A stretch of DNA of 64,000 bases. It comes from a bacterium (GTDB lineage Bacteria > Electryoneota > AABM5-125-24 > Hatepunaeales > Hatepunaeaceae). Shown one piece after another: positions 1 to 64,000 of this stretch. Location of the stretch: assembly GCA_021734165.1 (NCBI GenBank), contig JAIPJL010000001.1, positions 8,792-72,791 on the forward strand, in the 5' to 3' direction. The translations under genes were made by a program, and so were the position numbers. The notes beneath the pieces are model-generated. The model did no database searches. It saw only the letters and a list, made by a program, of their open reading frames with translations, and was not told where the DNA came from. Within the stretch, counting starts at the first letter, position 1, and each line of letters begins with the position of its first letter.

Positions 1-112
1 TCAGCAGCAGCGGCGCGTGATGCATTCTCCATTAAAACCAATCCCGGCAAGCTAAGTTCCTCAATTGTATAGCGGTCGCATTCCCGCATCTGTTTAATAT
101 TTGCTACAGGTA

Positions 113-1141
113 TCATTTGTCTGTTTCCAGTTTAAGAATGTCGTGTAAATGTATAAGCCCCATCAGCCTGCCGTTGTCGTCAGCTACAGGAAGGGAGGTA
201 ATATTATGATTTTCCATAATATGCAGAGCGCGGGCTGAAAGATTTTTCGGACTTATCGTTTTCGGTGATGACGTCATCGCCTTGGCTGCGGTTAATTCAA
301 GCGGATTGGAAGACTCCTTTAGCAGACGCCTCAGATCTCCATCTGTTATAATGCCCTTTAATTTGCCATCCTCATCCACAACGCAGGTAACGCCAAGCCG
401 TTTAACTGTCATTTCAACTAAAGCTTCTTTCATTCGGGTATCCAACGTCACAACCGGAAGCGCTTTGCCGGTGTGCATAATATCACTAACCCTGACGAGC
501 ATCTTTGTTCCGAGCAATCCTCCCGGATGTAAAAGCGCGAAATCTTCTTCTTTGACGCCGCGCTTAACCATCAACGCTACAGCAAGAGCGTCACCGACTG
601 CAACTGTGACAGCATTGGATGAAGTAGGCAGTATCCCATAGGGCCAGGGAAGTGAAGGCACTGATACATCAAGAACGCAATCAGCAAGGTTAGCAAGCGC
701 TGAATCAGTGTTTCCTGTCATGGCGATCACAGGCACACCCTGCAGGCGGAAGCGGGGAATCAACTCCATTAATTCTCTTGTTTCACCGGAATATGAGATG
801 CAAATCGCTACATCTCCTTTGGATATAACTCCCATATCACCATGTACAGCCTCGGCGGAGTGCATGAACAACGCGGGTTCTCCGATTGACGCAAGCGTAG
901 CAGCGATCTTCCTTCCGGCGATACCGGATTTTCCCAAACCACTGACAATAACCTTATTCTCACATTCATCGATCATCTTCAAAGCGACCAGGAAAGATTC
1001 ATCGAGCCGGTTGCTAAGTGTTTTTATAGCGTCGCTTTCAAGTATAATCAGCTTGCGCGCCACATCAAGCAAGGCGTCGTCATCCATCGGTGAAGAGTTA
1101 TTGAAATTAGATAAGTTCGTAATTATGTCCTTTATCTTCAT
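113..1141 (-). CDS. kdsD: Arabinose-5-phosphate isomerase (KdsD/KpsF/GutQ family; SIS domain plus tandem CBS domains)
   Basis: SIS motif VIVSGLGKSGIAGRKIAATLASIG near the N-terminus and two CBS-like segments at the C-terminus. At 342 aa the length is typical. Confidence 0.85.
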   Translation of the reverse strand: MKIKDIITNLSNFNNSSPMDDDALLDVARKLIILESDAIKTLSNRLDESFLVALKMIDECENKVIVSGLGKSGIAGRKIAATLASIGEPALFMHSAEAVHGDMGVISKGDVAICISYSGETRELMELIPRFRLQGVPVIAMTGNTDSALANLADCVLDVSVPSLPWPYGILPTSSNAVTVAVGDALAVALMVKRGVKEEDFALLHPGGLLGTKMLVRVSDIMHTGKALPVVTLDTRMKEALVEMTVKRLGVTCVVDEDGKLKGIITDGDLRRLLKESSNPLELTAAKAMTSSPKTISPKNLSARALHIMENHNITSLPVADDNGRLMGLIHLHDILKLETDK

Positions 1142-1287
1142 TATATGCCCTCCGGCGCGAAATCACACTGGAATTTAGCCTATAATATATGCTTATTAGA
1201 CGAATCAGTCAAGCTGTGCAGCATTTTGTATGGTTGTTGCAGCGTAATATCACTGAATCTTAGAAATTTTAATTATGATTGTCTAAA

Positions 1288-1430
1288 GGTTGCATTTTAA
1301 TTAATATTGTTGTATATTGGCGGCAAACAATAGTATAATTTGCGTCACTTCGTCACCTAATAGCCGTAAAGACCTACTGGACTTGGGTTAGAGTGGGTGA
1401 CGGAAGTGTGACGGAAATGTGACAGAAGTT
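1288..1430 (-). repeat. Copy A, in inverted orientation, of an intergenic GTCAC/GTGAC repeat family. It lies about 150-350 bp upstream of kdsD.
   Basis: It contains gtgacggaagtgtgacggaaatgtgaca, which is three half-sites on this strand, then gggttag, and then gtcacttcgtcac with a conserved aatt-ata...ggcggc...aatatac...aaaatgcaacc tail. It aligns with copies at 31884-31975 and 44246-44382. Confidence 0.55.
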
Positions 1431-1690
1431 TGAAGAGTAAAAGTGTCAAAGTGTGAAAGTAACAAGAATAGTCTGGACATATAGGATATTCCAGAAAAAG
1501 TGTAATTTTGGTGGAAATCTGAACAAAATAGCAACATGATCAAAAGGGGTATGCAATTCCATGTGCCATTGTTACTCATTGTAGAAAAGAATCCATCCAG
1601 AGAACGTTATTTCCCTTTCCCGGTAAGGATCAATTAAAACTCCACGGTGAAGAGATCAGACAATTTAAAAAATAGCTTAACGATGCTTTC

Positions 1691-3013
1691 ATGTCAAACC
1701 AAAATATAGAAACAGTAACCATAACCGACTTCTCATCACAGGGCTTGGGAGTCGGGCGCAGATCCAGCGGACAGGTTGCAATGATCGCTTTCGCAGTCCC
1801 CGGCGATCAGGTCGAAGTTGACTTTGAATTTGCGAAATCCAAGGGGATCGCTTTCGGAAAGTTAGTCTCGATTGTCAGTCCATCGGAAGACAGAACCGCT
1901 CATCCATGTCCATATTATTCAGAAGGCTGTCGGGGATGTCTGCTGGGCGCTTATGATTACCAAAATGGTCTGATCTGGAAACGCAACCATCTGCAAAATA
2001 CCCTCGAACGCATCGGTAAAATAGAATCTCCGGAAGTCAGAGATGTTATTCCGTCACCTCTGGAGTGGACTTACAGAGACCGACTGGAATTTAATTTGCA
2101 AATTAAACAGGGCAGAATGCAAATCGGTTTCACGGGAGAAGATGGGATAATTCCGGTTAAATGTTGCAGTCTCGGTGTAAAAAGCATTCAGGACAGCCTG
2201 CAGAAGATGTGGAACGTTATGCCAATACTTAAATCGGGCGCTAAAAAAGATTTCAGAATGTTACTTCGAGACAACGGTTTAGGAAAAGCCGTTGCTGTAC
2301 TGTTTGTAGAGCCTGAATCAATTGACAAATATAGAATTATTACGCAATTGTTTGAAAACTCTGACCTTGCCGGATGGGAAATCAGACAAGTAGAGGATTT
2401 GAATTTCAGATTTTTCTCATCCAGACTAATCGAGAGGGTCGGTGAAGCCTCTATTTATGTCAATATCGGCAGGGATTCTATGGAGCTTCCTCTGCTATCT
2501 TTCACACAAACAAACACTTCCGCATCGGAACTCTTAAGGAAACTGGTAGTAGATTTAATCCCGGACGGACAAAACCTGCTCGATTTTTACGGTGGTTACG
2601 GCGCTTTTGCGTTAGAATATGTGACGCTGAAATCCGGTAAGGCTGTGGTGTTGGAAACCTCGCATCAGATGGTAAAAGCGGGACGCAAGTTTGCTGATAT
2701 TACTAAACTGCCGATTAGATACATCAGAACAGATCTTAACTATCCTGTAAGCATTAATAAATCGCACGGGCAATTTGATTATGCAATATTAGATCCACCG
2801 CGAGATGGACTGCATAAAAACGTGATCGGATATTTGAACGATGAAGGTCCGGGGCAGGTGATTTACGTTTCCTGTCATACAGCCGCGCTCGCGAGGGATT
2901 TGAAAGAATTGAAAAACTACACTCCGGAATATTTCATCCCTGTCGATATGTTTCCAAATACGTCGAGGTTGGAGACGGTTGCGGTCTTACGAAGAACTGT
3001 TTTACCGAGCTGA
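1691..3013 (+). CDS. 23S rRNA (uracil-C5)-methyltransferase, RlmD/RumA-like (TRAM domain, Fe-S cluster, class I SAM methyltransferase)
   Basis: The N-terminus has a TRAM-like barrel (GLGVGR..GQVAMIAFAVPGDQVEV). A four-Cys cluster (CPYYSEGCRGC) follows. The C-terminal methyltransferase core shows LLDFYGGYGAF and ILDPPRDGL. Confidence 0.8.
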   Translation: MSNQNIETVTITDFSSQGLGVGRRSSGQVAMIAFAVPGDQVEVDFEFAKSKGIAFGKLVSIVSPSEDRTAHPCPYYSEGCRGCLLGAYDYQNGLIWKRNHLQNTLERIGKIESPEVRDVIPSPLEWTYRDRLEFNLQIKQGRMQIGFTGEDGIIPVKCCSLGVKSIQDSLQKMWNVMPILKSGAKKDFRMLLRDNGLGKAVAVLFVEPESIDKYRIITQLFENSDLAGWEIRQVEDLNFRFFSSRLIERVGEASIYVNIGRDSMELPLLSFTQTNTSASELLRKLVVDLIPDGQNLLDFYGGYGAFALEYVTLKSGKAVVLETSHQMVKAGRKFADITKLPIRYIRTDLNYPVSINKSHGQFDYAILDPPRDGLHKNVIGYLNDEGPGQVIYVSCHTAALARDLKELKNYTPEYFIPVDMFPNTSRLETVAVLRRTVLPS

Positions 3014-3482
3014 ATCGGACAGAATTGTCTCCTGTGAAAAAGTAAGATAAACATGCTGCAAACGCCTGTTTAGTATTGGTTTGCAGCAATATTAGTTTAA
3101 TGTTAAACTATTATAACGTTGACGGAAGATAAGCACTGATTCGTGATTGCTGATTACATAACAAGAACCAACGATACTCAATACCACATTACATAATGAC
3201 AAACATCCCGTTTGATGCATAAACATAAACCACCCAATACACATAAATACATACAAGTCCTTAATAATTAACAAATTATAAACAGATCCGAATCTAAATT
3301 GAAATATTTCATAAAATACTGATAAATAAAGAGATAATAATTTAAAAGTATATTTAATACTATTTTAGTATTATTTTTATTGAAAACACTTGACTTACAT
3401 AAATATACTTTATATATTCTTCGTTGAGTAAGTATTCTTGAGCGATGATTTTCATTGCAAAACGCATTAATATTACACAAAA

Positions 3483-3740
3483 ATGCAACAAAAACTGGAG
3501 TTAGAGTTTTCAAACAAGGTCGAATACTATCGAGTCTTGTTGGGAATGACTAAAGCGGAACTGTCGCGTCGTTCAGGAGTATCATTATACGTAATATGGA
3601 AAATTGAAAAAACCAACAAAACGACTCGTAGGATTTCAAAAACGCGTATAGCAAATGCATTAGGCATTGACGCGTTAGAGTTATTTCCGGAAGATAGACA
3701 ACTTGAACTAATATTCGGAGTTAAAAATGAATCCTCGTGA
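3483..3740 (+). CDS. Small XRE-family helix-turn-helix transcriptional regulator
   Basis: HTH_3-like segment LGMTKAELSRRSGVSLYVIWKIEKTNKTTRRISKTRIANALGI. The gene overlaps the pyrF start by 14 nt. Confidence 0.5.
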   Translation: MQQKLELEFSNKVEYYRVLLGMTKAELSRRSGVSLYVIWKIEKTNKTTRRISKTRIANALGIDALELFPEDRQLELIFGVKNESS

Positions 3741-4449
3741 CCATATCTGCCTTGCCCTTGATGTTTTTGAATTTGATGAAGCTAAAAAACTAGTTGAAGC
3801 TACCTCGGAATACATTGGATACTTCAAAGTAGGAATGTCGTTCTTTGACAAGGTTAAAAGTATTTCAGATATGATTCATGCAAACGGTGGTAAAGTTTTC
3901 CTAGATATGAAATTTCATGATATCCCAAATACCGTAAGTAATGCAGCCAAAACAGCAACTAGACTTGGTGTAGACATCTTTAATATTCATGCCATTGGTG
4001 GCACAGAAATGATGAGAAGAACGCTTGATTCAACTAAAGAGGAAGCCGATAATATTGGTGGGGAACCACCTGACATTTATGCTGTTACAGTATTGACGAG
4101 TATAGACAAGATTACGCTTGACGCTGAGCTAAAAGTAAGAATGGGTCTAAATAACTATGTAGTCTATCTTGCAGGATTGGCAAAAGAAGCAGGATTGAAA
4201 GGTGTCGTTTGCTCCGGTCATGAAGTAAAAGCAATAAAAAAAGCATGCGGAAAAGATTTTAAGCTGATCGTGCCTGGGATAAGACCAAAGTGGATGTCTG
4301 AAACCGATGATCAGAAAAGAGTATTTACACCTGAACGTGCAATTAAAGACGGTGCAGATATTCTTGTAGTAGGACGACCAATTATTATGGCTGAATCACA
4401 TCAGGAGGCAGCAAAAAGATTATTTCATGAAATAGACACTACATTTTAG
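3727..4449 (+). CDS. pyrF: Orotidine-5'-phosphate decarboxylase
   Basis: Canonical ALD..KVG and FLDMKFHDIPNTV active-site motifs. At 240 aa the length is typical. Confidence 0.9.
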   Translation: MNPRDHICLALDVFEFDEAKKLVEATSEYIGYFKVGMSFFDKVKSISDMIHANGGKVFLDMKFHDIPNTVSNAAKTATRLGVDIFNIHAIGGTEMMRRTLDSTKEEADNIGGEPPDIYAVTVLTSIDKITLDAELKVRMGLNNYVVYLAGLAKEAGLKGVVCSGHEVKAIKKACGKDFKLIVPGIRPKWMSETDDQKRVFTPERAIKDGADILVVGRPIIMAESHQEAAKRLFHEIDTTF

Positions 4450-4459
4450 GTACAATATC

Positions 4460-5236
4460 GTGCCTGTAAATAAAACAGTTGTAATTACATTAGGATCAAT
4501 CACCGTTTTGTCGCTAATTGCATGTATATCTCACTTTCTTAATATTTCCAAGCATCTTACTAACTTTTTCTTTTTCCTAAAAAGAAAAATAAGTGAGAGG
4601 AAAGGAAGAAAGAAATTTAATGATGTTGATAAGCAAGCAATTCAACTACTTAAAATAATAGATGCAAGCGAATTTGAACCTGGATTACTAAGTAGACTTC
4701 AATGGGCTCGTTATTTAGCAGATTCCAATGCAATTATAAGTAAACCTGATGGAACTCGTGAACTTGATCTTAAAGCTCTCTTTATCTCAGGAAAAAAGAG
4801 CATTAAACCAATTGAAATGGATATTGAATCAATAATAAAGTACATAATTAAAAAATTTGGTGTTATTGATGCTGTATTCGGACATCCTTATAACGATGAT
4901 TTTGTTACAATTTGTTACAATCAATCCAAAGATTATGGTAGAATTAGACAGGATCTAATATCTCCTGCTCAAAATCTTGACAATATTTCGAATCTGTTGG
5001 ATTCCGGTTCAAGAGTTATTATATTATGTGCTTATCTAACATTGTCGAATTTCCAACATTTAAAAAATTGGATTGATTCTATTAAAAATGCCCATCATAA
5101 TCCTCCTTGTACAATTATAGGTGGATTTATTCTGTTTAGAGCGCAACAAATTTCTGCAGAGATGATGCTATCTCTTTTCAGTAATGAAGAAAGGCTTATT
5201 CAGCCATTTAAATTGGATTTAGGGCATTTAGGATAA
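4460..5236 (+). CDS. Hypothetical protein with an N-terminal TM segment, inserted between pyrF and the pyrE-like gene
   Basis: Long ORF in an operon-like position. No recognisable motif, and the true start is uncertain. Confidence 0.35.
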   Translation: MPVNKTVVITLGSITVLSLIACISHFLNISKHLTNFFFFLKRKISERKGRKKFNDVDKQAIQLLKIIDASEFEPGLLSRLQWARYLADSNAIISKPDGTRELDLKALFISGKKSIKPIEMDIESIIKYIIKKFGVIDAVFGHPYNDDFVTICYNQSKDYGRIRQDLISPAQNLDNISNLLDSGSRVIILCAYLTLSNFQHLKNWIDSIKNAHHNPPCTIIGGFILFRAQQISAEMMLSLFSNEERLIQPFKLDLGHLG

Positions 5237-5253
5237 TTTGATAATTAAGATTA

Positions 5254-5994
5254 ATGGAGTTTAAAATGAGCTTAAAAAGAGAAGAGTGCGAAGTTGGCTC
5301 CTTAGTAGAACTAGCCAAAGAAGAGCTTCTCAAAATCATCGAAGAATCTGGTGCAGTTAACGATGGTCATTACAAGTTAGTATCGGGAAACCACTCGAAT
5401 CGCTTTTTCGATATTAACAGAATCGCTAACAATCCAAAACTCATTGGCAGATTGTCAACGGAGTTCATTTTCTGGACAAGAAAAAACATTGATATTAACA
5501 TCGATGTTGTTCTTTCTCCTGTTACAGGTGGTAGGATTCTCGCGTTTGATTTAGTTCGGGAATTTAATGGTTCTATGGAAACCAGACTTGCTCATGCTCC
5601 AGTTGATTTTGAGACTAAACCAGGTTGCGTATTACCCGAGTTAACCCCTCCATCGAGGATATATGAGGGTGAAAATGTTCTCATAGTTACAGATTTATCC
5701 TCAACTGGGAGTGGTCTTAGAAGCTTAGAAACCATTGTAAATGACAAAAAAGCAAATCTGCTCGGTATCGTTGCTGTAGCCACAAGAAGTCCCGAAGCTC
5801 AAAACACTTTAATGGAAATAGCTCAAAAGAATAACGTAAAATCACATTGGTTGATACACTTTAATTGGAAACATTGGCCTCCGGGAAAGGGTAGCTGTTA
5901 TCTATGCGATCAGAACATACCATTAGTTGAACCAGCCGGTGGATTAAGTAATTTCAGTCCAATAATATTCGGGCTAAAGACTTCTGCTGCATAG
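5254..5994 (+). CDS. pyrE: Type I phosphoribosyltransferase, orotate phosphoribosyltransferase-like, with a ~50 aa Cys-containing C-terminal extension
   Basis: HYKLVSGNHSNRFFD matches the PyrE GEFTLKSGRKSPYFFN motif. The PRPP-binding loop is ENVLIVTDLSSTGSGL. The gene lies next to pyrF. Confidence 0.6.
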   Translation: MEFKMSLKREECEVGSLVELAKEELLKIIEESGAVNDGHYKLVSGNHSNRFFDINRIANNPKLIGRLSTEFIFWTRKNIDINIDVVLSPVTGGRILAFDLVREFNGSMETRLAHAPVDFETKPGCVLPELTPPSRIYEGENVLIVTDLSSTGSGLRSLETIVNDKKANLLGIVAVATRSPEAQNTLMEIAQKNNVKSHWLIHFNWKHWPPGKGSCYLCDQNIPLVEPAGGLSNFSPIIFGLKTSAA

Positions 5995-6027
5995 TGTTTT
6001 GCTACACGAACCAACAGTTAACGAAAA

Positions 6028-6059
6028 GGGCTATTCATCACATAATGAATAGCCCTTTT
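6028..6059. terminator. Bidirectional rho-independent terminator between the convergent pyrE-like and TonB-receptor genes
   Basis: An 11 bp perfect stem gggctattcat/atgaatagccc with a 6 nt loop. It is flanked by an A-run upstream and TTTT downstream. Confidence 0.55.
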
Positions 6060-6191
6060 CGCAATATTAATCCTTTGGTCGCTCTCCATTCAATAATTTC
6101 ACCCCCGACAATACTTTCGCTGTCGGTATCAGTCTTGCTCCGATTAAAGGAGGCGACTAACAATTCCATTAACACTCAAAGAATCAATAAA

Positions 6192-8489
6192 TCAAAACTC
6201 CAAACTTATCCCTATTGAAGGCAGCAATCCAATTGAATCGCTTTCAAGCACTCGCCCTTCGCGCTCATCCCATTGAGGCGGTGATACATACTTCTTGTTG
6301 TAAACATTCTGAACATCAATGTAAGTGATCAGATTGGTTCTCTTAAACATCCAGTATCTGTCCAAACGCAGATCAAGGCTGTGATTTATGTCAAGCCGTT
6401 CGCTGTTATAATCAGAAACATTCTGAGTTCCATCAGGATTATAGGGCGTATATGGTCGTCCGGAAACTAATCTGAATTTGGCTGCCAGCTCCCATTTCTG
6501 ATTAAACAGAAATCCCCAGGCAAGGTTGAATATCCAGCGCTGGTCGAAATTACCCGGTCTCTCTACACCATCAAGCGCTGTGAAATAGGTTTCGCTATAG
6601 GTAATACTACCGGTGCTGTAATGGTGATGCTCCGCCATTTTCTTCTGAGCAAGCAATTCAATCCCGCGCGACCAGCCTTTACCGGCGCTGACTAATGGAT
6701 CTAAACCATAGGAGCTGAAACCATCCGTTGAACCACCAAAATCTCCACCTGTGTTTGACATTACCAGGTATGGACGAAGAGCGCTTGCCGGATAGTCAAA
6801 ATAGCTCTTGTAATATCCCTCCACCTGAATTTTGACGTCATAACGCAACAAATGACTGATTCCTAATACGGTCTGATCCACGCCGATAAAATCAAGGTTT
6901 CTATTGCTTTCATCGGCAACAAGCCAGATATAACTCGGAGCCTGATGATAACGACCAACGCTCAGGTTGAAGGTGGTTAAAGGAGACGGGAAATACGATA
7001 AAGCCATGCGTGGCGCAAATGTCCAGGGATCGCTCAGCATCTCAAAATGATCCGCACGTCCACCCAGAGTCAAATTGAACTTTCCAATTCGCTGTGAAAT
7101 TTGAGAATATACAGCATTTTTGGTTGTTTTAGCATTGAAGTTTTTATCTAAAGCTATAATATCTCCATAACTGGTTTCAAAGGATCGAAGATACATATCA
7201 GCTTCAAATCCAATCGACTTACTTACTACACCATTGACGAGCCTGGTTGTTTGTGTTGGATTCCAGACAAGTTCTCCCTTTAGGTATAATTCCCGTTCAG
7301 AAGATATATTCTCAAATATTGGTTTTAGAAGGCTGTCTGCCTGACTTGCATAAAACTCAATGTTATTACCGCCTAAAATAATATTTGTATAACCGGAACC
7401 GAACAGATGACGCCACGATATACCGCCAAAATATTGATCCTGCGAAGGAGCAAGAATATTAGAATTAAAATAACGCTGATCAGCATCGTCATTAAACAAA
7501 CGGACATTGTCCAGCGCTGCTATGCCAATAACACTAAGGCGGTTTTTAGGATCAATATCATAGTTACTCTTGAACAGAAAATCCCAGTACTCCGGCACAA
7601 ATGCAAACCCCGCCTGTTTAAATATAAAATCAAGGTAGCTGCGGCGTGCTGTAAATAGAAACGAACTTTGTTCAGCTTTAATCGGACCTTCAATATTAAA
7701 ACCAAACTGTGAAGCTGAAATAGTAGCTTTACCGCCGATCCTGTCATTACGTGGATTACGGATATCTATAGACAGCATTGATGAAAGACGATCCCCGTAG
7801 CGGACTCCGAAGCCACCGCTTGAAAATTCAATCTTATCTACAAAGTCCAGATTAATAAAGGACTGAGGCCCGCCACCCGACCCTTGGGTTCCAAAATGGT
7901 TAATATTAGGCAACTCAAACCCATCAACGAGGTATAGGTTTTCCGATGGAGCGCCTCCACGTACTATAAGATCATTACGTCCGGGTCCAACCTGTGAAAT
8001 ACCCGGTAATATAGCTACCGCTCGCGCTACGTCTTCGAAACCACCAGGTAAACGTCGTATCTCTTCGTTGCTTTGGCTTACGGAGCTGATCGGTGTATCA
8101 ATCGTTCTCCTGAAAAATCCGGGAGTAACCTTCACTTCTTCCAATTCAATTGAAGTTGGCTCAAGCGAGAAGTTTACTTCGATTGGCCTGGTGATACTAA
8201 CGAGAATATCTGTGCGGGTTTCCGGTAAAAAACCCAGGCTTGATACCTGTAGAGCATACGTACCCGGAGGTATATTTACAATCCTGAATTTACCGTCTAA
8301 ATCTGTTGATGAGCCTATGTTGGTTCCCCTTAGAACGACATTCGCGTTGACAACAGGAGAGTAATCAATTCGATTGGTTACCCGTCCGTAAATAACACCG
8401 CGCAGAGTAGTCTGAGCCATAAGGGAATTTTGATCAAATACCCCAATCAAAAGCAGGACAATGGATAGTCTTATAATCCGTATTCTCAT
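6192..8489 (-). CDS. TonB-dependent outer-membrane receptor with an N-terminal carboxypeptidase-regulatory-like domain
   Basis: Signal peptide, then a CarbD-like segment (LRGVIYGRV..PVVNANVVL..DLDGKFRIVNIPPGTYALQVS), a plug, and a long beta-barrel ending in an aromatic residue. Confidence 0.8.
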   Translation of the reverse strand: MRIRIIRLSIVLLLIGVFDQNSLMAQTTLRGVIYGRVTNRIDYSPVVNANVVLRGTNIGSSTDLDGKFRIVNIPPGTYALQVSSLGFLPETRTDILVSITRPIEVNFSLEPTSIELEEVKVTPGFFRRTIDTPISSVSQSNEEIRRLPGGFEDVARAVAILPGISQVGPGRNDLIVRGGAPSENLYLVDGFELPNINHFGTQGSGGGPQSFINLDFVDKIEFSSGGFGVRYGDRLSSMLSIDIRNPRNDRIGGKATISASQFGFNIEGPIKAEQSSFLFTARRSYLDFIFKQAGFAFVPEYWDFLFKSNYDIDPKNRLSVIGIAALDNVRLFNDDADQRYFNSNILAPSQDQYFGGISWRHLFGSGYTNIILGGNNIEFYASQADSLLKPIFENISSERELYLKGELVWNPTQTTRLVNGVVSKSIGFEADMYLRSFETSYGDIIALDKNFNAKTTKNAVYSQISQRIGKFNLTLGGRADHFEMLSDPWTFAPRMALSYFPSPLTTFNLSVGRYHQAPSYIWLVADESNRNLDFIGVDQTVLGISHLLRYDVKIQVEGYYKSYFDYPASALRPYLVMSNTGGDFGGSTDGFSSYGLDPLVSAGKGWSRGIELLAQKKMAEHHHYSTGSITYSETYFTALDGVERPGNFDQRWIFNLAWGFLFNQKWELAAKFRLVSGRPYTPYNPDGTQNVSDYNSERLDINHSLDLRLDRYWMFKRTNLITYIDVQNVYNKKYVSPPQWDEREGRVLESDSIGLLPSIGISLEF

Positions 8490-8654
8490 GATAAATTTCG
8501 TTTTATTTTTTTAGCTTGGTTTTGGAGAGTATTACGAAAATAAATTGAAATTATTGATATCCATATGCTTATGTTTAAGGTATAATAATCTATAAACACA
8601 CTCTTAATTTGTTAGTCAGAAGAAATGTTTTTTAACGAACCATCAGGTCACCCG

Positions 8655-9476
8655 TTATATTTGTTTGTTAGGTAAGCATAAAATATCATAGTGTTTCCAA
8701 TCTTCCAGATTGTCTTCAATCAACTGTGAACCTGTCCCGACCGGTTCTTCCTCTATCCTGTAAACAGTATAATCAAGTTCCTTGAAAAATGAAAAGAGTT
8801 TAAGGCGATAATTCCTGTCCGTTTTCTTAAAGACCTCTGTCTTAATTACGGGTCTCAAAGATTTAATTACCTCAATCAAAGACTGCAGCACGTAAAGATC
8901 AAAGCCCTCAGTATCTACTTTTATAAACTTTAATCGCGGAAGAAATTCAGTGAAGTCCTCTTTCAATTCCTTTACTAAATTCACACTAAACACTTTTAAT
9001 TTGAAAGCATGTCCATGTTTTAAAACTGAGATGCCTTCATGCCGACCTCCATTACAAAACCCGGAATCTGAATACTCAAATTCCATAATACCCTCATTGG
9101 GCGCAACAGCAGCCATCATTGTTCTGATATTTGTTGAATGCTTATTAGCTCTCGCGTTTTTCTCAAGCACATGATATACATAAGGATTTGGCTCAAGCGC
9201 CAGGATACACCCCGTTTTTCCAACCGCTATTGCCATTGGCAGCGTTGAATCTCCACTGTGAGCGCCAATATCGATGCAAAAATCACCTTCCTTTAGAAAA
9301 TCTTTATAAGCATTAACCATATCAATGGAAATTTCCTTTTTTGATTCGGATGGGTGAAGCCACTGCGCATAATGAACAATCCTGCCATTGCCGAGATCAA
9401 AATCATGCATTTCATAAGCATAACGTTGTGGTTTTCCCCGAAAACCGCAGATTTGAAATACGTTCTTAATTCTCAA
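8655..9476 (-). CDS. FkbM-family SAM-dependent methyltransferase
   Basis: Methyltransf_21 signature FCIDIGAHSGDSTLPMAIAVG...ILALEPNP. Confidence 0.75.
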   Translation of the reverse strand: MRIKNVFQICGFRGKPQRYAYEMHDFDLGNGRIVHYAQWLHPSESKKEISIDMVNAYKDFLKEGDFCIDIGAHSGDSTLPMAIAVGKTGCILALEPNPYVYHVLEKNARANKHSTNIRTMMAAVAPNEGIMEFEYSDSGFCNGGRHEGISVLKHGHAFKLKVFSVNLVKELKEDFTEFLPRLKFIKVDTEGFDLYVLQSLIEVIKSLRPVIKTEVFKKTDRNYRLKLFSFFKELDYTVYRIEEEPVGTGSQLIEDNLEDWKHYDILCLPNKQI

Positions 9477-9603
9477 TCTTACTCCTTAAAATTTGTCAAC
9501 AAACGATTAGACTATTCACCTAATCAACCTAATACCAAAACGAATCGCTCTAAATTTTAGCAATGAAAAACTTTAAAGTCAAGAAATGACCCTAACTGGA
9601 ATA

Positions 9604-10506
9604 TCATCTTTTTTTATAAACAACTTTCACCCCCGACACCACCATCGCCATCAGTATCAATCCCGCGCCTATTAAAGACCTCCCCGACCATAACTCATTT
9701 AGTAACAACCAGGCAAACAGAGATGCAAAAATTGGCTCTGCTGTGAAGATCAACGCCGCATACCCGGCAGGCACCTGCGGTTGATATTTAGTCTGCAGCC
9801 AGGTGGCAGCAATCGATCCGAAAAGTCCCGTGTAAACAACAGCCAGCCAGCCTGTTCCGCTGATCTGAAACGGATTCCCGGCAATCAGACTCCAGATTAG
9901 GGCTCCTATAAATACCACCAGCATTTGTCCATACATCAGCAAACCTGTGTATTTGCCGTCACCTGCTACAAATTCAAGCGCTATCATCTGCAAAGCAAAC
10001 ACAAAGGCGCAGCTAATAGTCAGCCAGTCGCCAAGGTTTAAGCCACCTGAGCCGGGATCTGCCATGAAGTAAATACCCAGTACGGCAATAGGAATCCCCA
10101 GCCAGGCTGCCCTCGGCATTTTACTAGTCTTGAATAACAGGGCTAAGGGAGGCGTCATCACCACCAGCATTCCGGTGAAAAATCCGCTGCGTGAAGCTGT
10201 CGTGTGCTGCAATCCCAATACCTGCAAAGCAAATCCGAGAAACAGAAATATACCGACGAATATCCCGCGCAAGAGTACTGTTGCCGGCTTGGGATCGTTA
10301 TCTATATCTTTAGGAGATCTCAAAATGTGAGGGATAAAAAATGGAGTGGTAAGGATTACTGCCATACCAAATCTAAGCGCCAGGAAATGGATCGGATCGG
10401 TCAGCGACAGCGCAGATTTTGTAGCCGGAAACGTCCCACCCCATACAACACACAACAGCAACAGCATGAAGGTTGCGAAAACAGGGCGATTCTTGGTCGT
10501 TGTCAT
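9604..10506 (-). CDS. DMT-superfamily (EamA-type) permease with 10 TM segments
   Basis: Two EamA-like hydrophobic halves of about 300 aa in total. The gene abuts mazG. Confidence 0.8.
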   Translation of the reverse strand: MTTTKNRPVFATFMLLLLCVVWGGTFPATKSALSLTDPIHFLALRFGMAVILTTPFFIPHILRSPKDIDNDPKPATVLLRGIFVGIFLFLGFALQVLGLQHTTASRSGFFTGMLVVMTPPLALLFKTSKMPRAAWLGIPIAVLGIYFMADPGSGGLNLGDWLTISCAFVFALQMIALEFVAGDGKYTGLLMYGQMLVVFIGALIWSLIAGNPFQISGTGWLAVVYTGLFGSIAATWLQTKYQPQVPAGYAALIFTAEPIFASLFAWLLLNELWSGRSLIGAGLILMAMVVSGVKVVYKKR

Positions 10507-11318
10507 TACGACTTTTCCAACTCCTTCGCCTCATCCCAGTAGTCATCCATCTTTTCGAGCGTGACATCCTCTGGAGTTAATCCTTCTTCAGCCAGTTTCT
10601 TCTCGATGTAACTGAAACGGTTAATAAACTTACCTATTGTAGATTGGAGTGCAAGCTCCGGACACTTTCTGACATATCTTGCAACGCAAGCCGTCATAAA
10701 GAGCACATCACCAAGTTCGTCATTAATCTGATCGGAATCACCGTTAGCGATTGCCTGTTTCAGCTCAGCAACCTCTTCATCCAGCTTTTTCAACGCATCA
10801 TTAACGTTAGTCCACTCAAATCCAACCTTACCAGCCTTTTCAACCACTTTACGAGCTCTTAACAATGCAGGCATACTGGCAGGGATTGCTACTAAGCTGG
10901 TCGTATGTGAGCCTTCGGTACTTTTAGCATTCAACCATGAAGATAACGCTTCCTGTTCGTTATTTGCTTCAACATCCCCGAATACATGCGGGTGCCTGCG
11001 GATCAGCTTATCAGACAACTCCCTTGCAACATCACCAATATCGAAATCACCTCTCTCCGAAGCGAGTTGTGCATGAAAAATCACTTGCAAGAGCAGATCG
11101 CCAAGTTCCTCGCGCATCTCATCAACGTCACCTTTCTTGACACTATCAATAAACTCATAGCTCTCTTCAAGTAGATTTGGCAACAAAGATTCGGGAGTCT
11201 GTGCAGCATCCCAGGGGCAACCGCCGGGAGCGCGCAAGCGTGCCATGATTTGGATTACTCTTGCAAGATCTGGTAGCATATCGGGTGCTGATGTTTCTTT
11301 TCTATCGTGTGTTTTCAT
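10506..11318 (-). CDS. mazG: Nucleoside triphosphate pyrophosphohydrolase MazG (tandem MazG domains)
   Basis: IMARLRAPGGCPWDAAQTPESLLPNLLEESYE, plus a second EELGDVLF repeat. Confidence 0.85.
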   Translation of the reverse strand: MKTHDRKETSAPDMLPDLARVIQIMARLRAPGGCPWDAAQTPESLLPNLLEESYEFIDSVKKGDVDEMREELGDLLLQVIFHAQLASERGDFDIGDVARELSDKLIRRHPHVFGDVEANNEQEALSSWLNAKSTEGSHTTSLVAIPASMPALLRARKVVEKAGKVGFEWTNVNDALKKLDEEVAELKQAIANGDSDQINDELGDVLFMTACVARYVRKCPELALQSTIGKFINRFSYIEKKLAEEGLTPEDVTLEKMDDYWDEAKELEKS

Positions 11319-11378
11319 CTTGGAATGGGTTAAGTTAGATTTTGCTCAATATCTACAACCTAAACGAGTAATACGCTG

Positions 11379-11891
11379 CTATAACAATGTAATCGGTAAT
11401 CCAATCCTAATAGCACTATTGTGATCAGCGAGTATTACTCTCGGAATATTGAGGAGTGTTAGTTTTCCTGACAGCAACCTGTTAAGTTCATCTTTGATAG
11501 GGTGAAGAAGAGGAAGGTTGGTGTGGTTTGTTTTTATTACGTGAAATACCCTTATTTTCTTGGTGTGGTCGTAGATTCTGAAATCTTCAGGTATATCCCC
11601 TCGTATTTCGCTTCCTTTGGGAGTGTTTAACCATGTTGCACATAGCAGAAAAAGAGTGTCTATTGTTTTTTCAAGTAGGACTATTGTTAAATCATCTTCT
11701 TGGAAACTATGCATAGAATAGTTTTTTACTTCAAGCAGATTGATGCGATTTCTGTCTATATCGAACCAGCAATAATCCATTTCCCGAAGATTCTTACCTT
11801 TCAAATGAATATATGTTTGCAATTCCTGAATACGAAAACTCGCTCCATCCGGTAGTGTAATCCGTAAACCAGACTCCTCGTAAACAGGCAT
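11379..11891 (-). CDS. Small partner protein of the upstream ATPase, a putative PD-(D/E)xK-type nuclease-fold protein
   Basis: Its start is 1 nt after the ATPase stop, indicating translational coupling. The FDID...LLEVKNY arrangement resembles D...(D/E)xK. This is an inference, and no other family was recognised. Confidence 0.4.
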   Translation of the reverse strand: MPVYEESGLRITLPDGASFRIQELQTYIHLKGKNLREMDYCWFDIDRNRINLLEVKNYSMHSFQEDDLTIVLLEKTIDTLFLLCATWLNTPKGSEIRGDIPEDFRIYDHTKKIRVFHVIKTNHTNLPLLHPIKDELNRLLSGKLTLLNIPRVILADHNSAIRIGLPITLL

Positions 11892-11892
11892 A

Positions 11893-12945
11893 TTAATCCT
11901 CTAAATCTATTCTTATGTCTTCCTCAAACAATTTAACTGATACATCAACAATCCTGTTTTCAGGCAAACCCTGATCCATATCTCCGGTTTCTGCATTTAT
12001 TCCTTGAAAAGCACCCGCTTCATTTTCGACTTTATTGAGAGAACAAAATGAAACACTCGTGTTCGTTTGACGAGCAAGCATCTCGATCTTCTTGATTACA
12101 AAGTAGCTGTGCGTAGCTATATATACCTGCACACCTAACTTCGTGAAATCAAAAAGGACATCCATTAACTTAATTATTGCATCAGGATGCAGGTTATCTT
12201 CTGGTTCATCAATGAAAAGAATAGTATTTCTGTTTATTGATCTGTTGTTTAAAAGATGCCTTAATATTCCGATCTTCTTTACACCTTCAGCAGTTTGAGA
12301 CATCGTAAATGTCTTCTTTTGGGCGGTATATATAAACTCATCGTCTGACTTCTCTATCTTGCCACCGAGTATATTATCCAATCTATTTCGACCCGACAGT
12401 AGATCTAATTGAATTCTTCCACTTACGGATGGTAATAGGAGTAATTCCACTAAATCAAAATAAGTGTCATCATATCCGAGAATGGGTTTCTGACCTTTAC
12501 GCGATTCATAGATAATGTCAAGGGTTGTTAGTACTTCTTTTGGTGGAAAGAATATTGTATTAGCATCTGTCGCTGTTACAAGTTTATTACAATCTCTAAT
12601 CAAGCTAGTTGTATCAGTTCCAAATGCGAAATGATAACTTTGAAAATTCAACTTTAAATCAACGGCTAATCTACTTCCGCCCTTGGAAACTAATTCACCA
12701 AGTTTAAGCCGAGGAGGAAGGAATGTCCAACTTAACTTTTCTGCAAGCAATTCACTCCAATTGTGTTTACTACCTTCTGGTTGCTTACGATAATTATCTA
12801 AACTCTTTATAGCAGCATACATCAGTTTAAGGAGTTGCGTCTTGCCGGTACCGTTTTCGCCGACAATTACATTTAAAGCATGGTGATTTTGCCAATTTAA
12901 TTCGTCAAGAGGTCCAAATTTTTCGATTATAATCGATTCTAACAT
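11893..12945 (-). CDS. AAA_21/ABC-type (SMC-head-like) ATPase of OLD/Septu/PARIS-like type. It is not RecF.
   Basis: Walker A is VGENGTGKTQ. Walker B plus the family-diagnostic motif is ILFIDEPEDNLHP. A histidine switch ATHS is present. The gene sits 17 nt downstream of gyrB. Confidence 0.75.
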   Translation of the reverse strand: MLESIIIEKFGPLDELNWQNHHALNVIVGENGTGKTQLLKLMYAAIKSLDNYRKQPEGSKHNWSELLAEKLSWTFLPPRLKLGELVSKGGSRLAVDLKLNFQSYHFAFGTDTTSLIRDCNKLVTATDANTIFFPPKEVLTTLDIIYESRKGQKPILGYDDTYFDLVELLLLPSVSGRIQLDLLSGRNRLDNILGGKIEKSDDEFIYTAQKKTFTMSQTAEGVKKIGILRHLLNNRSINRNTILFIDEPEDNLHPDAIIKLMDVLFDFTKLGVQVYIATHSYFVIKKIEMLARQTNTSVSFCSLNKVENEAGAFQGINAETGDMDQGLPENRIVDVSVKLFEEDIRIDLED

Positions 12946-12962
12946 TGTTCTTCCGCTTAACT

Positions 12963-14951
<1,989 letters not shown>

Positions 14952-15314
14952 TTATTCAAACCTGATGTCTGCAACAACAGGTTCACCGACGGCATCATTG
15001 AGCTTCCTACGAATAACTTCTTTATCATAACTAAGCTCATTTCGCCAGACAGCATTTTTCACCTTAACTCGAAGAATGCCATTACTAATCGATATCGGTG
15101 ATGTAACTTTAATTATCTCTTTACCAACTACCTGTTCCCAGACAATAATCGCTCTTTGAGACTTAATTATTTTCTGGCAACCAAGTTTGTTCGTGAGATC
15201 ATCTATAGCTAAGCCAAGAGGAATCGAATCTCGCCTATGAGGAAGTTCGCTAACCCATTTCAGATAACCCGTCAGCCTTTTCTGGCTTTGGGGTTTCTTC
15301 TGTTGAAACGACAT
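14952..15314 (-). CDS. DUF721-family protein, the RecF-operon-associated small Zn-ribbon-like protein
   Basis: It is 120 aa and sits in the conserved dnaN-(recF)-DUF721-gyrB position. A typical basic N-terminus is present. Confidence 0.65.
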   Translation of the reverse strand: MSFQQKKPQSQKRLTGYLKWVSELPHRRDSIPLGLAIDDLTNKLGCQKIIKSQRAIIVWEQVVGKEIIKVTSPISISNGILRVKVKNAVWRNELSYDKEVIRRKLNDAVGEPVVADIRFE

Positions 15315-15322
15315 TTATAAAC

Positions 15323-16441
15323 CTACTTGAGCCTGATAGGCATCAGCAGCATTAAATGATCTTCATCTTCCTGTTGACCGGTGGCTGTAACTACGGCAGC
15401 ATCATTAGTTGATTTTAGCGCAAAAACGACTTCTTCTGTATCTATCTGACGCAATACATCAATAAGATAGCTTGAATTGTAGGCAATCTCAAGTGGCTCA
15501 CCACTGTAATCAATTGCGATCTTTTCTTCACCGCGACCACCAAGCTCGGGATCTTCTGTTTCAAGCTTCATATCCATGTCTGAAATAGAAAGCTTAACCT
15601 GATGTGAAATCTGGTTTGCAAAGATCGATACTCTACCAACAGTAGCCATAAACTCATCAGCATTGACTGTCATCTTATACGGATTATCATCAGGAATTAC
15701 ACTTTCATATTTCGGGTAATGACCATCAATAAGCCGTGTGATTAGTCTTTGATGCTCAGTATAGAAATATGCTCTGGTTTCAGCAATTCCGATCTCCGGT
15801 TCGTCAGCATCATCCAGACTGCGTGTTAATAGATTCAGGGCTTTCATAGGTATCACTACATCACGAGCTTCACCTGAAAATTCAATTCCTCGCCTGATGA
15901 TTCGAGATAATCTATGTCCGTCTGTAGCTACGACACGTAGTTCATTTGATCTGATCTGCATTAATATACCGGTAAGTATAGGACGCATATCATCACGTGA
16001 TACTGCAAAAACTGTTTTTGAAATCAACCTTTTTAAGAACTCGCCACTTATCTTGAAGTTAATCTTCGCCTCGACAGAAGGAAGCTCCGGAAAATCCATA
16101 GGATCACCACCTGGAAGAGTATAAACGCCAACACCTTCACAGTTAAGTGTAACCTTTCTGCCTTCATGGACTTCCACCTCAAGAGGTACATCCGGCAGTT
16201 TGCTCACAAGCTCTTGTAGCCTCTTTGCCTGAATTAAAACACTACCATCTCCTTCTGACTCTATAATCTCAACTTTTGAAGTTATAGTAATCTCAAGATC
16301 TGTCGCAGTAATATCAAGACTACCATCTTTCAGTCTGAAGAAAATGTTACCAAGTGAAGGCATAGGCATTCTCACAGGTACTGCGCCCATAACCCGTTGG
16401 AGACTTCTATGTATCGAAGCCTGAGTGAACGTAAATTTCAT
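15323..16441 (-). CDS. dnaN: DNA polymerase III beta sliding clamp
   Basis: N-terminus MKFTFTQASIHRSLQRV, three clamp domains and 372 aa in total. It lies directly downstream of dnaA. Confidence 0.9.
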   Translation of the reverse strand: MKFTFTQASIHRSLQRVMGAVPVRMPMPSLGNIFFRLKDGSLDITATDLEITITSKVEIIESEGDGSVLIQAKRLQELVSKLPDVPLEVEVHEGRKVTLNCEGVGVYTLPGGDPMDFPELPSVEAKINFKISGEFLKRLISKTVFAVSRDDMRPILTGILMQIRSNELRVVATDGHRLSRIIRRGIEFSGEARDVVIPMKALNLLTRSLDDADEPEIGIAETRAYFYTEHQRLITRLIDGHYPKYESVIPDDNPYKMTVNADEFMATVGRVSIFANQISHQVKLSISDMDMKLETEDPELGGRGEEKIAIDYSGEPLEIAYNSSYLIDVLRQIDTEEVVFALKSTNDAAVVTATGQQEDEDHLMLLMPIRLK

Positions 16442-16932
16442 TTATTTTTCCTTTCTTACTGAGTAAATGCTCCTACTAAACGGAACTTACCCGTTCAATA
16501 ATGTATAAATTATCAGGTAAGATAGCAACACCTTTGAGTACCTTTTTACCTTTGTGAAAAATCGTATTTAAATTACTAAAGAATAATATATTATTTTAAA
16601 AATAATAGTGGTAATAATGGTGTTAATTTGTTGATAAAGATGCTGTTTTTGAACTTAATTATTCTATAAGTGTTGAATTATTTTGAACTAAAAGAATAAG
16701 GCGAAAATGTTAATAGTATTGTTAATAAGATTACTTTACGTTAATTAACATTAATAAAAAATAGAAATACTCGGATCCGCTTAGTTTGAAACTTATAGCT
16801 AATATATATTAACATTAGGTTTCAAAATTGGTTAATAAAGAGAGAAAAAAGCGTTAGTTTATGTTTATCCCGGTACGACATATAAACTAACGCAATTTTA
16901 AAACTCTGTTGACTTTTTATCAGCATGTGAGA
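16442..16932. promoter_or_regulatory. Candidate oriC: an AT-rich 491 bp dnaA-dnaN intergenic region
   Basis: Very AT-rich, with long A/T tracts that could act as a DNA-unwinding element. It contains TGTTGATAA (16629-16637), an 8/9 match to the reverse DnaA box TGTGGATAA, and several TTATC(A/C) fragments. Confidence 0.45.
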
Positions 16933-18327
16933 TTAGATTAAAGCAATGTCAATATCCCTTCGGATTTTTGCGATCATTTCTCTAACTTTAACATTATTCT
17001 CGATGAGTTCATTTACTACTTTCACAGCATGAATAACAGTTGCGTGATTTCTCCCGCCAAAATGCAGTCCGATAGTTTTTTGTGTTAGAATTGTGTATTC
17101 AGTAGTCAGATACATAGCGATATGTCTGGCTCTTACGACTTCTTTTTTTCGTGTTTTCGACCGGATTAAATCACTTGGTATATCCATCTCCCTGGCAACC
17201 ATTTCCTGGATTTGATCCACTGATATCGTATAGGATGGCTGGTTATGTTGTTTCTTGATAGCCTCACGAGCAAGATCAAGGGTTATTTCACGTCCCATTA
17301 GGGATGATTGAGCGAGAAGCTGAATTAACGCACTCTGTAAAGAGCGAATGTTAGTCGAGATGTGAACTGAAAGGAAATGGGCAATATCGTCTGAGATGTC
17401 GATGCCATTTTCTTTGGAGAGGTTCTTTAATATTGCCAGTCGTGTTTCATATTCAGGTTTTTGTACTTCTGCGACAAGTCCCCATTGCAACCGACTAACA
17501 AGTCTTTTATCGAAACCGTTAAGTTCATTTGGAGGACGGTCTGAGGAAAAGACCAGTAATTTACCTACCTGGTGAAGTGAGTTAAATGTATGGAAAAACT
17601 CCTCCTGAGTTTTCTCCTTAGTCATAAAGAATTGGACGTCATCAAGCAAAAGTAGATCTACATTTCTATAGTTTTTTATAAAGACGTCTTTTTTTCCATC
17701 CTGAATGCCTTTGATAAAATCAGATGTAAACTGTTCGCTTGTAACATAGAGTACTTTTTTTACCCGACCGAGTTCAACAGCGCGATTACCTATAGCCTGC
17801 ATTAAATGTGTTTTACCTAATCCGGAACCACCATAAATAAGTAGCGGATTGAAGGGATTTTTTCCTGGTGTTTCAGCAAGCGAGAGAGCTGCCGCGCGCG
17901 CAAAGCTATTGCAATCGCCTTCAATGAAATTACTAAACCTATAACGTGGATTTAGATGAGTGTAACTGGCGCTGATGCTTAAAGTTGATGTATAATCAGA
18001 AGTTGGCGCTGATTTTTCTCTGTAGGCAATTCGTTCGCTTATAATTTGAGGTTTGCCTGGATTGATGTCGTACATAACCACAATATTTTCACCGAGCACG
18101 TCTTTAACAGCTTGATGCAGCGGATCATGGTAATGACTCTCAATCCAGTCATGGCAAAATTGACTTGGGATACGGAGTGTTAGTGTCTTTTGGTCATATG
18201 CAAGAGCTTCAATAGGCTTAAACCAGGTGAGGTAGCTCTGTGGAGGAATGATATCTTGCAAGATTGTAGAAATTTTTTGCCAAACCATCTGTGGATGTTC
18301 ACTTGATTGAAAGGCTGGTTGGGTCAT
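16933..18327 (-). CDS. dnaA: Chromosomal replication initiator DnaA
   Basis: AAA+ Walker A is GGSGLGKTHL. The C-terminal DnaA-box binding domain is present (IAMYLTTEYT..IGLHFGGRNHATV). Confidence 0.95.
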   Translation of the reverse strand: MTQPAFQSSEHPQMVWQKISTILQDIIPPQSYLTWFKPIEALAYDQKTLTLRIPSQFCHDWIESHYHDPLHQAVKDVLGENIVVMYDINPGKPQIISERIAYREKSAPTSDYTSTLSISASYTHLNPRYRFSNFIEGDCNSFARAAALSLAETPGKNPFNPLLIYGGSGLGKTHLMQAIGNRAVELGRVKKVLYVTSEQFTSDFIKGIQDGKKDVFIKNYRNVDLLLLDDVQFFMTKEKTQEEFFHTFNSLHQVGKLLVFSSDRPPNELNGFDKRLVSRLQWGLVAEVQKPEYETRLAILKNLSKENGIDISDDIAHFLSVHISTNIRSLQSALIQLLAQSSLMGREITLDLAREAIKKQHNQPSYTISVDQIQEMVAREMDIPSDLIRSKTRKKEVVRARHIAMYLTTEYTILTQKTIGLHFGGRNHATVIHAVKVVNELIENNVKVREMIAKIRRDIDIALI

Positions 18328-18563
18328 ATCTTATGTTCCTATGGGATAAGGACTTATGTTTACTGCTACATGTGATAGAAAATATATACAGGACTTGCAT
18401 TTGAGTCAAGTGTTTAACGCGATTTAATTATTCTTAAACACATTAATACAAATTAAGGGAAATTCCATTTAAACAAGGAATAAGCCATATTAAGATTTTT
18501 AAAAGGTGTCTAAGGCGGTATATAATTCTATGTTGTGCATTAATAGAAGGATGCGTGTATTTA

Positions 18564-20306
18564 TCACTTACCTGTTTTCAACCAGATTGGATTCGAGTAT
18601 GCGAATCGAGTTGAGCCATTATGCAGGCGAGTGTGAATTTCTGCTCTTAGATAAAGCTCGCCTTGAAGCTGAAACTCAATACCCTTGTAATATATTGGTT
18701 CATTATTATTTACATCAAAATTCACTTGGAAGATTGATTTTTCGTCACCGGAATTATAAGTATTAACAATAATTCTTTCTATACAGCCGAATTCTTCTGA
18801 TGATTGACATGTGACTCGTATAAGGGAGTTTGGATCAGATAAGGTCTCGTCTCCGGATAAAAATTTCTTTGATTGATTTAGGACAGTCAATTCGAGGACT
18901 GGTCCGCTACTAATAACAGTCCTTCCAAGTTCTAAAGCTTTTAGAACATTTTGCACAGTGGGAGTTTCGTTGATGTACACATGAGTAGTGGATTTACCAA
19001 AGATAAAGTTATCATGTTCATGCAGTGAAAGCATCGGCATTTTTACCTGCCTGAAACGATTGAAGTTGCCATGTGCATCATTACCGGCGTATATATAACG
19101 TCTTTCACCCTTCAACAGCGCTGTTATCCATTTTTCTAATCCGAGATAAAAATCCTTTTCCGGATTTCCGTTGAGTATCTGCCATCCGCTAAGTCCGGAA
19201 GCGCTCAGATCGCTATCCTGCCAGATACTTCTATTAACCAAATGCTTTTGCAGAAATGGTACAGGGGAAAATGGATGCGCCGCTATAGTAACCGAATTCT
19301 CTGACAGAGCGGCTATGGCATGTCTGACGGTAAATTGGCTTCTCGTCTGAAACCATTCCTGAGCGCTGTCACCTGTGCCCTGTAGGAATCTTTGCTCACC
19401 AAGAACCAGCATGTGGACGTTTTTTCCATTGGATGCTCGACAGGTCAGTTCCTCACCCGGAACGAGTACAACACTACCGGGCATTTTATTGAGACGTTTA
19501 ACATGAGACAGGAATCCGTGCCATTTAAGGAGTTGCGGATCATCGTGAAGATAGTCATCGATCATGTCATCGAGGTTGTATGAGTGGTCGGTAAGGCTTA
19601 CCCAGTCGAGTCCCAGCGCATCCGCTGTTGATTTTATGGCTTCGAGAGGAGCTCCGAACTCAACCTGATCGCAGCCGTATTCAGTGTGGGTATGCAGTTC
19701 TCCGGCATACCAGCCTGGCAGCTTCGGTAGTGGCTCGGCAGCGAGAAAGACCTCAAGCGGAGCTTGTGATAGCCCATGATAGTTATCCTGACTAACATCC
19801 CATGTGCGTTTTTTATCTTGAAGATGAGCGGTTGCTTCGATCTTGACCAAACCAGGTGGAAAATCAGACACATCCACGTCTGAGACGCAGTGCCAGAGGG
19901 ATTTGTTAATCCACAGGTTCAACGGTATGTTGAGCGACTGCGATTTTTCGCCGTTGCTGATCCTGATGTCAATACTCTCGAGCTTAACCGGAAAATGGTG
20001 GGCGTCTTTGATGATCATTGTTATCGGCAGATTGTGATTGGGTTCCAGCCTGAAGGGAGCGTCGAAGATTACTTCCGGCTCACGCCTGAAGTATCTGCTG
20101 AAAGGAAAACCGCGAAAGCGATAGTGAGTCTCAGCGTAGAGCCCGATCAGGGGGATTAGATCGGGGATGTTTATGTTAGTTGGATCAATCAAGGTTTCCG
20201 ATAATAACACAGTAGTGGTGTCAGGTATCCTCGCCCTGCAGCGCTTCCGTTGAATTATCACCCGGAGTAACGAAGCTTGCTTCGTTGTAGAGCAGCGCTC
20301 AGGCAA
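18564..20306 (-). CDS. PHP-domain metal-dependent phosphoesterase with unknown N- and C-terminal regions. The start is uncertain.
   Basis: PHP motifs: GELHTHTEYG (HxH), SLTDHS, VLVPGEELTC, IAAHPFSP and AGNDAHG. The first Met of the ORF may not be the true start. Confidence 0.6.
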   Translation of the reverse strand: MPERCSTTKQASLLRVIIQRKRCRARIPDTTTVLLSETLIDPTNINIPDLIPLIGLYAETHYRFRGFPFSRYFRREPEVIFDAPFRLEPNHNLPITMIIKDAHHFPVKLESIDIRISNGEKSQSLNIPLNLWINKSLWHCVSDVDVSDFPPGLVKIEATAHLQDKKRTWDVSQDNYHGLSQAPLEVFLAAEPLPKLPGWYAGELHTHTEYGCDQVEFGAPLEAIKSTADALGLDWVSLTDHSYNLDDMIDDYLHDDPQLLKWHGFLSHVKRLNKMPGSVVLVPGEELTCRASNGKNVHMLVLGEQRFLQGTGDSAQEWFQTRSQFTVRHAIAALSENSVTIAAHPFSPVPFLQKHLVNRSIWQDSDLSASGLSGWQILNGNPEKDFYLGLEKWITALLKGERRYIYAGNDAHGNFNRFRQVKMPMLSLHEHDNFIFGKSTTHVYINETPTVQNVLKALELGRTVISSGPVLELTVLNQSKKFLSGDETLSDPNSLIRVTCQSSEEFGCIERIIVNTYNSGDEKSIFQVNFDVNNNEPIYYKGIEFQLQGELYLRAEIHTRLHNGSTRFAYSNPIWLKTGK

Positions 20307-20396
20307 GCCTGAACACTCCGGATTTAATTAACCAAAGTTGGATAGTTGATAAGCGACTGTATTTCAGGTTACAAGTAATCAACTGTTAATATATTT

Positions 20397-20957
20397 TCAA
20401 TCTCCGGCTAAAGCGCCTCGAATTCGCTCAAACTCTTTACAAGCTGCAACTAATGAATCAGGTGGAGATTCCAGTTCTTCCCCATTTTTGCAGTTATTTG
20501 CCAGCTTATCGACTAATTGATGTCCTTTCTTGCTTTCGCAAATCGTTCTGTATTCGTTTTTGTATTCTTTTTGTTCGGATTCATCAACATCAACACCATC
20601 CAGATAGGCTGCCCACGTTTCAATAGACCATTTGGGAATGACGTATATAATCTGTTCTTTTTCCGTTCTGGGTGGTTGAAATTTTGAGTCAAGAATCCTG
20701 GTCGCCTCTTTTACAGAATCTTCATCAGCGTCGCGAACTATTAGCAGGATGGTTGAGGCATGTCGTGTCCGGAGCGCTTTCGCTTCCTCACCAATTTTAT
20801 CTTCCACGAATTTTTTACCCGAACCTTTCTCTCGCGGGTAGGGACGGAAACGAAATTTGTAGATAGGAACTTTCCAGCCTGACCTTAAAAAGCGACGAAC
20901 GAAAACCTCATGGCTTTTATCCTCACAAAGGACAATGATCTCCGAGGCTTTACTCAT
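20397..20957 (-). CDS. TOPRIM-like small protein of DUF4276/RloB-like type, partner of the upstream ATPase
   Basis: An N-terminal IIVLCEDKSHE acidic motif followed by LLIVRDADEDS (DxD) fits the TOPRIM Glu...DxD arrangement. The gene overlaps the ATPase stop by 8 nt. Confidence 0.5.
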   Translation of the reverse strand: MSKASEIIVLCEDKSHEVFVRRFLRSGWKVPIYKFRFRPYPREKGSGKKFVEDKIGEEAKALRTRHASTILLIVRDADEDSVKEATRILDSKFQPPRTEKEQIIYVIPKWSIETWAAYLDGVDVDESEQKEYKNEYRTICESKKGHQLVDKLANNCKNGEELESPPDSLVAACKEFERIRGALAGD

Positions 20958-22059
20958 TTTCCCAACCTCGTACCACTATTTCAGCAGGCGTAAGGTCAGC
21001 CACAGGTTTCAGAGGCTTCGTTATCACATGTGAACCCTCTTGACGCGAGAACCATAACTCTTCACCTCTTGCCATTTCATTAATGATCTCAGGGTGATGC
21101 GAGATAATAATGACTTGTCGATCATACTCATCGCAGATATCTTTCAGGTTGTTTATCCAGGGCTGAATTTCCCTTAGTGAAACGAAATTATCCGGCTCAT
21201 CTATTAAAATTTCCGTGTAAATTCCTATCTGAAGCGCTAACATTAGGGTGTAAAGTATAATTAGTTGGCGTTGCCCATCAGATAAGGATAGAAAATCAAA
21301 ATCCCTGTCCTTGCCGTTGATCCTGAAGGTTGCTGTTAAACGACGTGACGAACCAACCTCTTTCAGACGCAAGCTCTCAAAGCCTGGAAGTACGTCTTTC
21401 AAATGCTCTTTAGTCAGGTAACTTATATTTGGGTGTTCCTGAAAGATGTAGCGACACCATTCTGAAAAGTTCTCTGCATGAAAGGATAGCCATCGTGTTT
21501 CGGATTCAGCATCTTGTTTTACAAAATGAGGTATGGGGTTAATAAGCAACCATTTTAAAACAGCTTCACGGAAACGAAGCAGCGGCTCATTGCCTTCGTT
21601 TTCAGCGATAGTAGAAATAACCGAACGACTCCAGTCTGCCCCAAACGAAACTCCCTTCTCGGGTTTACCAGTATCTCTATTGACTCGATATAGGTGTGTG
21701 TTCTTTCCGTCAAACAGGTAGAAAGTGGAATCATTCCACTTCAATTCCTCTCTATCGATCCTGATCTTGTTCTCAGATTTTAACCACTCTATGCTAAGAT
21801 TGTAATCATAACTATCATTGTCTATCAGCATTGAAAAACCAATGGTCTGCGTTGTACGCTTGTCCCATACAGTCAAATCTGAGATGCTAAATATATCCTC
21901 CACATGGTTACCTTTTAAGAGAGACTGAATGTTTCTCAAAGCGGTAAGCACTGTGGATTTGCCGGAACCGTTATCACCAAGCCAGAGCTGAAATTCTCCC
22001 GGTTGGATGCGGAAATTGGTTAAACACTTGAAATTGTCAATGTAAATTTCTTTTATCAT
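20950..22059 (-). CDS. AAA_21/ABC-type ATPase of the OLD/PARIS AriA/RloA-like family
   Basis: Walker A is GDNGSGKST. A LSDGQRQ signature-like motif is present. Walker B is ILIDEPDNFVSL, and IISHH follows. Confidence 0.75.
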   Translation of the reverse strand: MIKEIYIDNFKCLTNFRIQPGEFQLWLGDNGSGKSTVLTALRNIQSLLKGNHVEDIFSISDLTVWDKRTTQTIGFSMLIDNDSYDYNLSIEWLKSENKIRIDREELKWNDSTFYLFDGKNTHLYRVNRDTGKPEKGVSFGADWSRSVISTIAENEGNEPLLRFREAVLKWLLINPIPHFVKQDAESETRWLSFHAENFSEWCRYIFQEHPNISYLTKEHLKDVLPGFESLRLKEVGSSRRLTATFRINGKDRDFDFLSLSDGQRQLIILYTLMLALQIGIYTEILIDEPDNFVSLREIQPWINNLKDICDEYDRQVIIISHHPEIINEMARGEELWFSRQEGSHVITKPLKPVADLTPAEIVVRGWENE

Positions 22060-22236
22060 CGTTGATCCTTTCTTCTGTGCTTGTTGAATATCCCTTTCAG
22101 CAAAATTAACATTATATGTCTCTAAATCAAAACATTATTTAATAAAAGTGGTTCTTCGCTTAATCGTATGGTTAATGAATTTAACACTGCTGTCTAAAAT
22201 AAATTACAAACGTAGCGAGCTTTGTTACTCCGAATA

Positions 22237-22917
22237 TCAAACAGCGCATGTTCCCGTTCCAAGTGCTTTAAAGCTCATCCCTTTATCGAGCAAAGTTCTC
22301 AAGATACCAGGCAGCGCTTCCAACATATTATCGACATAATTTCCTTTGTCATGGAGCAGGACAATATCTCCTGGCTTAACCTTCTTAACGATACGCTCAA
22401 CGAGTAACTTTGGTTGTATCGGTCGATAATCGCCTGCCGATAGCGACCAGAGAACGATTTGCATATTCAAGGATTTTACAACTGAAAGCAGGGGTAATCC
22501 TATGCGTCCGTAAGGTGGACGAAACAACCTTGAATTGCACAATCCGGCGTCGGATATTGCGCCTATGGAGCGGTTGATCTGATCGAGTACGGTTTCTCTT
22601 CCTGCCCAGACAAGCGAGCGATGGTCGTAACTATGACTTGCCACGGTGTGACCTGCTTCGTAAGTCTGTTTGATGATGTCAGGATATTGATCTGCCTGTG
22701 TTCCAATCACAAAAAACGTTGCTTTGCAGTTATACTCGTTGAGGATACTCAGCAGTTTAGTCGTATTAACCGGATCGGGACCGTCATCGAATGTTAAATA
22801 TATCCCATCCGGATCTCCTCGGCTGATTACGTTTGGAAATATAACTGAAGCAGCTTGTGGAAAAATATCTGAAAACATCAGGCTTTCCCCTTGCTCTGAA
22901 ATTGCTGCCCTTTCCAT
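22237..22917 (-). CDS. Polysaccharide deacetylase (NodB homology domain, CE4)
   Basis: FDDGPDP...ATFFVIG...HTVASHSYDH motifs. Confidence 0.85.
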   Translation of the reverse strand: MERAAISEQGESLMFSDIFPQAASVIFPNVISRGDPDGIYLTFDDGPDPVNTTKLLSILNEYNCKATFFVIGTQADQYPDIIKQTYEAGHTVASHSYDHRSLVWAGRETVLDQINRSIGAISDAGLCNSRLFRPPYGRIGLPLLSVVKSLNMQIVLWSLSAGDYRPIQPKLLVERIVKKVKPGDIVLLHDKGNYVDNMLEALPGILRTLLDKGMSFKALGTGTCAV

Positions 22918-24029
22918 TCGAAGCTGCTGAAATGTCCTCCAATTACAAACATTACCGTAACTAAGGGATAGATAAACTCGAGAATGAAAAACTCTGAAAG
23001 ACTATATTTTTCACAGAATAAACTGCTGCCGAGACTGAGCGCCTGCCAGTCAACCAGTAGCCTCATGGCTACCCAGATGAGAAAATACCGCCAATCAGAC
23101 GCAAGATAAGCAATGATTGGGCTGATGACCAGCAATAGTAAAAACAAAAACACACCGGCAAGGATAACCTTGCGTGAAGTTCGGTAGTAAAGTCCTTTAG
23201 AACCCCAGCGGATGCGCTGATGCCAAAGTTCTTTCAGTGTTGTTACAGGTTTGGTTTCAACGATTGCTTCCGGTAAGGCAGCGACAGCGATCTTCCAGTC
23301 GGTATTGGCGGCTTTAGCGAGTAATAGTTCATCATCACCGGAGATTATTTTTTCATAACCATCCCAGCCGTTTATTTCATCGAAGAGCTGTTTACGATAA
23401 GCAAGGCTTGCGCCTGTGCAGTGAAAGGGCATTCCGGCGGCGACAAGTCCTGCAGATGCATATCCTAAGGATTGGAAATCGAGAAATTGCAGCTTTTGCC
23501 AAAATGGAATTCGATTTTTGTTATTAGCGACAAACCGCGCTTGCCCAACTACCATTCCAACTTCAGGCGTCATTGTCGTGACAAGTGCGCGTATCCAGCC
23601 GGGATCATGTTTACAGTCAGCGTCAGTAGTTAATATTATCTCGCCTGTGGATGCTGCAATGCCTTTCTCTAATGCCTGCTTTTTAGGACTGATCCCTTGT
23701 GTTATTTCGCTTTGTTTGATAAGCTTGATTCTTTTATCTTGCTCGGAGAATTTCCTGACAATCTCAGAAGTATCATCTTCAGAACGATCATCTACAATGG
23801 TGATCTCCATCAAATCATGCGGATAGTTCTGCTTGAGAAGACTATTAAGCGTATCCGAAATGTTTTCCGCTTCATTGCGAGCTGCTATAATGATGCTAAC
23901 GCGGGGAGTTGCTTCCGATTCTTGCTGCGGCGTCATTTTCAGGCGCATCAGCCCGATGACAATACGGTTAAGTAACAGTAAATAAAAAAAGCCGCCGATG
24001 GACAGTATTATTTTCCAGACAAGTAGCAA
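22878..24029 (-). CDS. Family 2 glycosyltransferase, membrane-embedded and processive-type
   Basis: VSIIIAARNE...IVDDRSEDDT (DxD), TDADC and QRIRWG (QxxRW) motifs, with N- and C-terminal TM segments. Confidence 0.85.
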   Translation of the reverse strand: MLLVWKIILSIGGFFYLLLLNRIVIGLMRLKMTPQQESEATPRVSIIIAARNEAENISDTLNSLLKQNYPHDLMEITIVDDRSEDDTSEIVRKFSEQDKRIKLIKQSEITQGISPKKQALEKGIAASTGEIILTTDADCKHDPGWIRALVTTMTPEVGMVVGQARFVANNKNRIPFWQKLQFLDFQSLGYASAGLVAAGMPFHCTGASLAYRKQLFDEINGWDGYEKIISGDDELLLAKAANTDWKIAVAALPEAIVETKPVTTLKELWHQRIRWGSKGLYYRTSRKVILAGVFLFLLLLVISPIIAYLASDWRYFLIWVAMRLLVDWQALSLGSSLFCEKYSLSEFFILEFIYPLVTVMFVIGGHFSSFEWKGQQFQSKGKA

Positions 24030-24031
24030 TT

Positions 24032-25012
24032 CTAAACTTCCTTTTTACGTTTATCGATCTGAAGACGACTGATAAACAGAACGCCAATTAAAGCAGGTAT
24101 CAGTACGTTCATGGCGAACATGAGGATGGAGGCGTTGAAAGCAGCTTCAGGAGAAGCGCCGAACTGACCGAAAAATTGTACGGATACAAGCTGATCTACT
24201 CCGAGGTCGGCAATAGCAATAGGTAAAGCTGTTTTCGCAAAGAGAATAGCTGCTGCGCCGCGTATGCTGGTGAATATGTCTAACTGAGCAAAACTGCTGA
24301 TTAGCAGGTAGTACTGGACAAGGAATACAATGTAATGCGCAAGAGTCAACAGCAGCGTAAACCGCGCTTGCGGGGCGTTGAAATAATCCAAGCCATGCGC
24401 CAGTTGAGCGATTCTGTTTCGTCGCGGAAAGGTAATTTGAAGTGAATAGATAAGGCTTCTAATGGGTCGAGGATCAAGCGCCAAATAAAGCAGCAGCAAT
24501 CCAAGTATTAATACGAGGATAATAATCGAGATAAATAGGTGTGTTTTGGATATAAAGACATCCATCTCGATAATATCGAAAGTTCCGAGCTTAAATATCC
24601 AGGGTAATGTTATCAGGGCAGGAAGTCCGAATGCTACAGTACAGCCGATGTTGTAAAATTTATCAATTATCGTTAAACCGACGAGGTTCAGCGTATTGTG
24701 TTTGATAAAGAAACCGCGTCCGTATTCACCGATACGTCCCGGAGTCACAATACCGAGTGCATAACCGCCAAGTAATGAACCGAGTGACTCATTGAAGGTG
24801 ATGCCGGGATAAATAAGCCTGACGAGATAGCGCCATTTATACTCGGTCAGCCAGATATTCAAGGGCATGAGCAGAAATGCGGCAATTACAAGGCTATATT
24901 CCGCGGAGCGGAAAGCAGAAATGATAGCTTCCATGCGGATGGTGCGATACATTAAGCCAAGCAGAACAACAGCAACGGCGACTTTAATCCAGAATAGCGT
25001 TCGTTTCTTCAT
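24032..25012 (-). CDS. UPF0104 / lysylphosphatidylglycerol-synthase-TM-like (flippase-like) integral membrane protein
   Basis: Eight or more TM segments and the typical ...GGYALGIVTPGRIGEYGRGFF segment. Confidence 0.65.
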   Translation of the reverse strand: MKKRTLFWIKVAVAVVLLGLMYRTIRMEAIISAFRSAEYSLVIAAFLLMPLNIWLTEYKWRYLVRLIYPGITFNESLGSLLGGYALGIVTPGRIGEYGRGFFIKHNTLNLVGLTIIDKFYNIGCTVAFGLPALITLPWIFKLGTFDIIEMDVFISKTHLFISIIILVLILGLLLLYLALDPRPIRSLIYSLQITFPRRNRIAQLAHGLDYFNAPQARFTLLLTLAHYIVFLVQYYLLISSFAQLDIFTSIRGAAAILFAKTALPIAIADLGVDQLVSVQFFGQFGASPEAAFNASILMFAMNVLIPALIGVLFISRLQIDKRKKEV

Positions 25013-25938
25013 TAATAGACTGATTTACGAGGCAGATACAAATTTCTCAAGCCCTCTGTGCAGTTACGACACATCGGTATTTTATCCCTGCCTCCGTGAT
25101 TGACGACGTGTTGGAATTCTCTGATCGTTTTTCCTTTCCAGATTTCGCGCCAGGGCTGTTTGAAAGCATTGCCCATTGAGTGAAAGTCGTTGGTACTAAA
25201 ACAGCAGGGCAGTACATCCCCGTTCCATGCAACTACGGCGGAGTGAGCAAGTCTGCGGCAATTGGAGCGTGTTCTGTTCATCTCAAGATGATCGTTAACA
25301 AGTTTATACCGCCATAGCCTTGGGTCATCCGGCAAATGAGTCAAAGATTCTTCCAAATTTTCCGGATGCGAAACCCTGTAGGTCTTAAATTTAACCTCGT
25401 CAACTCCCAATGACAAGGTTAAATCATAAATAGCTTTGAATTGTGATTTTGATTGGCGTGAAATTAAACACTCGACGATGACCTTTGGTTTTCGGCTGCC
25501 GAGGCTCTTGCGAGCTTCAACGAGCGCGCGAACGCCTTTCTCAACGTCCGTCAGTGAACCACCTTTTCTGATGCGAGAATATGTTTCTTCATCAGCTCCG
25601 TCTATACCGATGCTAATTCTATTCAATCCGGATTTTACAATATTTTCAGCTAATCCACTTTTAGACAGCAGGATGCCGTTGGTATGAGTCTGAGTCCAGA
25701 TTTTACGCCGTGTCGCTTCAGCAACCATTGCAGTAAAATCGGGAGCAACGAGGGGATCGCCTCGGTGCCAGAGATTGAGGAATCTCAGCCAGGGTAATTG
25801 TTTGATGACATGGACGAAATACGCGATGCGCATCACGCCTCCGCCTCTACCGGAGGCGGTCGGGCAGTCAGGACAGTCAAGATTGCAGGCTGCGGATGGC
25901 TCCATCCAGAGCATTATGGGAGTCGGAAAACGAAACAC
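25012..25938 (-). CDS. Radical SAM enzyme with a C-terminal SPASM/twitch auxiliary Fe-S domain
   Basis: CNLDCPDC, which is the Cx3Cx2C radical-SAM cluster. Additional C-terminal Cys clusters are CRRLAHSAVVAWNGDVLPCC and CRNCTEG. Confidence 0.8.
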   Translation of the reverse strand: MFRFPTPIMLWMEPSAACNLDCPDCPTASGRGGGVMRIAYFVHVIKQLPWLRFLNLWHRGDPLVAPDFTAMVAEATRRKIWTQTHTNGILLSKSGLAENIVKSGLNRISIGIDGADEETYSRIRKGGSLTDVEKGVRALVEARKSLGSRKPKVIVECLISRQSKSQFKAIYDLTLSLGVDEVKFKTYRVSHPENLEESLTHLPDDPRLWRYKLVNDHLEMNRTRSNCRRLAHSAVVAWNGDVLPCCFSTNDFHSMGNAFKQPWREIWKGKTIREFQHVVNHGGRDKIPMCRNCTEGLRNLYLPRKSVY

Positions 25939-25940
25939 GC

Positions 25941-27002
25941 TTATTCTGTTTTTCCGCTTAATTTATCCTTTGCCAGCTTTCCAAGCTCCTGTAAATGCTT
26001 TATGTCGTTTTTCTTTCTATCAGCCACACTTTTAGAGAATTTCAGTTTCGATGCAGTCTCCTCTGTTTTTACAACTTCTTCCCATTTCCCTAACTCAAAA
26101 TAAGCAACGCCTAACTTGTGCAGACAATCAATTTCGTTATAATAATTGTTGCGTTCATCATTAGCAACTAATAGATACATCGGTTCCAGCAAAGTTATCG
26201 CCTCTTCCCATCTCTCGGATTTAATCAATGCTCTTATCAGCAGCCAGTTAAACGCTCTGACATTATTGTATTCTTTTAACAGATCTTGCTCAATACGGAT
26301 TGCCTCTTCGTAATTACCCTTCTCATAGGCGATCCAGGCAAGGCTGTTGCGAGCGGATATTCTGGTCAGGCTGCCATACTCTGCGGCTATCTCTAAATAT
26401 CTGAGACCTTCATCACGTTGATCAGGAATAATGCCGATGCTTCTAAGTATCCCTGCATATTTGCTGCGATAATACTTATACATGCCCAAGCCGTAATACA
26501 CATCCCAGTTTGTCGAATCAAGTTCAATAGCTTTTTCGAGATAATTACCACCGTTAATTACATGTTTTATTGACTTGAATAATCTACCCTGACGCTGGTA
26601 TATAACCGAACGGTACAGCTCTGTCATACCGCGATAAAACCAGAGTTCCGACGTTTGATCGGCGTCCTTGAGCTTAGCTTCAACTAACTGATCCGTTCTA
26701 TCGCAGGCATTCAGAATATCAGGGAAATCAATTTCGTCTTCATAGTCCATAGCACGGGCGGACAGAATGGTCGCTTTAAGCAGAGGAATATATGGATTAT
26801 CCGGTTGAACAGACCGAATACTGTCGATCAGCGTTAAAGCTTGGTCGTATTGTTCGCGTGTACCAAGATCGATGATGGTTTCGCTTAGTTTACTGGTTCT
26901 GTTAATATCTTTGGTTTCAGAGCAGGTTGCTTTGTTGCCAAATCCAAAGTGCAGAACGAATAGGATTAATAATATGTTTTTTATGTTGTTACTTTTTACC
27001 AA
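25941..27002 (-). CDS. Secreted TPR-repeat protein
   Basis: Signal peptide plus multiple 34-residue TPR-like repeats (W-LG-Y...A-..). Confidence 0.6.
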   Translation of the reverse strand: MVKSNNIKNILLILFVLHFGFGNKATCSETKDINRTSKLSETIIDLGTREQYDQALTLIDSIRSVQPDNPYIPLLKATILSARAMDYEDEIDFPDILNACDRTDQLVEAKLKDADQTSELWFYRGMTELYRSVIYQRQGRLFKSIKHVINGGNYLEKAIELDSTNWDVYYGLGMYKYYRSKYAGILRSIGIIPDQRDEGLRYLEIAAEYGSLTRISARNSLAWIAYEKGNYEEAIRIEQDLLKEYNNVRAFNWLLIRALIKSERWEEAITLLEPMYLLVANDERNNYYNEIDCLHKLGVAYFELGKWEEVVKTEETASKLKFSKSVADRKKNDIKHLQELGKLAKDKLSGKTE

Positions 27003-27136
27003 TTATCAGGTCTTTTCTTCATCGATGAGTATAAATCTTTGTTGCATTTGAGTTGCATATGAATTGCGTTTGTGTTGCGTTTGTGTCATGTATGAACATC
27101 TTGTATATTAAGCACATAAGGAATAACTTTGCGTTT

Positions 27137-27403
27137 TTATGGTTTATTTTTGTGTAAACTTTCTATAAACCAGAGTGAATCTCTTCTATTTCCTGTTTTA
27201 TATATTTTCCGCTCATTTCTGAGTATTTTAAGCAGCCGATAAATTTGATCTTTTGTTAAATCAGGTAATACATGCAATAAATCCCTCATACGACTTCCTT
27301 TTTCATTAAATGTGGTGATGTGCTGTATTAACAATGCTTTATTAGTTTCTTCATTTAATCCTTTCCTTCGAGTATAAGTTCCTTTGTCGTCAAATAAAGT
27401 CAC
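27137..27403 (-). pseudogene. Orphan 3' gene fragment encoding only a C-terminal wHTH module, paralogous to the C-terminus of the 543 aa protein at 27808-29439
   Basis: About 50% identity to ...GEKGTYTRKKGLDKETNKALLLEHIKTYNKEGSTMSEFMQVLPDL... of the neighbouring gene. A GTG start sits inside an 18 bp inverted repeat, and there is no upstream remainder of the gene. Confidence 0.5.
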
Positions 27404-27694
27404 TACTGTCCCGTTAAAAGTTAAATAACAAAAATTGTTTATGATTTGTAAGGTTAAAGTAACATTATAATAATCTGTAACTACTTGAGAAAACTAAACT
27501 TTCTTAAATAGTGAAATGCTTAAAATTTGTGATATTTCATTAAGACTACGTTAATCAATTTCAAATCGAAAACAGTTTTTGAGAGACATTTATCTTGTAA
27601 TATTCGTTAGTTATACGTTTTTTCTAAATCCTTAACGGGACAGTAGTGATACTTTTATTGTACTTTTATTGTACTTTTATTGTACTTTTATTGT
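27400..27694. repeat. An 18 bp perfect inverted repeat pair, tcactactgtcccgttaa at 27400-27417 and its reverse complement at 27633-27650, flanks 215 bp of AT-rich DNA. A 4x 11 bp tandem repeat (acttttattgt) at 27651-27694 follows immediately.
   Basis: Read directly from the sequence. Confidence 0.7.
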
Positions 27695-27807
27695 GTAAAG
27701 TATAGGTCGTATATATATTAAATACAAGTACTTAAAAATTTCTTATGTGTGAATATTGTATTTTTGGTGTAAAAAATTTACATTGTTAATAGATTTATGT
27801 AACAATT

Positions 27808-29439
27808 CTACATAGTGAACCAATGGGCGGCTTTTGTAGCACCAACTATTTTGATTTTACCCTCATTTTTTAAGTTGTTTAACAAACTACTTATTTGTCT
27901 TCTTGACAAATCTGGAAGTACTTGCATGAATTCGCTCATTGTGCTTCCCTCCTTATTGTATGTTTTTATATGTTCCAATAAAAGTGCTTTGTTCGTTTCT
28001 TTGTCCAATCCCTTCTTACGTGTATAAGTCCCTTTTTCTCCCAAGTGCGAATAGTACTTTCTGGATAGTATCAGATGATGTTTGCCTTTTTCGGGTCGCT
28101 CAACTACGTTATGCTTTAGTAGATGCTGGATTCTTTTATTAACAATATCTCGCTCAAGGGTTTTTGGGTATCGACCTTTCTTTCGGATGGAATCAAGGAT
28201 AAGATAATCTTCTGAAGAAAAATTAGTCTGAGTTTCTTTGCCGATCTTTTCAAGGAAACTTATAAAACCAGGATCTTCGATTTTACCCGATAAATCTACC
28301 ACAACCTCAGTTCTATCTGATTGTGAGTAATCCGGCAGAGCTTTACTCTCCATAATACACTGTCGGAACATCAATCTTGTCCCTTGATTTGATCTCTCAA
28401 CTAAACCGCACTTTGCGAGGACGTCAGCTATTCGACGGTTGCGTGGAACTTGTTTGGTGAGGATGTTTTCAGGATTGACGCCTTCCGGGAAACCGCCTGG
28501 ACTGCTAACTGAAATTTTCTCCGGGTACTGCCTGATGAAAACTGAACCGGGATGACGATAATCACGATGACTGATAGCATTAAGTATGGCTTCTCTGACA
28601 ACTTCTTCATTCAGACTCTTGATATCCCATTTGAAGAAGCCATCCTGAATATATTGTCTTGTGTTTCGGTTATCTATAATTTTCCATAAATCGTCAAAGT
28701 ACTTAAAGAAACCAACATTAAATTCTTCTCTTGCGTCATATTCAATCTTTGCTTCATTTGCTCGATATTCAAAGACAAGTTCAGAGCGGGGAATATAATC
28801 TCTTATAGCTTTCCTTTTCCCGAGCAGAATCAATGCTGCATAGGTTACTCTATTGTTAACGATGAGTTCAATGTCATTTAGCAATTGTGAATCGGTACTA
28901 TTTCGAATGTCTTTATTTCCTGATTTGATACTCCATATATTCCTCAGTTGATGAATAGCCTCATCATCAAGATCGGTTAGTGATGCCCCTTTACAGATTT
29001 CAGAAGAAAAATCCTGATGCTCCTCGTCAAGGATTTCTTTGAGTGTGTTTGGCGGCATATCGCTAATACTATCGCCAATCCTCATCAAATATCTGCCTTT
29101 GTAACGTATTGGTTGACCGATTGTTCTTGACGGTATATCAAAGATTAAAACGCGCACATCAGGATGCTGAACTTCCCGAATATTAACACGAATGTTTAGT
29201 TCATCAAAGACTTTCTTTTTTATCTTATCAAGATTTTGGAATGCACTCGTTCCGACAACCAATCTTGGTAATTTGTCAGTGACGCCAAGTACCAACTTGC
29301 CGCCTCTTTCGTTTGCGATAGCCGCACAGTACATTACTGTTTTCTCGATATTAAAGCTAGATTTTGCTTCTTTGAACTCGAGGTGTTCTGTTTCTTTCAA
29401 GGTTAGCAGAGATTCTAATTCTGCTATCAAATTATGCAT
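27808..29439 (-). CDS. AlbA_2 (Schlafen-like) + HATPase_c_4 'divergent AAA'-type putative transcriptional regulator/ATP-binding protein with a C-terminal wHTH
   Basis: N-terminal AlbA_2 segment (EHLEFKEAKSSF...AAIANERGGKLVLGV). The central region is typical of the RecG-C-terminal-like HATPase_c_4 family. A wHTH lies at the C-terminus. Confidence 0.65.
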   Translation of the reverse strand: MHNLIAELESLLTLKETEHLEFKEAKSSFNIEKTVMYCAAIANERGGKLVLGVTDKLPRLVVGTSAFQNLDKIKKKVFDELNIRVNIREVQHPDVRVLIFDIPSRTIGQPIRYKGRYLMRIGDSISDMPPNTLKEILDEEHQDFSSEICKGASLTDLDDEAIHQLRNIWSIKSGNKDIRNSTDSQLLNDIELIVNNRVTYAALILLGKRKAIRDYIPRSELVFEYRANEAKIEYDAREEFNVGFFKYFDDLWKIIDNRNTRQYIQDGFFKWDIKSLNEEVVREAILNAISHRDYRHPGSVFIRQYPEKISVSSPGGFPEGVNPENILTKQVPRNRRIADVLAKCGLVERSNQGTRLMFRQCIMESKALPDYSQSDRTEVVVDLSGKIEDPGFISFLEKIGKETQTNFSSEDYLILDSIRKKGRYPKTLERDIVNKRIQHLLKHNVVERPEKGKHHLILSRKYYSHLGEKGTYTRKKGLDKETNKALLLEHIKTYNKEGSTMSEFMQVLPDLSRRQISSLLNNLKNEGKIKIVGATKAAHWFTM

Positions 29440-29464
29440 ATTTCCACCTGTTCAGTTGCGTTCG

Positions 29465-29806
29465 TTACATCCACCTGCCAACCAATCCAAACAACTGCAT
29501 GGCAACCAGATGTATCGCCAGGATTTTAATCTTCTTTGCAACGGTGTGAATTGAGTACTTATAAGTCAGTACAAGATAAAGGACGGTATATGTAATAGCA
29601 ATAGTTAAAATTTCAGAAATTACTTCATAGGTTGTTGTTTTTGACATCTCTAAAAGCAGTGCTGCCGGTAATGACAGGAGATTGGCAACAATTACCCAAA
29701 GTATCATCTTCTTCCAGCTTTGACTGTGATCCTGGGTTACAAAAACATAAGCCAGCCAGAACACCGCCGCGCTGACAAGCAGCATGATAATGGGTATGAT
29801 GTACAT
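29465..29806 (-). CDS. Small integral membrane protein (3-4 TM), hypothetical
   Basis: Hydrophobic 113 aa ORF immediately downstream of the beta-helix protein gene. Confidence 0.4.
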   Translation of the reverse strand: MYIIPIIMLLVSAAVFWLAYVFVTQDHSQSWKKMILWVIVANLLSLPAALLLEMSKTTTYEVISEILTIAITYTVLYLVLTYKYSIHTVAKKIKILAIHLVAMQLFGLVGRWM

Positions 29807-29816
29807 AGTTACCTCC

Positions 29817-31682
29817 TCACCGGATTAATTCCACCTTCTGATACCTTACAAATTTATCGCTCTTCAATGAAACGAAATAACTGCCGGACGGCAAAAACCC
29901 GCCATCAAGCATAACTGAATGTTTACCTGTATTAAACCATTTTGAGTCCTCCTTTATTAGTTCACGTCCGTTGATATCGTAAAGTACAATTGTTATCGGT
30001 TGACTGAGCGGATTGAAAAAATCTATGTTCAGTTTAGAATTGAAAGGATTTGGATATGATGAAAACATCTCAAAATCATCAAGTACTGCATATTGTCTGA
30101 ACGAAATAGCGTTTTCATGGTGAAAGTAAAATCTACCTATATCCGCTCTCGTACTGTCCGGATCAAGTGGACTTTCAGGATCACCGGCATCGATACAGGG
30201 CGATCCACGTTGTAGTAATAATAAATCAGGGAACGCAAAAGCCAATAGAGGATCTTCTGTTATGTTGGATTCCTCCAATTCAAATTGAAAATCATTACGC
30301 CTATTAAAGTCGGATAATAAATTATCATAACCCCAAATGCAATTATAGCTAATATCTGGAATGTTTTCCTGCTGATTGAGGGAGAACCAGAAAACTGCGT
30401 TACAGCTTTCCGGACTGAAAAATATGTTATTCACAATCTTGTAATCACACTCTCTGGCTGAAAAACGTATAGCTTGCTCATCTGCGCTATCAGTAATAAT
30501 AGTATTATTAGTAAAAATCACATCTCCAGAACCTCTTGTAAATATATATGGTGAGCCGTAAATCGTGTTTCTTTCAATTATTGTAGTTGTTATCGCATCT
30601 TCCCAAGGTATCCTGAAGAAAAATGCATACTCATCATCATAGGAATTAAAAATATCACATTCTCTGAAATATAATGTTTCACTCTCATCATTCTGTATTC
30701 TGACACTCCCAATCACATGATTGTTTTCAAATCTTGTTGAGTCGTAGTATCGGAAGTCCACAGATCCGCCTATGTAATTATTAGTAATATCAGCGCCATT
30801 TACTATTGTTCCTGATAAGCCTCCACTTATTATATTGTTATAAATTCTTAACCTTCCACCGGATGTACCAAGAATAACATTTCCCTGAATATAACAATCA
30901 AGCATAACACTTGGATTAATATAAACCGTTACGGAATCATTGGGAGATAAAAAGCGGCAATTACGGAATGAAGAACCCAACCAAGCATCAACGGAACCTA
31001 TAATTGTGCAACTATCGAGGATAGTTGCACCAAAAGATCCATTAAAAATTCCCCATTCTTCGCCTGATCCTGTCCTAATATAGCTGTTTATTGCGAAAAA
31101 TCCTGCACACCTAAAAGCTATCCTACTATTTCCGGTAATGTGGCATTTGTTGATCTCATAGTGATCCCTTTCATTTACATTTAGACTTCTAATTGGTCTA
31201 TTATCACTTTGAATGGTGCAGTTATTCAGAAAGATAGTAACCTCATTACTCGAAAGAATAGCATTTATATTATTTCTTATTGCGCAATAATTGAATGTAT
31301 AATCAAAGTCTTGATTACTAATAGTAATTCCTCGCCAAAGCAGATCTTCTTCCTGGGATAAAAACCTGACCGAGTCTTCTTCAGTTCCATTTACAGTTAA
31401 TCCGCCGGATGCAGTTAGACCAAGGCTGTCCGCAAACAGCACCTCCACTCCTGGACCAATCCTCAGTTCTTCATTCTCAGGTATCCATGTCGAGTCAATG
31501 ACGATATACGGGCTGCCTTCAACCGTCCATTCACCCGACACTTCACTTGAGACCTCTGTTTGGGCGAAGGTTTTTAAGGGGAAAAAGGCAAGAAATATTG
31601 CAAGAATAATCATGGTGTACCTAAATTCAACACAAAGCACATAATAAATCCTTGAAAAAGGTTCACTTCTTAAAAACAACAT
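29817..31682 (-). CDS. Secreted right-handed parallel beta-helix (pectate-lyase-fold) protein with a T9SS C-terminal sorting domain
   Basis: Signal peptide. Repetitive N..I.GN/NN..I.G beta-helix rungs. C-terminal YPNPFNSKLNIDF...VSLKSDKFVRYQKVELIR, a Por_Secre_tail-like domain. Confidence 0.7.
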   Translation of the reverse strand: MLFLRSEPFSRIYYVLCVEFRYTMIILAIFLAFFPLKTFAQTEVSSEVSGEWTVEGSPYIVIDSTWIPENEELRIGPGVEVLFADSLGLTASGGLTVNGTEEDSVRFLSQEEDLLWRGITISNQDFDYTFNYCAIRNNINAILSSNEVTIFLNNCTIQSDNRPIRSLNVNERDHYEINKCHITGNSRIAFRCAGFFAINSYIRTGSGEEWGIFNGSFGATILDSCTIIGSVDAWLGSSFRNCRFLSPNDSVTVYINPSVMLDCYIQGNVILGTSGGRLRIYNNIISGGLSGTIVNGADITNNYIGGSVDFRYYDSTRFENNHVIGSVRIQNDESETLYFRECDIFNSYDDEYAFFFRIPWEDAITTTIIERNTIYGSPYIFTRGSGDVIFTNNTIITDSADEQAIRFSARECDYKIVNNIFFSPESCNAVFWFSLNQQENIPDISYNCIWGYDNLLSDFNRRNDFQFELEESNITEDPLLAFAFPDLLLLQRGSPCIDAGDPESPLDPDSTRADIGRFYFHHENAISFRQYAVLDDFEMFSSYPNPFNSKLNIDFFNPLSQPITIVLYDINGRELIKEDSKWFNTGKHSVMLDGGFLPSGSYFVSLKSDKFVRYQKVELIR

Positions 31683-31883
31683 CTATTCCATGTACTATGG
31701 TTAATCTAAACCTGAAAATCAGCTTTAGCAAGACACTTATTCAATAAATAATTACTATGTAGTACTAATCTGCTTCATCTGTTGTATCTGATTAGAAAAA
31801 ATCTTTCTAATTTATAACTATAATACAAAATCCATAGTTATAAATAATTAAATCCTGATAATCCTGTCTATCCTTGTTAAGCA

Positions 31884-31975
31884 TTCCGTCACGTTCCGTC
31901 ACATTTCCGTCACACCATCTAACCCATACCCAGTATGTCTTTCCGGCGATTCTGTGACGATGTGACGATAATTTT
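31884..31975 (+). repeat. Copy B of the GTCAC/GTGAC intergenic repeat family
   Basis: ttccgtcacgttccgtcacatttccgtcacaccatctaaccc - 28 bp - gtgacgatgtgacgataatttt. Confidence 0.55.
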
Positions 31976-32012
31976 GCCTACCCGGAATCTTTGTCGAAAA
32001 TTGCGTCGAGAT

Positions 32013-32041
32013 TTGACTTTTATAGAAAAATGTTGTATATT
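32013..32041 (+). promoter_or_regulatory. Near-consensus sigma70-like promoter (TTGACT-N17-TATATT), orphan on the + strand, followed by a possible short transcript ending at the hairpin at 32114-32133
   Basis: TTGACT at 32013-32018 and TATATT at 32036-32041 with a 17 nt spacer. No + strand ORF of 60 aa or more lies downstream. The stem-loop gacaagca-ttct-tgcttgtc lies about 75 nt further on. Confidence 0.35.
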
Positions 32042-32181
32042 GTCACTATGTCACATGACGAACTTTGCTCTTTAAATCACAGGCAGAGACGCCTACGCTA
32101 CGTTTATGGTTTTGACAAGCATTCTTGCTTGTCCTACTGTTAACAAACCCTTCTTTCTAACTTTCTTACTTGTTTCCTTTC

Positions 32182-34461
32182 TCACTTAATAAGCGTCACC
32201 GCTCTGCTTATTATACCATTCGAGTGCCTGATCTGAACCAGGTAATTGCCTGATGGATTATCAAGAGCAGACCAAGATAAACTGTGCTGTCCGGCTGTGA
32301 ATTCATTGTCAGCGATGGTATCGATAAGCCTGCCAGATAGATCGAAGACTTCGACGGATACCTTACCGCTGCGTTCCATGGAGAAGCCTATATTTACGTT
32401 GCTGTTAAAAGGATTAGGATATGGGTTGACAACACTGAAATCGGTCGGAGTCTGATCCTGAATCGGTACATGGGAGTAAATCTCTTCAAATAATCCTTCA
32501 CCCTGCACTGCGTACCAGCGTTTGTCTATTTCCACATCGTAATAACGGTCAACGTCTCCTCCAACCCAGGTTACGACCAGTGAATCACAGTTTTCGTTAT
32601 CACCCAGTCCGAAGTGCATACAGATCATGTTCTGGCTGCCCTGGGAACCGGTTCCGCCCTCAACCTGTCTTAAATAGTGATCATCACCGCAGTGAACTGT
32701 GGCTTGCGTGCCGAATGCCGCTTTGTTGGCAGTAACGCCGCGCGCTTCGATCTGAAGCCAATGCCCCACTTCGCAGTTATTCTGGAATAAACCGTCCGTA
32801 CCGCCAATCGCAAGATCGAGGTCACCGTCATGGTCGTAATCGCACCAGGTTGCAGCATCTGAGTTATAGCATTTGGTTTGGAAACCGAGTTCGTAGTTGA
32901 CATTGCTGAACGTATCATCGCCGTTATTGCGATACATGAAAGGCTGTCGTCCTGGATAAGTTGCAGAGATAAACAAATCCTGCAAACCGTTGTTGTCGTA
33001 ATCACCCCAGGCAGGGCAGAAGACCGTTTCACAGTAGGCGATACCGGAACCTTCGCGGATGTCTTCAAATGTGTAATCAGGATGACCACTGTTTTTGCAT
33101 AGCATGACTTTATCCTGGTAGTCAAGCCCCCAGGGATGCGCAAAGTTACCGACCAGCAGATCAAAGTCAAGGTCGTTATCATAGTCCGCCCAGGCGGAGC
33201 CGATTGTATGACCGTAAGAACCCCGCTGGTTATAGCCCTGCAACCCGCCGCGTTCGTTAGCTTCGTTTTCAAACTCCAGATCGCCCTGGTTGACCCAGAG
33301 GTAATTCGGCTGCAGCCGGTAGTTAGAGATATAGACGTCCATGTCGTGATCCATATCGAAATCGCACCAGGCAACGCTCCTGCCGTAGTAACGGAGTCGC
33401 TGGAGTTCATCCGGCGTTATCTCGTAAAAGATTCTGTCGCGCGGATCGAAAGCGAAGAAGTAATCGCAATAATGTACGAAATTATTATTGATCTCATACT
33501 CTGAGTTGGCTATGTAAATTTCAAGACATCCATCTCCATTCGCATCACCCCAGCCACAACCCGCAGTTGGATTGTAGCCGTAGTTGAACCAGTATTCGTC
33601 ATTAACCATGTCAAAAGTGCCGTCACCGTTGTTGCGGTAAAGCCTATCCTCCGCGTCATCTCTGCTGTTACCGGCGTAGAAATCGAGCCAGCCATCATTG
33701 TCAAAGTCTCCCCAAGTGCCTGTTCCACCCGGATTGTCTTCGAGAATGCCTGCTTCTTCGGATATGTATTCAAACGTCCCGTCACCGTTGTTTCTGTAAA
33801 GTGTTTTCCCGCTGACGAGTAAGTCTTCCCAACCGTCGTTGTTGTAATCACCCCAGGCATGGTTTCCCAATCTATGGATTCCGATGTCTGCGGAGACATT
33901 GACAAAGGGAAATTCTTCTATTTCATCGAAGTACTCGACAGTTGCCCTGACCATGAAATTCCCATTGATAGTGTGCCAGAGATCTCTTCCGAGACTTGCG
34001 TTATATGTCCAGAGATGGGAGCGCTGCTCGAAGTCATTTTCGGAGTTATCGACCAATATGGTTGGACCGCCTTCACTACAGACAATCCCAACATGGAAGT
34101 CCTGCGGAGGATTAAATGTTAGTCCGGCTTCAGTTAAGTCAACCTCAATCCATGTATTACCAGATTCGACTTCGATTTCCATTGGATCGACCAGGTCGTT
34201 GTTCTGGTCCGGTTCGTGAGCGCCGTTATCGCCCCAGACGTGCAGGTTGATTGTTCCTGAATCTGTTAAATACAACCTGACTGACAGCAGACTGCATGGG
34301 TGAACGGGTGAGAAACTGACGCCTTCCATGTTTTCTTCGTCCAAATCCTGAAAAGAACCGTGTGCGTTACCGTTGTCGTAGATCAGTTCAACAGGATCGG
34401 CAAATGAATTTGTGATAGTAAGCAGCAATGCAAGTATAATCAGTAAAAATGTTTGTTTCAT
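32182..34461 (-). CDS. FG-GAP/VCBS-repeat (CRTAC1/ASPIC-UnbV-like) secreted protein with a T9SS C-terminal sorting domain
   Basis: Repeated YRNNGDGTF / WGD(F/Y)DNDG FG-GAP motifs. C-terminal NPYPNPFNSNVNIGF...VTLIK. Confidence 0.75.
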   Translation of the reverse strand: MKQTFLLIILALLLTITNSFADPVELIYDNGNAHGSFQDLDEENMEGVSFSPVHPCSLLSVRLYLTDSGTINLHVWGDNGAHEPDQNNDLVDPMEIEVESGNTWIEVDLTEAGLTFNPPQDFHVGIVCSEGGPTILVDNSENDFEQRSHLWTYNASLGRDLWHTINGNFMVRATVEYFDEIEEFPFVNVSADIGIHRLGNHAWGDYNNDGWEDLLVSGKTLYRNNGDGTFEYISEEAGILEDNPGGTGTWGDFDNDGWLDFYAGNSRDDAEDRLYRNNGDGTFDMVNDEYWFNYGYNPTAGCGWGDANGDGCLEIYIANSEYEINNNFVHYCDYFFAFDPRDRIFYEITPDELQRLRYYGRSVAWCDFDMDHDMDVYISNYRLQPNYLWVNQGDLEFENEANERGGLQGYNQRGSYGHTIGSAWADYDNDLDFDLLVGNFAHPWGLDYQDKVMLCKNSGHPDYTFEDIREGSGIAYCETVFCPAWGDYDNNGLQDLFISATYPGRQPFMYRNNGDDTFSNVNYELGFQTKCYNSDAATWCDYDHDGDLDLAIGGTDGLFQNNCEVGHWLQIEARGVTANKAAFGTQATVHCGDDHYLRQVEGGTGSQGSQNMICMHFGLGDNENCDSLVVTWVGGDVDRYYDVEIDKRWYAVQGEGLFEEIYSHVPIQDQTPTDFSVVNPYPNPFNSNVNIGFSMERSGKVSVEVFDLSGRLIDTIADNEFTAGQHSLSWSALDNPSGNYLVQIRHSNGIISRAVTLIK

Positions 34462-34741
34462 CTTAAACCTCCGTATGTATTTTTAAATACTAAAGAACTT
34501 CAAAATCTAAAATAAAAGCGTGGCACAGTCAGCACTGTTAATCTGAGCAAAGCGAAGAAGCTCCTTCATTATCCCGCCCCCCCTACTACTCAGTTTGTGC
34601 GGGAATATGTAAAATCGCCAGAACTGTCATTCCTGCGCAGGCAGGAATCTAAAAGGGTTATGTACTTAATAATTAAGCAGATATGGATTCCGGCTTTCGT
34701 CGGAACGACACACTATCGCAATATTTCAAAGAACTCATTAT

Positions 34742-37700
34742 TTATTTCAAAAGAACTATCTTCCTCTCCAGCTTTGTGTCCCCCGCATCCAATCTCACAA
34801 TATACTGCCCGGCAGCGAGGGTCTCGGCATGTAAAGTCAGTTGATGGCTGCCTGCGACGACCTTTTTGTTAGCCAATTGCCTGACCAATCGTCCCGTTAC
34901 ATCATAAAGCGCGATTTTGACTTTTCCGTCTGATTTGGCAGTGTAGCTTATCATCGTCTGTGAGTTGAACGGATTGGGGTATATGCTGTCTATTGTGTAA
35001 TCAGACGGCTGAGTAGTTTTACTTTCCCTTGATCCCGGTACGCTCAGGTGTTCGTCATCAACGCGCTGGCAATACAAATCGTAATAACCGTTTTTCCCTG
35101 AACCGCGAGCATCTAGCCAGGAAACCACGATTCCCGATTCTCCTCCTTCGGTAAGAATCGCTGCCATGGCTGTAATTTTATTCAACCCGGTTTCACAGAT
35201 GGGATTTCCACCTTCGGACCAGGATTCGTAAAATTCACCATCCGGATTGAAATGAATTCCATAAATATCATAGCCTCGCATGGAACGATAGTCTTTCCAA
35301 ACTACCCACAAACCTCCATTATGATCGGTCTTAACATCAAAATCTTCCTGGAGACTTTCAAAATCTATGACTGGTCTGCCATCCTCGCCGAACAGCAATT
35401 CTGGCGCTCCGCCACTTGGATCTATTTTCTGCATAATTATATCATTCGTGCATTCCCACAGTACCCAAATGAAACCATCACTATCAACTACAGTTTTTGG
35501 GGAATGCTGGAATTCGATAGATCCACAGATCATGGTTCCATTATCATCCCACCGGAGCTCGCCATCCGCTTCAATAAATTGACCGTAAATACCGTCCTGA
35601 TCTTGAACTCGCCTGTCATCCCATACGAAAAAGAAGCCTTCAGGATGCCACACAACCTGAGGATCGCGTTGCCTTTCCTGAGAACTGCAAAGGATTATTG
35701 GTTCGTCTCCCCAGAGCGGATTCCCCTCAGCATCCAATCTTTGGGCACGCAACTGCATGTTGCGATCCTCTGTCTGAAGTCTCCAGACGATGACAGCACC
35801 CCCCTCCCCATCGCCAGCGATCTGCACATCTTTCTCCTCAGGCTCGGAGGACGTAATTCTCTCGCCGATTTCTCCCCAGAGCCTCTCGCCCTCAGCGTTG
35901 ATTCGCTGTGCATAAATATCATCTGCAGAAACAACCCACGCAACTATTACACCTTCATTCCCATCAGTGCAGATAACAGGATCATCCTGATCGTACTCGT
36001 AGTCAGACACCATAATCCCCTCGGGAGCCCACAATAATTCTCCCTCGCACGAAATGCGTTGTGCCAAGATATTACTCCAGGTATAGCCATCAGGATTGTC
36101 TCCCCACACGATAATAACACCACCGTCACCATCCTGTATCCCACTCAGGTGTTCGGAACCCATAACATCCCCTTCTACTGCCGCTATACCGTCATCTTCA
36201 AATTCGAAAAAAACTGAATCGCCAGCATCATGTCCAAACTGCACATAAGGACGCGCACTATGCACACCTTTTATCTGTTCAATCCATGCAGCAGCGAAAT
36301 TTCCCTCACCGAAACCCACTATGATTTGCTCGCTGATACCCTCGTCAAAGCCAGTGATAAACTCCATACCTTCACCGTCCCACTCAAATTCACCATCAAG
36401 ATCAATATATTGCATTCTGACTTTTTCGATTTGATCTGACTCGTCGCTCCATACAACAGAACACCTATTTCCACCAAGCTGATTAACTACCGGGAAGCCC
36501 TGAAAATACTCCCCGCCCTGAATTAAGATGCCGTTCTCCTCCCACACCGTTTCACCATCATTGTTGATTCGCTGCGCGAAAACATCGTCACGATTTTCAT
36601 CATAATCCCTTCTATACGACCATACGATATATACACCGCCTTCGTTATCAGGGCAAAGCTTGGGTTCACATAGCAAATCCTGTATTTCGTAATCTGTCGT
36701 CATAGCCGGAACTCCACCTTCTGAATCCCAATCGAGGGAGAGTTCATCTTCACCCGATATGCGCATCGCATAGATGCCGAGAATGACACTATTCTCAGCA
36801 AACTCGCTCCAGCATAACACTGACTGCCCCTGACCCATTGTGATGATATTTAATTTGCGTTGATCACCGTCAGCTATGCAGACAGGCGCGCCTTCTTCAC
36901 CCCAGATAAGTTCACCATCGGGGTTTATTCGCTGGGCATAGATATCATTACCTGTTTCCTCAGTGTTTCTCGAATCAACCCAAACAACAATAACACCCCC
37001 GGCTCCATCTGTGCAAAGTTTTGACCAGCGTTGATGAGAATTATTATCACACGCAATAATTCCCTGATCATCACCCCAAAGCAACTCCCCCGCCGCAGAT
37101 ACTCTCTGTAACTGGATATCGTAGGATGCCTGCCTTGAACCACCCGTCCAACTGTATATTATACCTCCATCACCATCGCTAATCGCATCGTCCCATTGTA
37201 GAGGCATCCCTTCTTCTGACCAATCGGGATCGGGACGTCCATCTGCTGTGATGTGATGTACGAACCGATCTATAATATGAGTGAATGTTCGCTTTATGAA
37301 AATGAAGCAACCACCCTCGCCATCATCTATTATCTTCTCACAAAGGTATTCACGTTCATCTTCAAGAATCAATAACCCACCCTCATCCGCTCCCCAAACA
37401 GCTTCACTGTCCTCTGTAACCTTAGTACAATATAGATCACCTTCCCAGTTATTTCTGCGATCGCTCCAAAATAAGTACCATCCACCATCAGAGGAAGCTC
37501 CAATCATCGGAACATCTACGCTGGATGTTAGATCCAAAACTTGCAGCCCCTCATCAGGGAATTTCATCTCACCCTCAGGATCTATAACCTGCAACACTAT
37601 CCCTCTATAACCGGATCGTGCATCAGTCCAGACATAGCCTACTTCACCGACAAGTTCTCCTTCATTACGACGAACTCCATTCGGGTTCCATTCTGTATGC

Positions 37701-37825
37701 AAACTCAGTCTAACAGGAACGCCATTTTCCGGCTGCCAGCGTCGAAAATCGTTCTGGGCGAAGACTGTTGTAAATGTGAATAGGATGAATATGAAAGTTG
37801 CTGATTTCTTTATATTGTGATGCAT
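34742..37825 (-). CDS. Large secreted tandem-repeat protein (about 10 copies of a ~50 aa repeat) with a T9SS C-terminal sorting domain
   Basis: Signal peptide. Repeats of the form G..IV.W.D.R...DIYAQRI..(D/E)GE..W...G. C-terminal SIYPNPFNSQTMISY...KIVLLK. Confidence 0.7.
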   Translation of the reverse strand: MHHNIKKSATFIFILFTFTTVFAQNDFRRWQPENGVPVRLSLHTEWNPNGVRRNEGELVGEVGYVWTDARSGYRGIVLQVIDPEGEMKFPDEGLQVLDLTSSVDVPMIGASSDGGWYLFWSDRRNNWEGDLYCTKVTEDSEAVWGADEGGLLILEDEREYLCEKIIDDGEGGCFIFIKRTFTHIIDRFVHHITADGRPDPDWSEEGMPLQWDDAISDGDGGIIYSWTGGSRQASYDIQLQRVSAAGELLWGDDQGIIACDNNSHQRWSKLCTDGAGGVIVVWVDSRNTEETGNDIYAQRINPDGELIWGEEGAPVCIADGDQRKLNIITMGQGQSVLCWSEFAENSVILGIYAMRISGEDELSLDWDSEGGVPAMTTDYEIQDLLCEPKLCPDNEGGVYIVWSYRRDYDENRDDVFAQRINNDGETVWEENGILIQGGEYFQGFPVVNQLGGNRCSVVWSDESDQIEKVRMQYIDLDGEFEWDGEGMEFITGFDEGISEQIIVGFGEGNFAAAWIEQIKGVHSARPYVQFGHDAGDSVFFEFEDDGIAAVEGDVMGSEHLSGIQDGDGGVIIVWGDNPDGYTWSNILAQRISCEGELLWAPEGIMVSDYEYDQDDPVICTDGNEGVIVAWVVSADDIYAQRINAEGERLWGEIGERITSSEPEEKDVQIAGDGEGGAVIVWRLQTEDRNMQLRAQRLDAEGNPLWGDEPIILCSSQERQRDPQVVWHPEGFFFVWDDRRVQDQDGIYGQFIEADGELRWDDNGTMICGSIEFQHSPKTVVDSDGFIWVLWECTNDIIMQKIDPSGGAPELLFGEDGRPVIDFESLQEDFDVKTDHNGGLWVVWKDYRSMRGYDIYGIHFNPDGEFYESWSEGGNPICETGLNKITAMAAILTEGGESGIVVSWLDARGSGKNGYYDLYCQRVDDEHLSVPGSRESKTTQPSDYTIDSIYPNPFNSQTMISYTAKSDGKVKIALYDVTGRLVRQLANKKVVAGSHQLTLHAETLAAGQYIVRLDAGDTKLERKIVLLK

Positions 37826-37912
37826 GATATTCTCCTGTCTGTTGAAAGTTTAGAGTTCACGCTTCAGCGTGTTCCAACAGACTGAGGGCTGAACTCTGAA
37901 TAATTTATTTCA

Positions 37913-39031
37913 CTATAACGTTCTATCTTTCCATTTCACTTTCCCAACCATTGACAAAGGCAATAAAATAGTAAAAATCAACGGGGATACAATTTCCGCT
38001 AAAAACCAGGATAATAACCAATCATGTTCACGTAATAACCTGGCGCCGCGTGATAATGCCAGCCCGTCGATGCATGCTTTCGCTCCCCAGACCGCTGCAA
38101 TGGTACCCGGATCATAACTGCCGTACGCTGCCATTATTGCCGTAATTATCAGCAGAGGATTGAAAGCGTATAGAAAAATCCCGATAGCAATAAGAGCGGG
38201 ATTGTATCGTTTGCCTGCCGAATAATGACGGCGTTTCATTTGCCACCAGCCCCTCAGCGTCTGTTGTCCCAGGGCAGGCACGAACGATCGCGGATCGATG
38301 TTGAATACAGCATTGCCGCCGTTTTTCACGATGCGCTGTAATAACAAGTCATCATCTCCTGAAGCAGTTGTTAATCCTGACCCAAATCCTCCGACTTTGT
38401 TAAAAGCAGTCCTAAGATAAGCGAAATTACGCCCGACAGAACTGCTGGCTTTCCCAAGTCCGAGAGTGCCGGCGGAGATTACAGCGTTTATAAAACCGTC
38501 GAAATGAACCAGAGAGCTGATTAATCCAATCTCATGGAGTGGTGAATGACCAACCACAGCATCTGTGTCCGGCTTAAAACATCCTGTCATACTCCTCAGC
38601 CATCCATGAGGAGGCTGGCAGTCGGCGTCGGTGGTCAGGATTATATCTCCGGTCGAAGCATTAATTCCCGTAAGAAGTGTATGTTTTTTTGGTGCAACTC
38701 CCGCTGGTGCCGGCTCAGCCTGTAATAATCTGAATCCGGGCGTTGTATTAATAAACTCTTCAATGATTTCGGCAGTGCGGTCAGTTGAATTATCATTAAT
38801 GATTATATATTCTCGCAGATCGGAGGGGTAATTCTGCTCAGACAGCGCTTTAAGGCATTTCAGAATGTTTTGTTCTTCATTACGTGCAGCCACAAGTACG
38901 CTTACACTCGGCAGAGAGGCGCTCGATACACGTCGTAACCTGCCGAGTCCAATTGCCAGAAGAAACACAGCAACAACCCAGACAGATCCGCAGAATAGAA
39001 GCAGATAGAAGGTGATTGTGGTTAGCGTCAA
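37913..39031 (-). CDS. Family 2 glycosyltransferase, a paralogue of the one at 22878-24029
   Basis: VSVLVAARNEEQNI...IINDNSTDRT, TDADC and a QxxRW-like motif. The TM topology is the same as in the paralogue. Confidence 0.8.
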   Translation of the reverse strand: MTLTTITFYLLLFCGSVWVVAVFLLAIGLGRLRRVSSASLPSVSVLVAARNEEQNILKCLKALSEQNYPSDLREYIIINDNSTDRTAEIIEEFINTTPGFRLLQAEPAPAGVAPKKHTLLTGINASTGDIILTTDADCQPPHGWLRSMTGCFKPDTDAVVGHSPLHEIGLISSLVHFDGFINAVISAGTLGLGKASSSVGRNFAYLRTAFNKVGGFGSGLTTASGDDDLLLQRIVKNGGNAVFNIDPRSFVPALGQQTLRGWWQMKRRHYSAGKRYNPALIAIGIFLYAFNPLLIITAIMAAYGSYDPGTIAAVWGAKACIDGLALSRGARLLREHDWLLSWFLAEIVSPLIFTILLPLSMVGKVKWKDRTL

Positions 39032-39318
39032 AGTAAATGTAGTTTCTATGTCATTGAGTAAACAAACGTTATAATTTCAATATATAACAACATTAACGTA
39101 TTAGCAACATTACTGTTCAGATGGTTAAATAATTATAGGGAGAAAACAAAAGAAAAATTAACTAATCATGTTCATAATTGCTTTTATCAGAATGCTATTC
39201 ACAAGCCGTTTGGTTGCATTCTATACCCATCCTTGTTATATTTGTAACAAGGGATTTTGTCTTTAGAATCTCTATTATCCATAAGTAATAACAGCTAAAT
39301 AGGAAACACGCTTTAGTA

Positions 39319-41823
39319 ATGAACACAATTCAGGGTGAAAACGTAAAACCGCGCTCTATTGAAGATGAGATGCGCGACAGTTATCTTGACTATTCGATGT
39401 CGGTTATCGTTCAACGTGCGCTGCCGGATGTGAGAGATGGTCTAAAGCCGGTTCACCGGAGAATACTCTTCGGAATGAATGAACTGGGTCTTAATGCGGG
39501 TAAACCGTACAAAAAATCTGCACGTATCGTCGGTGATGTGATGGGTAAGTATCATCCTCACGGTGATTCAGCAATTTATGACGCTCTGGTCAGGATGGTG
39601 CAGCCGTTCTCGCTCAGGTATCCTTTGGTTAATGGTCAAGGCAACTTTGGCTCAATCGACGGTGACGGCGCAGCGGCAATGCGATATACTGAAGCGCGGA
39701 TGCAGAAGATTTCCGAGGAACTGCTTACTGATATTGATAAAGAGACCGTTGATTATATCCCAAATTATGACGATTCGCTTCGTGAACCCTCTGTTCTGCC
39801 TTCACGTATTCCTAACCTGCTGGTCAACGGTTCCAGCGGTATTGCTGTCGGTATGGCGACCAATATCCCGCCTCACAACCTGTGCGAGATCGTTGATGCA
39901 TTAACTGCTATCATCGGCAATCCGGAAATTACGATTGATGAACTGATGCACTACATTCAGGGTCCCGATTTTCCGACAGGTGGGATTATTTACGGAATAT
40001 CGGGAGTAAGAGAGGGATTGAAAACAGGACGCGGCAGAGTGATTGTCAGGGCTCGCGCAGTTGTTGAAACTCCCAAGCAAGGGCGAGATCGAATTGTTGT
40101 TATCGAGCTTCCTTATCAGGTAAACAAATCGCGGCTTATCGAACGTATCGCAGAGCTTGTAAATGAGAAGAAAATCGTTGGTATTGCCGATATTCGCGAT
40201 GAGTCTGACCGTGATGGTATGCGGCTCGTAATAGAATTAAAACGTGAAGCTGTACCGGAAGTGGTACTGAATAACCTGTATGCTCATACCGCCCTTCAAA
40301 CCACATTCGGTGTGAATATGCTGGCGCTGGTGGGTGGTGTGCCGAAGCTGCTGAATATTAAAGATGCTTTATATCACTATCTTGAACATCGTCACGAGGT
40401 AGTTACTCGCCGAACTAACTACGATCTTGCCAGAGCAAAAGAGCGGGAGCATATCTTTGAAGGACTGAAAATTGCAGTCGATAACATTGATGAAGTGATC
40501 GCAATCATTCGCTCCTCAGAAGACACATCCCATGCGCGCGACAGGTTGATAGAACGATTTGGACTTTCCGAGATACAAGCCAAAGAGATCCTTGACATGC
40601 GCCTTGCCAGGCTGACCGGTCTGGAACGACAGAAAATCATCGATGAACTTAAAATGCTTAAAGAGCTGATCTTTGAGTTGAATGAAATACTTGCCAGCAA
40701 AGAAAAAAGGATGGAAATCGTAAAAGACGAATTGATCCAGATTAAAGAGCTTTATGGTGATGAAAGACGTACGGAGTTGGTTGCGGACGCCGGAGAATTT
40801 ACCATCGAGGATATGATCGCTGAGGAGGATATGGTTATATCGGTAACTCGCGCCGGTTATATCAAACGTTTCCCGGTATCTGGTTATCGACGTCAAAAAC
40901 GCGGCGGTACAGGAATGTCCGGCCATATTCCCAAACAGGAAGATATTATCAAGCACCTGTTTGTAGCGTCAACACATGATTATCTGCTTTTCTTTTCCAA
41001 CCGAGGTCAGTGCTACTGGCTTAAAGTACACGAGATTCCTGCTTTGGGTCGTGCAGCGCGAGGTAAACCCGTGATTAACCTTTTGCAGATTGCTGAAGGG
41101 GAGAAGATCGCTGCAATGGTGAAGGTTTCAGAATTCGATGATGATAATTATGTGTTTTTCGCCACACGTAAAGGCATCATTAAGAAGACACCGCTCTCGG
41201 CTTTCAGTCATCCCAGTAAACGCGGTATTATAGCGATCAATATAGGAGATGATGATGAGCTTTGCTCTGCAGATCTGACTGATGGAACCTGTGATATCGT
41301 CATCGGTTCTTCCGGTGGTAAAGCGGTCAGATGTAACGAAAAAGACATCCGCCCGATGGGTAGAAATGCTGCCGGCGTCATCGGCATCAAAATGGAAAAA
41401 AATCAGAAACTTGTCGGTATGGTGGTGATGAGACGAGAGGGTACGCTTCTTGTTGCGACAGAGAACGGATATGGTAAACGGTCATCTATCAACGAATACA
41501 GACTGACCCGACGCGGCGCGCAGGGTGTAATTGCGATGAGAACTTCTGAGCGTACGGGAGCTATGGTTGCTATTATGGAAGTAGTGGATTCGGATGATCT
41601 GCTTATTATGACGTCTTCCGGCAAGGTAATTCGTCAACAGGTCTCAGCGATTCGGACCATTGGCAGGGTTACTCAGGGCGTGAGATTAATTCGGCTTCAC
41701 GAAGCAGATCTAATCTCAGATATTGCTAAGGTCGTTCGTGATGAAGATGATGATGAGAATGATCAGATCACTGATGAAATTGATGAAAATCAACAGGAAT
41801 TCTTCGAAAATAACAATGATTAA
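39319..41823 (+). CDS. gyrA: DNA gyrase subunit A
   Basis: [27 protein letters not shown]. The QRDR is [15 protein letters not shown], with active-site Tyr in [11 protein letters not shown]-terminal beta-pinwheel and an acidic tail follow. Confidence 0.95.
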
Positions 41824-41839
41824 CTAAAGAGAGCGAGAC

Positions 41840-42475
41840 ATGCCTCGTATTTCAGATTCTACCATACACAGATTGTCAAGGTACTACAGAACGCTTAAAT
41901 ATATGCATGATAAAGGTTCTCAGACAATCTCCTCAAACATTCTTGCTCAGCAGAATGACGTCACCGCTGCTCAGGTTCGTAAGGACCTTTCTTGTTTTGG
42001 AGCATTTGGCAGGAGAGGTCTGGGCTATGATATAGTTGATCTGAAGCGGAATATTGCTCGGATAATGGGACTCGATCGCACCTGGAAGGTTGCGCTCTGC
42101 GGAGTTGGAAACATCGGACGAGCGCTTATTGATTATGACCAGTTTAGAGTACAGGGCTTTCAGATTACGGTTGCGTTTGATTCCGATCCGGGGAAGATCG
42201 GGAAGGTCATTCATGGCGTTGTGATTCGAAATGAAGCCAATCTGGAGCGTGACGTCAGGGACGAGAAGGTCGAGATCGGAGTGGTGTCTGTACCGGTTTC
42301 ATCGGCTCAATCGATTGTAGATAGATTGGTTGCGGGTGGCGTCAGAGGTATTTTAAACTTTGCGCCTATTAATATTAAAGTTCCTAAAAATGTGTTCGTC
42401 AGGAACGAGAACATGGCTATTGAGATCGAAGCGCTCTCCTTTGCTTTGACGAATCCGAAAATGGTTCAGTATTAA
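41840..42475 (+). CDS. rex: Redox-sensing transcriptional repressor Rex
   Basis: N-terminal wHTH (RLSRYYRTL) and a Rossmann NADH-binding segment ALCGVGNIGRAL. Length is 211 aa. Confidence 0.85.
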   Translation: MPRISDSTIHRLSRYYRTLKYMHDKGSQTISSNILAQQNDVTAAQVRKDLSCFGAFGRRGLGYDIVDLKRNIARIMGLDRTWKVALCGVGNIGRALIDYDQFRVQGFQITVAFDSDPGKIGKVIHGVVIRNEANLERDVRDEKVEIGVVSVPVSSAQSIVDRLVAGGVRGILNFAPINIKVPKNVFVRNENMAIEIEALSFALTNPKMVQY

Positions 42476-42486
42476 GAACGGTATTT

Positions 42487-43995
42487 ATGAGTCTCACAAT
42501 AAAACGAAACCACGCAATAGCAACCCTGCTGGCGTCGATTATCTTGCTTTTATGCAACTCATTGTATGCAAAAGAGTTGACCATCCTCTACTGGGGCGAC
42601 AGGTTTTCCCGTAATCTGCCTTATCAGGGAACAATTGATAATAACACTTATAAGTTTGGCGGCGCAGGGACACTTTCCGCAATGGTCAAAACAATAAAGA
42701 AAGATAACCTAAGCTGTCTGACGCTGGTTGCTGGAGGGGAGTTTTCCGGAGCGCCTATATCACCCCTTACAAATGGTGCTTCCCAGGTTGAAATATTGAA
42801 TGCCATTGGAATTAATGGTTTCGTGCCTGGCATACACGAGTTTGATTACGGCTGGGAATCGCTGCGAACAGTAATGAAAGAGGCGGATTTTCCCGTTTAT
42901 CTTGCGAATGTGATTGTGCGGGATAATTTTCAGCCGATGTTTGTTCCTGATACGATTATCTACTTACCGGGGATAATGGTAGGAATGTGCGGATTAATCG
43001 ATCCGGATTTTAAAAACTCACAGAATCTTGAGGGTGTGCTGGGGATTGAGGCTTCTGATGCAATAACAGAAGCGAGGGCATTTATCAAAAGAAGGCAGGC
43101 TGAATGTGATCTGATGATTGTTTTATCAAGTCTTGGCTGGAGTAATGATAGCCTTCTTGCAGCGAATGTGAACGGCATTGATGTTATCATCGGCAGCGGA
43201 AGCGACTATCCTTATGATCCACCCCGTAAGATTAATAATGTGATAATTGCCTGCGCCGGCTCGCTGGGACGATGGTTAGGCAGGCTTGCTCTTGATGTGG
43301 ATACTCTCGGCAACGGCGTGAATATGTACAGGAATGATATAATTTTATTAGATACTGCAACTGTACCGCCGGACGAAAAGGTTGACAAGTTGGCTCGGAA
43401 ATTAGAGAAAAAACACACTAAAATATTAGAGCGCGAGATCGGCAGGCTGCAGACCGATTGGAATCACGAGGTTAATAAACCGTGTAATCTTGCGCAGTGG
43501 ACAGCCGACGCTATGCGTACTTACATCATGGATGCTGTAACGTCAAGGGTGCATCTTTCGGTTGTGAACAACGGAAGTCTCCAGCGGGGGCAGCAGCGGG
43601 GGATATTGCTTGAGAGGGACATTTGGGAGATATGTCCTTACGATTATCCGATCATGATCTTTCAGTTGTCCGGCGAGGAACTGCTGAATATCGTAAAAAG
43701 GCAGATTAAATCCAAGGGTGAATTCCTGACCTGGAGTGGACTTCGGTTTAAAGTTTCAGGAAACAAGATTGAGGAGTTTTACGTCGGTCAGCAGAAAGTA
43801 TCACCTATGGACGAGTATTCGGTTGTATCGACTGGTTATATCTGGCAGCATTTTGAGGAGTATTTCGGTATCGAGCGCGGTGAAAGACCCTTATTTTATC
43901 CGCCGGACGCAAATCAGCGTAGTGTGATGATAAATGCAGTTGAAAAGCAGAAGATAATCACCGCGCCGTTAGACGATAGATGGGAGATAAAGTAG
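42487..43995 (+). CDS. 5'-nucleotidase / UDP-sugar hydrolase-family secreted protein (calcineurin-like phosphoesterase plus 5'-nucleotidase C-terminal domain), possibly with degenerate metal ligands
   Basis: Signal peptide. GIHEFDYG matches the GNHEFDYG motif. The N-terminal motif GDRF lacks the usual DxH histidine. Confidence 0.65.
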   Translation: MSLTIKRNHAIATLLASIILLLCNSLYAKELTILYWGDRFSRNLPYQGTIDNNTYKFGGAGTLSAMVKTIKKDNLSCLTLVAGGEFSGAPISPLTNGASQVEILNAIGINGFVPGIHEFDYGWESLRTVMKEADFPVYLANVIVRDNFQPMFVPDTIIYLPGIMVGMCGLIDPDFKNSQNLEGVLGIEASDAITEARAFIKRRQAECDLMIVLSSLGWSNDSLLAANVNGIDVIIGSGSDYPYDPPRKINNVIIACAGSLGRWLGRLALDVDTLGNGVNMYRNDIILLDTATVPPDEKVDKLARKLEKKHTKILEREIGRLQTDWNHEVNKPCNLAQWTADAMRTYIMDAVTSRVHLSVVNNGSLQRGQQRGILLERDIWEICPYDYPIMIFQLSGEELLNIVKRQIKSKGEFLTWSGLRFKVSGNKIEEFYVGQQKVSPMDEYSVVSTGYIWQHFEEYFGIERGERPLFYPPDANQRSVMINAVEKQKIITAPLDDRWEIK

Positions 43996-44015
43996 GACAA
44001 ACATTCCTGTTTGTC
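43996..44015. terminator. Stem-loop immediately after the 5'-nucleotidase-like gene stop, probably a terminator
   Basis: gacaaaca-ttcc-tgtttgtc is an 8 bp perfect stem. It is nearly identical to the hairpin at 32114-32133. Confidence 0.4.
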
Positions 44016-44245
44016 ATCTAACTTTGGGGAGCGCGATACTTGTCCGCCTCTGGCGGATTCTTACCGGCGAACCTTATTTGTTACTTACAACCCGAACAAT
44101 TAGTAAGTCCAACGTTGTCATCCCCTTGTAGAAGGGGATCCAGACAAGCCTGATTTGTTAGAGTGCTAAAACAATCGGCGAGTACACGACACCACTGATT
44201 TACCATTATCGGAGATGCTCCTGCAAAGGAAGGGCTATAAAAATA

Positions 44246-44382
44246 CCGTCACCTTTCGTCACATTTCCGTCACGCCATCTAACCCCTATCCGGCGGGACT
44301 TAACGGTGAATATGTGACGATGTGACGATAATTTTATATACACTTGGCGGCAATATACGATAATATGAGTCAAAATGCAACC
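44246..44382 (+). repeat. Copy C of the GTCAC/GTGAC intergenic repeat family, about 70 bp upstream of the polyprenyl synthetase gene
   Basis: accgtcacctttcgtcacatttccgtcacgccatctaacccc - 28 bp - gtgacgatgtgacgataattttata...ggcggcaatatac...aaaatgcaacc. It is collinear with the inverted copy A. Confidence 0.55.
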
Positions 44383-44452
44383 ATAAATGGTAAATACAAG
44401 AGGTTTGTAGAAAATAAACAACAACGACGTACTAACGCCTTTCATTGAGCCC

Positions 44453-45400
44453 GTGTCCGCCGAGTTTGACCGGTTTCGGGAGCAATATAAGCAAACGCTG
44501 ACCAGCGGACTGTTTGTCATCGACCGGGTGGTGTCATATCTCTGTCGTTCGCATGGCAAGGGACTCAGACCTGTTCTCGCTCTGCTCTGCGCAAGACTGG
44601 GTGATAATGGCGTCAGCGATTCGGCGATCAAAGCTGCGGTGATTGTTGAACTTCTTCATGAAGCGACTTTGGTGCATGATGATGTGGTGGATGAATCAGC
44701 ACAAAGACGCGGATTTCCGTCGTTGTCGTCGCGTTTCAAGAATAAAGTTTCGGTGCTGTTCGGTGATTACATGCTGGCAAGTGTGTTGAGCGAAACTCTT
44801 GAAGCGAGAGACTTGAAATGGCTGGATATACTGGCAGAGACTTCACGGAGGCTGGCAAAAGGCGAGCTGGTTCAGGCTGCAAGAGCTCGCAAGCTTGATA
44901 TGGACGAGACGGATTATTTGACTATGATAGGTGATAAAACGGCAGCCCTGTTCAACGCTTCCTGCCGGTTGGGTGGACTCACCGGAGGACTTGCCGATCC
45001 GCAGATAGCAGCGCTTGGAATTTACGGTGAGAATCTGGGGATCGCCTTCCAGATCAAGGATGATATGCTTGATCTGTTCGGGAATGGAGCCCGACTTGGT
45101 AAGCCAACAGGTGGTGATCTGAAAGAACGCAAGTTGACTTTACCGTTGTTGTCGGCGTTGTCGAAAGTCAATAAACGTGAAGCAAGACGCATAAAGGCTC
45201 GCATCAAAAGAGGCGTGAAACGCCCGGAAATAAAGATGATCACCAATTTCATTCAGGATAACGGCGGTGATGTTTACGCAACGGAAGTAATGAATAAACA
45301 TGCCTCAGAAGCTGTCCGGGCTTTGGAAGCGTTGCCGGAAACTCCGATCCGGACAAAGCTTGAAGAACTTGGTGAATTTGTGGTTAAGCGAGGAAAATAA
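44453..45400 (+). CDS. Polyprenyl diphosphate synthase (trans-IPPS, IspB/octaprenyl-PP synthase-like)
   Basis: The two aspartate-rich motifs LVHDDVVDES and FQIKDDMLD. Confidence 0.85.
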   Translation: MSAEFDRFREQYKQTLTSGLFVIDRVVSYLCRSHGKGLRPVLALLCARLGDNGVSDSAIKAAVIVELLHEATLVHDDVVDESAQRRGFPSLSSRFKNKVSVLFGDYMLASVLSETLEARDLKWLDILAETSRRLAKGELVQAARARKLDMDETDYLTMIGDKTAALFNASCRLGGLTGGLADPQIAALGIYGENLGIAFQIKDDMLDLFGNGARLGKPTGGDLKERKLTLPLLSALSKVNKREARRIKARIKRGVKRPEIKMITNFIQDNGGDVYATEVMNKHASEAVRALEALPETPIRTKLEELGEFVVKRGK

Positions 45401-45401
45401 C

Positions 45402-46400
45402 ATGCAAAGAAAAATAATTATCTTTGTTTTAATTTCAGCTTTAGTAATATGTTATGGATGCGGCAGTGATAAACCGTTGAAAATAACAAAAGAGAGCGCC
45501 GGTGTTACGGTTGAGATTGAAACGGTAGCGGGTGAATTGGGACGTGGAGAATGCTCGAAGCTTATGAAAAAAGCTGCCGATGTATTTGATCAGCGTATAA
45601 AGCTTGGATTTGGAAAGAATAATGTTATTGAAAAACTTAATACTGAAAGAGAAGTCAGTGACATACCGGACGAAATGATTGAATTCTTCGAGCGTATTGA
45701 CCAACTTAGGCAAAGAACAAATAAAGCATGGTATCCGGCAACCGGTAAAATTCATGAATCATGGAACTCCTTAGACAGCGACGCTTTAGAACCTTTGCCA
45801 GAAGACCTTTCCATAGCCTGTGTTCAGGCACAAAGCACAGGAATAAGACTGCCTATGGGTAATAAAGCAATCTTGCATGGTGAGGGTTTGCTTTCTTTGG
45901 ATTATGCTCTGGTCGGCTGGTCAGTTGATGGCGCTGCGGAGGTTTTAAAGGTTGGTGGTGTTCCGGCGGCGTTTATTAAAGCCGGTGAAGTTTACCGGTT
46001 TTGGGGGCAGCCAGCGATGGACAGCCTTTGGACTTTCAGAATAATCGCATTTCCTGATACATCGATTTATGAACTTATACCTGATGCAGGCGGTTTATGT
46101 AGGATTATAAATTATGATACTTCTATAGACTACAAGGATATTTTGAATCTGAACGAATACAATCCACAAACTGGTTATCCTGCCGTGAATGAACTTACAA
46201 GCCTTTCAGCCTGGGGATCAGACGCCATTTCAGCCTGTATTTATGCTGAAGCAGCGAATGTGATGAGCAGGCTTGAGATGCTGAAATGGGCTAATGAGCA
46301 CGATTCGGTTTCGGTGTTTATTATTCATGATGATCTTGAAGGCGCAGTTGCGGAAAGTGACAATCGCATGTCACCATGGGTCTCGATGTATCTGCCATGA
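45402..46400 (+). CDS. Lipoprotein, possibly a divergent ApbE-like FAD:protein FMN transferase
   Basis: Lipobox LVICYGC. The segment LDYALVGWSVDGAAEVLKVGGVPAAFIKAGEVYRFWG resembles the ApbE D..G.AKG.A.D...GG core. The start is taken at the ATG at 45402, which has an AGGAAA RBS, rather than at the 5'-extended ORF. Confidence 0.45.
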   Translation: MQRKIIIFVLISALVICYGCGSDKPLKITKESAGVTVEIETVAGELGRGECSKLMKKAADVFDQRIKLGFGKNNVIEKLNTEREVSDIPDEMIEFFERIDQLRQRTNKAWYPATGKIHESWNSLDSDALEPLPEDLSIACVQAQSTGIRLPMGNKAILHGEGLLSLDYALVGWSVDGAAEVLKVGGVPAAFIKAGEVYRFWGQPAMDSLWTFRIIAFPDTSIYELIPDAGGLCRIINYDTSIDYKDILNLNEYNPQTGYPAVNELTSLSAWGSDAISACIYAEAANVMSRLEMLKWANEHDSVSVFIIHDDLEGAVAESDNRMSPWVSMYLP

Positions 46401-47452
46401 GGAAGTTTCTGGTTAAACCTGAAAAAGTTCTTATTATTCGTTTAGGCTCACTTGGCGATATTGTTCTTACTACTTTGCTGATCCGCTGCTTGCGAAAAAA
46501 ACTGCCAGATGCAATTATTGATATGATCACTAAAGAGCAGTATTTTCCACTGCTTGAAGTGATGGATTATATAGATGATAAATGGGTATATTCCAAGGAT
46601 TTCATTAAAATACGTTCTTTGAAGAAAGAACTTGGGACCAGAAATTACGATACAGTAATCGATTTGCAGAATAACTACGTCAGCCGTCAATTGACAAAAA
46701 CAATAAAACCACAGCGAGTTTTTCGTTATCGACGTTCAAGAATCAACCGGTGGATCAGGATTCGTATTCCATCGTATCGTAAGAAATTGACCATACCTAA
46801 TCATGTAGCAATCGGTTATTTTAATACGGTCAGCAGAATAGGTGTAATTGATGACGGCAGAGGGCTTGAGCTTAATATTACGAATGACTTCCTAAAAGGT
46901 GCGGAAGAACTACTGAATGACTTTATTGGTGAAACGGGTTTTCAGGACAAAATCTCAACGTTGATATTTGCTCCTGGCGCGCGTCATAATACGAAGATGT
47001 GGCCGAAAGAGCGCTGGGTCGAACTGATGAATTTGGCGTATAATGATGGTTTTAAGCAGCAGGTATTAATAGGTAGTGCATCCGAAAGGAGCTTGTTACA
47101 ATCAATTACTGATCAGCTTGAGTTTCCGGTTTTAAACACAGCCGGTAAAACCGGAATTGGTGAAATGGCTGCTATAATTTCCATGGGAAACGCTTTAATA
47201 ACAAACGACAGCGCACCCATGCACATAGCATCCGCAGTCGGAACGCCTATAGTTGCAATATATGGATCAACTGTGCCGGAGTTTGGTTTTACACCGTTTC
47301 GCTGTAAGAGTGAGATTGTACAAGTCAAAGATGATTTAGTTTGCAGACCATGCCATCCACATGGCAAGAAGAAATGCCCAAGAGGACATTTCAATTGTAT
47401 GTATGATATTGATGCAGGTGTAGTGTTTTCAAAACTGAAAAAACTGATTTAA
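46376..47452 (+). CDS. Family 9 glycosyltransferase (LPS heptosyltransferase-like)
   Basis: KVLIIRLGSLGDIVLTTLLIRCL N-terminal motif and the C-terminal GT-B half. Confidence 0.8.
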   Translation: MGLDVSAMRKFLVKPEKVLIIRLGSLGDIVLTTLLIRCLRKKLPDAIIDMITKEQYFPLLEVMDYIDDKWVYSKDFIKIRSLKKELGTRNYDTVIDLQNNYVSRQLTKTIKPQRVFRYRRSRINRWIRIRIPSYRKKLTIPNHVAIGYFNTVSRIGVIDDGRGLELNITNDFLKGAEELLNDFIGETGFQDKISTLIFAPGARHNTKMWPKERWVELMNLAYNDGFKQQVLIGSASERSLLQSITDQLEFPVLNTAGKTGIGEMAAIISMGNALITNDSAPMHIASAVGTPIVAIYGSTVPEFGFTPFRCKSEIVQVKDDLVCRPCHPHGKKKCPRGHFNCMYDIDAGVVFSKLKKLI

Positions 47453-47519
47453 TCAGAAAGCATCTTACGAAGCTAAGATAACTATAGATTTTATTAAACT
47501 ATCCTAATACGAGTTAAAT

Positions 47520-48827
47520 TTGAAACAAAATTCTATTAACCAATCTGTAATACGCGGCGGCTTATGGTTTAACCTCTATGATGTCGTGTATAGAATTGGG
47601 CTATTTCTGGCAATTTTGACTTCTTTTTTCAATAATAAATTAAAGAAGTCATTGCAAGGTCGCAAGGGTGGTGTGGATAATTGGATTATCGGCAAAACCG
47701 ATGACCGTCCGACTATTCTGATACATGCCGCATCATACGGTGAATTTGAGGGCGTTATTCCTTTAATTGAGCTCCTGAGTGATTCAGGTAAATGCCAGGT
47801 TGCGGTTTCGTTCTCATCACCTTCAGCAGAAAAAACTGTCAGCAGTACAAAAGGAATCATTGCGAGAGGTTATCTTCCGCATGATTTACTTTATGAACAA
47901 TTGAGGTTGCTTGAACGCCTGAATCCGTCGGTTGTACTGGTATCAAAACATGATTTTTGGCCCAATCTGATTAGAGCAGCAAAGGCTTTGGATATTCCGG
48001 TAATAATTATTAACGGGAATTTCCATATTCGTACAAAGCGTCTTTTACCTGTTATCAGGTCATTTCATCGTTCTTTTATGAAGTATATCAAGGCTGTCTG
48101 GACTGTTTCCGAAGCAGACTCAGTTCGTGTGGAAAGAATACTTTCCGGCGTTACGGAGCTGCGAGCTTTGGGAGATACACGCTTTGACAGAGTCAGGCAG
48201 CGGGCTGAACAGGGTAAAAAACGGTTTTCAGAATTGAAGAAAGCGCTTCAATCAGAACATGTTTTAATCGCGGGCAGCGTCTGGCAGCCTGACGAGAAGA
48301 TTTGTTGGGATGCTTACAAGTCGATAGTCAAAGATTTTTCTGACGTCAAATTAGTGATTGTCCCGCATGAACCCACTGAAGAAGCTCTTCGAAGAAATAA
48401 AATGGCTGCAGAAGAGCGAGGGCTGTCGATCTCATTGTTTTCTGATTGGGATGGTGGTGAAATTGAAAGTCAGACATTACTTGTTAATGAAATGGGAGTC
48501 TTGGCTGACTTGTACACAGTTGGCTGGGCAGCTTATGTCGGAGGAGGGTTTGGTGTAGGGGTGCACAGCGTTATTGAACCAGCGGCGCATGGGATTCCAG
48601 TAGTTTTTGGACCAAACCACTATGTTTCGTATGAAGCTGGATTGTTGATCAATAACGGTGGGGGATTTGTTATCCGAAAACGCGAAGATATCGAAAATCT
48701 CTGGAGAGAATGGCTTAAAAACACTGAAGGTTATGACAGGGCGAGCAATGCTGCATCAGAAGTTGTGAAGTCGAGAGAAGGAGTAACAAAGCATATTGCT
48801 GAAATGCTGTCTCCATACATCGGATAA
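47520..48827 (+). CDS. waaA: 3-deoxy-D-manno-octulosonic acid (Kdo) transferase
   Basis: Glycos_transf_N-like ILIHAASYGEF...PLI and a C-terminal GT-B domain. Length is 435 aa. Confidence 0.8.
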   Translation: MKQNSINQSVIRGGLWFNLYDVVYRIGLFLAILTSFFNNKLKKSLQGRKGGVDNWIIGKTDDRPTILIHAASYGEFEGVIPLIELLSDSGKCQVAVSFSSPSAEKTVSSTKGIIARGYLPHDLLYEQLRLLERLNPSVVLVSKHDFWPNLIRAAKALDIPVIIINGNFHIRTKRLLPVIRSFHRSFMKYIKAVWTVSEADSVRVERILSGVTELRALGDTRFDRVRQRAEQGKKRFSELKKALQSEHVLIAGSVWQPDEKICWDAYKSIVKDFSDVKLVIVPHEPTEEALRRNKMAAEERGLSISLFSDWDGGEIESQTLLVNEMGVLADLYTVGWAAYVGGGFGVGVHSVIEPAAHGIPVVFGPNHYVSYEAGLLINNGGGFVIRKREDIENLWREWLKNTEGYDRASNAASEVVKSREGVTKHIAEMLSPYIG

Positions 48828-48830
48828 AAT

Positions 48831-49475
48831 GTGACAGTTTTTGAATTAAAGAATATATCTTTTAGTTATCCGAATTCATCGAACTTAATTCTGAAAAATG
48901 TATCAATGAAACTTGAAACAGGTCGGATTGTTACTTTAACCGGTAAGAATGGAAGTGGAAAGAGCACTTTATCTCACATTGCTGCCGGATTGTTGAAACC
49001 GACCGCGGGAAGTATTGAAATTAAGGACATTCCAGCAGAATATGAAGGTATTCAAGCAGGTCTTGTTTTTCAGAATCCAGATGAGCAATTGTTAAACGCT
49101 GATGTAGAAAGCGAGATTGCCTATGGATTGGAAAATCTGAATATGCCGATTGACGAGATGAAAGCAAGAGTTAATGAAACGCTTGATATATTTAACCTTA
49201 AAAAATTCTCGCAACACTCACCTGATTCACTTAGTGACGGCTGGAAACAGATAACCGCAATAGCGGCTGTTATTGCGATGAAACCGATGTTTTTAATTCT
49301 TGATGAAGTGACGGCTTTTCTTGATCCTTACTGGACGGAGAGAATAAAAGAGATCGTAAAGGAATTGTCAAAACAGATTGGTGTTCTCTGGATAACCTCA
49401 TCAACGAGACAAGTAATTTGGCAGGATGAAATCCTGTCATTGCAAAATGGATTGATAATAAGACAGGAAGCGTAA
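48831..49475 (+). CDS. ABC transporter ATP-binding protein, ECF-transporter EcfA-like (short)
   Basis: Walker A is GKNGSGKST. GLVFQNPDEQL is an ECF-type Q-loop region. The signature is LSDGWKQ and Walker B is FLILDEVTAFLD. Confidence 0.75.
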   Translation: MTVFELKNISFSYPNSSNLILKNVSMKLETGRIVTLTGKNGSGKSTLSHIAAGLLKPTAGSIEIKDIPAEYEGIQAGLVFQNPDEQLLNADVESEIAYGLENLNMPIDEMKARVNETLDIFNLKKFSQHSPDSLSDGWKQITAIAAVIAMKPMFLILDEVTAFLDPYWTERIKEIVKELSKQIGVLWITSSTRQVIWQDEILSLQNGLIIRQEA

Positions 49476-49524
49476 AACCTTAGTTAGGTTATGCAGTTAA
49501 GTATTTAAAACTAAACAGATTAAC

Positions 49525-50853
49525 ATGGAGTACGAAATGAAGTTAATGCATATTTTTACAATTGTCGCTATCATTGCGATAGCGTTGTTCAACTTAAACG
49601 GATGCGGCGATAACTCGACTGCGCCTCCAGGTAACGGAAATAATTACGAAAGTCCACCACTTCCACCGGAGGACCTGTCCGCGCTGCCATTATCTCGCAG
49701 CGAGATCCAACTGACATGGAAGGATCGGTCAGATAATGAAGAGGGATTCCATATTTTTGAGAGTATTAATAACGACAGCAGCTACCAGCAGATTGCGATA
49801 GTTGGCGCTGACAAAATAACTCACAAATTGGATGGGAAAAGGGTTGATTCGCTTGATTATTACTATAAATTGAGATCATACAATAAATTTGGCAATTCCG
49901 CCTTCACTAATGAAGCGCTTGTCAGCGGGAGCGCGCTGGCTGGTGAAGTAGATGTTGGGGAAAGCCCGGTGACTTGTATAGATTATGATCCATCAGGTAG
50001 ATATATACTTGTTGGATGTGGAGACTACAAAGTTAAAAGGTATTATTCTACCGGGCTTGAAGTAGCCCAAACGCTTGAGATGCATCGGTCATTAATAAAA
50101 TCGGTTGCCTACAGTCCCGATAGTCTGCGTTTTGCTTCAGGTGATAATGATGGAATAATCAGGGTTTGGAATGTGGCGCTGGGTAGAGTAGAGTATGTTT
50201 TTACAACCAACAGCGCCGGAGGAGGCAAAGCAGATAAACTCGAATTCAGTTCAAACAGTCGGTATCTTGCTGCGGGATCTGAATATGTTAATATATGGGA
50301 GCTTGAAACAGGTGAATTGTATGATAGGCTATCAATTGATGATTCTATGGAAGTAGATTGTTATGCCTGGCATCCAGAAGGTAGATATATTGTTATTGCA
50401 GGGAATTATAAGATTCAAATCTGGGAAATTGGTGACAATAATGAACCGACCTGTTCGTTTGATTTGCCTATCAGCACTGCGCTGGAACCCTCGTATCTTG
50501 CAGTAAGTCCTGATGGTAAATATATAATAGGAGCCAAGTCATCAATTATTATATGGGAGATTAAAGATCAGGGAGGTTCTATCTCAATTGAGCATGTGCT
50601 GATAATTGGGGAGGATGATGGCGGACATCAGGGCTCGGTTTACGGCATAGATTTCAGCTATAATGGTTTGTATTTTGCCACCTGCTCGAATGACAATACT
50701 ATTAAAGTCTGGGATACGAATTCATTTGAAAATGTAGCCACTATTGATGCGCATGAACCTGCGGTTTACGGTGTTGCTTTCAGTCCAGATGGTATGCACA
50801 TGGCGTCAGGTGGCGGTGATACAAAGATTAAAGTCTGGTTGACGTTCTTCTGA
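49525..50853 (+). CDS. Lipoprotein with an FN3-like domain followed by a WD40 beta-propeller
   Basis: Lipobox LNGCG. The FN3-like segment is LSALPLSRSEIQLTWKDRSDNEEGFHIFE. Multiple WD repeats are present (e.g. GHQGSVYGIDFS...IKVWD, HEPAVYGVAFSPDG...IKVW). Confidence 0.7.
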   Translation: MEYEMKLMHIFTIVAIIAIALFNLNGCGDNSTAPPGNGNNYESPPLPPEDLSALPLSRSEIQLTWKDRSDNEEGFHIFESINNDSSYQQIAIVGADKITHKLDGKRVDSLDYYYKLRSYNKFGNSAFTNEALVSGSALAGEVDVGESPVTCIDYDPSGRYILVGCGDYKVKRYYSTGLEVAQTLEMHRSLIKSVAYSPDSLRFASGDNDGIIRVWNVALGRVEYVFTTNSAGGGKADKLEFSSNSRYLAAGSEYVNIWELETGELYDRLSIDDSMEVDCYAWHPEGRYIVIAGNYKIQIWEIGDNNEPTCSFDLPISTALEPSYLAVSPDGKYIIGAKSSIIIWEIKDQGGSISIEHVLIIGEDDGGHQGSVYGIDFSYNGLYFATCSNDNTIKVWDTNSFENVATIDAHEPAVYGVAFSPDGMHMASGGGDTKIKVWLTFF

Positions 50854-50858
50854 TAGAT

Positions 50859-51632
50859 ATGGAAAAATCGGAGTGTCTGGATTTTGATAAGATCGGCTAT
50901 CGTTATCCGGGTGGCAACAGGAATGTGTTGAGTGAAATCACATGTTCGCTTAACAGGAGTGAGATTACCGCTCTCGTTGGTCTGTCCGCATCAGGGAAAT
51001 CGACATTCGGGCGCATAATAAAGGGATTAATTGAGCCTGACAGAGGTTGCTGCAACTCTGTCAATTCTGATGGAGAACGCAACAAACTCCCTGCTGAGAA
51101 ACGTATGAAGATGATTGGTTGGACAGGAGCGCATCCCGAATTGCAGTTGTTTGCAGCCACTGTACAGGAAGAAGTTGGATTTGGTCCTGTAAATCTTGGT
51201 GTTAAAGGTAGAGATTTAGATCAACGGATTAATTGGGCATTAGAGAAGGTTGGTCTTGATCCGGAAGAATTCTTGAACCGTGATCCGTTCAGGCTGTCAG
51301 GTGGCGAGAAGAGAAGAATTGCATTGGCTGGAATAATTGCCATGCAAACCGATTATTATATATTCGATGAACCAACAGCCGGACTGGATGATGATGGTTT
51401 GGAAAGCTTTATTGATTTAATTAAATCGCTTAAAAATGACGGCTGCGGAATTCTTTGGATTACTCATAATATCAGTCAACTTGCAGGAATTGTCGATAGA
51501 CTCTGGTCTTTCGAAGATGGTGAATTGGTAATGAACATGGCGGAGAATCAGGTTGATTGGGAGGATTTGACTGAAAGACTTGTTTCAGGTAACGATAAAT
51601 GCAGTAGGACAAGTATTCTTGCTTGTCATTAA
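50859..51632 (+). CDS. ABC transporter ATP-binding protein, ECF-transporter EcfA-like
   Basis: Walker A is GLSASGKST. The signature is LSGGEKRR and Walker B is YIFDEPTAGLD. PELQLFAATVQEEVGFGPVNLG is an ECF-type Q-loop region. Confidence 0.75.
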   Translation: MEKSECLDFDKIGYRYPGGNRNVLSEITCSLNRSEITALVGLSASGKSTFGRIIKGLIEPDRGCCNSVNSDGERNKLPAEKRMKMIGWTGAHPELQLFAATVQEEVGFGPVNLGVKGRDLDQRINWALEKVGLDPEEFLNRDPFRLSGGEKRRIALAGIIAMQTDYYIFDEPTAGLDDDGLESFIDLIKSLKNDGCGILWITHNISQLAGIVDRLWSFEDGELVMNMAENQVDWEDLTERLVSGNDKCSRTSILACH

Positions 51633-51712
51633 AAGTTCCTTTTAAAAATGCAGTTATTGACAAATAAGATGTTTGTCCTACTGCAACTTCAAACAAAACA
51701 ACTGGAGATAAA

Positions 51713-52909
51713 ATGATTATTCTCGTTCTAAACAGCGGCTCAAGCTCGGTAAAGTACCGTTTGTTCGAGATGGAAGACGAAAAATGCCTCGCCTGGGGTC
51801 TTGTCGAGCGAATTGGAGCCAGAGGCGCAATCTTAAAACATAACCGCTACGACGGTCACAACATGAAACTCGCCGGTGATATAGTAGATCACACTAAAGC
51901 GATAGAATATATTCTGGCAATATTGCTTTCTCCTAACCATGGTGTAATTAAAGATCGCAACGAGATTAACGCGGTTGGTCATCGGGTTGTGCATGGGGGA
52001 GAAAAGTTTACAAAGTCTGTATTGATTGATGCTGAAGTGATGAATATGATACAGGAATGCATCGAATTAGCTCCGCTTCATAACCCTCATAATATCAAAG
52101 GAATAACTGCTTGCAGGAACCTGATGAAGGATGTCCCTCAGACGGCGATATTTGATACAGCATTTCATCATAAAATGCCGGACTATTCATATATGTATGG
52201 GCTGCCATACATACTATATAAACGTTATGGAGTGCGTCGTTATGGGTTTCATGGTTCATCTCACCGCTATGTAGCTGATCGGGCAGCGGTAATGATGCAA
52301 AAAACAATCGAAAAACTTAAACTGGTAACTTGTCACCTTGGCAACGGCTGTAGTTCAGCAGCAGTGAATGGTGGTGTGTCGGTTGACACGACGATGGGTT
52401 TTACTCCGACGGAAGGGCTATTAATGGGCACAAGAACAGGTGACATTGATCCGGCAGCTTTGCTCTATGTGATGAGTCGCGAGGAAATCGGCATTGGAGA
52501 GGCAAACTCCCTGATAAACAAACATTCCGGATTAAATGGTATATCAGGTGTTTCCAATGATATGAGAGAGCTGGAAGAAGCCATAACCACAGGAAATAAA
52601 CGCGCTGAACTCGCGGTAAACATGTTTGCTTACAGAGTTAAGAAGTATATCGGCGCTTACGCTGCTGCCATGGGAGGTATTGATGGGATAGTATTCACAG
52701 GCGGTATAGGTGAAAACTCCGCCGGAATACGCAAACGTTCGATAGCAGGGCTGGAATTCCTCGGCGCTGAACTTGACGAGGTAAATAATAATGCAAAATC
52801 GTCTGATGAGCGATTTATTGATAAGGATAGTCGTGTCAGAATAATGGTCATACCGACAAATGAAGAGCTTGTAATTGCGAGAGATACGTTGGAGTTGGTG
52901 CAGGATTAG
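51713..52909 (+). CDS. ackA: Acetate kinase
   Basis: N-terminal ILVLNSGSSSVKY. VGHRVVHGG and the C-terminal FTGGIGEN motifs are present. Confidence 0.9.
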   Translation: MIILVLNSGSSSVKYRLFEMEDEKCLAWGLVERIGARGAILKHNRYDGHNMKLAGDIVDHTKAIEYILAILLSPNHGVIKDRNEINAVGHRVVHGGEKFTKSVLIDAEVMNMIQECIELAPLHNPHNIKGITACRNLMKDVPQTAIFDTAFHHKMPDYSYMYGLPYILYKRYGVRRYGFHGSSHRYVADRAAVMMQKTIEKLKLVTCHLGNGCSSAAVNGGVSVDTTMGFTPTEGLLMGTRTGDIDPAALLYVMSREEIGIGEANSLINKHSGLNGISGVSNDMRELEEAITTGNKRAELAVNMFAYRVKKYIGAYAAAMGGIDGIVFTGGIGENSAGIRKRSIAGLEFLGAELDEVNNNAKSSDERFIDKDSRVRIMVIPTNEELVIARDTLELVQD

Positions 52910-52933
52910 AGGAATGGATTATTGAATCGAAAA

Positions 52934-52960
52934 CGCCGATATTTTGTCGGCGTGTTTGAT
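52934..52960 (+). terminator. Stem-loop terminator after ackA
   Basis: cgccga-tatttt-gtcggcg followed by tgtttgatt. Confidence 0.4.
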
Positions 52961-52992
52961 TCAAGATATATTAATTATTTCTGTTTTGTAGC

Positions 52993-53769
52993 CTAATTCA
53001 CGAACTTATCTACCCAACCGAAATAGTCTTTGAAGAACTTGGTAAAGTTATATACAACACGAGAATTTGAAATGTAGAACCAGAGTCCTGATATGTTTAC
53101 CAACCAGTAAAAAACCACACCTGAAACAAAAATACCGCCAATGTATATCGCCGAAGCTTTATTTAGCTTTTTAGGTCGCTCAACACGCATTTCTGTCATG
53201 AAGTACACAATACGCTTATCCTTCATGTCATCTTCACCGAGCGCCAGTCCCATTATTGCCCAGGCAAGACAGATGACAAAACTGGTCAGGATGGAAAGAG
53301 TAGGTAATATACTGATGTAGTTAGGCCAGCGGTAGAGCGTGTAAATTGAGAGTCCGAGTCCGAGGACAGCGGCAATGTTTGTGTAATTTCTAAAACGTCT
53401 CAGGTATAATGGTGGTCGGAAGATGAATTTGTTGCGAACAGAAGTAACTTCGACATTAGCTTTTGCAAAGTAATCGATTATGTTACCGGAAAAACCTGCT
53501 AACAAATAGAAGCGAATCCAGTGGTCGGTAACATAGTCAAAGAGAATCCCTTTCCAGAATATCTGTTCAAAAAACGAAACTACATAAACCACAACGATAT
53601 AAACTAAAGCCCAGAAAATATACCCTTTATCTTCAGCAAAAGAGATAGCCATCTCTTTAAGCTGCTCTTTTGTCGGCATTCTCTTAAGCTCCCCGCCACA
53701 TGCAGGGCAATGTTTCTCGCGGAAGAAATTGTAGGTGGAGATTGAGCCTTTACAATGTTGGCATCTCAT
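52993..53769 (-). CDS. Membrane protein with an N-terminal zinc-ribbon (CxxC...CxxC), hypothetical
   Basis: MRCQHCKGS...HCPACGG followed by 5-6 TM segments. Confidence 0.45.
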   Translation of the reverse strand: MRCQHCKGSISTYNFFREKHCPACGGELKRMPTKEQLKEMAISFAEDKGYIFWALVYIVVVYVVSFFEQIFWKGILFDYVTDHWIRFYLLAGFSGNIIDYFAKANVEVTSVRNKFIFRPPLYLRRFRNYTNIAAVLGLGLSIYTLYRWPNYISILPTLSILTSFVICLAWAIMGLALGEDDMKDKRIVYFMTEMRVERPKKLNKASAIYIGGIFVSGVVFYWLVNISGLWFYISNSRVVYNFTKFFKDYFGWVDKFVN

Positions 53770-53954
53770 CGCAGCATCTCCGTTTTGAGTTTACGGTAAT
53801 GTTGATAACTGCCAAGCTATTTACCCGGCAGGTAAAACAGAAAGAAATAAAAACTTCTAACTTATAAGTATAATAAATTATTATAGCATTTACCATAAAA
53901 TCAAAAAAAACTTCACAAAATATCAATATTTATGCAAAGCTCTCACTGCTTATG

Positions 53955-54575
53955 TTAAGATTTTACAAAATGTAAAAGTGTCAGACCGCTTTCTGTATTA
54001 AGTATATTGGGATCAGACCAATTAATAGAATTAAACCCTATCAACTCATTCTCATAGGATGAACCCTTCCAGGCTATCAATTCACCACCTGATTTAAGCA
54101 ATGATTCACCCCAGGATAATAAATCGCAAAGTGGCGCTGCAGCGCGACTGACAATTGTATTGAAACAATTATGCATATCAGTTTCATTGACGATATTTTC
54201 AGCCCTGTCACAGATAACATCGATTGAAGTAAGATTTAAATTATCGATTGTTTTTTTTAGAAATAGTGTTTTACGACGATTTGAATCAAGAAGAACACCA
54301 TTAACATCAGGTTTAGCGATTAAAATTGGAATGCCCGGAATGCCGGCTCCCGTTCCAATATCTATCAAGGGTGAGCGGATCTGACAAACAGACCAGGAAA
54401 GCACAAGAAGTGAATCGGATAAAAGCAATTTTGTGAGGTTTTCAACATTTTTACCTGACACAAGATTAACACTTTTATTACCAATAATAATGGATTTACG
54501 ATAATTCTCAAGCAAGTTATGAACATTTGTTTGTTTATTAGTGAATTCTTTTAAGTATTTGAAAATATGAGACAT
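53955..54575 (-). CDS. rsmG: 16S rRNA (guanine527-N7)-methyltransferase
   Basis: DIGTGAGIPGIPILIAKPD SAM-binding motif. The gene is adjacent to mnmG. Confidence 0.85.
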   Translation of the reverse strand: MSHIFKYLKEFTNKQTNVHNLLENYRKSIIIGNKSVNLVSGKNVENLTKLLLSDSLLVLSWSVCQIRSPLIDIGTGAGIPGIPILIAKPDVNGVLLDSNRRKTLFLKKTIDNLNLTSIDVICDRAENIVNETDMHNCFNTIVSRAAAPLCDLLSWGESLLKSGGELIAWKGSSYENELIGFNSINWSDPNILNTESGLTLLHFVKS

Positions 54576-54631
54576 GCGATGATTCCAATTAAGTTATTAA
54601 CATTATATTCACATCGTGATTGTAAATTAAG

Positions 54632-56494
54632 CTATCGATTTATACGTTTAAGGTTAACAAGAAGAACAGCAAGATCTGCCGGAGTGATTCCAGGTATGTT
54701 TGAGGCTTGGCTCAGATTTGAAGGTTTAATTTTGTGCAGTTTTTCACGACCTTCTGAAGATAATCCTTTAACCTGTAGAAAATTAAAACCATCAGGAATA
54801 ATTTTAACCATATTACGGTGCAAATCAGCCACTCGCTGCTCCTGACGAACCAGATAGCCGGAATATTTAATTTCAGCGCTGATTCGACGATATAATTCTC
54901 CTCTACCGGAAAGGAGTTCATCTGTTATTGTAGAATTATCTAAAATAGTCAAAACAGAAGATAACTCAATATCCGGACGTTTTATTAAATCATACAAACT
55001 TTGGGATTGTCCATTATTATTGATTTTTCCATTCTTAAGAAGTTCAATAATATCAGATACATATTTTTCGTCAGACAGGACTTTATCTCTTTGAGTTTCT
55101 GATATTAAACCAAACTGAAATGCTTTTTCAGAAAGACGGGCTTCTGCATTGTCCAGTCTAAGTTTCAGTCGAAATTCAGCCCTTGATGTAAACATTCTAT
55201 ATGGTTCATCAGCGCCTTTGGTGATAAGATCATCAATCAGAACGCCAATATAAGCTTCATCTCTGGAAAAGGTTAGAGTTTTTGTTTCACCAAGAGATCT
55301 GACGGCTGCGTTAACTCCTGCAACAAGACCTTGGGCAGCAGCTTCTTCATAGCCTGAAGTACCGTTAATCTGACCAGCGAAGTAAAGATTATTGATTATC
55401 TTTGATTCCAGACTTGCTTTCAGTTGATGAGGAGGAAAATAGTCGTACTCAATAGCATAACCAGGTCGTGTCATCTCAACATTCTCAAGTCCAGGTATCT
55501 TGTGAAGAGCTTTTATTTGAATGTCAACAGGCAGACTTGTGGCAAGTCCATTAGGATAGTATTCGTTTGTATTTAACCCTTCAGGTTCCAGAAACACAAT
55601 ATGACGTTCGTGGTCAGGAAACCGAACGATTTTATCTTCTATGGATGGGCAGTATCTAGGACCTACTCCCTTAATTCTACCGCAATAAAGAGGTGAACGA
55701 TCAAGACCTAACTTGATCTCTTCATGTACTAATTCGTTGGTATGAGTAATCCAGCAGGGTTTATGAGGAAGAGTTTGTGAAACGGTTTGCTTTGAAAAAT
55801 AAATGGGATCCTCATCGCCATCCTGACGCTCAGTCTTTGAGAAGTCAATAGTACTCCCATCAAGACGCGGTGGTGTTCCGGTTTTTAATCTACCAATCTG
55901 GATTCCAAGATTATTTATTGATTTAGATAAACCGGTAACGGGTGGCTCACCAACTCGTCCGCCTGCTTCCTGATGGTCTCCACAGTGTATAAGACCATTT
56001 AAGAAAGTACCACAGGTTAATACGATTGTATGTCCGGAGATTTGATTTCCATTGCTTAGAATAACGCCAGTGCAATTATTGTGTTTATCAGTTATTAGAC
56101 TGTTTACAGTTCCTTCAAATAGATCGAGTCCGGGATAATTCTTTAAATATTTTACCATTTCAATGGTATATAATGTTCTATCGTTTTGAGAGCGGGGAGA
56201 CCAGACAGCGAAACCTTTGGAAAGATTTAGAACTCTGAACTGAATAGCAGTCTTGTCGGCTATAAGCGGTATAACACCTCCAAGCGCATCAATCTCACGT
56301 ACTAAATGCCCTTTAGCGATTCCACCGATAGCCGGGTTGCAGGACATCTCTCCGAGTTTGTTAAGACTACTTGAGATAAGGAGAGTCCTGGCGCCGATGC
56401 GAGCAGCCGCAGCCGCAGCTTCACAGCCTGCATGACCTCCACCTGCCACGATAACATCAAAGTCAGGATTTTGTTGTTTCTGGTTGTTTTTCAT
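54632..56494 (-). CDS. mnmG: tRNA uridine-5-carboxymethylaminomethyl synthesis enzyme MnmG (GidA)
   Basis: FAD motif DVIVAGGGHAGCEAA. The start was chosen at the internal Met (MKNNQKQ) rather than at the upstream Cys-rich extension of the ORF. Confidence 0.9.
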   Translation of the reverse strand: MKNNQKQQNPDFDVIVAGGGHAGCEAAAAAARIGARTLLISSSLNKLGEMSCNPAIGGIAKGHLVREIDALGGVIPLIADKTAIQFRVLNLSKGFAVWSPRSQNDRTLYTIEMVKYLKNYPGLDLFEGTVNSLITDKHNNCTGVILSNGNQISGHTIVLTCGTFLNGLIHCGDHQEAGGRVGEPPVTGLSKSINNLGIQIGRLKTGTPPRLDGSTIDFSKTERQDGDEDPIYFSKQTVSQTLPHKPCWITHTNELVHEEIKLGLDRSPLYCGRIKGVGPRYCPSIEDKIVRFPDHERHIVFLEPEGLNTNEYYPNGLATSLPVDIQIKALHKIPGLENVEMTRPGYAIEYDYFPPHQLKASLESKIINNLYFAGQINGTSGYEEAAAQGLVAGVNAAVRSLGETKTLTFSRDEAYIGVLIDDLITKGADEPYRMFTSRAEFRLKLRLDNAEARLSEKAFQFGLISETQRDKVLSDEKYVSDIIELLKNGKINNNGQSQSLYDLIKRPDIELSSVLTILDNSTITDELLSGRGELYRRISAEIKYSGYLVRQEQRVADLHRNMVKIIPDGFNFLQVKGLSSEGREKLHKIKPSNLSQASNIPGITPADLAVLLVNLKRINR

Positions 56495-56523
56495 CAAAGA
56501 AGTAAAATTTGCAAAGCAGTAGC

Positions 56524-56991
56524 TTAAAAAACATCCGCAAACCAACCGGAGGTGTTTCTAAGTCTAAGTGAAAGTAATGAAGTCATTCCGCGTAGCATTT
56601 TAACAGCAAGACGAGGAGTATTTTCTGTAATTTCATCAAAGCTTTTATGAGTTAACACATAAACCCTGGTTTTTTGTACTGAAATAACACTCGCGGATCT
56701 GGTCATTCCATCTACAAGTGACATCTCACCAATGACGCCGCCTCTTTCGAAGCGAGCGATTACAATTCGTCCTGATCCATGAGAGCGGGATTTCTCGATT
56801 TCAACAGAACCATCTGCAATGATAAATAATTTTCCACCGGGATCGCCTTCACGGAACAGCTCGGCGCCGGGATCGTATTTTTCCTCATCGAGTTTAAGGG
56901 CGATACCGCTGAGTTCTTCTTCGTTTAACTCTTGGAACATCGGAATATCTTTCATTAACTCGATAAGTTCCTTGTTTAACTTTAGGTCCAT
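56524..56991 (-). CDS. Stand-alone cyclic-nucleotide-binding (cNMP/CAP-effector) domain protein
   Basis: GDPGGKLFIIADGSVEI...GEMSL cNMP-binding signature. At 155 aa there is no DNA-binding domain. Confidence 0.7.
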   Translation of the reverse strand: MDLKLNKELIELMKDIPMFQELNEEELSGIALKLDEEKYDPGAELFREGDPGGKLFIIADGSVEIEKSRSHGSGRIVIARFERGGVIGEMSLVDGMTRSASVISVQKTRVYVLTHKSFDEITENTPRLAVKMLRGMTSLLSLRLRNTSGWFADVF

Positions 56992-57024
56992 TTAATCCTC
57001 CATGTATTTATGAGGTCAATCAAT

Positions 57025-57075
57025 GCAATTCTAATTGTTCCACGTGGAACAATTGCTATTTTACGTTAGAATTGC
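57025..57075. promoter_or_regulatory. Nested palindrome between mnmE and the cNMP-binding gene. A 22 bp perfect palindrome aattgttccacgtggaacaatt lies inside a 10 bp outer inverted repeat gcaattctaa/ttagaattgc.
   Basis: Read directly. It is either an operator-like element or a hairpin terminator of mnmE. Confidence 0.4.
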
Positions 57076-57084
57076 GATGTATAT

Positions 57085-58440
57085 TTATTTTCCAATGCAA
57101 AACTTTGAGAATATGCTATCCAGCATGTTGTCAAGTGATCGTTTTCCGGTAAGTTCATCCAAGCCTGCGAGCGCTTCCCGAAAATCCTCTGCGATAATAT
57201 CCGCCGGATATTTGTCAATAATGTTTTGTTTTGCATTGCATAAAGCTTTATTAACTTTAAGCACAGCTTCGTAATGTCTTTCTCTGCTTATTGTAGTTTC
57301 ATTCATTGGTAGAGATGATGAAACATATTCGCGAAGCTTTGTTTTGAGGTTATTAAGTCCGACGCCGGTTAGGGCTGATACTTCAACGAAACTGTTGTAT
57401 TTAACATTACTTGCAATATCTATTTTATTCATTACTTTTATTTCATTTTCAACAGTTTTGTTAATACCGCTTTTAAGCTCATTCTTTTGATCAACAGAAT
57501 AGACAAGTATTAAGATTTCAGCTTTTTTAGCAGCATCCAAAGCTCTATTTATACCTTCATCCTCAACACCGGATTTTGTCTTTCTTATTCCCGCGGTATC
57601 GTACAGTTTAAATAATATGCCGTTAATAAACAAAGAACCTGTGATTACGTCGCGTGTTGTGCCTGGTTGCGCATGTACGATAGACCTGTTTTCGCAAAGA
57701 AGTGCGTTGAATAATGAGCTTTTTCCGGTATTAGGTGATCCGGTAATTGCTACTCTGATGCCTTCCCTTAATACTTTTGCCTCTTTGTAGCCATCTATCA
57801 TTCGATTTATCTCTTCAAGAGCAGAATCGATCTGTTTTATTTTTTCACTATCAATAAGGATGCTAATATTATCTTCTGTAAAATCAAGTTCTAATTCACT
57901 ATTTATCAATATCTTAGAGACTTTTTCGGTAAGCGCTGAAGCAGATTTTGAAATGCCTCCAACTAATTGTGTTAATGCAAGTTCTGCTCCCTCATTACTG
58001 GTTGAATCGATTAAATCAGCTACAGCTTCAGCTTGTGTAAGATCGATTTTATCATTAAGATAGGCTCTGTATGTAAATTCACCAGGGGAAGCTGGTCTGA
58101 TGCCTGACTTGAAGAGTAAATCCAACACCTCAGAAACTATTATTGGGCTTCCATGTGTTGTAATTTCAATAACATCGTCACCGGTATATGATTCGGGAGC
58201 TTTGAAAAAAGATAAAACAACTTCATCGATTATATTCTTAGTAATGCCAGGTTTAATTTGTTTTATTATATGACCATATTTGAATTCACCTGGTCCGGGT
58301 AGTTTACGATCAAATATTTCAGAAGCGATTTTGACAGCACCTGTTCCGGATATTCGAATAACTGAAATACCACCTCTTCCCGGTGGCGTGGCTTCGGCTG
58401 CGATTGTGTCTTCCGTACGATATTGAGCGCTAAGGTTCAT
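57085..58440 (-). CDS. mnmE: tRNA modification GTPase MnmE (TrmE)
   Basis: The G-domain motifs GSPNTGKSSL and DTAGIR are present. The C-terminal CIGK motif is also present. Confidence 0.9.
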   Translation of the reverse strand: MNLSAQYRTEDTIAAEATPPGRGGISVIRISGTGAVKIASEIFDRKLPGPGEFKYGHIIKQIKPGITKNIIDEVVLSFFKAPESYTGDDVIEITTHGSPIIVSEVLDLLFKSGIRPASPGEFTYRAYLNDKIDLTQAEAVADLIDSTSNEGAELALTQLVGGISKSASALTEKVSKILINSELELDFTEDNISILIDSEKIKQIDSALEEINRMIDGYKEAKVLREGIRVAITGSPNTGKSSLFNALLCENRSIVHAQPGTTRDVITGSLFINGILFKLYDTAGIRKTKSGVEDEGINRALDAAKKAEILILVYSVDQKNELKSGINKTVENEIKVMNKIDIASNVKYNSFVEVSALTGVGLNNLKTKLREYVSSSLPMNETTISRERHYEAVLKVNKALCNAKQNIIDKYPADIIAEDFREALAGLDELTGKRSLDNMLDSIFSKFCIGK

Positions 58441-58459
58441 CCACAGTCTCGTATTAATA

Positions 58460-60241
58460 TTATTCGGCTTTTGCCTGTGATAGTTTCGGCGGTGGCGTGA
58501 TCCTTTGCTGAACTAACGTTAATACGTTAAACAATGTGTAATATAGCGTCAAACCGGATGGAAACTGATTAAATATCAATGTCATAAATACTGGCATTAT
58601 GTAAAGCATCATTTTCTGATTAGGATCAGTCATTGTGCTCTTTGACTGAAAAAATGTCGATATTCCCATCAATATTGGCAGCAAAGCAACATGCGCTCCA
58701 TACATAGGAACCGTAAATGGCAGGTGGAAAATTATATCCGGCTTGGAGAGATCGGTAATCCAGAATACAAATGGCGCATTACGAAACTGTATTGTAGCTC
58801 TGAAGATAATGAATAATGAATACAGCAGTGGCATCTGTATAAGCATTGGCAGACACCCTCCCATAGGATTTACTTTCTCTTCCTTATAAAGTTTCATAGT
58901 TTCTTTCTGCATCCGTTGTGGATCAGACTTATACTTCTCTCGTAGCTCTTTCATTTTCGGCTGCAATTGTTGCATTGCAGCCATTGACCGGTAACTTTTC
59001 CGTGTAAGGGGCCATACGACTATCTTTATCAGGATAGAGAATAATATTATACAAATACCATAGTTTGGAATGAAAACATGCATCTTTTTCAATGACCATA
59101 GTACTGCTTTGGAGAATGGCGCTATAATCGCCCAGCCCCAATTCATAGTTAATTTTAATGTAGGCTCAACTTCGTTAAGTATGTCATAGTCTATTGGCCC
59201 AACATAAACTTTTATTTTGGATAAAGGAACTCCTGTATTATCAAGCGGTAATCTCAAACCTACACCGAGGTTGTTGGGTCTAATTTTATCAGCAGTAGAA
59301 TCGAAGATACTTTCCATCCAGCAGCCAATAGCAGGAGCTCCTTCAGGAATTAAGGCTGCCATAAAGTATTTAGTTCTCACCGATCCCCACAAAGTCTGAC
59401 CACTGAGTGGACCTATAATCTCATCTTTCTTCTTGTTAATTTCAAGATCTTCGAGTTCATTGCCACTGAAATAAGTATGAGCTTCGGAATAATAGTCTTC
59501 ACCGCCGGCTCCCATAGATTTGGATGGCGCTTTATCTTCAGGTTTTGATTCGGTATATCTTAATCCACCTCTCCAATAAACTTCACCATAATCTCTTCCC
59601 CACAAACCTTCAAGACCACTGCCTTCAATGGAAGCTTCGAATGTGTAAGTATCACCGTTAAATCGATAAACCACTGAAATACTTCTGTCATTACCAAGCG
59701 CTGATGTGAAAACCAGATTTTTTTGCTGTCCAGGTTTTAAGAATAATAGGTGTTCTGCGGTTTTGAATTCATTTTCTATAGTAAATGATAATTGATCGGT
59801 TTCTACAGGACCTTCAACTGACCAGAAGCGAAAGCCCGGACGTGGTTTGCCATCAGCTTTGAGGAGTTCGAGTTCTGTTTCTTTTAAATAACGACCATTA
59901 CTCTTTAATTTACAAGATATTAGCTTAGCGCCTTTATTGGTGAAGCGCATCTTATATAGATTTGTCTCAACGTTTACATATTCTTCCGGAATTGTATCAA
60001 TCGCTATTATGGGAGTTAACTCATTACCTAATTCTGCATCGTTTAAAGATTCGTTCTCCGCAACAAGGTAAGTATCTTTTCTCTCTTTGACCGGTCTGCG
60101 TGTGTAAATCTGTTCTGTTGTATCAATTGAAGTTGAGTCCTGAAGGTTTTCCTGGGGAGGATTCAACCAAAGCAGGTAATCATCATAAAATATGAAGATT
60201 ACTGCTATAACAATTAGCGCTATTACGGTTCTTTTATCCAT
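58460..60241 (-). CDS. yidC: Membrane protein insertase YidC (long form with a periplasmic domain)
   Basis: N-terminal TM segment, a large periplasmic domain and the C-terminal 60 kDa IMP core (PLYSLF..., ...[13 protein letters not shown]). Confidence 0.9.
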
Positions 60242-60494
60242 TTATTATTTGAGTGTTATGTTCACATTTATCCGGTACAGGATCTATTCCACCGTTGGTC
60301 CATGGACCACACCTTATTATTCTTCTAACTGACAAGTAGATACCCTTAAGCAATCCATATCGATCAAGCGCCTCAATTGAGTACTGTGAGCAGGTTGGAT
60401 AAAATCTGCAGCGCGCGGTAAATAGCGGACTTATAAAACGCTGATAGCCATTAATGAGAAGAATTAGCAGTTTTGTTGTGTAACTATTCAGCAT
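60234..60494 (-). CDS. yidD: Membrane protein insertion efficiency factor YidD
   Basis: YQRFISP...[19 protein letters not shown]. The likely start is the internal Met (MLNSYTT). Confidence 0.85.
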
Positions 60495-60854
60495 TTTCGG
60501 TACTACCAGTTCTTTTAATAACGTCATTCACTAACTGAATCACTTCTTTTTTAAGTGATTTTTCATCTATGCAGCTTTTAACCAAATACATAAGCGCACC
60601 TCGTTGGGGAAAAAGTTCCTTGTTCAAGCGAAATTCCTCGCGGATAATACGCTTGATCCGATTTCGCTGGACTGCTTTTCCTGCGCTTCGCGGTGTATTA
60701 ATGCCGATTCTAAAGGGTTTACCATCAGGTAAAAAAAAACTTTGAGGTATTTGCCGTTAATTCTCAAGCCGTGTCTGTACAGGTCATTGAAAATTTTTCG
60801 ACCCTTCAAGCGGCAGCTTTTCGGTAAGCTGTTATCCGTGACGCTGCATCTCAT
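60484..60854 (-). CDS. rnpA: RNase P protein component RnpA, disrupted by a +1 frameshift in an A9 (T9 on the coding strand) homopolymer at 60731-60739. This may be a sequencing indel or an authentic pseudogene.
   Basis: The N-terminal frame reads [22 protein letters not shown]...KYLKVFF. The downstream frame reads [33 protein letters not shown]..., the canonical RnpA RNR motif. Inserting one T restores a 123 aa RnpA. Confidence 0.7.
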
Positions 60855-60990
60855 CAGATACTGTCAGACGTTTTCTGCCTTTCGCGCGTCTGCGAGAGAG
60901 CAATTTTCTTCCATTACGAGTACTCATTTTTTCTCTGAAACCGTGTTTATTACGTCTTTTACGGTTTGATGGTTGAAATGTTCGTTTCAT
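60832..60990 (-). CDS. rpmH: 50S ribosomal protein L34
   Basis: The reverse strand translates to [52 protein letters not shown], the canonical L34 sequence with an 8 aa C-terminal tail. It is not in the ORF track because it is under 60 aa. The start of rnpA overlaps its 3' end. Confidence 0.8.
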
Positions 60991-61104
60991 GTGTTACTTT
61001 CTATTTTATTTTTTATCTACTTTTGTTTCATTAGGATAACATTCCTGTTTGTCAATGAACTTCACTTTCACGGTGAATTATAATCACAAGCAGGAATACT
61101 TGTT

Positions 61105-62589
61105 CTACTGCTTTTTGTTAGTTTCTATCCATTTTACAGCGTTTTCAAGTCGCCTGATTACCGTTTCTTTTCTCAGCACTTCCAGCATTTCAAATAATCC
61201 CGGACCTCCGGTTAGACCGGAACATGCCAGTCTTAAGGGATGTATCAACTTGCCTGCCGATACTTCCCATTCATCAGAGCGAGTCCTGATTACATTTTCA
61301 ATGGACTCAATATCGAAATTCTCAAGCAGGTTAAAATCATCTATCAAGACATTTAGTCTTTTAATTACATCATCATCATTAAAAAAGTGTTTTCTGGTGC
61401 CTTTCACATCATAGCTAACCGGATCTTTAAACATATAATTGCCATCGTTAAACAGGTCTTTTAGAAAATAAATCCTATTATGGAGTAAATTCCAGGCGTC
61501 TTCTATCTTTATACTATCAGGAATATAATCAATAATTCCGTTTTCAAAAGCCGATTCGGCATAAAGTTTGAGTTGTTCTGCATGATCGGCATAAGAAGCG
61601 TTACCGATGTATTGACCATTCAGCCAACGCAGTTTCTTTTCATCAAATACAGCGCCCTTAGATTGAATTCCTGATATATTAAATAAATCTATTAATTCCT
61701 GACGACAGATAAAATCGCGATCATCGCCGGGTGACCAGCCAAGCAACCCTATATAATTAATCATCGTTTCGACAAGATAACCTTCTTCATTGTATGATGT
61801 AATCGAAACAGCGCCGTGACGCTTAGACAGCCGTTTTTTATCAGGACCAAGTATTAATGGTAAGTGCGCAAATTCAGGATGCTTAAAACCAAGCGCTTTA
61901 TAAAGCAGTATCTGCTTTGGTGTATTAGAAATATGATCATCGCCGCGGATAATGTGAGAAATTTTCATGTCAGCGTCGTCAACCACTACTGCAAGCATGT
62001 AAGTTGGCGTACCGTTGCGTCTCAGCAGCACGAGGTCATCGATCTCCTGACAAGACACTTTAATTTCACCGTGTACGCCATCCGTGAAAGCGACTTCACC
62101 GTCCGGTATCTTGAGTCTTATTGCAAAGCTCTCATTGTTTGATAGTTTTGCTTCAATTTCTTCTGGTGAAAGCTTCAGACAATGTCGATCATACATGTAC
62201 ATTTTATTATCAACAGGCGCAGCTTCCCGGCGTTTAGCGATCTCCTCTGGAGTACAGAAACAACGATAAGCGCTGCCGTTCTCAAGGAGTTTGTTCGCAG
62301 CAGCAATATGATTATTTATTCTTTTACTCTGGAAAACAGGCTCTTCGTCAGGACTTATTCCAAGCCATTCGAGCCCATTTAAAATGACCTTGATTGCCTC
62401 TGGCGTCGAACGTTTTTCATCTGTATCTTCAATTCTAAGCAGGTAGTTACCACCGTAATGCTTAGCAAAAAAGTAATTAAACAGAGCGGTTCTGACGCCT
62501 CCCACATGAAGATCTCCGGTTGGGCTGGGAGCGAATCTAACCCTGACCTCACCCTGGCTTTTAAGCTTATTTGTTTTCAATTCTGCCAT
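61105..62589 (-). CDS. gltX: Glutamate--tRNA ligase
   Basis: Class I HIGH motif (PSPTGDLHVGG) and KMSKS motif (KLSKRHG). Confidence 0.95.
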   Translation of the reverse strand: MAELKTNKLKSQGEVRVRFAPSPTGDLHVGGVRTALFNYFFAKHYGGNYLLRIEDTDEKRSTPEAIKVILNGLEWLGISPDEEPVFQSKRINNHIAAANKLLENGSAYRCFCTPEEIAKRREAAPVDNKMYMYDRHCLKLSPEEIEAKLSNNESFAIRLKIPDGEVAFTDGVHGEIKVSCQEIDDLVLLRRNGTPTYMLAVVVDDADMKISHIIRGDDHISNTPKQILLYKALGFKHPEFAHLPLILGPDKKRLSKRHGAVSITSYNEEGYLVETMINYIGLLGWSPGDDRDFICRQELIDLFNISGIQSKGAVFDEKKLRWLNGQYIGNASYADHAEQLKLYAESAFENGIIDYIPDSIKIEDAWNLLHNRIYFLKDLFNDGNYMFKDPVSYDVKGTRKHFFNDDDVIKRLNVLIDDFNLLENFDIESIENVIRTRSDEWEVSAGKLIHPLRLACSGLTGGPGLFEMLEVLRKETVIRRLENAVKWIETNKKQ

Positions 62590-62757
62590 AACCCATTAAA
62601 TATATCACAATCACTCGTTGATGTCAAGAAATGAAGAGGAGTTAAGGATGGTTAAGTCATTCAGGTCAGATTTTTATAGATTACTATCAGGTTACATAAC
62701 TACTTTGTCATCCCAAGATCGGATGAAACAGCCCGAGAAGGCCTGCTCGATAATTTG

Positions 62758-63516
62758 CTAAATCATCAAATCACCACCATTAATGTCAATTGAAGCGCCT
62801 GTAATATAAGCTGCTTCAGAGACCAGAAAACAAACAAGTTGTGCGACTTCTTCAGGCGTTCCAAGACGAGGAATAGGAAAACTATTTAAATAAGCCTGAG
62901 TTTGCTCAGGAGAGCAGTGTTGATGAACCATTTCTGTGTCTATCAATCCCGGACATATAGCATTGACCGTTATACCAAACGGTGCGACTTCCTTGGCAAC
63001 AGCCCTGGTGAAACCGAGTACTCCCGCTTTGGATGTTGTATAATGAGCGCCGCCCAGTGTGCTGACACTTCTTCCGGCAGAGGATGAAATGTTGACAATT
63101 CTGCCGAATTGTTGAGCATTCATAATGCCCAGCACAGCCTTAGTGCAGAGAAATACACCGTTAAGGTTTACATCAAGGACAAGCTTCCATTCATCGTAGT
63201 CGATGTTTTCAATCCGGCTTGTTCTTACAATACCCGCGTTGTTGACAAGTATATCTACATTCCCAAATCGCTCCATGACAATTTTAATCATGTTATTAAC
63301 GTCTTCAGATTTGGAAACATCCGCTGTAATTGCAACTCCTTTTATTCTCTCAGCAACAGAGATTGCTTTATTTTCATCGGTATCAACAACAGCAACCTGT
63401 GCACCCTTGGCAGAGAGCATTTCAGCAATGGCTCTCCCCATTCCCTGTGCTGCGCCGGTTACAATTGCGACTTTATTATTCAAATCCACTGATGGCATGA
63501 TCATTCCTGTTTTCAA
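62758..63516 (-). CDS. SDR-family oxidoreductase (3-oxoacyl-ACP reductase FabG-like)
   Basis: Cofactor motif TGAAQGMGRAIA, NNAG, and the catalytic S...YTTSK triad. Confidence 0.85.
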   Translation of the reverse strand: MKTGMIMPSVDLNNKVAIVTGAAQGMGRAIAEMLSAKGAQVAVVDTDENKAISVAERIKGVAITADVSKSEDVNNMIKIVMERFGNVDILVNNAGIVRTSRIENIDYDEWKLVLDVNLNGVFLCTKAVLGIMNAQQFGRIVNISSSAGRSVSTLGGAHYTTSKAGVLGFTRAVAKEVAPFGITVNAICPGLIDTEMVHQHCSPEQTQAYLNSFPIPRLGTPEEVAQLVCFLVSEAAYITGASIDINGGDLMI

Positions 63517-63768
63517 TTTTATTTATGTAATTAAAAATAAGAATTATCTAATTAAAAAGTATGAGAAACTATCGTATTATTTACTACAAAGTGAGATTTT
63601 CTTGATACATTATGAGTGAAAACAAATTCGATATTCAGCTTAACGCAAATCCGTTAAATTATACTTGCTTACACATAACTTACGCATTAGCTTCCTGTCA
63701 TTGTTGAATCTTTGGTGTAAATAGCTAAATAAAAATGTTCATTACATACAACAAACGGAGGTTGTTAA

Positions 63769-64000
63769 CATGAGAACCTACATAGTGCTACTTTCCTTTA
63801 CTGAAGAGGGTGTGAGGCAGGTTGGAAAAAGTGTCAAACGTCATACGGCATTTAAAAAACTTGCTGAGGAGAATGGGATCATCATTAAGGAGACATTCTG
63901 GCTAAACGGTCCTTATGATGTTTTACATGTAATTGAGACTGAAACAGAGAAAGCAGCGATGGTGCATTCACTTAGTCTCGCTTCTACCGGCAATGTAAGG
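63769..64000 (+). CDS. GYD-domain protein (5' portion; the gene runs off the window end)
   Basis: ATG with GGAGG RBS. MRTYIVLLSFTEEGVRQ...GPYDVLHVIE is typical of the GYD family. Confidence 0.55.

Follow-up and report, generated by a model that had tools for sequence, protein, structure and literature searches.

HEC-02 (Hma-embedded candidate 2; Payne et al., bioRxiv 10.1101/2024.01.29.577857) consists of an ABC ATPase and a NERD-like PD-(D/E)xK protein and was found embedded in Hma systems; the assignment of the second protein to NERD was structural in that study. The pair tested there, from Dickeya dianthicola NCPPB 3534 (WP_024108366.1 and WP_024108365.1), protected against several coliphages, whose plaquing fell by orders of magnitude; this protection needed both genes (10.1101/2024.01.29.577857).

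Other defence systems share elements of this design. PARIS has an OLD-type ABC ATPase (AriA) adjoining a small nuclease effector (AriB, TOPRIM), Septu and retron Ec78 have a two-gene layout in which the ATPase is followed by the nuclease (the ABC ATPase PtuA and the HNH protein PtuB), and in OLD nucleases, Gabija GajA and retron Eco8 an OLD-type ABC ATPase head is fused to a TOPRIM nuclease.

A gene pair resembling all of these is present in the 64 kb stretch of DNA analysed here (the window), which comes from an uncultured lineage of the FCB group related to candidate division LCP-89. It encodes an ABC ATPase of the OLD/AAA_21 type with 350 aa (MCF7809366.1; positions 11893-12945, minus strand) and a 170 aa protein with a predicted restriction endonuclease (REase)-like PD-(D/E)xK fold (MCF7809365.1, K9N50_00100; 11379-11891, minus strand). 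The original prediction, made from the sequence alone, had described genes of these sizes in the same orientation, and both open reading frames are indeed present; that they lie on the minus strand had been omitted. We consider it probable (roughly 0.8) that the pair is a two-gene HEC-02-type anti-phage cassette which was inserted horizontally after gyrB and in which the ATPase regulates the nuclease.

Family assignment of the gene pair

In Pfam, the ATPase matches only the generic families AAA_21 and AAA_15 (~1e-16), and the NCBIfam search gave no equivalog. The family HMMs used here are those of PADLOC-DB v2, among which the HEC-02A model PDLC04214 matches with 3e-112 (residues 1-347 on profile positions 1-336 of 338); the models PDLC04213 (3.3e-67) and PDLC04146 (1.3e-43) match as well. 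The translation contains the Walker A motif (P-loop) GENGTGKT, also located by motif regex (residues 29-36; 12838-12861), the Walker B motif with the D-loop ILFIDEPEDNLHP (residues 242-254; 12184-12222) and the H-loop ATHS (residues 277-280; 12106-12117), all on the minus strand. Both the motifs named in the original prediction and the OLD/AAA_21-type family proposed there thus agree with the translation and with the Pfam and PADLOC-DB matches. The conserved columns were taken from an alignment of 41 homologues. Invariant in it are, among others, G29, N31 and K35 (Walker A), G221 (signature), D246, E247, L252, H253 and P254 (Walker B and D-loop) and H279 (H-loop), with A277 and T278 nearly invariant; the window ATPase retains every family-invariant residue, with all four motifs intact.

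The partner matches the HEC-02B model PDLC04224 with 3.7e-39 (residues 1-166 on profile positions 1-174 of 182). It was identified through the PADLOC HMMs and a structure model only, as the other sequence-level searches failed: Pfam (E<=1), NCBIfam, PHROGs and a PDB profile search returned nothing meaningful, and NERD (PF08378) was not recognised, like any other Pfam family at E<=1. Foldseek of the model against the PDB gave no match at E<=0.001. A word-indexed search with the partner alone as a query found 5 proteins; the alignment was therefore built from the neighbours of ATPase homologues, followed by an exhaustive HMMER search. The resulting compact family comprises 282 clusters at 50% identity, and almost all of its members are stand-alone proteins of 170-200 aa.

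The high-confidence structure model (pLDDT 95) predicts a restriction-endonuclease-like PD-(D/E)xK fold. In this model D39, the proposed metal ligand (codon 11775-11777, minus strand), is located just before the beta-strand 40-44, and the (D/E)xK motif E54-V-K56 (codons 11724-11732, minus strand) inside the beta-strand 49-58. All of 119 family sequences share S7, P14, E37, D39, W42, E54, K75 and H157, and at least 90% of them have K56. D44 is outside the invariant columns, one homologue having E at this position. From the possible PD-(D/E)xK arrangement proposed originally (FDID...LLEVKNY) the LLEVK half (E54-x-K56) stands, but FDID has to be replaced, the conserved acid being D39 in EMD. The suggestion of a PD-(D/E)xK partner as such is in line with the predicted fold and the conserved D39/E54/K56. 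Furthermore, neither Pfam nor the PADLOC HMMs gave an HNH, TOPRIM or DUF4435 match for the partner, as had been predicted.

We compared both proteins with the tested Dickeya sequences, drawn from Table S2 of Payne et al. (10.1101/2024.01.29.577857). The ATPases share 30% identity (E 5e-32) and the partners ~31% over 97 residues (BLASTP E 3e-4); comparison of the partner family profile with the Dickeya partner gave an hhalign probability of 96.7% over 150 columns, with AMD...LIEVKDY of Dickeya aligned to EMD...LLEVKNY of the window. In both cases a gene for an ABC ATPase (~345 aa in HEC-02) is followed by an adjacent, co-oriented gene for a protein of ~170 aa. The tested pair corresponds to the PADLOC sub-models PDLC04146 and PDLC04145 (note that the A and B labels are swapped there), the window pair and every homologue pair scanned to PDLC04214 and PDLC04224. 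For a two-gene system, PADLOC requires neighbouring genes in the same orientation, and this is the layout found here, with a 1-nt gap and both genes on the minus strand.

On the basis of these HMM matches and the gene layout, the pair is a divergent copy of HEC-02, from a subclade other than that of the tested Dickeya pair. By homology to the latter, the PDLC04214/PDLC04224 subclade would have anti-phage activity, too. The antiphage-type module of an ATPase and a nuclease-fold protein that had been proposed fits this family membership as judged from the sequences, but the designation as uncharacterised or novel does not hold, because both proteins match PADLOC HEC-02 models over the full length and a HEC-02 relative has been validated by plaque assay in the preprint. 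That the pair is an ATPase-nuclease defence system of a truly new kind, outside everything catalogued so far, is accordingly very improbable and at the family level refuted: the lack of a Pfam, NCBIfam or PHROG family for the partner and the low identities to tested HEC-02 (only 30% between the ATPases, and between the partners about 31% over 97 residues) might suggest one, but are outweighed by the full-length matches of both proteins with very low E-values, by the profile comparison with the aligned catalytic motif, and by the same architecture, protein sizes and gene order.

The solved structures nearest to the ATPase by sequence are PtuA, the Eco8 OLD nuclease, an OLD-family protein and AriA. 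PtuA chains come first (2e-12 to 6e-11), with matches that cover the conserved N- and C-terminal ATPase motifs only; the window ATPase has 350 aa, compared with ~550 in the top-scoring retron-type PtuA chains and 465 in Septu PtuA. Unlike in Septu, the partner has no PtuB/HNH match in Pfam or the PADLOC HMMs, and its fold is REase-like according to the model. AriA HMMs match the C-terminal half of the ATPase (about 1e-17 to 2e-18; PDB AriA 2e-06), which is ~110 aa shorter than AriA of PARIS. The partner differs from the PARIS effector in its modelled REase-like fold and in having no AriB, TOPRIM or DUF4435 match (PADLOC HMMs, Pfam), and no counterpart of the Ocr-type trigger is evident for the window pair. 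The ATPase head is also matched by the retron Eco8 effector of NCBIfam (3e-13), PADLOC Old (4e-13), GajA (8e-13) and PDB 6p74. In these enzymes, however, the TOPRIM nuclease is part of the ATPase chain, whereas the window pair has a separate protein with a different predicted fold.

The replication operon and the recF gene

According to the ORF list and the raw sequence, the minus strand is the coding strand of the entire cluster from dnaA to mazG. It comprises dnaA (16933-18327), dnaN (15323-16441), the DUF721 gene (DciA in Pfam; 14952-15314), gyrB as the upstream flank of the pair (12963-14924) and mazG as its downstream flank (10506-11318; Pfam MazG 6.9e-43); a gene for an EamA transporter, listed after mazG, belongs to the same minus-strand cluster. 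The spacer between dnaA and dnaN (490 nt) has a GC content of 25-30% and coincides with the minimum of the cumulative GC skew. Therefore, the dnaA-dnaN-gyrB cluster very probably flanks oriC. The ATPase-nuclease pair would then be, again very probably, ~3.5-5 kb from the origin and transcribed co-directionally with the replication fork.

The gyrB stop and the ATPase start are separated by 17 nt (12946-12962, minus strand) including a Shine-Dalgarno-like GGAAG, and the partner stop and the mazG start by 60 nt (11319-11378, minus strand); together with the 1 nt between the ATPase and the partner, these are the distances that had been predicted. Scans of the cassette region (10300-13400) for sigma-70 promoters and terminators yielded no more sites than shuffled controls, and nothing in this interval resembled a terminator. 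The pair is probably co-transcribed with gyrB, a reading based solely on the 17-nt gap with GGAAG and the absence of a detectable terminator.

The SMC-head-like P-loop N-terminus of the ATPase and its dnaA-dnaN-gyrB neighbourhood are reminiscent of RecF. It could thus be a replication or repair factor that belongs to the origin operon by nature, either a divergent RecF-like or an SMC-head protein, with the partner as an accessory subunit, the more so as no RecF-like P-loop ORF was found by motif anywhere in the 64 kb window; the absence of recF from the dnaN-DUF721-gyrB cluster had been noted correctly. However, the resemblance to the SMC_N/RecF head is confined to the N-terminal 40 residues (an SMC_N fragment with 5e-06 in Pfam, below the threshold, and the RecF model TIGR00611 with 3.2e-06 for residues 3-42 only), and the TIGR00611 score of 26.5 bits compares with a cutoff of 172 and with 297-309 bits for the true RecFs of relatives. 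Among the PDB sequence matches at E<=1e-3 there are PtuA, OLD and AriA but no RecF chains. In contrast to RecF, the ATPase is not conserved in relatives (it is missing, with its partner, in the close relative L088 and in 80 related genomes; see below), it has a predicted nuclease partner, and its closest homologues are encoded by members of unrelated phyla, on plasmids and within BREX-like loci. A RecF-like factor is thus effectively refuted. The identity of the ATPase with RecF itself was rejected for the score far under the cutoff, the lack of a PDB RecF match and the position on the wrong side of gyrB, which agrees with the original prediction.

The same prediction had placed the pair where recF normally sits, and this has to be corrected. 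In Ignavibacteria and Bacteroidota relatives, the order is dnaA-dnaN-recF-dciA-gyrB, with recF as a gene of ~1.1 kb between dnaN and dciA; the pair, by contrast, lies on the downstream side of gyrB. The dnaN and dciA genes of the window overlap, so that there is no slot for recF. As the cluster of the closest LCP-89-type relatives (L008-L010) lacks recF without having the pair, the pair did not displace it; the absence of recF is a feature of the lineage unrelated to the cassette. Note that an SMC-head-like ATPase gene beside gyrB in a genome without recF could easily be mislabelled as recF during annotation.

Insertion between gyrB and mazG

Hundreds of homologues were found for the proteins of the pair. 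Apart from MCF7809366.1 itself, the nearest ATPase homologue is only 47-48% identical, and the homologues have a scattered distribution, with members in cyanobacteria (among them plasmid CP003593), Myxococcota and Bacteroidota; a few are encoded on plasmids. The pairing of the two genes is constant in other genomes, where they are always 2-13 nt apart; their surroundings vary. Homologous pairs are found e.g. inside a BREX/DISARM-like locus (in the order BrxC/PglY, methylase, pair, SNF2 helicase, PglZ), two genes downstream of a restriction-modification (RM) module, adjoining a C5 methylase gene and a UPF0175-type toxin-antitoxin (TA) gene, and 19 nt 3' of trpA in Minicystis. The occurrence of homologues inside other defence systems resembles that of HEC-02 in Hma; in contrast, the window cassette lies within an operon of housekeeping replication genes beside oriC rather than in a defence system.

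A scan of genomes with GyrB yielded 80 loci, none with the pair or with mazG after gyrB. The best of them belong to LCP-89- and Tariuqbacter-type MAGs (64-67% amino acid identity), followed by Ignavibacteria and Chlorobi; relatives with at most 67% identity are too distant to reveal an empty site. A metagenome scan with MazG gave L088 (Ga0307378_10216208), which has ~84% nucleotide identity to the window. Here, mazG follows directly after gyrB without the pair (92% amino acid identity for the 3' end of gyrB, 86% for mazG), and the 85-nt spacer between them folds into a hairpin of 10 bp with a U-run behind it (dG -18.9 kcal/mol, z -5.4). This hairpin, which has a 9-nt loop, was overlooked by the terminator scanner, and the region was folded separately. 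In the window, the cassette is present in place of this terminator-hairpin spacer. A second relative, L093 (Ga0364475_14851717; ~85% nucleotide identity), has the pair at the same junction and retains the 3' end of the ATPase gene (92% amino acid identity), the partner (79%), the 60-nt spacer and the start of mazG. This spacer is conserved between L093 and the window and unrelated to the spacer of L088.

The pair is thus a variable insertion, polymorphic among close relatives, as follows from the distant homologues, the varied contexts, the absence in relatives and the recovery of an empty and an occupied allele; the comparison of the gyrB-mazG interval bears out the insertion that had been suspected. 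The two alleles, L088 and L093, are the decisive evidence. The GC content is weak support: the values of the pair (0.36-0.37) are lower than those of gyrB and mazG (0.45-0.46), but dnaA, dnaN and dciA are only slightly richer in GC (0.40-0.41). At the junctions, no target-site duplications or flanking repeats longer than 6 nt were found, and the ORF list contains no integrase or transposase adjoining the pair.

Comparison of the window with L093 gave a dN/dS of 0.07 for the C-terminal part of the ATPase and 0.25 for the partner. Judged by these ratios, both genes are maintained by purifying selection, with the predicted nuclease evolving faster. Together with the HMM matches (3e-112 and 3.7e-39) and the hundreds of homologues, this shows that they are real genes rather than chance ORFs.

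Proposed function and alternatives

The mechanism proposed here is derived from the requirement for both genes in Dickeya HEC-02 and from the analogy with PARIS and Septu. In this model, the cassette arrived by horizontal transfer and took the place of the terminator region at the 3' end of gyrB. Its transcription probably depends on read-through from the dnaN-dciA-gyrB operon, and the second gene is coupled translationally to the ATPase gene across the 1-nt gap. The ATPase, most likely an ATP-dependent dimer or oligomer, may sense an infection cue through its variable inserts; it would hold or regulate the nuclease and activate or release it upon this cue. A plausible working model is provided by PARIS, where the ATPase sequesters or activates the nuclease upon sensing a phage protein. 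The nuclease would then cut nucleic acid, presumably DNA in view of the REase fold with D39/E54/K56, these residues being the putative metal-binding and catalytic triad, and the outcome would be phage restriction or abortive infection. The trigger, the substrate and a physical complex of ATPase and nuclease, including its stoichiometry, are suggested by analogy with the described systems; we also infer a role of ATP binding or hydrolysis in the mechanism.

Instead of defending this host against phages, the pair could be a selfish toxin-antitoxin or addiction module, acting through post-segregational killing or stabilising the origin-proximal region. This is unlikely. Pfam labels AAA_21 as putative AbiEii toxin/type IV TA-like, the distribution is patchy and mobile with plasmids included, one homologue adjoins the UPF0175-type TA gene, and the defence role of the PDLC04214/PDLC04224 subclade is deduced from homology; on the other hand, homologues have BREX-like and RM surroundings, as is usual for defence systems, and the homologous Dickeya pair gives phage-specific protection which requires both genes (10.1101/2024.01.29.577857). 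A system may serve both in abortive-infection defence and in addiction, and the strong purifying selection on the ATPase (dN/dS 0.07) is compatible with either.

Returning to the HEC-02 defence cassette, one may ask whether its placement is itself functional: present instead of the gyrB terminator, it may be expressed from the dnaN-dciA-gyrB transcript, with a dose that depends on the number of origin copies. Taken with the second ATPase pair upstream of dnaA and with the HEPN and DUF3800 genes flanking gyrB in relatives, this would make the origin cluster of the candidate phylum a dedicated hotspot for defence genes wired to replication. We regard this as doubtful. In model bacteria, gyrB is transcribed more strongly when the DNA is relaxed. 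If the proposal were true, changes in topology or replication induced by phages would raise the expression of the defence genes via the control of gyrB.

New here are the HEC-02 membership in an uncultured FCB-group lineage, on the basis of the sequence matches, and the clear embedding in an origin-proximal replication operon for which both the empty and the occupied allele were recovered. The record of this recently described system is thereby extended to a lineage related to candidate division LCP-89 and to the PDLC04214/PDLC04224 subclade. The locus is a clean natural presence/absence polymorphism of a defence cassette within a core replication operon rather than in a defence island, and it favours the view that cassettes of this type travel as compact units able to use a host operon for their expression. 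Ready targets for mutagenesis are K35, D246 and E247 of the ATPase and D39, E54 and K56 of the predicted nuclease. The overall significance is modest, and for a specialist the result is tidy but unsurprising.

Besides the cassette, the window carries a second ATPase pair upstream of dnaA. BLASTP against the published HEC-01B gave no match, and the single-sequence AF2 model of its 186 aa ORF was unusable (pLDDT 41.8). In relatives, HEPN and DUF3800 genes are found at the flanks of gyrB.

A second ATPase pair and the probable replication origin

Just upstream of dnaA, the window carries a second ATPase plus small-ORF pair on the minus strand (20397-22059). It consists of a 369 aa ORF encoding an AAA_21/SMC_N-type ABC ATPase (20950-22059, minus strand) and a 186 aa ORF encoding its small partner (20397-20957, minus strand), the two sharing an 8-nt overlap. 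The top PADLOC matches of the 369 aa ATPase were only moderate (HEC-01A, 2.5e-22; PDC-M25A; mad3). No matches to the 186 aa ORF were found in Pfam, NCBIfam or PADLOC, and BLASTP with the published HEC-01B did not retrieve it either; a TOPRIM-like signature (IIVLCED ... LLIVRDADED) was spotted in it by eye. Its single-sequence AF2 model (pLDDT 41.8) was too poor for use. This pair, possibly a split system that diverged from the HEC-01/OLD-like type, is more poorly catalogued than the reported HEC-02 pair. Between it and dnaA lies a 580 aa ORF for a CehA/McbA-family (PHP-type) metallohydrolase (18564-20306, minus strand; NF038032, 8e-27).

The spacer between dnaA and dnaN (16442-16932; 490 nt, 25-30% GC) is the probable oriC, based on its length, its low GC content and its position at the cumulative GC skew minimum. 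The gene order in Ignavibacteria and Bacteroidota is dnaA-dnaN-recF-dciA-gyrB. In the window, dnaN and dciA overlap (within 14952-16441) and therefore leave no slot for recF; a RecF-like P-loop ORF could not be found anywhere in the whole 64 kb. Among the LCP-89-type relatives, recF is missing from the origin cluster as well (this comparison covers the cluster only).

Further away, a 308 aa ORF (25012-25938, minus strand) located in a glycosyltransferase/polysaccharide cluster gave weak PADLOC matches to prokaryotic viperins (5e-6), which most likely reflect merely a generic radical-SAM domain.

Origin clusters in related genomes and irregular gene copies in other sequences

The origin cluster of the LCP-89-type MAGs (L008-L010), which are the closest genome-level relatives, holds other conflict-type genes. 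In all three, a gene for a Swt1-like HEPN protein (PF18731, 2.6e-8; L008:5065-5838) is located upstream of gyrB, between dciA and an EamA gene, and a gene for a DUF3800 protein (PF12686, 7.9e-11; L008:9203-9973) follows immediately 3' of gyrB. In this clade, accessory or defence-like genes may have settled repeatedly at the gyrB flanks.

Two gene copies in other sequences are irregular. On the Oscillatoria princeps chromosome (L005:9038-9400), the gene for the HEC-02 partner shows a truncation or frameshift past ~90 residues; the called protein has 120 aa, and its alignment fails beyond the ExK strand. The HEC-02 ATPase beside this damaged gene is intact, and the copy is probably decaying. In the metagenome contig of the relative with the empty site (L088:444-1248), tblastn aligns mazG to the MazG of the window in two pieces that overlap, and the ORF that begins at position 444 meets a stop after 216 codons (versus 270). 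Either the gene is frameshifted or this short contig is misassembled.

Labelling of the HEC-02 models

The A and B labels of two HEC-02 models in PADLOC-DB v2 appear to be swapped. The ATPases are hit by PDLC04146 (labelled HEC-02B, 344 positions), the Dickeya one at 8e-183, and PDLC04145 (labelled HEC-02A, 170 positions) matches the small nuclease. Later models use the opposite naming, with A for the ATPase (PDLC04213/04214) and B for the nuclease (PDLC04221-04229).

Follow-up and report, generated by a model that had tools for sequence, protein, structure and literature searches.

The window analysed here, a continuous stretch of 64,000 nucleotides, contains the chromosomal origin region together with two gene pairs, each encoding an ATPase and a predicted nuclease, that lie a few kilobases from the origin genes (Table 1). 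Along the minus strand, the order is ATPase369 and its 186-aa partner, a PHP-type hydrolase gene, dnaA, dnaN, dciA, gyrB, ATPase350 and its 170-aa partner, and mazG, with module 1 (the ATPase369 pair) occupying 20397-22059 and module 2 (the ATPase350 pair) 11379-12945. Genes and coordinates agree with the initial annotation, which had described two AAA_21 ATPase modules with different partners on either side of dnaA, dnaN and gyrB. Its further claim, that the modules are embedded inside the most conserved operon of the chromosome, does not hold, since the dnaA-dnaN-dciA-gyrB block is unbroken and the modules flank it.

Table 1. Features of the origin region, in window coordinates.
Feature	Position	Strand	Evidence
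Module 1 ATPase (ATPase369, 369 aa)	20950-22059	-	AAA_21, AAA_15, SMC_N
Module 1 partner (186 aa), Toprim-like predicted nuclease	20397-20957	-	motifs, AF2 model, family profiles
PHP-type (CehA/McbA family) metallohydrolase, 580-aa ORF	18564-20306	-	NCBIfam NF038032, 94.5 bits
dnaA	16933-18327	-	Bac_DnaA (217 bits), DnaA_N, Bac_DnaA_C
dnaA-dnaN spacer, probable oriC	16442-16932	.	GC 0.33, GC3 skew sign change, box cluster
dnaN	15323-16441	-	DNA_pol3_beta, three domains
dciA (DUF721)	14952-15314	-	PF05258, 64 bits
gyrB	12963-14924	-	DNA_gyraseB, Toprim, HATPase_c, GyrB_C
Module 2 ATPase (ATPase350, 350 aa), HEC-02A	11893-12945	-	PADLOC HEC-02A; Pfam AAA_15/AAA_21
Module 2 partner (170 aa), HEC-02B predicted nuclease	11379-11891	-	PADLOC HEC-02B
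mazG	10506-11318	-	NCBIfam PRK09562, 304 bits

The region is the chromosomal origin. GC skew, whether strand-corrected or computed at third codon positions, reverses its sign in the interval from dnaN to dnaA, with the best change point at 16.0-17.5 kb (pos3 r=+0.10; RSS 930 vs 1478 for the null), and gyrA, gidB, gidA, mnmE and yidC also lie inside the window. The AT-rich dnaA-dnaN spacer is the probable oriC, where TTATTAACA-like boxes cluster at 16609-16838. These 230 bp contain 7 of the window's 56 box matches, for a motif picked after reading the spacer; canonical TTATCCACA boxes are not enriched in this spacer. The recF gene usually lies between dnaN and gyrB, forming a dnaA-dnaN-recF-gyrB cluster. 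Here, a Pfam search of the dnaN-gyrB interval returned no recF, and dciA is found there instead.

The PHP-type hydrolase gene between module 1 and dnaA was absent from the initial annotation. It is conserved backbone and part of neither module, adjoining dnaA in four Caldithrix-level relatives (L001, L002, L004 and L005) and in the genus-level relative L007. Translation probably begins at a TTG codon at 20192, which would give a protein of 542 aa, as relatives align from residue 39 of the ORF onwards. At the other end, mazG is a backbone gene bordering a variable gyrB-mazG gap; in L001 and L002 it likewise lies 3' of gyrB, separated from it by other genes.

The HEC-02 pair beside gyrB

HEC-02, or Hma-embedded candidate 2, a family of PADLOC-DB v2, combines an ABC ATPase with a NERD/PD-(D/E)xK nuclease (Payne et al., bioRxiv 10.1101/2024.01.29.577857), and profile matches over nearly the full length of both proteins identify module 2 as a clear member, an ABC ATPase with a predicted PD-(D/E)xK-type nuclease of putative NERD-like fold. 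The PADLOC model PDLC04214 (HEC-02A) matches ATPase350 at 373.3 bits (E 3e-112), residues 1-347 aligning with profile positions 1-336 of 338, while PDLC04224 (HEC-02B) matches the 170-aa partner at 132.5 bits (E 3.7e-39; residues 1-166, profile 1-174 of 182). ATPase350 is also matched by Pfam AAA_15/AAA_21 (E ~6e-16) and carries a Walker A motif (G29-ENGTGK-T36), a Walker B motif (I242-LFIDE247) and H279. Homologous clusters of the ATPase number more than 868, the nearest full-length cluster found being 47-48% identical, although a much closer copy lies on the partial contig L015 described below. The partner family comprises 182 representatives.

Candidate catalytic residues of the 170-aa partner are E6, D39, E54-V-K56, K75 and D78, presenting a PD-(D/E)xK-type D...ExK signature. 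Column conservation reaches 54/54 for D39, 53/54 for E54 and 41/54 for K56, with E6 and K75 invariant. The protein has no Pfam (NERD included) or PDB sequence match, and its AF2 model, built from a 5-sequence alignment, is poor (pLDDT 57).

Module 2 shows the same two-gene layout as HEC-02, in which an ABC ATPase of ~340 aa is followed by a NERD-like partner of ~170-180 aa, and the (D/E)xK motif is kept; unlike HEC-02, however, it has no Hma system around it and is a solitary pair between gyrB and mazG. Its two genes lie 1 nt apart on the same minus strand, the ATPase350 gene starts 17 nt past the gyrB stop codon, and no terminator-like site was found between gyrB and the module, which we infer to be co-transcribed with gyrB. 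In E. coli, homologous HEC-02 systems reduce plaque formation by orders of magnitude for several phages, both genes being needed (bioRxiv 10.1101/2024.01.29.577857).

The ATPase and Toprim-like partner beside the PHP hydrolase gene

ATPase369 matches Pfam AAA_21 (53 bits, E 6e-14), AAA_15 and SMC_N (40.8 bits). Among PADLOC models it matches HEC-01A end to end at 78 bits, with full-length matches also to PDC-M25A and mad3 (68 bits). Its translation contains a Walker A motif (G28-DNGSGKS-T36), a signature motif (L259-SDGQ), a Walker B motif (I284-LIDE288) and an H-loop (H321/H322), and the protein is 84% identical to its counterpart in L007, 75% to that of Ca. Electryonea and 66% to that of L012. 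The genes for ATPase369 and the 186-aa partner overlap by 8 nt.

This partner has 85 homologues, all unnamed and lacking Pfam domains. The family alignment shows two invariant motifs, C11-E12-D13 following strand 1 and D76-A-D78 following strand 3, and the AF2 model (pLDDT 89.8) follows a b-a-b-a-b-a-b-a order along the chain, sheet order aside, with strands at 6-10, 35-37, 69-74 and 103-106 and helices alternating between them. A glutamate after strand 1 and a DxD after strand 3 form the Toprim signature of DUF4276/Mad4 (PMC12065111). Weak profile matches occur across the family, to HEC-01B in 20/48 members (best 3e-6), DUF3226 in 11/48, mad4 in 7/48 and DUF4276 in 4/48; the 186-aa protein of the window itself has no Pfam, PADLOC or NCBIfam match at E<=0.01, and a Foldseek search of its model against the PDB gave nothing significant (best E 0.012), GajA and retron Eco2 appearing weakly. 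Based on motif placement, secondary-structure order and these family-wide profiles, we assign the partner, whose AF2 model is confident, as a Toprim-like predicted nuclease.

The partner types named in the initial annotation, one putatively PD-(D/E)xK and one TOPRIM-like, fit both proteins, the 186-aa partner through its Toprim pattern and the 170-aa partner through its D...ExK signature and HEC-02B match. The modules had also been called non-homologous, which is true of the nuclease partners (hhalign probability 1%) but not of the ATPases, which share the ABC superfamily as distant homologues whose sequences resemble each other only at the P-loop (39 aa aligned by BLASTP, E 0.04).

Among named systems, HEC-01 has the same ABC ATPase and TOPRIM architecture as module 1, and an Hma system encloses one homologous pair; however, module 1 scores low and its own partner matches no HEC-01B model at E<=0.01, which leads us to regard it as a separate, divergent subfamily. 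The Mad3/Mad4 pair of MADS likewise sets an AAA_15/21 ABC ATPase beside a small Toprim protein, with the same E and DxD placement, whereas no methyltransferase or other MADS genes lie near module 1 and its ATPase reaches 45 bits on the NCBIfam MAD3 model against a cut-off of 420. In view of these comparisons, module 1 is likely to be a distant HEC-01/Mad3-Mad4-type pair, composed of an ABC ATPase and a small predicted nuclease of the DUF3226/DUF4276 Toprim kind.

In PARIS, the ABC ATPase AriA is a scaffold and sensor that frees the Toprim nuclease AriB (DUF4435) upon a phage trigger (PMC11464382), a working principle that may also apply to module 1. Membership of PARIS was rejected, as the AriA matches are weak (43-62 bits), AriB is twice as large as the partner, and neither the partner nor its family matches DUF4435.

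Occurrence in relatives and in other lineages

In a handful of related origin loci, gene content varies on both sides of the conserved block. Module 1 is missing from the four Caldithrix-level loci, where the deacetylase gene abuts the PHP gene, and module 2 is missing from the gyrB-mazG gap of two of them (L001 and L002), which holds other genes, encoding secreted proteins and, in L001, an IS200-like transposase, with no defence genes among them. The modules are kept in the genus-level relatives L007/L008 and L015 at 81-85% nucleotide identity, L015 being a partial 1-kb contig with a 79%-identical copy of the 170-aa partner at the same mazG junction. Both modules are therefore accessory, and the identical gene content in all relatives that, according to the initial annotation, would have refuted its claim is not what is seen. 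The GC deviation it had also pointed to is mild for module 2 (z=-1.2 to -1.5), with a GC of 0.36-0.37 against 0.45-0.46 in the neighbours (0.362 for ATPase350, z=-1.5), and nonexistent for module 1. Neither insertion is accompanied by an integrase, a transposase or flanking repeats.

The modules are under purifying selection, with dN/dS values of 0.07-0.38 (0.17 for ATPase369 against L007). At four-fold sites, module 1 has a divergence of 0.29 vs 0.52 in its flanks (Fisher p=1e-7, one relative compared), being less synonymously diverged than its surroundings, which suggests a later exchange between lineages. Composition or codon effects may also lower the synonymous divergence of module 1.

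Homologous pairs were sampled in nine other contexts from other bacterial lineages, six for the module 1 pair and three for the module 2 pair, and none of them lies beside dnaA, dnaN or gyrB, the neighbours being unrelated. One module 1-type pair, from Desulfobulbus (L017), sits between a DUF1156 methylase and a DUF499 ATPase, inside an Hma system, and the other five are found among housekeeping or uncharacterised genes. For module 2, one pair (L016) lies between a BrxC-like DUF6079 gene and PglZ (BREX) and another (L020) beside a DNA methylase. The remaining copies are lone cassettes amid unrelated housekeeping genes.

Readings of the origin-side position

We consider it likely that two separately acquired two-gene anti-phage cassettes flank the conserved origin block, each in an intergenic gap. 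The block runs deacetylase - PHP hydrolase - dnaA - oriC - dnaN - dciA - gyrB - mazG. Both pairs are ordinary members of known defence families with intact catalytic motifs, in line with the earlier description of defence-type ATPase-nuclease modules, module 2 belonging to HEC-02 and module 1 being remotely HEC-01/Mad3-Mad4-like, with a homologous pair embedded in Hma. By analogy with PARIS-like ABC-ATPase/nuclease systems, each ATPase would serve in its host as both sensor and scaffold, keeping the nuclease inactive; its release or activation would come about through a trigger of phage origin combined with the binding or hydrolysis of ATP. The released nuclease may then cleave tRNA or DNA, halting the infection, probably at a cost to the cell. 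The origin-side position would reflect permissive gaps between conserved genes, with no role in replication.

A rather unlikely alternative is that selection has made the flanks of the origin a hotspot for defence cassettes, the "safe harbour" of the initial annotation. Conserved dnaA/gyrB flanks would permit cassette swaps between lineages by homologous recombination, and origin-proximal dosage and gyrB read-through would ensure expression. Two unrelated cassettes are indeed found no more than about 5 kb from the origin spacer, one on each side, and both occupy the same sites in genus-level relatives; in addition, the roughly halved four-fold-site divergence of module 1 fits a post-split exchange, the cargo of the gyrB-mazG gap differs in Caldithrix relatives, transposase included, and module 2 closely follows gyrB with no terminator-like site between them. 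Against this, the case consists of two cassettes in one lineage, the homologous pairs in the other sampled contexts sit away from dnaA/gyrB, the Caldithrix cargo is of secreted proteins rather than defence genes, and the lower divergence, taken from a single relative, is open to composition or codon causes. An extension of this reading, which we judge quite unlikely, would make the deacetylase/PHP-dnaA and gyrB/mazG gaps a conserved core defence hotspot in this FCB-group (Fibrobacterota-Chlorobiota-Bacteroidota) lineage, with cassettes recombining between species via the replication genes and module 2 carried on the supercoiling-responsive gyrB transcript. Were this true and general, placement near the origin would amount to a rule of defence-gene organisation that had not been quantified before; the position would matter only if it were general across genomes.

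It also seems improbable that one or both pairs, especially module 1, serve as selfish addiction modules of the toxin-antitoxin kind, or defend against plasmids or other mobile elements instead of phage. In published phage tests, no protection was seen with HEC-01, which among named systems is closest to module 1 (bioRxiv 10.1101/2024.01.29.577857), although a heterologous host and a limited phage panel make such a result weak as a negative. The Pfam description of AAA_21 ties the domain to AbiEii/type IV TA systems, and lone two-gene cassettes in housekeeping contexts would suit such elements, but a module 1-type pair lies inside an Hma defence system, ATPase-Toprim pairs of the Mad3/Mad4 and PARIS types belong to proven anti-phage systems (PMC12065111, PMC11464382), and the family of module 2 is validated against phage.

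The initial annotation had also raised a link of the ATPases to replication. That they work in origin replication or repair, for example as a RecF replacement or as SMC-like chromosome organisers, is extremely improbable. Like RecF, the two are P-loop ATPases of the ABC/SMC type encoded in the origin gene cluster, with weak SMC_N (RecF/RecN/SMC) matches (40.8 and 26.5 bits), adjoining gyrB or near dnaA while recF is missing from the dnaN-gyrB interval, but they are accessory, each is tightly paired with a predicted nuclease, a hallmark of defence, all nine other contexts are unlinked to dnaA/dnaN/gyrB, with neighbours that are unrelated genes or Hma/BREX components, and Caldithrix-level relatives lack both recF here and the two modules, so that nothing has been replaced. 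Assignment to RecF itself was rejected, since TIGR00611, with a cut-off of 172 bits, gives the two proteins 27.1 and 26.5 bits, in matches confined to residues 1-42, that is, the P-loop.

Read as two acquired anti-phage cassettes, the pairs provide names for four genes labelled "hypothetical" or "ATP-binding", and caution that an ABC ATPase beside gyrB is not to be misread as RecF. They also offer a small example of defence cassettes in gaps between highly conserved core genes, with one sign, the synonymous divergence below that of the flanks, of cassette movement between related lineages after their split. The 186-aa partner family, with ~85 clusters in several bacterial lineages and no Pfam model, represents a compact predicted Toprim effector. 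Most of its members would escape today's defence-finding tools, and the family is therefore worth adding to their model sets.

Gene order and the replication origin

The minus strand of the window carries every gene from 10.5 to 39 kb, including dnaA, dnaN, dciA and gyrB and, on either side of this block, module 1 (the ATPase ATPase369 with a 186-aa partner) and module 2 (ATPase350 with a 170-aa partner). Both ATPases match AAA_21, AAA_15 and SMC_N in Pfam and keep intact Walker A, Walker B and H-loop motifs. The account of these genes in the initial annotation is therefore correct, except that it left out the PHP-type gene.

Features of the window, with positions in nucleotides unless marked kb
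Feature	Position	Strand	Remark
Membrane protein, GT2 glycosyltransferase, then polysaccharide deacetylase	deacetylase 22237-22917	-	first in transcription direction
ATPase369	20950-22059	-	AAA_21, AAA_15, SMC_N
186-aa ORF	20397-20957	-	8 nt overlap with ATPase369
PHP-type CehA/McbA-family hydrolase	18564-20306	-	start probably 20192
dnaA	16933-18327	-	
dnaA-dnaN spacer	16442-16932		491 bp, AT-rich
dnaN	15323-16441	-	
dciA	14952-15314	-	DUF721
gyrB	12963-14924	-	
ATPase350	11893-12945	-	start 17 nt past gyrB
170-aa ORF	11379-11891	-	1 nt beyond ATPase350
mazG	10506-11318	-	60 nt beyond 170-aa ORF
gyrA	39319-41823		strand switch here
gidB, gidA, mnmE, yidC	53.9-60.2 kb		
543-aa protein	27808-29439	-	Schlafen AlbA_2, HATPase_c_4
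Three large Por_Secre_tail (T9SS sorting) proteins	29817-37825	-	between origin block and gyrA
1027-aa Por_Secre_tail protein	34742-37825		GC skew -0.26
258-aa ORF	4460-5236	+	GC 0.309, GC3 0.193

Raw GC skew changes sign at about 39 kb, coinciding with the strand switch at gyrA. An origin at that position was rejected as a coding-strand effect: when per-gene skew was fitted as the sum of a coding-strand term and a replication term, the best change point fell at 16.0-17.5 kb, in the dnaA-dnaN spacer, with all positions and more clearly with third codon positions, for which the strand term was near zero (r=+0.10) and the residual was 930 vs 1478 for the null. The spacer also holds seven TTATTAACA-like boxes inside 230 bp, which is weak evidence as the motif was chosen after the spacer had been read; canonical DnaA boxes (TTATCCACA) are not enriched. 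The third-position change point and the box cluster place oriC in this spacer. gyrA, gidB, gidA, mnmE and yidC lie in the window as well, and the claim of a chromosomal origin is upheld. Module 1 is about 3.5-5 kb from the spacer on one side and module 2 about 3.5-5.5 kb on the other. No recF was found between dnaN and gyrB, where dciA stands instead, likewise in the Caldithrix-level relatives. Some 20 kb to the right of the origin (18.5-39 kb), module 1 included, is transcribed head-on to the rightward fork up to gyrA.

Families of the two modules

Both modules belong, by sequence, to known kinds. In PADLOC-DB, ATPase350 matches HEC-02A (373 bits, E 3e-112) and the 170-aa protein HEC-02B (132 bits, E 3.7e-39), each end to end. 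Payne et al. gave the name HEC-02 to an ABC ATPase with a NERD-like PD-(D/E)xK protein embedded in Hma systems; in E. coli it cut plaque formation by several phages by orders of magnitude, both genes being needed (bioRxiv 10.1101/2024.01.29.577857). An exhaustive search recovered 182 representatives of the 170-aa family, against five by word-indexed search. Among 54 aligned members, E6, D39 and K75 are invariant, E54 occurs in 53 and K56 in 41, giving the family a D...ExK signature. The AF2 model, built from five sequences, is poor (pLDDT 57), and no family member matches Pfam NERD. The ATPase350 family counts more than 868 clusters across cyanobacteria, Bacteroidota and Myxococcota; the nearest full-length cluster is 47-48% identical, and a closer, partial copy lies on L015, a 1-kb contig from a genus-level relative. 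Module 2 is thus a clear HEC-02, presumably active in defence in this organism. The 17-nt junction without a terminator-like site suggests that ATPase350 is co-transcribed with gyrB; scans for consensus promoters and terminators gave chance-level results.

In module 1, the whole of ATPase369 can be aligned with HEC-01A (78 bits), PDC-M25A and mad3 of PADLOC, at modest scores. The 186-aa protein has no match in Pfam, PADLOC or NCBIfam at E<=0.01, and its family comprises about 85 homologous clusters, none named, from Ca. Electryonea, Desulfobulbus, Ca. Electrothrix, Hydrogenedentes and others; a viral-contig scan found none carrying it. C11-E12-D13, D76, D78, W115 and E126 are invariant among 48 aligned members, and a confident AF2 model (pLDDT 89.8, pTM 0.86), in which strands alternate with helices, puts E12 after strand 1 and D76-x-D78 after strand 3. 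A Toprim signature of this kind has been described for DUF4276/Mad4 and RloB (PMC12065111). Scanned member by member, 20 of the 48 match HEC-01B (best 3e-6), 11 DUF3226, seven mad4 and four DUF4276. On the strength of the ATPase alignments, the invariant residues, the model and these single-member scans, we class module 1 as a putative divergent ABC-ATPase/Toprim pair of the HEC-01 / Mad3-Mad4 kind, its Toprim partner being without a curated model. HEC-01 itself showed no protection in the published assays (bioRxiv 10.1101/2024.01.29.577857). Profile searches with the 170-aa and 186-aa families retrieved nothing among PDB sequences.

The two modules had been called non-homologous. This is accurate for the effectors, which are unrelated, and only loosely so for the ATPases, because these are similar to each other at the P-loop level only.

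Related loci and history of the cassettes

DnaA scans of genomes and metagenomes gave only five distant origin loci, of Caldithrix level (DnaA 55-58% identical), so that synteny rests on few relatives. Four of them (L001, L002, L004, L005) have no space for module 1, as their deacetylase and PHP genes touch or overlap, and in L001 and L002 the gyrB-mazG gap holds other genes, namely T9SS-tagged secreted proteins and an unnamed 496-aa protein. In L001, a Caldithrix MAG, an IS200-like Y1 transposase (15926-16411) directly follows gyrB and precedes this cargo, then mazG; the gap is thus variable in the Caldithrix lineage too. By contrast with these distant loci, close relatives keep the cassettes: L007/L008 (DnaA 89%, GyrB 92%) have module 1 at the identical position (ATPase 84%, partner 70% identical), and L015, with 84.7% nucleotide identity to window positions 12334-11274, runs from the end of ATPase350 through the 170-aa gene into the start of mazG. 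Presence/absence variation therefore exists at depth, while close relatives retain the cassettes; the uniform gene content and order that would have refuted the initial annotation's reading is not what the relatives show.

All the related origin loci retrieved (L001 8121-9785, L002 8212-9777, L004, L005 and L007 5471-7099) have a gene for this PHP-type CehA/McbA-family metallohydrolase (about 540 aa) directly upstream of dnaA. The protein scores 94.5 bits in NCBIfam, without a Pfam match. Translation probably begins 38 codons downstream of the annotated TTG at 20306: the sequences of relatives match from residue 39 onward, and another TTG lies at 20192.

Compared with L007, dN/dS is 0.17 for ATPase369 and 0.38 for the 186-aa partner; compared with L015, the ATPase350 C-terminus gives 0.07 and the 170-aa gene 0.25, with backbone genes at 0.02-0.12. 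The cassette genes are thus functional, their effectors evolving faster. Four-fold sites of module 1 differ from L007 at 49/167 (0.29), against 504/978 (0.52) for seven flanking genes pooled (Fisher p=1e-7). Because its synonymous divergence is roughly half that of the flanks, the simplest reading of this one pairwise comparison suggests that module 1 was exchanged between the lineages after their split. Module 1 shows no GC deviation within the window, and module 2 has a GC of 0.36-0.37 vs 0.45-0.46 for gyrB and mazG (only z=-1.2 to -1.5 within the window). No integrase or transposase marks either insertion, nor do flanking direct or inverted repeats.

Elsewhere, pairs of the module 1 type, constant in their overlapping ATPase-partner layout, adjoin an HTH gene and unnamed genes in Ca. 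Electryonea (75%/68% identity), stand among glycosyltransferases in a Hydrogenedentes MAG, and lie between PTS genes and a pectate-lyase-like gene, between transglutaminase and recJ and, in Desulfobulbus alkaliphilus (L017 1-16552), between the DUF1156 methylase and DUF499 ATPase of an Hma system, with SNF2 helicases and an HD protein on the flanks. It was from Hma (helicase-methylase-ATPase) systems that the HEC candidates were first described (bioRxiv 10.1101/2024.01.29.577857). Pairs of the module 2 type lie between BrxC-like DUF6079 and PglZ (L016 3763-12832, with a partner shortened to 133 aa), next to genes for a DNA methyltransferase and a UPF0175 protein, and, standing alone, in a neighbourhood of metabolic genes.

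Proposed function and neighbouring genes

If they work like the ABC-ATPase/nuclease defences characterised so far, each ATPase would detect infection and govern its own nuclease partner, which would then degrade nucleic acid and abort the infection. In PARIS, the best-understood case, AriA retains the Toprim nuclease AriB; a phage protein acts as the trigger that sets AriB free to cleave tRNA (PMC11464382). Our evidence extends to family membership, motif integrity and selection regime; trigger, substrate and activity in this organism we infer by analogy with such systems.

The observation behind the proposed origin-proximal defence islet is confirmed, and the defence families bear out part of its interpretation; insertion inside the conserved block does not hold. 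Because the cassettes flank that block without interrupting it, their placement by the origin is a curiosity, not a surprise. A selfish-addiction or anti-plasmid role is possible for module 1, and a true origin hotspot for defence cassettes is possible but unproven. A role of the ATPases in replication, which the initial annotation had offered as an alternative, or one like that of RecF is nearly excluded: against the RecF model they score 27 bits, far under the cut-off of 172, relatives without recF also lack the modules at the same site, and elsewhere the ATPase families are not linked to replication genes (dnaA, dnaN and gyrB are involved in none of nine other contexts of either type of pair).

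The 543-aa protein, encoded about 6 kb beyond module 1, weakly matches pAgo-associated proteins in PADLOC (36 bits) and may represent a third accessory gene of the defence or regulator type. Its gene adjoins the kilobase with the lowest GC in the window (0.284, 27-28 kb), and in L016 the HEC-02-like pair likewise has a HATPase_c_4 protein ahead of it. The 258-aa ORF, of very low GC and without a Pfam or PADLOC match, has pyrF-like and phosphoribosyltransferase genes as neighbours, one on each side. The negative GC skew of the 1027-aa Por_Secre_tail gene is unusually strong.

Follow-up and report, generated by a model that had tools for sequence, protein, structure and literature searches.

Gene organization upstream of dnaA

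Between dnaA (18327..16933), which has dnaN, a DciA/DUF721 gene and gyrB on the same downstream side, and an upstream cluster of deacetylase, GT2, LPG_synthase_TM and radical-SAM genes, the ORF list of the 64-kb window (the whole stretch of DNA analyzed) holds three open reading frames, all on the minus strand. An initial, sequence-only reading of this DNA had placed them at these positions between dnaA and a polysaccharide cluster, and both the placement and every motif it quoted are borne out. The first ORF (22059..20950, minus strand) encodes a 369 aa ABC-type ATPase (AAA_21/AAA_15, SMC/RecF-like), a putative sensor and regulator subunit, and the second (20957..20397, minus strand) encodes a 186 aa TOPRIM-like protein, a putative metal-dependent nuclease effector. 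The stop of the ATPase gene and the start of the TOPRIM gene overlap by 8 nt (20950..20957, minus strand; ATGAGTAA, read from the sequence), GAA AAT GAG TAA closing one frame and ATG AGT AAA opening the next, as the same reading had noted. Identical overlap geometry is present in loci L001, L002, L004, L007, and L010. The overlap fits translational coupling of the pair.

The third ORF was originally called as a 580 aa PHP-domain protein starting from a TTG (20306..18564, minus strand), 90 bp downstream of the pair. Its orientation and its motifs (HTHTEYG, TDHS, and NDAHG) are as described, but this start is probably incorrect: the identical protein is listed by NCBI with 542 aa (P0232), and alignments to more than 100 homologs begin only at residue 39, so that the start is most likely TTG 20192, which would widen the gap from 90 bp to 204 bp. 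The gene as revised (18564..20192, minus strand) encodes a 542 aa PHP metallohydrolase of the CehA/McbA family, scoring above the cut-off of NCBIfam NF038032 and having a PHP fold.

The intergenic region upstream of the ATPase gene (22060..22236, minus strand) contains one REP-like hairpin unit and then an AT-rich putative promoter region, and that between the TOPRIM and PHP genes contains an inverted pair of REP-like hairpins (20263..20320, minus strand) forming a compound stem-loop. No Rfam family was found at 16000-23000 of the window. Because DnaA boxes of the E. coli type show no enrichment and GC skew in the window follows gene strand, we do not claim an oriC here. PADLOC analysis of guessed neighbor proteins gave a single find, a pAgo-like gene.

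The ATPase resembles HEC-01A over its full length

The motifs quoted for the ATPase (GDNGSGKST, ILIDEPDNFVSL, and ISHH) are all present. We defined an ABC-type defense ATPase by a Walker A, Q-loop, ABC signature, Walker B and H-loop together with an AAA_21 score above the gathering threshold. Across 62 full-length ATPase homologs, Walker A residues G28-N30-G31-G33-K34 and Q71, the signature S260-G262-Q263-R264, Walker B D287-E288, and H321 are each at least 97% conserved, and Pfam AAA_21 is matched at 6.4e-14 (53.1 bits, where the cut-off is 27), with AAA_15 and SMC_N also matching; these features of its sequence place the protein among the ABC-type (AAA_21/AAA_15) defense ATPases. The PADLOC model HEC-01A (PDLC04176) is matched at 2.5e-22, residues 2-344 aligning with profile positions 3-339 of 371, and further PADLOC matches are to PDC-M25A, mad3 (2.5e-19), AbiLi (4.9e-18), and AriA (3e-17). 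NCBIfam antiphage_MADS3, whose cut-off is 420 bits, gives 45.4 bits, so the ATPase is not a MADS3 equivalog.

The small protein is a divergent TOPRIM-like protein

Both motifs quoted for the small protein (IIVLCEDKSHE and LLIVRDADEDS) are present, and its TOPRIM residues, Glu...DxD, are conserved. Under the superfamily definition used here, which asks for a conserved Glu following strand 1 and a DxD following strand 3 of a four-stranded beta-alpha-beta-alpha-beta-alpha-beta-alpha core, the protein is a TOPRIM protein, and its nuclease activity is putative. It had been assigned to the DUF4276/RloB kind; the TOPRIM part of that assignment stands, and a match of the protein itself to the DUF4276 or RloB profile does not, a Pfam search with the window protein returning nothing even at E≤10. 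Among 48 relatives, 17 match DUF3226 (PF11536, best 1.6e-5), 11 match DUF4276 (PF14103, best 6.8e-6), and 3 match RloB (PF13707, best 0.002). Since only relatives match these families, the window protein is a remote homolog and not a current member of them. The pattern is similar for HEC-01B, whose models do not match the window protein at E≤0.1 and do match 17 of 44 close relatives (best 3.4e-6) and 26 of 48 distant ones (best 4.7e-6); PADLOC mad4 is matched by 14/48. RloB and AbiLii matches are confined to few relatives and are marginal (E 0.002-0.02), a single relative of 48 matches Pfam OLD-like_TOPRIM (0.013), and DUF4435 is matched neither by the window protein nor by any family member. 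We conclude that the small protein is a divergent relative of DUF4276, DUF3226, HEC-01B, and Mad4.

A sequence search of PDB chains with the family profile gave spurious matches only (E>1), and Foldseek against the PDB gave nothing at E≤0.001, the matches of highest probability being retron Eco2 and GajA. Comparison by hhalign of alignments A1 and A2 with the family of 245-aa partners embedded in BREX (A5) was not significant (E about 0.3); the regions aligned in this comparison are DxD...PK..E.W. No copy of the small protein was found on plasmids.

The pair is a conserved and mostly free-standing unit

The ATPase and small genes always co-occur and are kept as a unit in 75 genome loci, and relative to L010 both are under purifying selection (dN/dS 0.18 and 0.39); on these grounds the ORF features are not due to chance. 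The cassette has a patchy distribution that spans many phyla, and no relatives were found on viral contigs. Clustering at 50% identity divides the clade into at least 1,644 clusters, and neither Pfam nor NCBIfam has a model that recognizes it. Flanking sequence is available for roughly 65 loci, and in about 60 of these the copy is free-standing, making autonomy the rule for the clade. Some orthologs sit inside Hma/MADS-type restriction-like systems (L015, L026, L048, and L050), with 43-62% identity to the small protein; in L015, L048, and L050 orthologs of about 60% identity lie between a DUF1156 methylase and a DUF499 ATPase. More distant ATPase relatives, with a small partner, are located between pglX and pglZ of BREX. 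Within the 64-kb window there are no Hma or other mad genes. The pair also recurs near replication genes: two Lentisphaeria genomes carry it between dnaN and recF, and in L032 (Desulfobacteraceae) gyrB-dnaN is about 7 kb away from it.

A 24-nt inverted repeat, matching at 21/24 positions, brackets the pair, and each arm consists of a self-complementary hairpin plus CGGAGT. The upstream unit (22209-22232) begins 4 nt past the deacetylase stop, and nucleotide homology to L010 ends exactly at 22209 and picks up again at 22079. The downstream pair is arranged as CGGAGT-hairpin, 10 nt, hairpin-ACTCCG, and RNA folding of 20193-20396 gives z = -3.2. We considered the repeats as cassette-specific terminal inverted repeats, i.e. 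transposon-like ends, and rejected this: given that the arms are self-complementary, that an identical 24-mer occurs beside sibling hairpins in 7 unrelated metagenome contigs, and that L010 retains just the upstream copy, we read them as dispersed REP-like elements. That DNA homology to E. clarkiae is confined to the two cassette ORFs likewise argues that they are not element ends.

Alternative explanations

The sequence-only reading proposed the PHP protein as a third component and named co-occurrence across genomes as a check. A three-gene system, in which the phosphoesterase works with the ATPase-TOPRIM pair, would fit the proximity and shared orientation of the genes, an arrangement kept in the near relative L010. 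However, none of the 75 related loci has a PHP homolog beside the pair, the two adjoining solely in metagenome contigs of the same lineage (L010-L012). In L088 and L089, close relatives that share the dnaA neighborhood, the pair is absent and PHP directly follows the deacetylase, and in Ignavibacteriales and KSB1 PHP stays with the cluster of GT2, LPG_synthase_TM, deacetylase, and radical-SAM genes. At the present locus the 204 bp gap and its structured hairpin pair part the small gene from PHP, and dS of the pair is half that of the PHP gene. Co-occurrence and empty-site analysis thus rule out PHP as a module component, and we accord a three-gene system next to no probability. PHP is the last gene of a conserved glycosyltransferase cluster, a part of the host's housekeeping sugar-modification operon outside the cassette, and the cassette is inserted between the deacetylase and PHP, the last two genes of that cluster upstream of dnaA. 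Of the earlier interpretation as a whole, therefore, the ATPase and TOPRIM-like pair survives and the third component falls; an attractive three-gene interpretation is corrected, and PHP is assigned to a glycosyltransferase cluster widely conserved in FCB-group lineages.

The pair itself could be a selfish, toxin-antitoxin-like addiction module, with a TOPRIM toxin and an ATPase neutralizer, that spreads without giving defense. AAA + TOPRIM_OLD pairs have been validated as toxin/neutralizer pairs in E. coli (PMC10440598), the unit is compact with overlapping ORFs, a patchy phylogenetic distribution and insertions into housekeeping operons, and HEC-01 gave no phage protection (10.1101/2024.01.29.577857). 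Yet toxin-antitoxin behavior and abortive-infection defense are not mutually exclusive, and orthologs sit inside Hma/MADS systems, where mad3 and mad4 are required for MADS defense (10.1101/2023.03.30.534895); we consider this explanation unlikely. Those embedded orthologs, the BREX-associated relatives, and the lack of Hma-like genes in the window would suit a pair that once served as accessory to an Hma/MADS or BREX-type restriction system and was orphaned when that system was lost, leaving the pair non-functional or decaying here. This we regard as quite unlikely, as neither ORF is disrupted, all catalytic residues are kept, dN/dS is well below 1 for both, and most loci are free-standing. 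A housekeeping replication or repair module like RecF (ABC ATPase) and RecR (TOPRIM) would account for the position next to dnaA/dnaN: sizes and domain types run parallel, the ATPase N-terminus weakly matches the recF model (2e-6), the pair recurs in replication neighborhoods, and the window has no recF between dnaN and dciA. Against it, the pair is missing from L088 and L089, its distribution is sporadic with a signature of horizontal transfer, a bona fide recF coexists where the pair adjoins dnaN (TIGR00611, 308 bits), and the best family matches of the ATPase are defense ATPases rather than RecF, so that such a module is highly improbable. We speculated that an autonomous minimal cassette with no linked mobility gene, which may lodge by preference in conserved housekeeping operons and repeatedly in the replication-initiation cluster (dnaA, dnaN-recF, gyrB-dnaN), might carry out RecF/RecR-like surveillance of replication-associated DNA structures, instead of or besides phage defense, and hold this to be very unlikely.

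Proposed function and significance

We consider it likely that the locus carries a horizontally acquired, free-standing cassette that pairs an ABC-type ATPase with a minimal TOPRIM-like nuclease and is of the HEC-01/Mad3-Mad4/AbiL/PARIS kind, a known candidate type of phage defense whose function is unproven. By analogy with PARIS, OLD, Gabija, and AbiL, an ATPase oligomer would keep the TOPRIM subunit inactive and serve as the sensor of an infection cue, whether a protein of the phage, an anti-restriction factor or aberrant DNA. On detecting it, the ATPase would bind or hydrolyze ATP and thereby free or activate the TOPRIM subunit, which could cut nucleic acid in a metal-dependent manner through E12, D13, D76, and D78, either by DNA nicking or by tRNA/RNA cleavage, and so might halt phage replication or host growth.

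Few designs recur as commonly in prokaryotic immunity as the pairing of an ATPase with a TOPRIM protein (OLD, Gabija, PARIS, AbiL, Mad3/4, and HEC-01), and to our knowledge no trigger, target or stand-alone phenotype has been described for the HEC-01/Mad3-4 branch. The cassette represents a large, essentially unannotated clade of this branch that is mostly a free-standing 1.7-kb unit under purifying selection, and is for that reason a compact candidate for mechanistic study; with its 369 + 186 aa it is the smallest split version among those seen here. The clade would justify new HMMs in defense-finder tools.

Comparison with known systems

AbiL (AbiLi/AbiLii), a proven abortive-infection system, and RloA/RloB are likewise two-gene modules of an ATPase and an RloB-type TOPRIM protein, but the window locus has neither a type I R-M context nor a plasmid location. 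In the OLD family (P2 Old, Ts/Bp OLD) and Gabija GajA the two domains are fused in one polypeptide, whereas here they occupy two ORFs. PARIS also splits its ABC ATPase and TOPRIM nuclease over two adjacent genes, and its ATPase scaffold senses a trigger and frees the TOPRIM effector, which cleaves tRNA (PMC11464382); the mechanism proposed above is modeled on it. However, AriB is a DUF4435 protein of about 35 kDa and AriA is about 55 kDa with coiled-coil inserts, compared with a 186 aa partner lacking a DUF4435 match and a 369 aa ATPase; with an AriA match weaker than that to HEC-01A, the pair falls outside PARIS. The two-gene resemblance to OLD, PARIS, and RloAB proposed at the outset holds for the split ATPase and TOPRIM design and not for membership of OLD or PARIS.

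Mad3/Mad4 of MADS from P. aeruginosa is an ATPase paired with a DUF4276-type TOPRIM protein, and MADS protection falls on deletion of either gene (10.1101/2023.03.30.534895). The window has no further mad genes, and by MADS3 score and mad6-8 content it is not a MADS locus. HEC-01 (Hma-embedded candidate 01; PADLOC; Payne et al. preprint 10.1101/2024.01.29.577857), of which the sole tested representative was negative in E. coli, is similarly a two-gene system of an ABC ATPase and a small TOPRIM protein. Embedding in Hma (helicase-methylase-ATPase) is its discovery criterion and is not needed for detection; as the small protein has no HEC-01B match at E≤0.1, PADLOC would probably not call it. 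The window copy differs in being free-standing in a housekeeping operon rather than Hma-embedded, but its ATPase matches HEC-01A over the full length and its small protein has orthologs lodged within Hma systems themselves.

Gene organization and the host operon

Re-reading of the ORF positions bore out the three ORFs of the sequence-only reading, all on the minus strand: an ATPase gene (22059..20950, 369 aa), a small TOPRIM-like gene (20957..20397, 186 aa) and a PHP-type ORF as first called at 20306..18564. All of the motifs it quoted were found in the three proteins, and the ATPase and small genes do overlap by 8 nt, the shared string being ATGAGTAA. The 90-bp spacer given between the small and PHP genes is more likely 204 bp: the NCBI entry identical to the window's PHP protein (P0232) is 542 aa, and more than 100 homologues start at the equivalent of residue 39 of the first-called ORF, which together make the TTG at 20192 the likely start. 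Upstream of the pair lie genes for a polysaccharide deacetylase, a GT2 glycosyltransferase, an LPG_synthase_TM protein and a radical-SAM protein; downstream of the PHP gene come dnaA (18327..16933) and then dnaN, dciA and gyrB. At 14952-16441 dnaN leads through dciA (DUF721) directly to gyrB, without recF in between, an order shared by the pair-less relatives L088 and L089 and thus a lineage trait unconnected with the cassette.

The PHP gene, which encodes a CehA/McbA metallohydrolase with the PHP barrel flanked by two beta-sandwich domains, had been proposed as a possible third component. Full-length homologues number more than 1,000 and come from Electryoneaceae, Calditrichota, KSB1, Ignavibacteriales and Marinimicrobia. 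Among 75 loci and the metagenome contigs, a homologue stands beside the pair in L010-L012 alone, which are of the window's own lineage. Three relatives (L088, L089 and L090) have the order LPG_synthase_TM, GT2, deacetylase, PHP, dnaA, dnaN, dciA, gyrB, headed in L088 only by the radical-SAM gene; the deacetylase and PHP genes adjoin or share 8 nt, and the pair is absent. These loci are clean empty sites. The PHP gene is still the last of a glycosyltransferase cluster in Ignavibacteriales and KSB1, with dnaA not nearby. These arrangements decide the matter: the PHP gene does not belong to the cassette, and the pair is an insert of ~2 kb that separates deacetylase from PHP, the final two genes of a host operon. 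The conserved cluster for radical-SAM/SPASM, LPG_synthase_TM, GT2, deacetylase and a 540-aa PHP enzyme (window 18564-25938; also L088, L089, L091 and L093) recurs in Electryoneaceae-like bacteria, Ignavibacteriales and KSB1.

The ATPase

The 369-aa protein matches the Pfam families AAA_21 (6.4e-14, above the gathering score), AAA_15, SMC_N and ABC_tran and the PADLOC models HEC-01A (2.5e-22, full length), PDC-M25A and mad3 (2.5e-19), with further PADLOC matches to AbiLi, AriA, NsnB, GajA and PtuA. Its NCBIfam matches all fall far under threshold (antiphage_MADS3 45 bits, cut-off 420), that to recF being confined to the N-terminal 40 residues. Across 62 full-length homologues from related loci, Walker A (G28, N30, G31, G33, K34), the Q-loop Gln71, the ABC signature (S260, G262, Q263, R264), Walker B (D287, E288) and the H-loop His321 are each at least 97% conserved; the protein is thus an intact ABC-type ATPase. 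PADLOC model PDLC04144, labelled HEC-01B, matches the ATPase and PDLC04143, labelled HEC-01A, the TOPRIM family; the A/B labels of some HEC-01 sub-models appear swapped, perhaps reflecting variants with reversed gene order.

The small TOPRIM-like protein

The 186-aa protein has no match in Pfam, NCBIfam or PHROG and a sole, marginal PADLOC match (PDC-M31B, E=0.013). It nonetheless belongs to a real family: a word-indexed search returned 85 clusters, and searching 1.8 billion representatives with a profile returned 1,644 at E<=1e-3 and 1,227 at E<=1e-10, nearly all 170-200 aa among the matches listed. Close relatives share invariant C11, E12, D13, D76, D78, P108, W115 and E126; across 48 distant representatives E12, R63, D76, W115 and E126 never vary, and conservation of D13 and D78 is at least 90%, a pattern that points to an acidic metal site.

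An AlphaFold2 model built from the family alignment was confident (pLDDT 88.4, pTM 0.84) and predicts a beta-alpha-beta-alpha-beta-alpha-beta-alpha core (strands 6-10, 35-37, 69-74 and 103-106) with a helical C-terminal third. E12 would thus lie just past strand 1 and D76-x-D78 just past strand 3; a Glu after strand 1 and a DxD after strand 3 are the TOPRIM signature (PMC12065111). Support from structure searches was mixed: Foldseek returned nothing significant, the highest-probability results being the retron Eco2 complex (9lm3, chain E) and GajA.

Profile-level evidence was decisive. Scanned singly, members of the family, 48 distant and 44 close, repeatedly match the same few related models: HEC-01B is matched by 26 of the 48 (best E 4.7e-6) and 17 of the 44 (3.4e-6), DUF3226 by 17 of the distant relatives (1.6e-5), mad4 by 14 (5.9e-5), PDC-M31B by 12 (2.4e-4), DUF4276 by 11 (6.8e-6), PDC-M38B by nine (6.8e-5), RloB by three (0.002), OLD-like_TOPRIM by one (0.013), and AbiLii by two distant (0.016) and three close (0.02) relatives. 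We conclude that the small protein is a divergent, minimal TOPRIM-like member of the DUF4276/Mad4/HEC-01B superfamily that falls outside the DUF4276, Mad4 and HEC-01B models at current thresholds. Of the earlier assignment to a TOPRIM domain of the DUF4276/RloB kind, the TOPRIM-like fold stands, in the model and in the relatives' matches, but the window protein itself matches neither DUF4276 nor RloB.

Linkage, spread and selection

Wherever sequence exists, in 75 loci of GTDB species genomes and in metagenome contigs, the small gene is immediately preceded by an ATPase homologue, and most of these loci keep the 8-nt overlap. Hosts include Desulfobacterota, Chlorobiota, Synergistota, Fibrobacterota, Hydrogenedentota, Planctomycetota, Lentisphaerota, Acidobacteriota and others. 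Identity across phyla (ATPase 55-66%, small protein 54-62%) equals or exceeds that of DnaA between the window and its closest empty-site relatives (54-58%). Against L010, a syntenic near relative carrying the pair, dS is ~0.5 for the pair and 1.1-1.4 for every flanking gene; the flanking genes have dN/dS of 0.03-0.12, compared with 0.18 (ATPase) and 0.39 (TOPRIM) in the pair. These values indicate a horizontally exchanged cassette, maintained by selection, with the effector evolving faster.

Although the window (20397-22059) and L010 (3551-5213) carry the pair at one and the same site, its dS is under half that of the flanks. Either codon constraint is strong, or the cassette was exchanged here between lineages at a later time. 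The intergenic flanks differ between the two, whereas both ORFs are conserved; L010 has an extra 83-aa ORF (3150-3401) between a REP-like unit and the ATPase gene, which has no family match and is absent from the window.

Flanking repeats

A 24-nt inverted repeat brackets the pair (20263-20286 and 22209-22232, 21/24 match), and no shuffle of the window gave one as good. Each arm consists of CGGAGT and a 7-8-bp hairpin, centred in these REP-like units on GCTTGC/GCAAGC. One unit lies upstream of the cassette (22209-22232), and two inverted units in the downstream spacer (20263-20320) form a compound stem-loop (z = -3.2). Transposon ends were considered and rejected: seven unrelated metagenome contigs (L095-L101) also carry this 24-mer, beside sibling hairpins with different stems, L010 has only the upstream unit (3158-3181), and at the nucleotide level the E. 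clarkiae copy is homologous to the window only across the two ORFs (22060..20391). One sibling hairpin with another stem reads GCACAAGCAAGCTTGTGC-ACTCCGG. No integrase or transposase was found in the neighbourhood of the cassette, and Rfam gave no family match for the window's REP-like copies. Their distribution suggests a family of dispersed REP-like elements, which may act as insulators or recombination hot spots.

The pair in other genomes

The ORFs nearest the pair, 121 in all, represent 114 Pfam families, chiefly housekeeping, with a few recurrent exceptions. One is embedding of the Hma/MADS type: the pair is flanked by HmaB (DUF1156 methylase) and HmaC (DUF499 ATPase) in Desulfobulbus alkaliphilus, Oligosphaera ethanolica and a Lentisphaerota MAG (L050), and a DUF499 fragment directly follows it in a Desulfobacteraceae MAG (L026). 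In a gammaproteobacterial MAG, a pAgo-like protein (L057 4012-5271; PADLOC pAgo 5.5e-20) is encoded immediately upstream of a distant copy. At eight loci (including L069, L075 and L079) miaA, encoding tRNA dimethylallyltransferase, lies immediately downstream, as confirmed in three Terracidiphilus MAGs. These copies are distant members (29-35% identity), and the neighbourhood is probably lineage synteny; it is notable because the related TOPRIM effector AriB targets tRNA.

In two Lentisphaeria genomes the pair separates dnaN from a bona fide recF (L047 256-4173; L049 7783-10543), and an internally deleted copy lies ~7 kb from gyrB-dnaN in a Desulfobacteraceae MAG (L032 2127-12995). Copies near the origin cluster thus occur in three lineages, the window's included, of roughly 65, against a rough expectation of ~0.3 under uniform placement, a post hoc count that ignores phylogeny; recurrent placement near replication-initiation genes is unproven.

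Plasmids of Azotobacter (NZ_CP045303.1; L102 6001-7901) and Acinetobacter (NZ_CP032284.1; L104 4001-5869) have BREX-1 systems in which a distant ATPase relative of ~25% identity and an unannotated 245-aa partner are encoded between pglX and pglZ. The partner has more than 1,190 homologues and no Pfam domain; it shares with the small protein the motif order D-x-D ... PK..E.W, and hhalign found no significant link between the two families.

Proposed mechanism and comparison with known systems

ATPase and TOPRIM domains occur together in OLD, Gabija and AbiL. AAA-TOPRIM pairs behave experimentally as toxin/neutraliser pairs (PMC10440598), and in PARIS the AriA ATPase scaffold frees the TOPRIM protein AriB, which cleaves tRNA (PMC11464382). 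From these precedents we infer the ATPase-TOPRIM interaction, trigger, substrate and outcome, and consider a sensor ATPase with a sequestered TOPRIM subunit the most likely model. An ABC ATPase oligomer would hold the TOPRIM subunit inactive and serve as sensor; once a trigger is sensed, it would license the acidic site (E12, D13, D76, D78), which would cleave nucleic acid in a metal-dependent manner. The conserved catalytic inventory and the selection are read from sequence, and the gene overlap is consistent with translational coupling.

The architecture is already catalogued as HEC-01, an ABC ATPase and TOPRIM found Hma-embedded, and as Mad3/Mad4. The sole HEC-01 tried did not protect E. 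coli (10.1101/2024.01.29.577857), and deletion of mad3 or mad4 lowers MADS protection (10.1101/2023.03.30.534895). The window ATPase matches the HEC-01A model, the window's own small protein falls short of the HEC-01B, DUF4276 and mad4 models, and Hma-embedded orthologues have a small protein 43-62% identical to the window's. The window falls short of the MADS equivalog score and lacks the other mad genes. The suggested likeness to a two-gene OLD, PARIS or RloAB nuclease holds for the split ATPase and TOPRIM design, but OLD has its domains fused and the DUF4435 feature of PARIS is missing from the window pair. Useful outcomes are the correction of the PHP gene to a non-member, the delineation of a large small-protein family without a recognising model, and the recurrent, though unproven, siting by replication-initiation genes. 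We classify the window pair as a poorly annotated, mostly free-standing clade of the known ATPase-TOPRIM kind.

Follow-up and report, generated by a model that had tools for sequence, protein, structure and literature searches.

The question raised by this locus is which product is assembled by a run of closely spaced genes for a radical SAM enzyme (rSAM), a flippase-like membrane protein, a GT2 glycosyltransferase and a CE4 deacetylase, and whether the rSAM has a place in that pathway. The genes were analysed within the window, that is, the whole stretch of 64,000 nucleotides. With moderate confidence, and on sequence comparison, the locus is read as encoding synthesis, deacetylation and flipping of an amino-sugar membrane lipid, the host being a Calditrichota-like bacterium of the FCB group. 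The best reading overall is an amino-glycolipid pathway shared by Calditrichota-like bacteria and related members of the FCB group, in which head-group tailoring by the rSAM is optional. Such a pathway would use other enzymes than the two recently solved systems, together with two additional uncharacterised ones, a BtrN-like rSAM and a PHP-type hydrolase.

Gene content and extent of the cluster

All four open reading frames (4/4) were present on the minus strand, and the motif check on the translations revealed intact catalytic motifs in the rSAM, GT2 and CE4 proteins. The rSAM gene occupies 25012..25938 and most likely starts at ATG 25914 (MLWMEPS..., about 300 aa, a homologue-like length). 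It is followed by the genes of the flippase-like protein (24032..25012, 326 aa), the GT2 (22878..24029, 383 aa) and the CE4 enzyme of NodB fold (22237..22917), the true start of which is probably ATG 22878, giving 213 aa as in the homologues. The rSAM stop overlaps the flippase-like gene start in TAATG, a gap of 2 nt leads to the GT2 gene, and the GT2 stop overlaps the CE4 start in TGATG, given the start at ATG 22878. The co-orientation and tight coupling described in the sequence-only reading were thus borne out. Its four-gene unit (22237-25938) contains four real members but was drawn too narrow, as a fifth conserved member lies beyond 22237.

This member is a gene for a PHP-type metallohydrolase of the CehA/McbA family (18564..20192, minus strand, 542 aa; NF038032 94.5 bits, cut-off 80), the longest ORF of which reaches 20306. 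In the relatives a PHP gene of ~540 aa comes directly after CE4, with an overlap or a gap of 10-17 nt. The predicted layout comprises an N-terminal helix, a beta-sandwich, a PHP barrel holding H167xH169 ... D372xH374, residues checked as invariant across the family, and a C-terminal beta-sandwich. The AF2 model (pLDDT 90.9) gave no informative structural neighbour. In this window the PHP gene is split from CE4 by a two-gene insertion (20397..22059, minus strand), which encodes an AAA_21 ATPase (22059..20950) and its 186-aa partner (20957..20397), neither of them a pathway member. The pair is missing between CE4 and PHP in seven related loci (L001, L002, L081, L083, L090, L092, L109) and is defence-like, the ATPase having PADLOC matches of the HEC-01A / PDC-M25A / mad3-like kind.

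At the other end the rSAM gene adjoins a TPR-repeat protein gene (25941..27002, minus strand, Pfam TPR matches), with which it is probably co-transcribed in this window. No homologue of the TPR protein was found in any of the related loci, so it is not a conserved member; in two loci (L095, L097) a Schlafen-like gene stands directly upstream of the rSAM in its place. A paralogous GT21-like GT2 identified by Pfam, GT2b (37913..39031, minus strand, 372 aa), is 32% identical to the cluster GT2 and is separated from the cluster by three T9SS-cargo genes, a Schlafen-like gene and the TPR gene. GT2b has orthologues in L001 (55%), where the rSAM gene lies 1.6 kb downstream, and in L089 (43%), near the rSAM. 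GT2b is probably linked to the cluster, and it is a possible second glycosyltransferase of the pathway.

Conservation of the cluster and the place of the radical SAM enzyme

Synteny was compared over about 12 lineages or loci and was found to be modular: the flippase-like and GT2 genes were adjacent in every relative locus, and the CE4 and PHP genes were gained or lost jointly across lineages. The same gene order was present in at least six other lineages at rSAM identities of 52-71%, an arrangement far beyond chance; the order rSAM–flippase–GT2–CE4–PHP–dnaA was seen in L001, L002, L081/82, L083/84 and L090. Every full-cluster locus adjoins dnaA; inheritance, and not selection, may therefore account for some of the synteny. 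The Ignavibacteriales carry flippase–GT2–CE4–PHP with two extra GT2s (three in total) in another genomic context, away from dnaA. A distant cluster (L093) combines PHP, flippase, CE4 and two GT2 genes with another Twitch-type rSAM, which is BlsE-like; this looks like an independent recruitment of a sugar-type rSAM. Inside the cluster of some relatives lies an amine-N-methyltransferase-like gene (best match daptide methyltransferase), consistent with a product that bears a free amine.

The rSAM had been regarded as an odd member, of the SPASM type that usually acts on peptides, and this view is not upheld. Its CxxxCxxC motif (C18-x3-C22-x2-C25) lies at 25887..25864 and its four auxiliary-cluster cysteines within 25260..25060. 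The proposed SPASM domain does give a Pfam match (SPASM 2e-15, Radical_SAM 5e-14), but it is really a truncated, four-cysteine Twitch-type domain, as the only conserved C-terminal cysteines of the family alignment are C227, C245(C246), C290 and C293. The family profile matched BtrN best by far in the PDB (7e-27, both domains, all four auxiliary-cluster cysteines aligned), followed by the sugar decarboxylase BlsE (8e-15). BtrN, which carries a single Cys4 auxiliary cluster, is a dehydrogenase of 2-deoxy-scyllo-inosamine (PMC10337720). The two enzymes share the CxxxCxxC core, the Twitch domain and the aligned ligands of a single auxiliary [4Fe-4S] cluster (PDB 4M7T/4M7S). Since the nearest solved relative acts on an aminocyclitol, a glucosamine-like amino-polyol ring, an amino-sugar head group would be a natural substrate for the rSAM. 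BtrN differs in being a protein of about 250 aa from a soluble aminoglycoside antibiotic pathway with low identity to the present rSAM, which is operon-linked to membrane proteins and the activity of which is read from sequence.

On the co-conservation of the four genes, the check set by the sequence-only reading, the outcome was mixed: all four occur together in six lineages, but the rSAM is the least constant of them, absent or deleted in four (L092, L108, L109, L110). In L109 and L108 relics of it persist at the very position upstream of the flippase gene (in L109 with E 1e-7 and a broken CxxxCxxC), so the operon position was ancestral and later lost; the rSAM is ancestral to the cluster and has been deleted repeatedly. 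In L085 the rSAM is kept while CE4 and PHP are missing from the locus, and therefore it cannot strictly require a de-acetylated amine. Relatives at 45-48% identity and a large Bacteroidota branch (about 36%) are stand-alone. Along with the clusters lacking the gene and the very large family (5601 representative clusters at E<=1e-30), these relatives favour the alternative that the rSAM is an FCB housekeeping enzyme whose upstream position next to the flippase–GT2 pair, seen in one clade, reflects inherited dnaA-region synteny. In the same direction, distant family members, mostly from Bacteroidota, had GT2, flippase or CE4 genes within 10 kb in 0/78 cases and no conserved neighbour at all. This alternative is nevertheless considered unlikely, as the 1-4 nt stop/start overlap of rSAM and flippase persists over identities of 53% to 71%, and the relics, the recruitment of another sugar-type Twitch rSAM in L093, a natural GT2–rSAM fusion (P0442) and the amino-cyclitol substrate of BtrN all argue for a role in the pathway.

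The glycosyltransferase and the nature of the product

The flippase-like protein matched UPF0104/LPG_synthase_TM (PF03706, 1.5e-25) over residues 8-310, that is, its full length, with about 7-8 hydrophobic segments by hydropathy, which agrees with the lysyl-PG-synthase-like domain assigned earlier. The GT2 is membrane-embedded, with one N-terminal and three C-terminal TM helices, and is GT21-like (Pfam GT2 families, including Glyco_transf_21 at 4e-14). Its motifs are DDRSED (80-85), SPKK, DAD (136-138; 23624..23616), GDDE (231-234) and QRIRW (271-275; 23219..23205), confirming the DxD and QxxRW claimed before. The CE4 enzyme (Polysacc_deac_1, PF01522 2.4e-35) carries TFDDG, HSYDH, RPPY and LLH; hydropathy gave neither a signal peptide nor a TM segment, and it is thus predicted to be cytoplasmic. 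The NCBIfam matches of the GT2 (among them PgaC, HpnB, CruG and HpnI) were all sub-threshold. HpnB, CruG and HpnI are lipid or terpenoid glycosyltransferases.

The sequence-only reading called the GT2 processive and allowed a PNAG-like product. Read in this way, the GT2 would be a processive synthase of a PNAG-, chitin-oligomer- or Nod-factor-like chain, partly de-N-acetylated by CE4 and exported with the aid of UPF0104. The QRIRW and GDDE motifs are common to processive GT2s, PgaC is the top NCBIfam match of the GT2 (4e-32), CE4 matches NodB (3e-36), and NodC/NodB are a precedent for a 4-TM GT2 paired with a cytoplasmic CE4. The AF2 model of the GT2 (pLDDT 95) was nearest to Chlorella virus hyaluronan synthase (TMq 0.70) and BcsA (0.66) in Foldseek, the library of which may lack ceramide glucosyltransferase structures; as these neighbours are processive, the product may be an oligosaccharide. 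Against this, the scores fall far under the cut-offs (PgaC 111.6 bits against 422, NodC 55.8 against 550, NodB 124.7 against 240), and end to end the GT2 aligns best with ceramide glucosyltransferase, a non-processive enzyme (profile positions 7-334, 2e-17), BcsA being the only other near full-length PDB sequence match, so processivity is not supported. The 2-3 paralogous GT2s per related cluster suggest single additions, and the constant partner of the GT2 is a lipid-flippase-type protein. The likeness to PNAG (PgaABCD/IcaADBC) and Nod factor (NodABC) systems lies in a membrane GT2 with QxxRW and a CE4 acting on GlcNAc units. PgaA/PgaD/IcaD, NodA and exporter genes were found in none of about 12 loci, and CE4 lacks the signal peptide of PgaB and IcaB. 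A polymer product is accordingly judged quite improbable.

Loading of HexNAc on polyprenyl phosphate by the GT2 in an Arn/Lgm/Gtr-like manner, with de-acetylation by CE4, flipping by UPF0104 and decoration of lipid A, glycan or protein by a periplasmic transferase encoded elsewhere, is also rather improbable. The combination of GT2, CE4-type hydrolase and flippase follows the logic of ArnC/ArnD/ArnEF and LgmA/LgmC, archaeal AglD-type proteins join a GT2 to a UPF0104-like domain (by family naming), and LPS core enzymes (GT9) are encoded nearby in the window. The GT2, however, is not of the ArnC/GtrB/DPMS type (29 bits for ArnC, cut-off 529), such proteins matching just the N-terminal half of its catalytic domain, and no GT-C (ArnT/LgmB-like) gene was present in any locus examined.

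Proposed amino-glycolipid pathway and its known counterparts

Among the products named earlier, a glycolipid is the best supported; the membrane glycoconjugate assignment, with GT2, UPF0104 and CE4 acting jointly on a de-N-acetylated sugar, is supported as well. The analysis itself establishes the gene families, the intact motifs, the predicted cytoplasmic place of the soluble enzymes, the operon-like, translational coupling and the modular co-inheritance, and the steps of chemistry are proposed from them. In the proposed amino-glycolipid pathway, the GT2 would place an N-acetyl-hexosamine, probably from UDP-GlcNAc, onto the hydroxyl of a membrane lipid at the cytoplasmic face, the candidate acceptors being diacylglycerol or a glycolipid, phosphatidylglycerol and a terpenoid alcohol, and GT2b would perhaps add a further sugar. 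CE4 would then strip the N-acetyl group and expose a cationic amine. The PHP hydrolase, always co-inherited with CE4, is guessed to remove a second blocking group, e.g. a phosphate or ester, from the same intermediate. Optional tailoring by the rSAM may follow, with H abstraction from the (amino)sugar ring that would turn a secondary alcohol into a ketone, as in BtrN, or rearrange the ring; the UPF0104 protein would finally transfer the completed lipid into the outer leaflet. Hydropathy gave no hydrophobic segment in the rSAM or in the PHP protein, and all three soluble enzymes (rSAM, CE4, PHP) are predicted to be cytoplasmic. All NCBIfam equivalog matches lay far under their cut-offs.

The synthase–deacetylase–flippase logic matches that of hexSDF and gpgSDF, the synthases being non-homologous. 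In hexSDF a glycosyltransferase, a polysaccharide deacetylase and an MprF-like flippase yield aminohexosyl-hexosyl-diradylglycerol, with lipidomic proof (PMC10128005). This single operon of Clostridioides difficile likewise couples HexNAc addition to a membrane lipid with CE4-type deacetylation and an MprF/UPF0104-like flippase. It differs in its Firmicute host, its two-component-system regulation and, as compared by annotation, in HexS being of the MGDG-synthase type and not a membrane-embedded GT2/GT21. In gpgSDF of Pseudomonas aeruginosa a glycosyltransferase, a deacetylase and a UPF0104 flippase yield GlcN-PG, again with lipidomic proof, and this glucosaminyl-phosphatidylglycerol reduces the negative membrane charge (PMC12713373). 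Its deacetylase is cytoplasmic and its predicted flippase belongs to COG0392/UPF0104, whereas GpgS is a soluble GT4 and GpgD a COG3233 deacetylase, not CE4. Both systems are without an rSAM and a PHP hydrolase.

The HpnI/HpnK/HpnJ/HpnL hopanoid system offers the same four functional classes: a GT2 that attaches GlcNAc to a lipid alcohol, a deacetylase, an rSAM that contracts the ring of the glucosamine head group and a membrane protein of the UPF0104 family. It is, however, orthologous in 0/4 genes (HpnI 70 bits, cut-off 310); HpnK belongs to the YdjC type and not to CE4, and HpnJ is not known to be a Twitch enzyme. The HpnJ model was absent among the 25 best of the 39 NCBIfam matches of the rSAM, no cluster protein matched HpnL (TIGR03476) in NCBIfam, and no hopanoid genes were seen within the window. 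The calditol synthase Cds, an archaeal enzyme acting on a tetraether lipid, is alike in its reaction, as an rSAM remodelling a lipid-linked hexose head group, and a phosphatase is suspected in its pathway.

Gene content and extent of the cluster

The four open reading frames proposed by the sequence-only reading were recovered on the minus strand with exact coordinates. The first gene (25938..25012) matched the Pfam families Radical_SAM and SPASM and its catalytic motif CNLDCPDC was intact. The flippase-like UPF0104 gene (25012..24032) matched LPG_synthase_TM (PF03706, 1.5e-25) over its full length. The third gene (24029..22878) matched GT2 families of Pfam including Glyco_transf_21 and retained the motifs DDRSED, DAD, GDDE and QRIRW, while the fourth (22917..22237), a CE4 deacetylase, matched Polysacc_deac_1 (PF01522, 2.4e-35) with intact TFDDG, HSYDH, RPPY and LLH. 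None of the four proteins reached an NCBIfam equivalog cut-off. Inspection of the junctions revealed that the stop of the radical SAM gene and the start of the flippase gene share TAATG, that the flippase gene lies 2 nt upstream of GT2, and that the GT2 stop shares TGATG with an ATG at 22878, which gives a CE4 protein of 213 aa, the length of its homologues. These junctions indicate translational coupling. Judged from the homologues, the start of the radical SAM protein is most probably ATG 25914 (MLWMEPS...). In the scan of 18000-27900, counts of sigma-70 promoters were close to the shuffled expectation and have no bearing on the operon limits; promoters of the FCB group differ. Terminator counts in the same region were also close to expectation with none intergenic. 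Neither the Rfam scan nor the tRNA scan of the window gave a match.

The sequence-only reading turned out to be incomplete, as it had missed a PHP hydrolase, an insertion and the modular inheritance of the cluster. In six other lineages (L001, L002, L081/82, L083/84, L090) the order is radical SAM–flippase-like–GT2–CE4–a protein of 515-550 aa–dnaA, and the CE4 gene either overlaps the gene that follows it or is separated from it by 10-17 nt. The homologue of this fifth gene in the window is the ORF 20306..18564, and NCBI annotates its protein (P0201) as a 542-aa "CehA/McbA family metallohydrolase". The PHP protein scored 94.5 bits against the domain model NF038032, above the cut-off of 80, and its metal-ligand set was complete, with H167, H169, H203, E247/E248, H260, H306, D372 and H374 invariant in 49 sequences. 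Its Pfam PHP match was marginal, and single-sequence and profile searches of PDB sequences with it were essentially empty. In the window it is split from CE4 by two inserted minus-strand genes (20397-22059), and seven syntenic loci have no such insertion. The first encodes an AAA_21 ATPase of 369 aa with PADLOC candidate-defence matches (HEC-01A, PDC-M25A, mad3) at about 1e-22; the second, of 186 aa, overlaps the ATPase gene and gave no family match.

The linkage to dnaA could make the PHP gene a mere passenger of a syntenic region. This explanation was rejected because the PHP gene of the Ignavibacteriales lies away from dnaA, in unrelated surroundings, and is clustered there with the genes for GT2, CE4 and the flippase, in the order GT2–flippase–GT2–CE4–GT2–PHP–M50. 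The 540-aa PHP hydrolase family is uncharacterised and has more than 1000 members, and the present context makes its substrate testable.

The radical SAM enzyme and the GT2 synthase

The radical SAM family profile was compared with solved structures. BtrN (4M7T) was by far the best match (97.8 bits, 7e-27), followed by BlsE (8e-15), GDGT-MAS (1.5e-12) and anSME (2e-10). The alignment to 4M7T placed the core at 8-112 and a Twitch domain at 221-295, and the conserved cysteines C227, C245, C290 and C293 fell on those of the Cys4 auxiliary cluster of BtrN, giving a Twitch domain of the BtrN type. The seven-cysteine SPASM motif, which holds two auxiliary clusters, was missing: conservation is limited to C227, C245 (C246), C290 and C293, and only 15 residues follow C293. 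No precursor-peptide gene was noted. Since BtrN is the best match and the seven-cysteine signature is missing, the enzyme is not an out-of-place peptide maturase. Its description as an anomalous member of the cluster was therefore wrong: BtrN, its nearest solved relative, dehydrogenates a secondary alcohol on an amino-polyol ring, and an amino-sugar ring is a substrate of that kind.

The family comprises 5601 representative clusters (E<=1e-30), mostly from Bacteroidota; most members have about 337 aa and a hydrophobic helix at the N-terminus. Outside the clade no conserved neighbours were seen in 78 of 78 loci from Bacteroidota and others (L003-L080), and relatives at 45-48% identity were unlinked to the cluster genes. 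The Twitch family thus has thousands of members with function unassigned, for which the context described here makes the substrate testable.

The GT2 had been taken as a processive enzyme. Its AF2 model (pLDDT 95) showed one N-terminal and three C-terminal transmembrane helices, and PF13506 scored 52.9 bits against a gathering threshold of 21.7 with D1/D2/D3 and (Q/R)xxRW present, which makes the protein GT21-like. Only ceramide glucosyltransferase (profile positions 7-334, corresponding to residues 17-337 of that enzyme, 2.3e-17) and BcsA (21-322, 1e-12) matched the profile nearly end to end. The best TM-scores in Foldseek were for hyaluronan synthase and BcsA, and the NCBIfam matches below threshold included PgaC together with the lipid/terpenoid glycosyltransferases HpnB, CruG and HpnI. 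Since the matches mix ceramide glucosyltransferase, processive synthases and lipid/terpenoid glycosyltransferases, processivity does not follow from them. The related clusters carry two to three paralogous GT2s, which argues for single additions, and with ceramide glucosyltransferase aligning end to end the claim of processivity had to be given up.

Modular inheritance across related loci

The flippase-like gene and GT2 were adjacent in every locus examined, whereas the other genes varied. CE4 and PHP were both present in the window, L001, L002, L081, L083, L090, L092, L109 and L110, and both absent from the loci L085 and L108. Seven lineages have the radical SAM gene; L092, L108, L109 and L110 lack it. 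In L109 a relic of its N-terminus (5824-5910, 29 residues, E 1e-7) lies directly upstream of the flippase gene; this relic, LIKLPNPIMLWVAQSAACNLDYNCCKTVA, is identical to the N-terminus of the window protein at 15 of 29 positions and its CxxxCxxC motif is broken. A short relic in L108 (about 6007-6039, NCTKGLRQMYI) matches the C-terminus and lies immediately upstream of the flippase-like gene. These relics show that in this clade the operon ancestrally carried the radical SAM gene, which was later lost by deletion. Loss of this kind is typical of an enzyme for optional tailoring. For the close clade, a scan of metagenomes yielded nothing beyond short contigs.

The distant analogous cluster L093 (5168-12685) has the order PHP–flippase-like–GT2–CE4–HpnI-like GT2–Twitch-type radical SAM–DUF1207–M50 protease. 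Its PHP protein is of 278 aa and resembles RNase RNM / pAp-phosphatase, and its radical SAM enzyme is of another Twitch type (BlsE/PTO1314-like) with the sugar decarboxylase BlsE as closest solved relative. One natural fusion of a member of the radical SAM family with a TuaG/WcaA-like GT2 was also found (P0442, 632 aa). The other Twitch-type enzyme in L093 and this fusion argue that the association of radical SAM enzyme and glycosyltransferase is functional.

A class I methyltransferase gene, of which the window has none, lies beside the radical SAM and/or flippase gene in L083 (9051-9863), L087 (2312-3133) and L092 (5057-5929). Its best NCBIfam match was daptide amine N-methyltransferase (5.6e-34, below cut-off), and it may N-methylate the exposed amine. 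A conserved secreted protein of 473-481 aa, whose N-terminus resembles a signal peptide and which contains a DNDGIPD motif, is encoded upstream of the cluster in L083 (6408-7853) and L092 (3625-5046); it had no Pfam match and is absent from the window.

Comparison with known systems and probable function

Amino-sugar lipids alter the surface charge of the membrane and influence how well bacteria resist cationic antimicrobials. To our knowledge, their genetics was worked out only in 2023-2025 and in two pathogens. In C. difficile, hexSDF encodes a glycosyltransferase, a polysaccharide deacetylase and an MprF-like flippase which give aminohexosyl-hexosyl-diradylglycerol, with lipidomic proof; HexS is described as MGDG-synthase-like (PMC10128005). 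In P. aeruginosa, gpgSDF encodes a GT4 glycosyltransferase (GpgS, cd03814), a COG3233 deacetylase and a UPF0104 flippase (GpgF, COG0392) which give GlcN-phosphatidylglycerol, also with lipidomic proof (PMC12713373). The present cluster likewise has a UPF0104/MprF-like flippase in the same operon, of the family to which the papers assign GpgF (COG0392/UPF0104) and HexF (MprF-like), and an adjacent de-N-acetylase of the CE4 type, as is HexD. It differs from both in the synthase, which is not of the HexS or GpgS type and matches GT2-type Pfam families only. By analogy, the cluster would belong to this recently established kind of system, with a non-homologous GT21-like GT2 as synthase.

The other known pathways fitted less well. 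For PNAG, GT2 scored 111.6 bits against TIGR03937 of PgaC/IcaA (cut-off 422.3), the N-terminus of the CE4 lacks the hydrophobic segment expected of an extracytoplasmic deacetylase, and neither the window nor about 12 related loci showed PgaA/PgaD or IcaD partners. For a Nod factor, GT2 scored 55.8 against NodC (cut-off 550) and CE4 124.7 against NodB (cut-off 240), and the related loci had no NodA-like gene. An Arn/Lgm pathway disagreed with the score of GT2 against PRK10714 (29.1 bits, cut-off 529), with the ArnC and GtrB structures aligning to profile positions 37-177 only, and with the lack of a GT-C transferase (ArnT/LgmB) in any locus listed. The hopanoid genes hpnI/J/K/L offer an analogy, as they combine a GT2, a radical SAM enzyme acting on a glucosamine head group, a deacetylase and a UPF0104 protein, but no cluster protein is orthologous: GT2 scored 70.1 bits against HpnI (cut-off 310), the deacetylase here is a CE4, the UPF0104 protein gave no NCBIfam match to HpnL at E<=0.01, and the HpnJ model was absent among the best 25 of 39 NCBIfam matches of the radical SAM protein, the best ones being other families. 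Calditol synthase is a further example of head-group remodelling by a radical SAM enzyme. Single-sequence and profile searches of PDB sequences with the UPF0104 protein were essentially empty, and literature searches gave nothing specific on the exact gene combination or on amino-glycolipids of Calditrichota/Ignavibacteria.

A glycolipid is the best-supported product. No hydrophobic segments occur in the radical SAM, CE4 or PHP proteins, and the chemistry is predicted to precede flipping and to take place at the cytoplasmic side of the membrane. Most likely the cluster makes an amino-sugar membrane lipid, with de-N-acetylation, optional radical tailoring and flipping; the product, its acceptor and what PHP and the radical SAM enzyme do are inferred. 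Of the sequence-only reading, the membrane glycoconjugate cluster, the de-N-acetylation and the glycolipid stood, and the processivity and the radical SAM anomaly fell. Here the logic of hexSDF and gpgSDF would be realised with unrelated enzymes, namely a GT21-like GT2 and a CE4, and the cluster would show it to be widespread in environmental phyla of the FCB group (Calditrichota, Ignavibacteriales, KSB1, Marinimicrobia-like). New head groups would also bear on how intact polar lipid biomarkers in sediments are interpreted.

It is conceivable, though rather improbable, that the radical SAM enzyme turns a lipid-linked (amino)hexose head group into a keto-amino sugar, or into an ether-linked aminocyclitol through the kind of ring contraction proposed for HpnJ and Cds, that anaerobic Calditrichota-like bacteria would thereby make undescribed amino-cyclitol or keto-amino glycolipids, and that PHP would be a new enzyme processing lipid intermediates. 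If true, head-group tailoring by radical SAM enzymes would have evolved independently for a third time.

Among the other genes of the window, a TPR gene adjoining the radical SAM gene was rejected as a cluster member because all relatives lack a homologue. The GT21-like paralogue GT2b (39031..37913) may be a displaced member, since its orthologue in L001 lies 1.6 kb upstream of the radical SAM gene. Three large proteins with T9SS C-terminal sorting domains, one of them FG-GAP/ASPIC, are encoded between the cluster and GT2b (29817-37825, minus strand), and in L089 an FG-GAP T9SS protein likewise lies between GT2b and the radical SAM gene. A Schlafen/AlbA_2 and HATPase_c_4 protein of 543 aa (27808-29439, minus strand) gave weak PADLOC matches to pAgo-associated proteins; it is a conserved neighbour, as in L095 and L097, two short metagenome contigs, its homologues lie directly upstream of the radical SAM gene. 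Between gyrB and a gene of the MazG family, a second AAA_15/AAA_21 ATPase is encoded (350 aa, 11893-12945, minus strand). A search for DnaA boxes gave no enrichment and no cluster. Cumulative GC skew is lowest at about 38000-39300, genes turn from the minus to the plus strand between GT2b (39031) and gyrA (39319), and dnaA–dnaN–gyrB lie at 18327..12963; replication may start near 39.2 kb and not next to dnaA.
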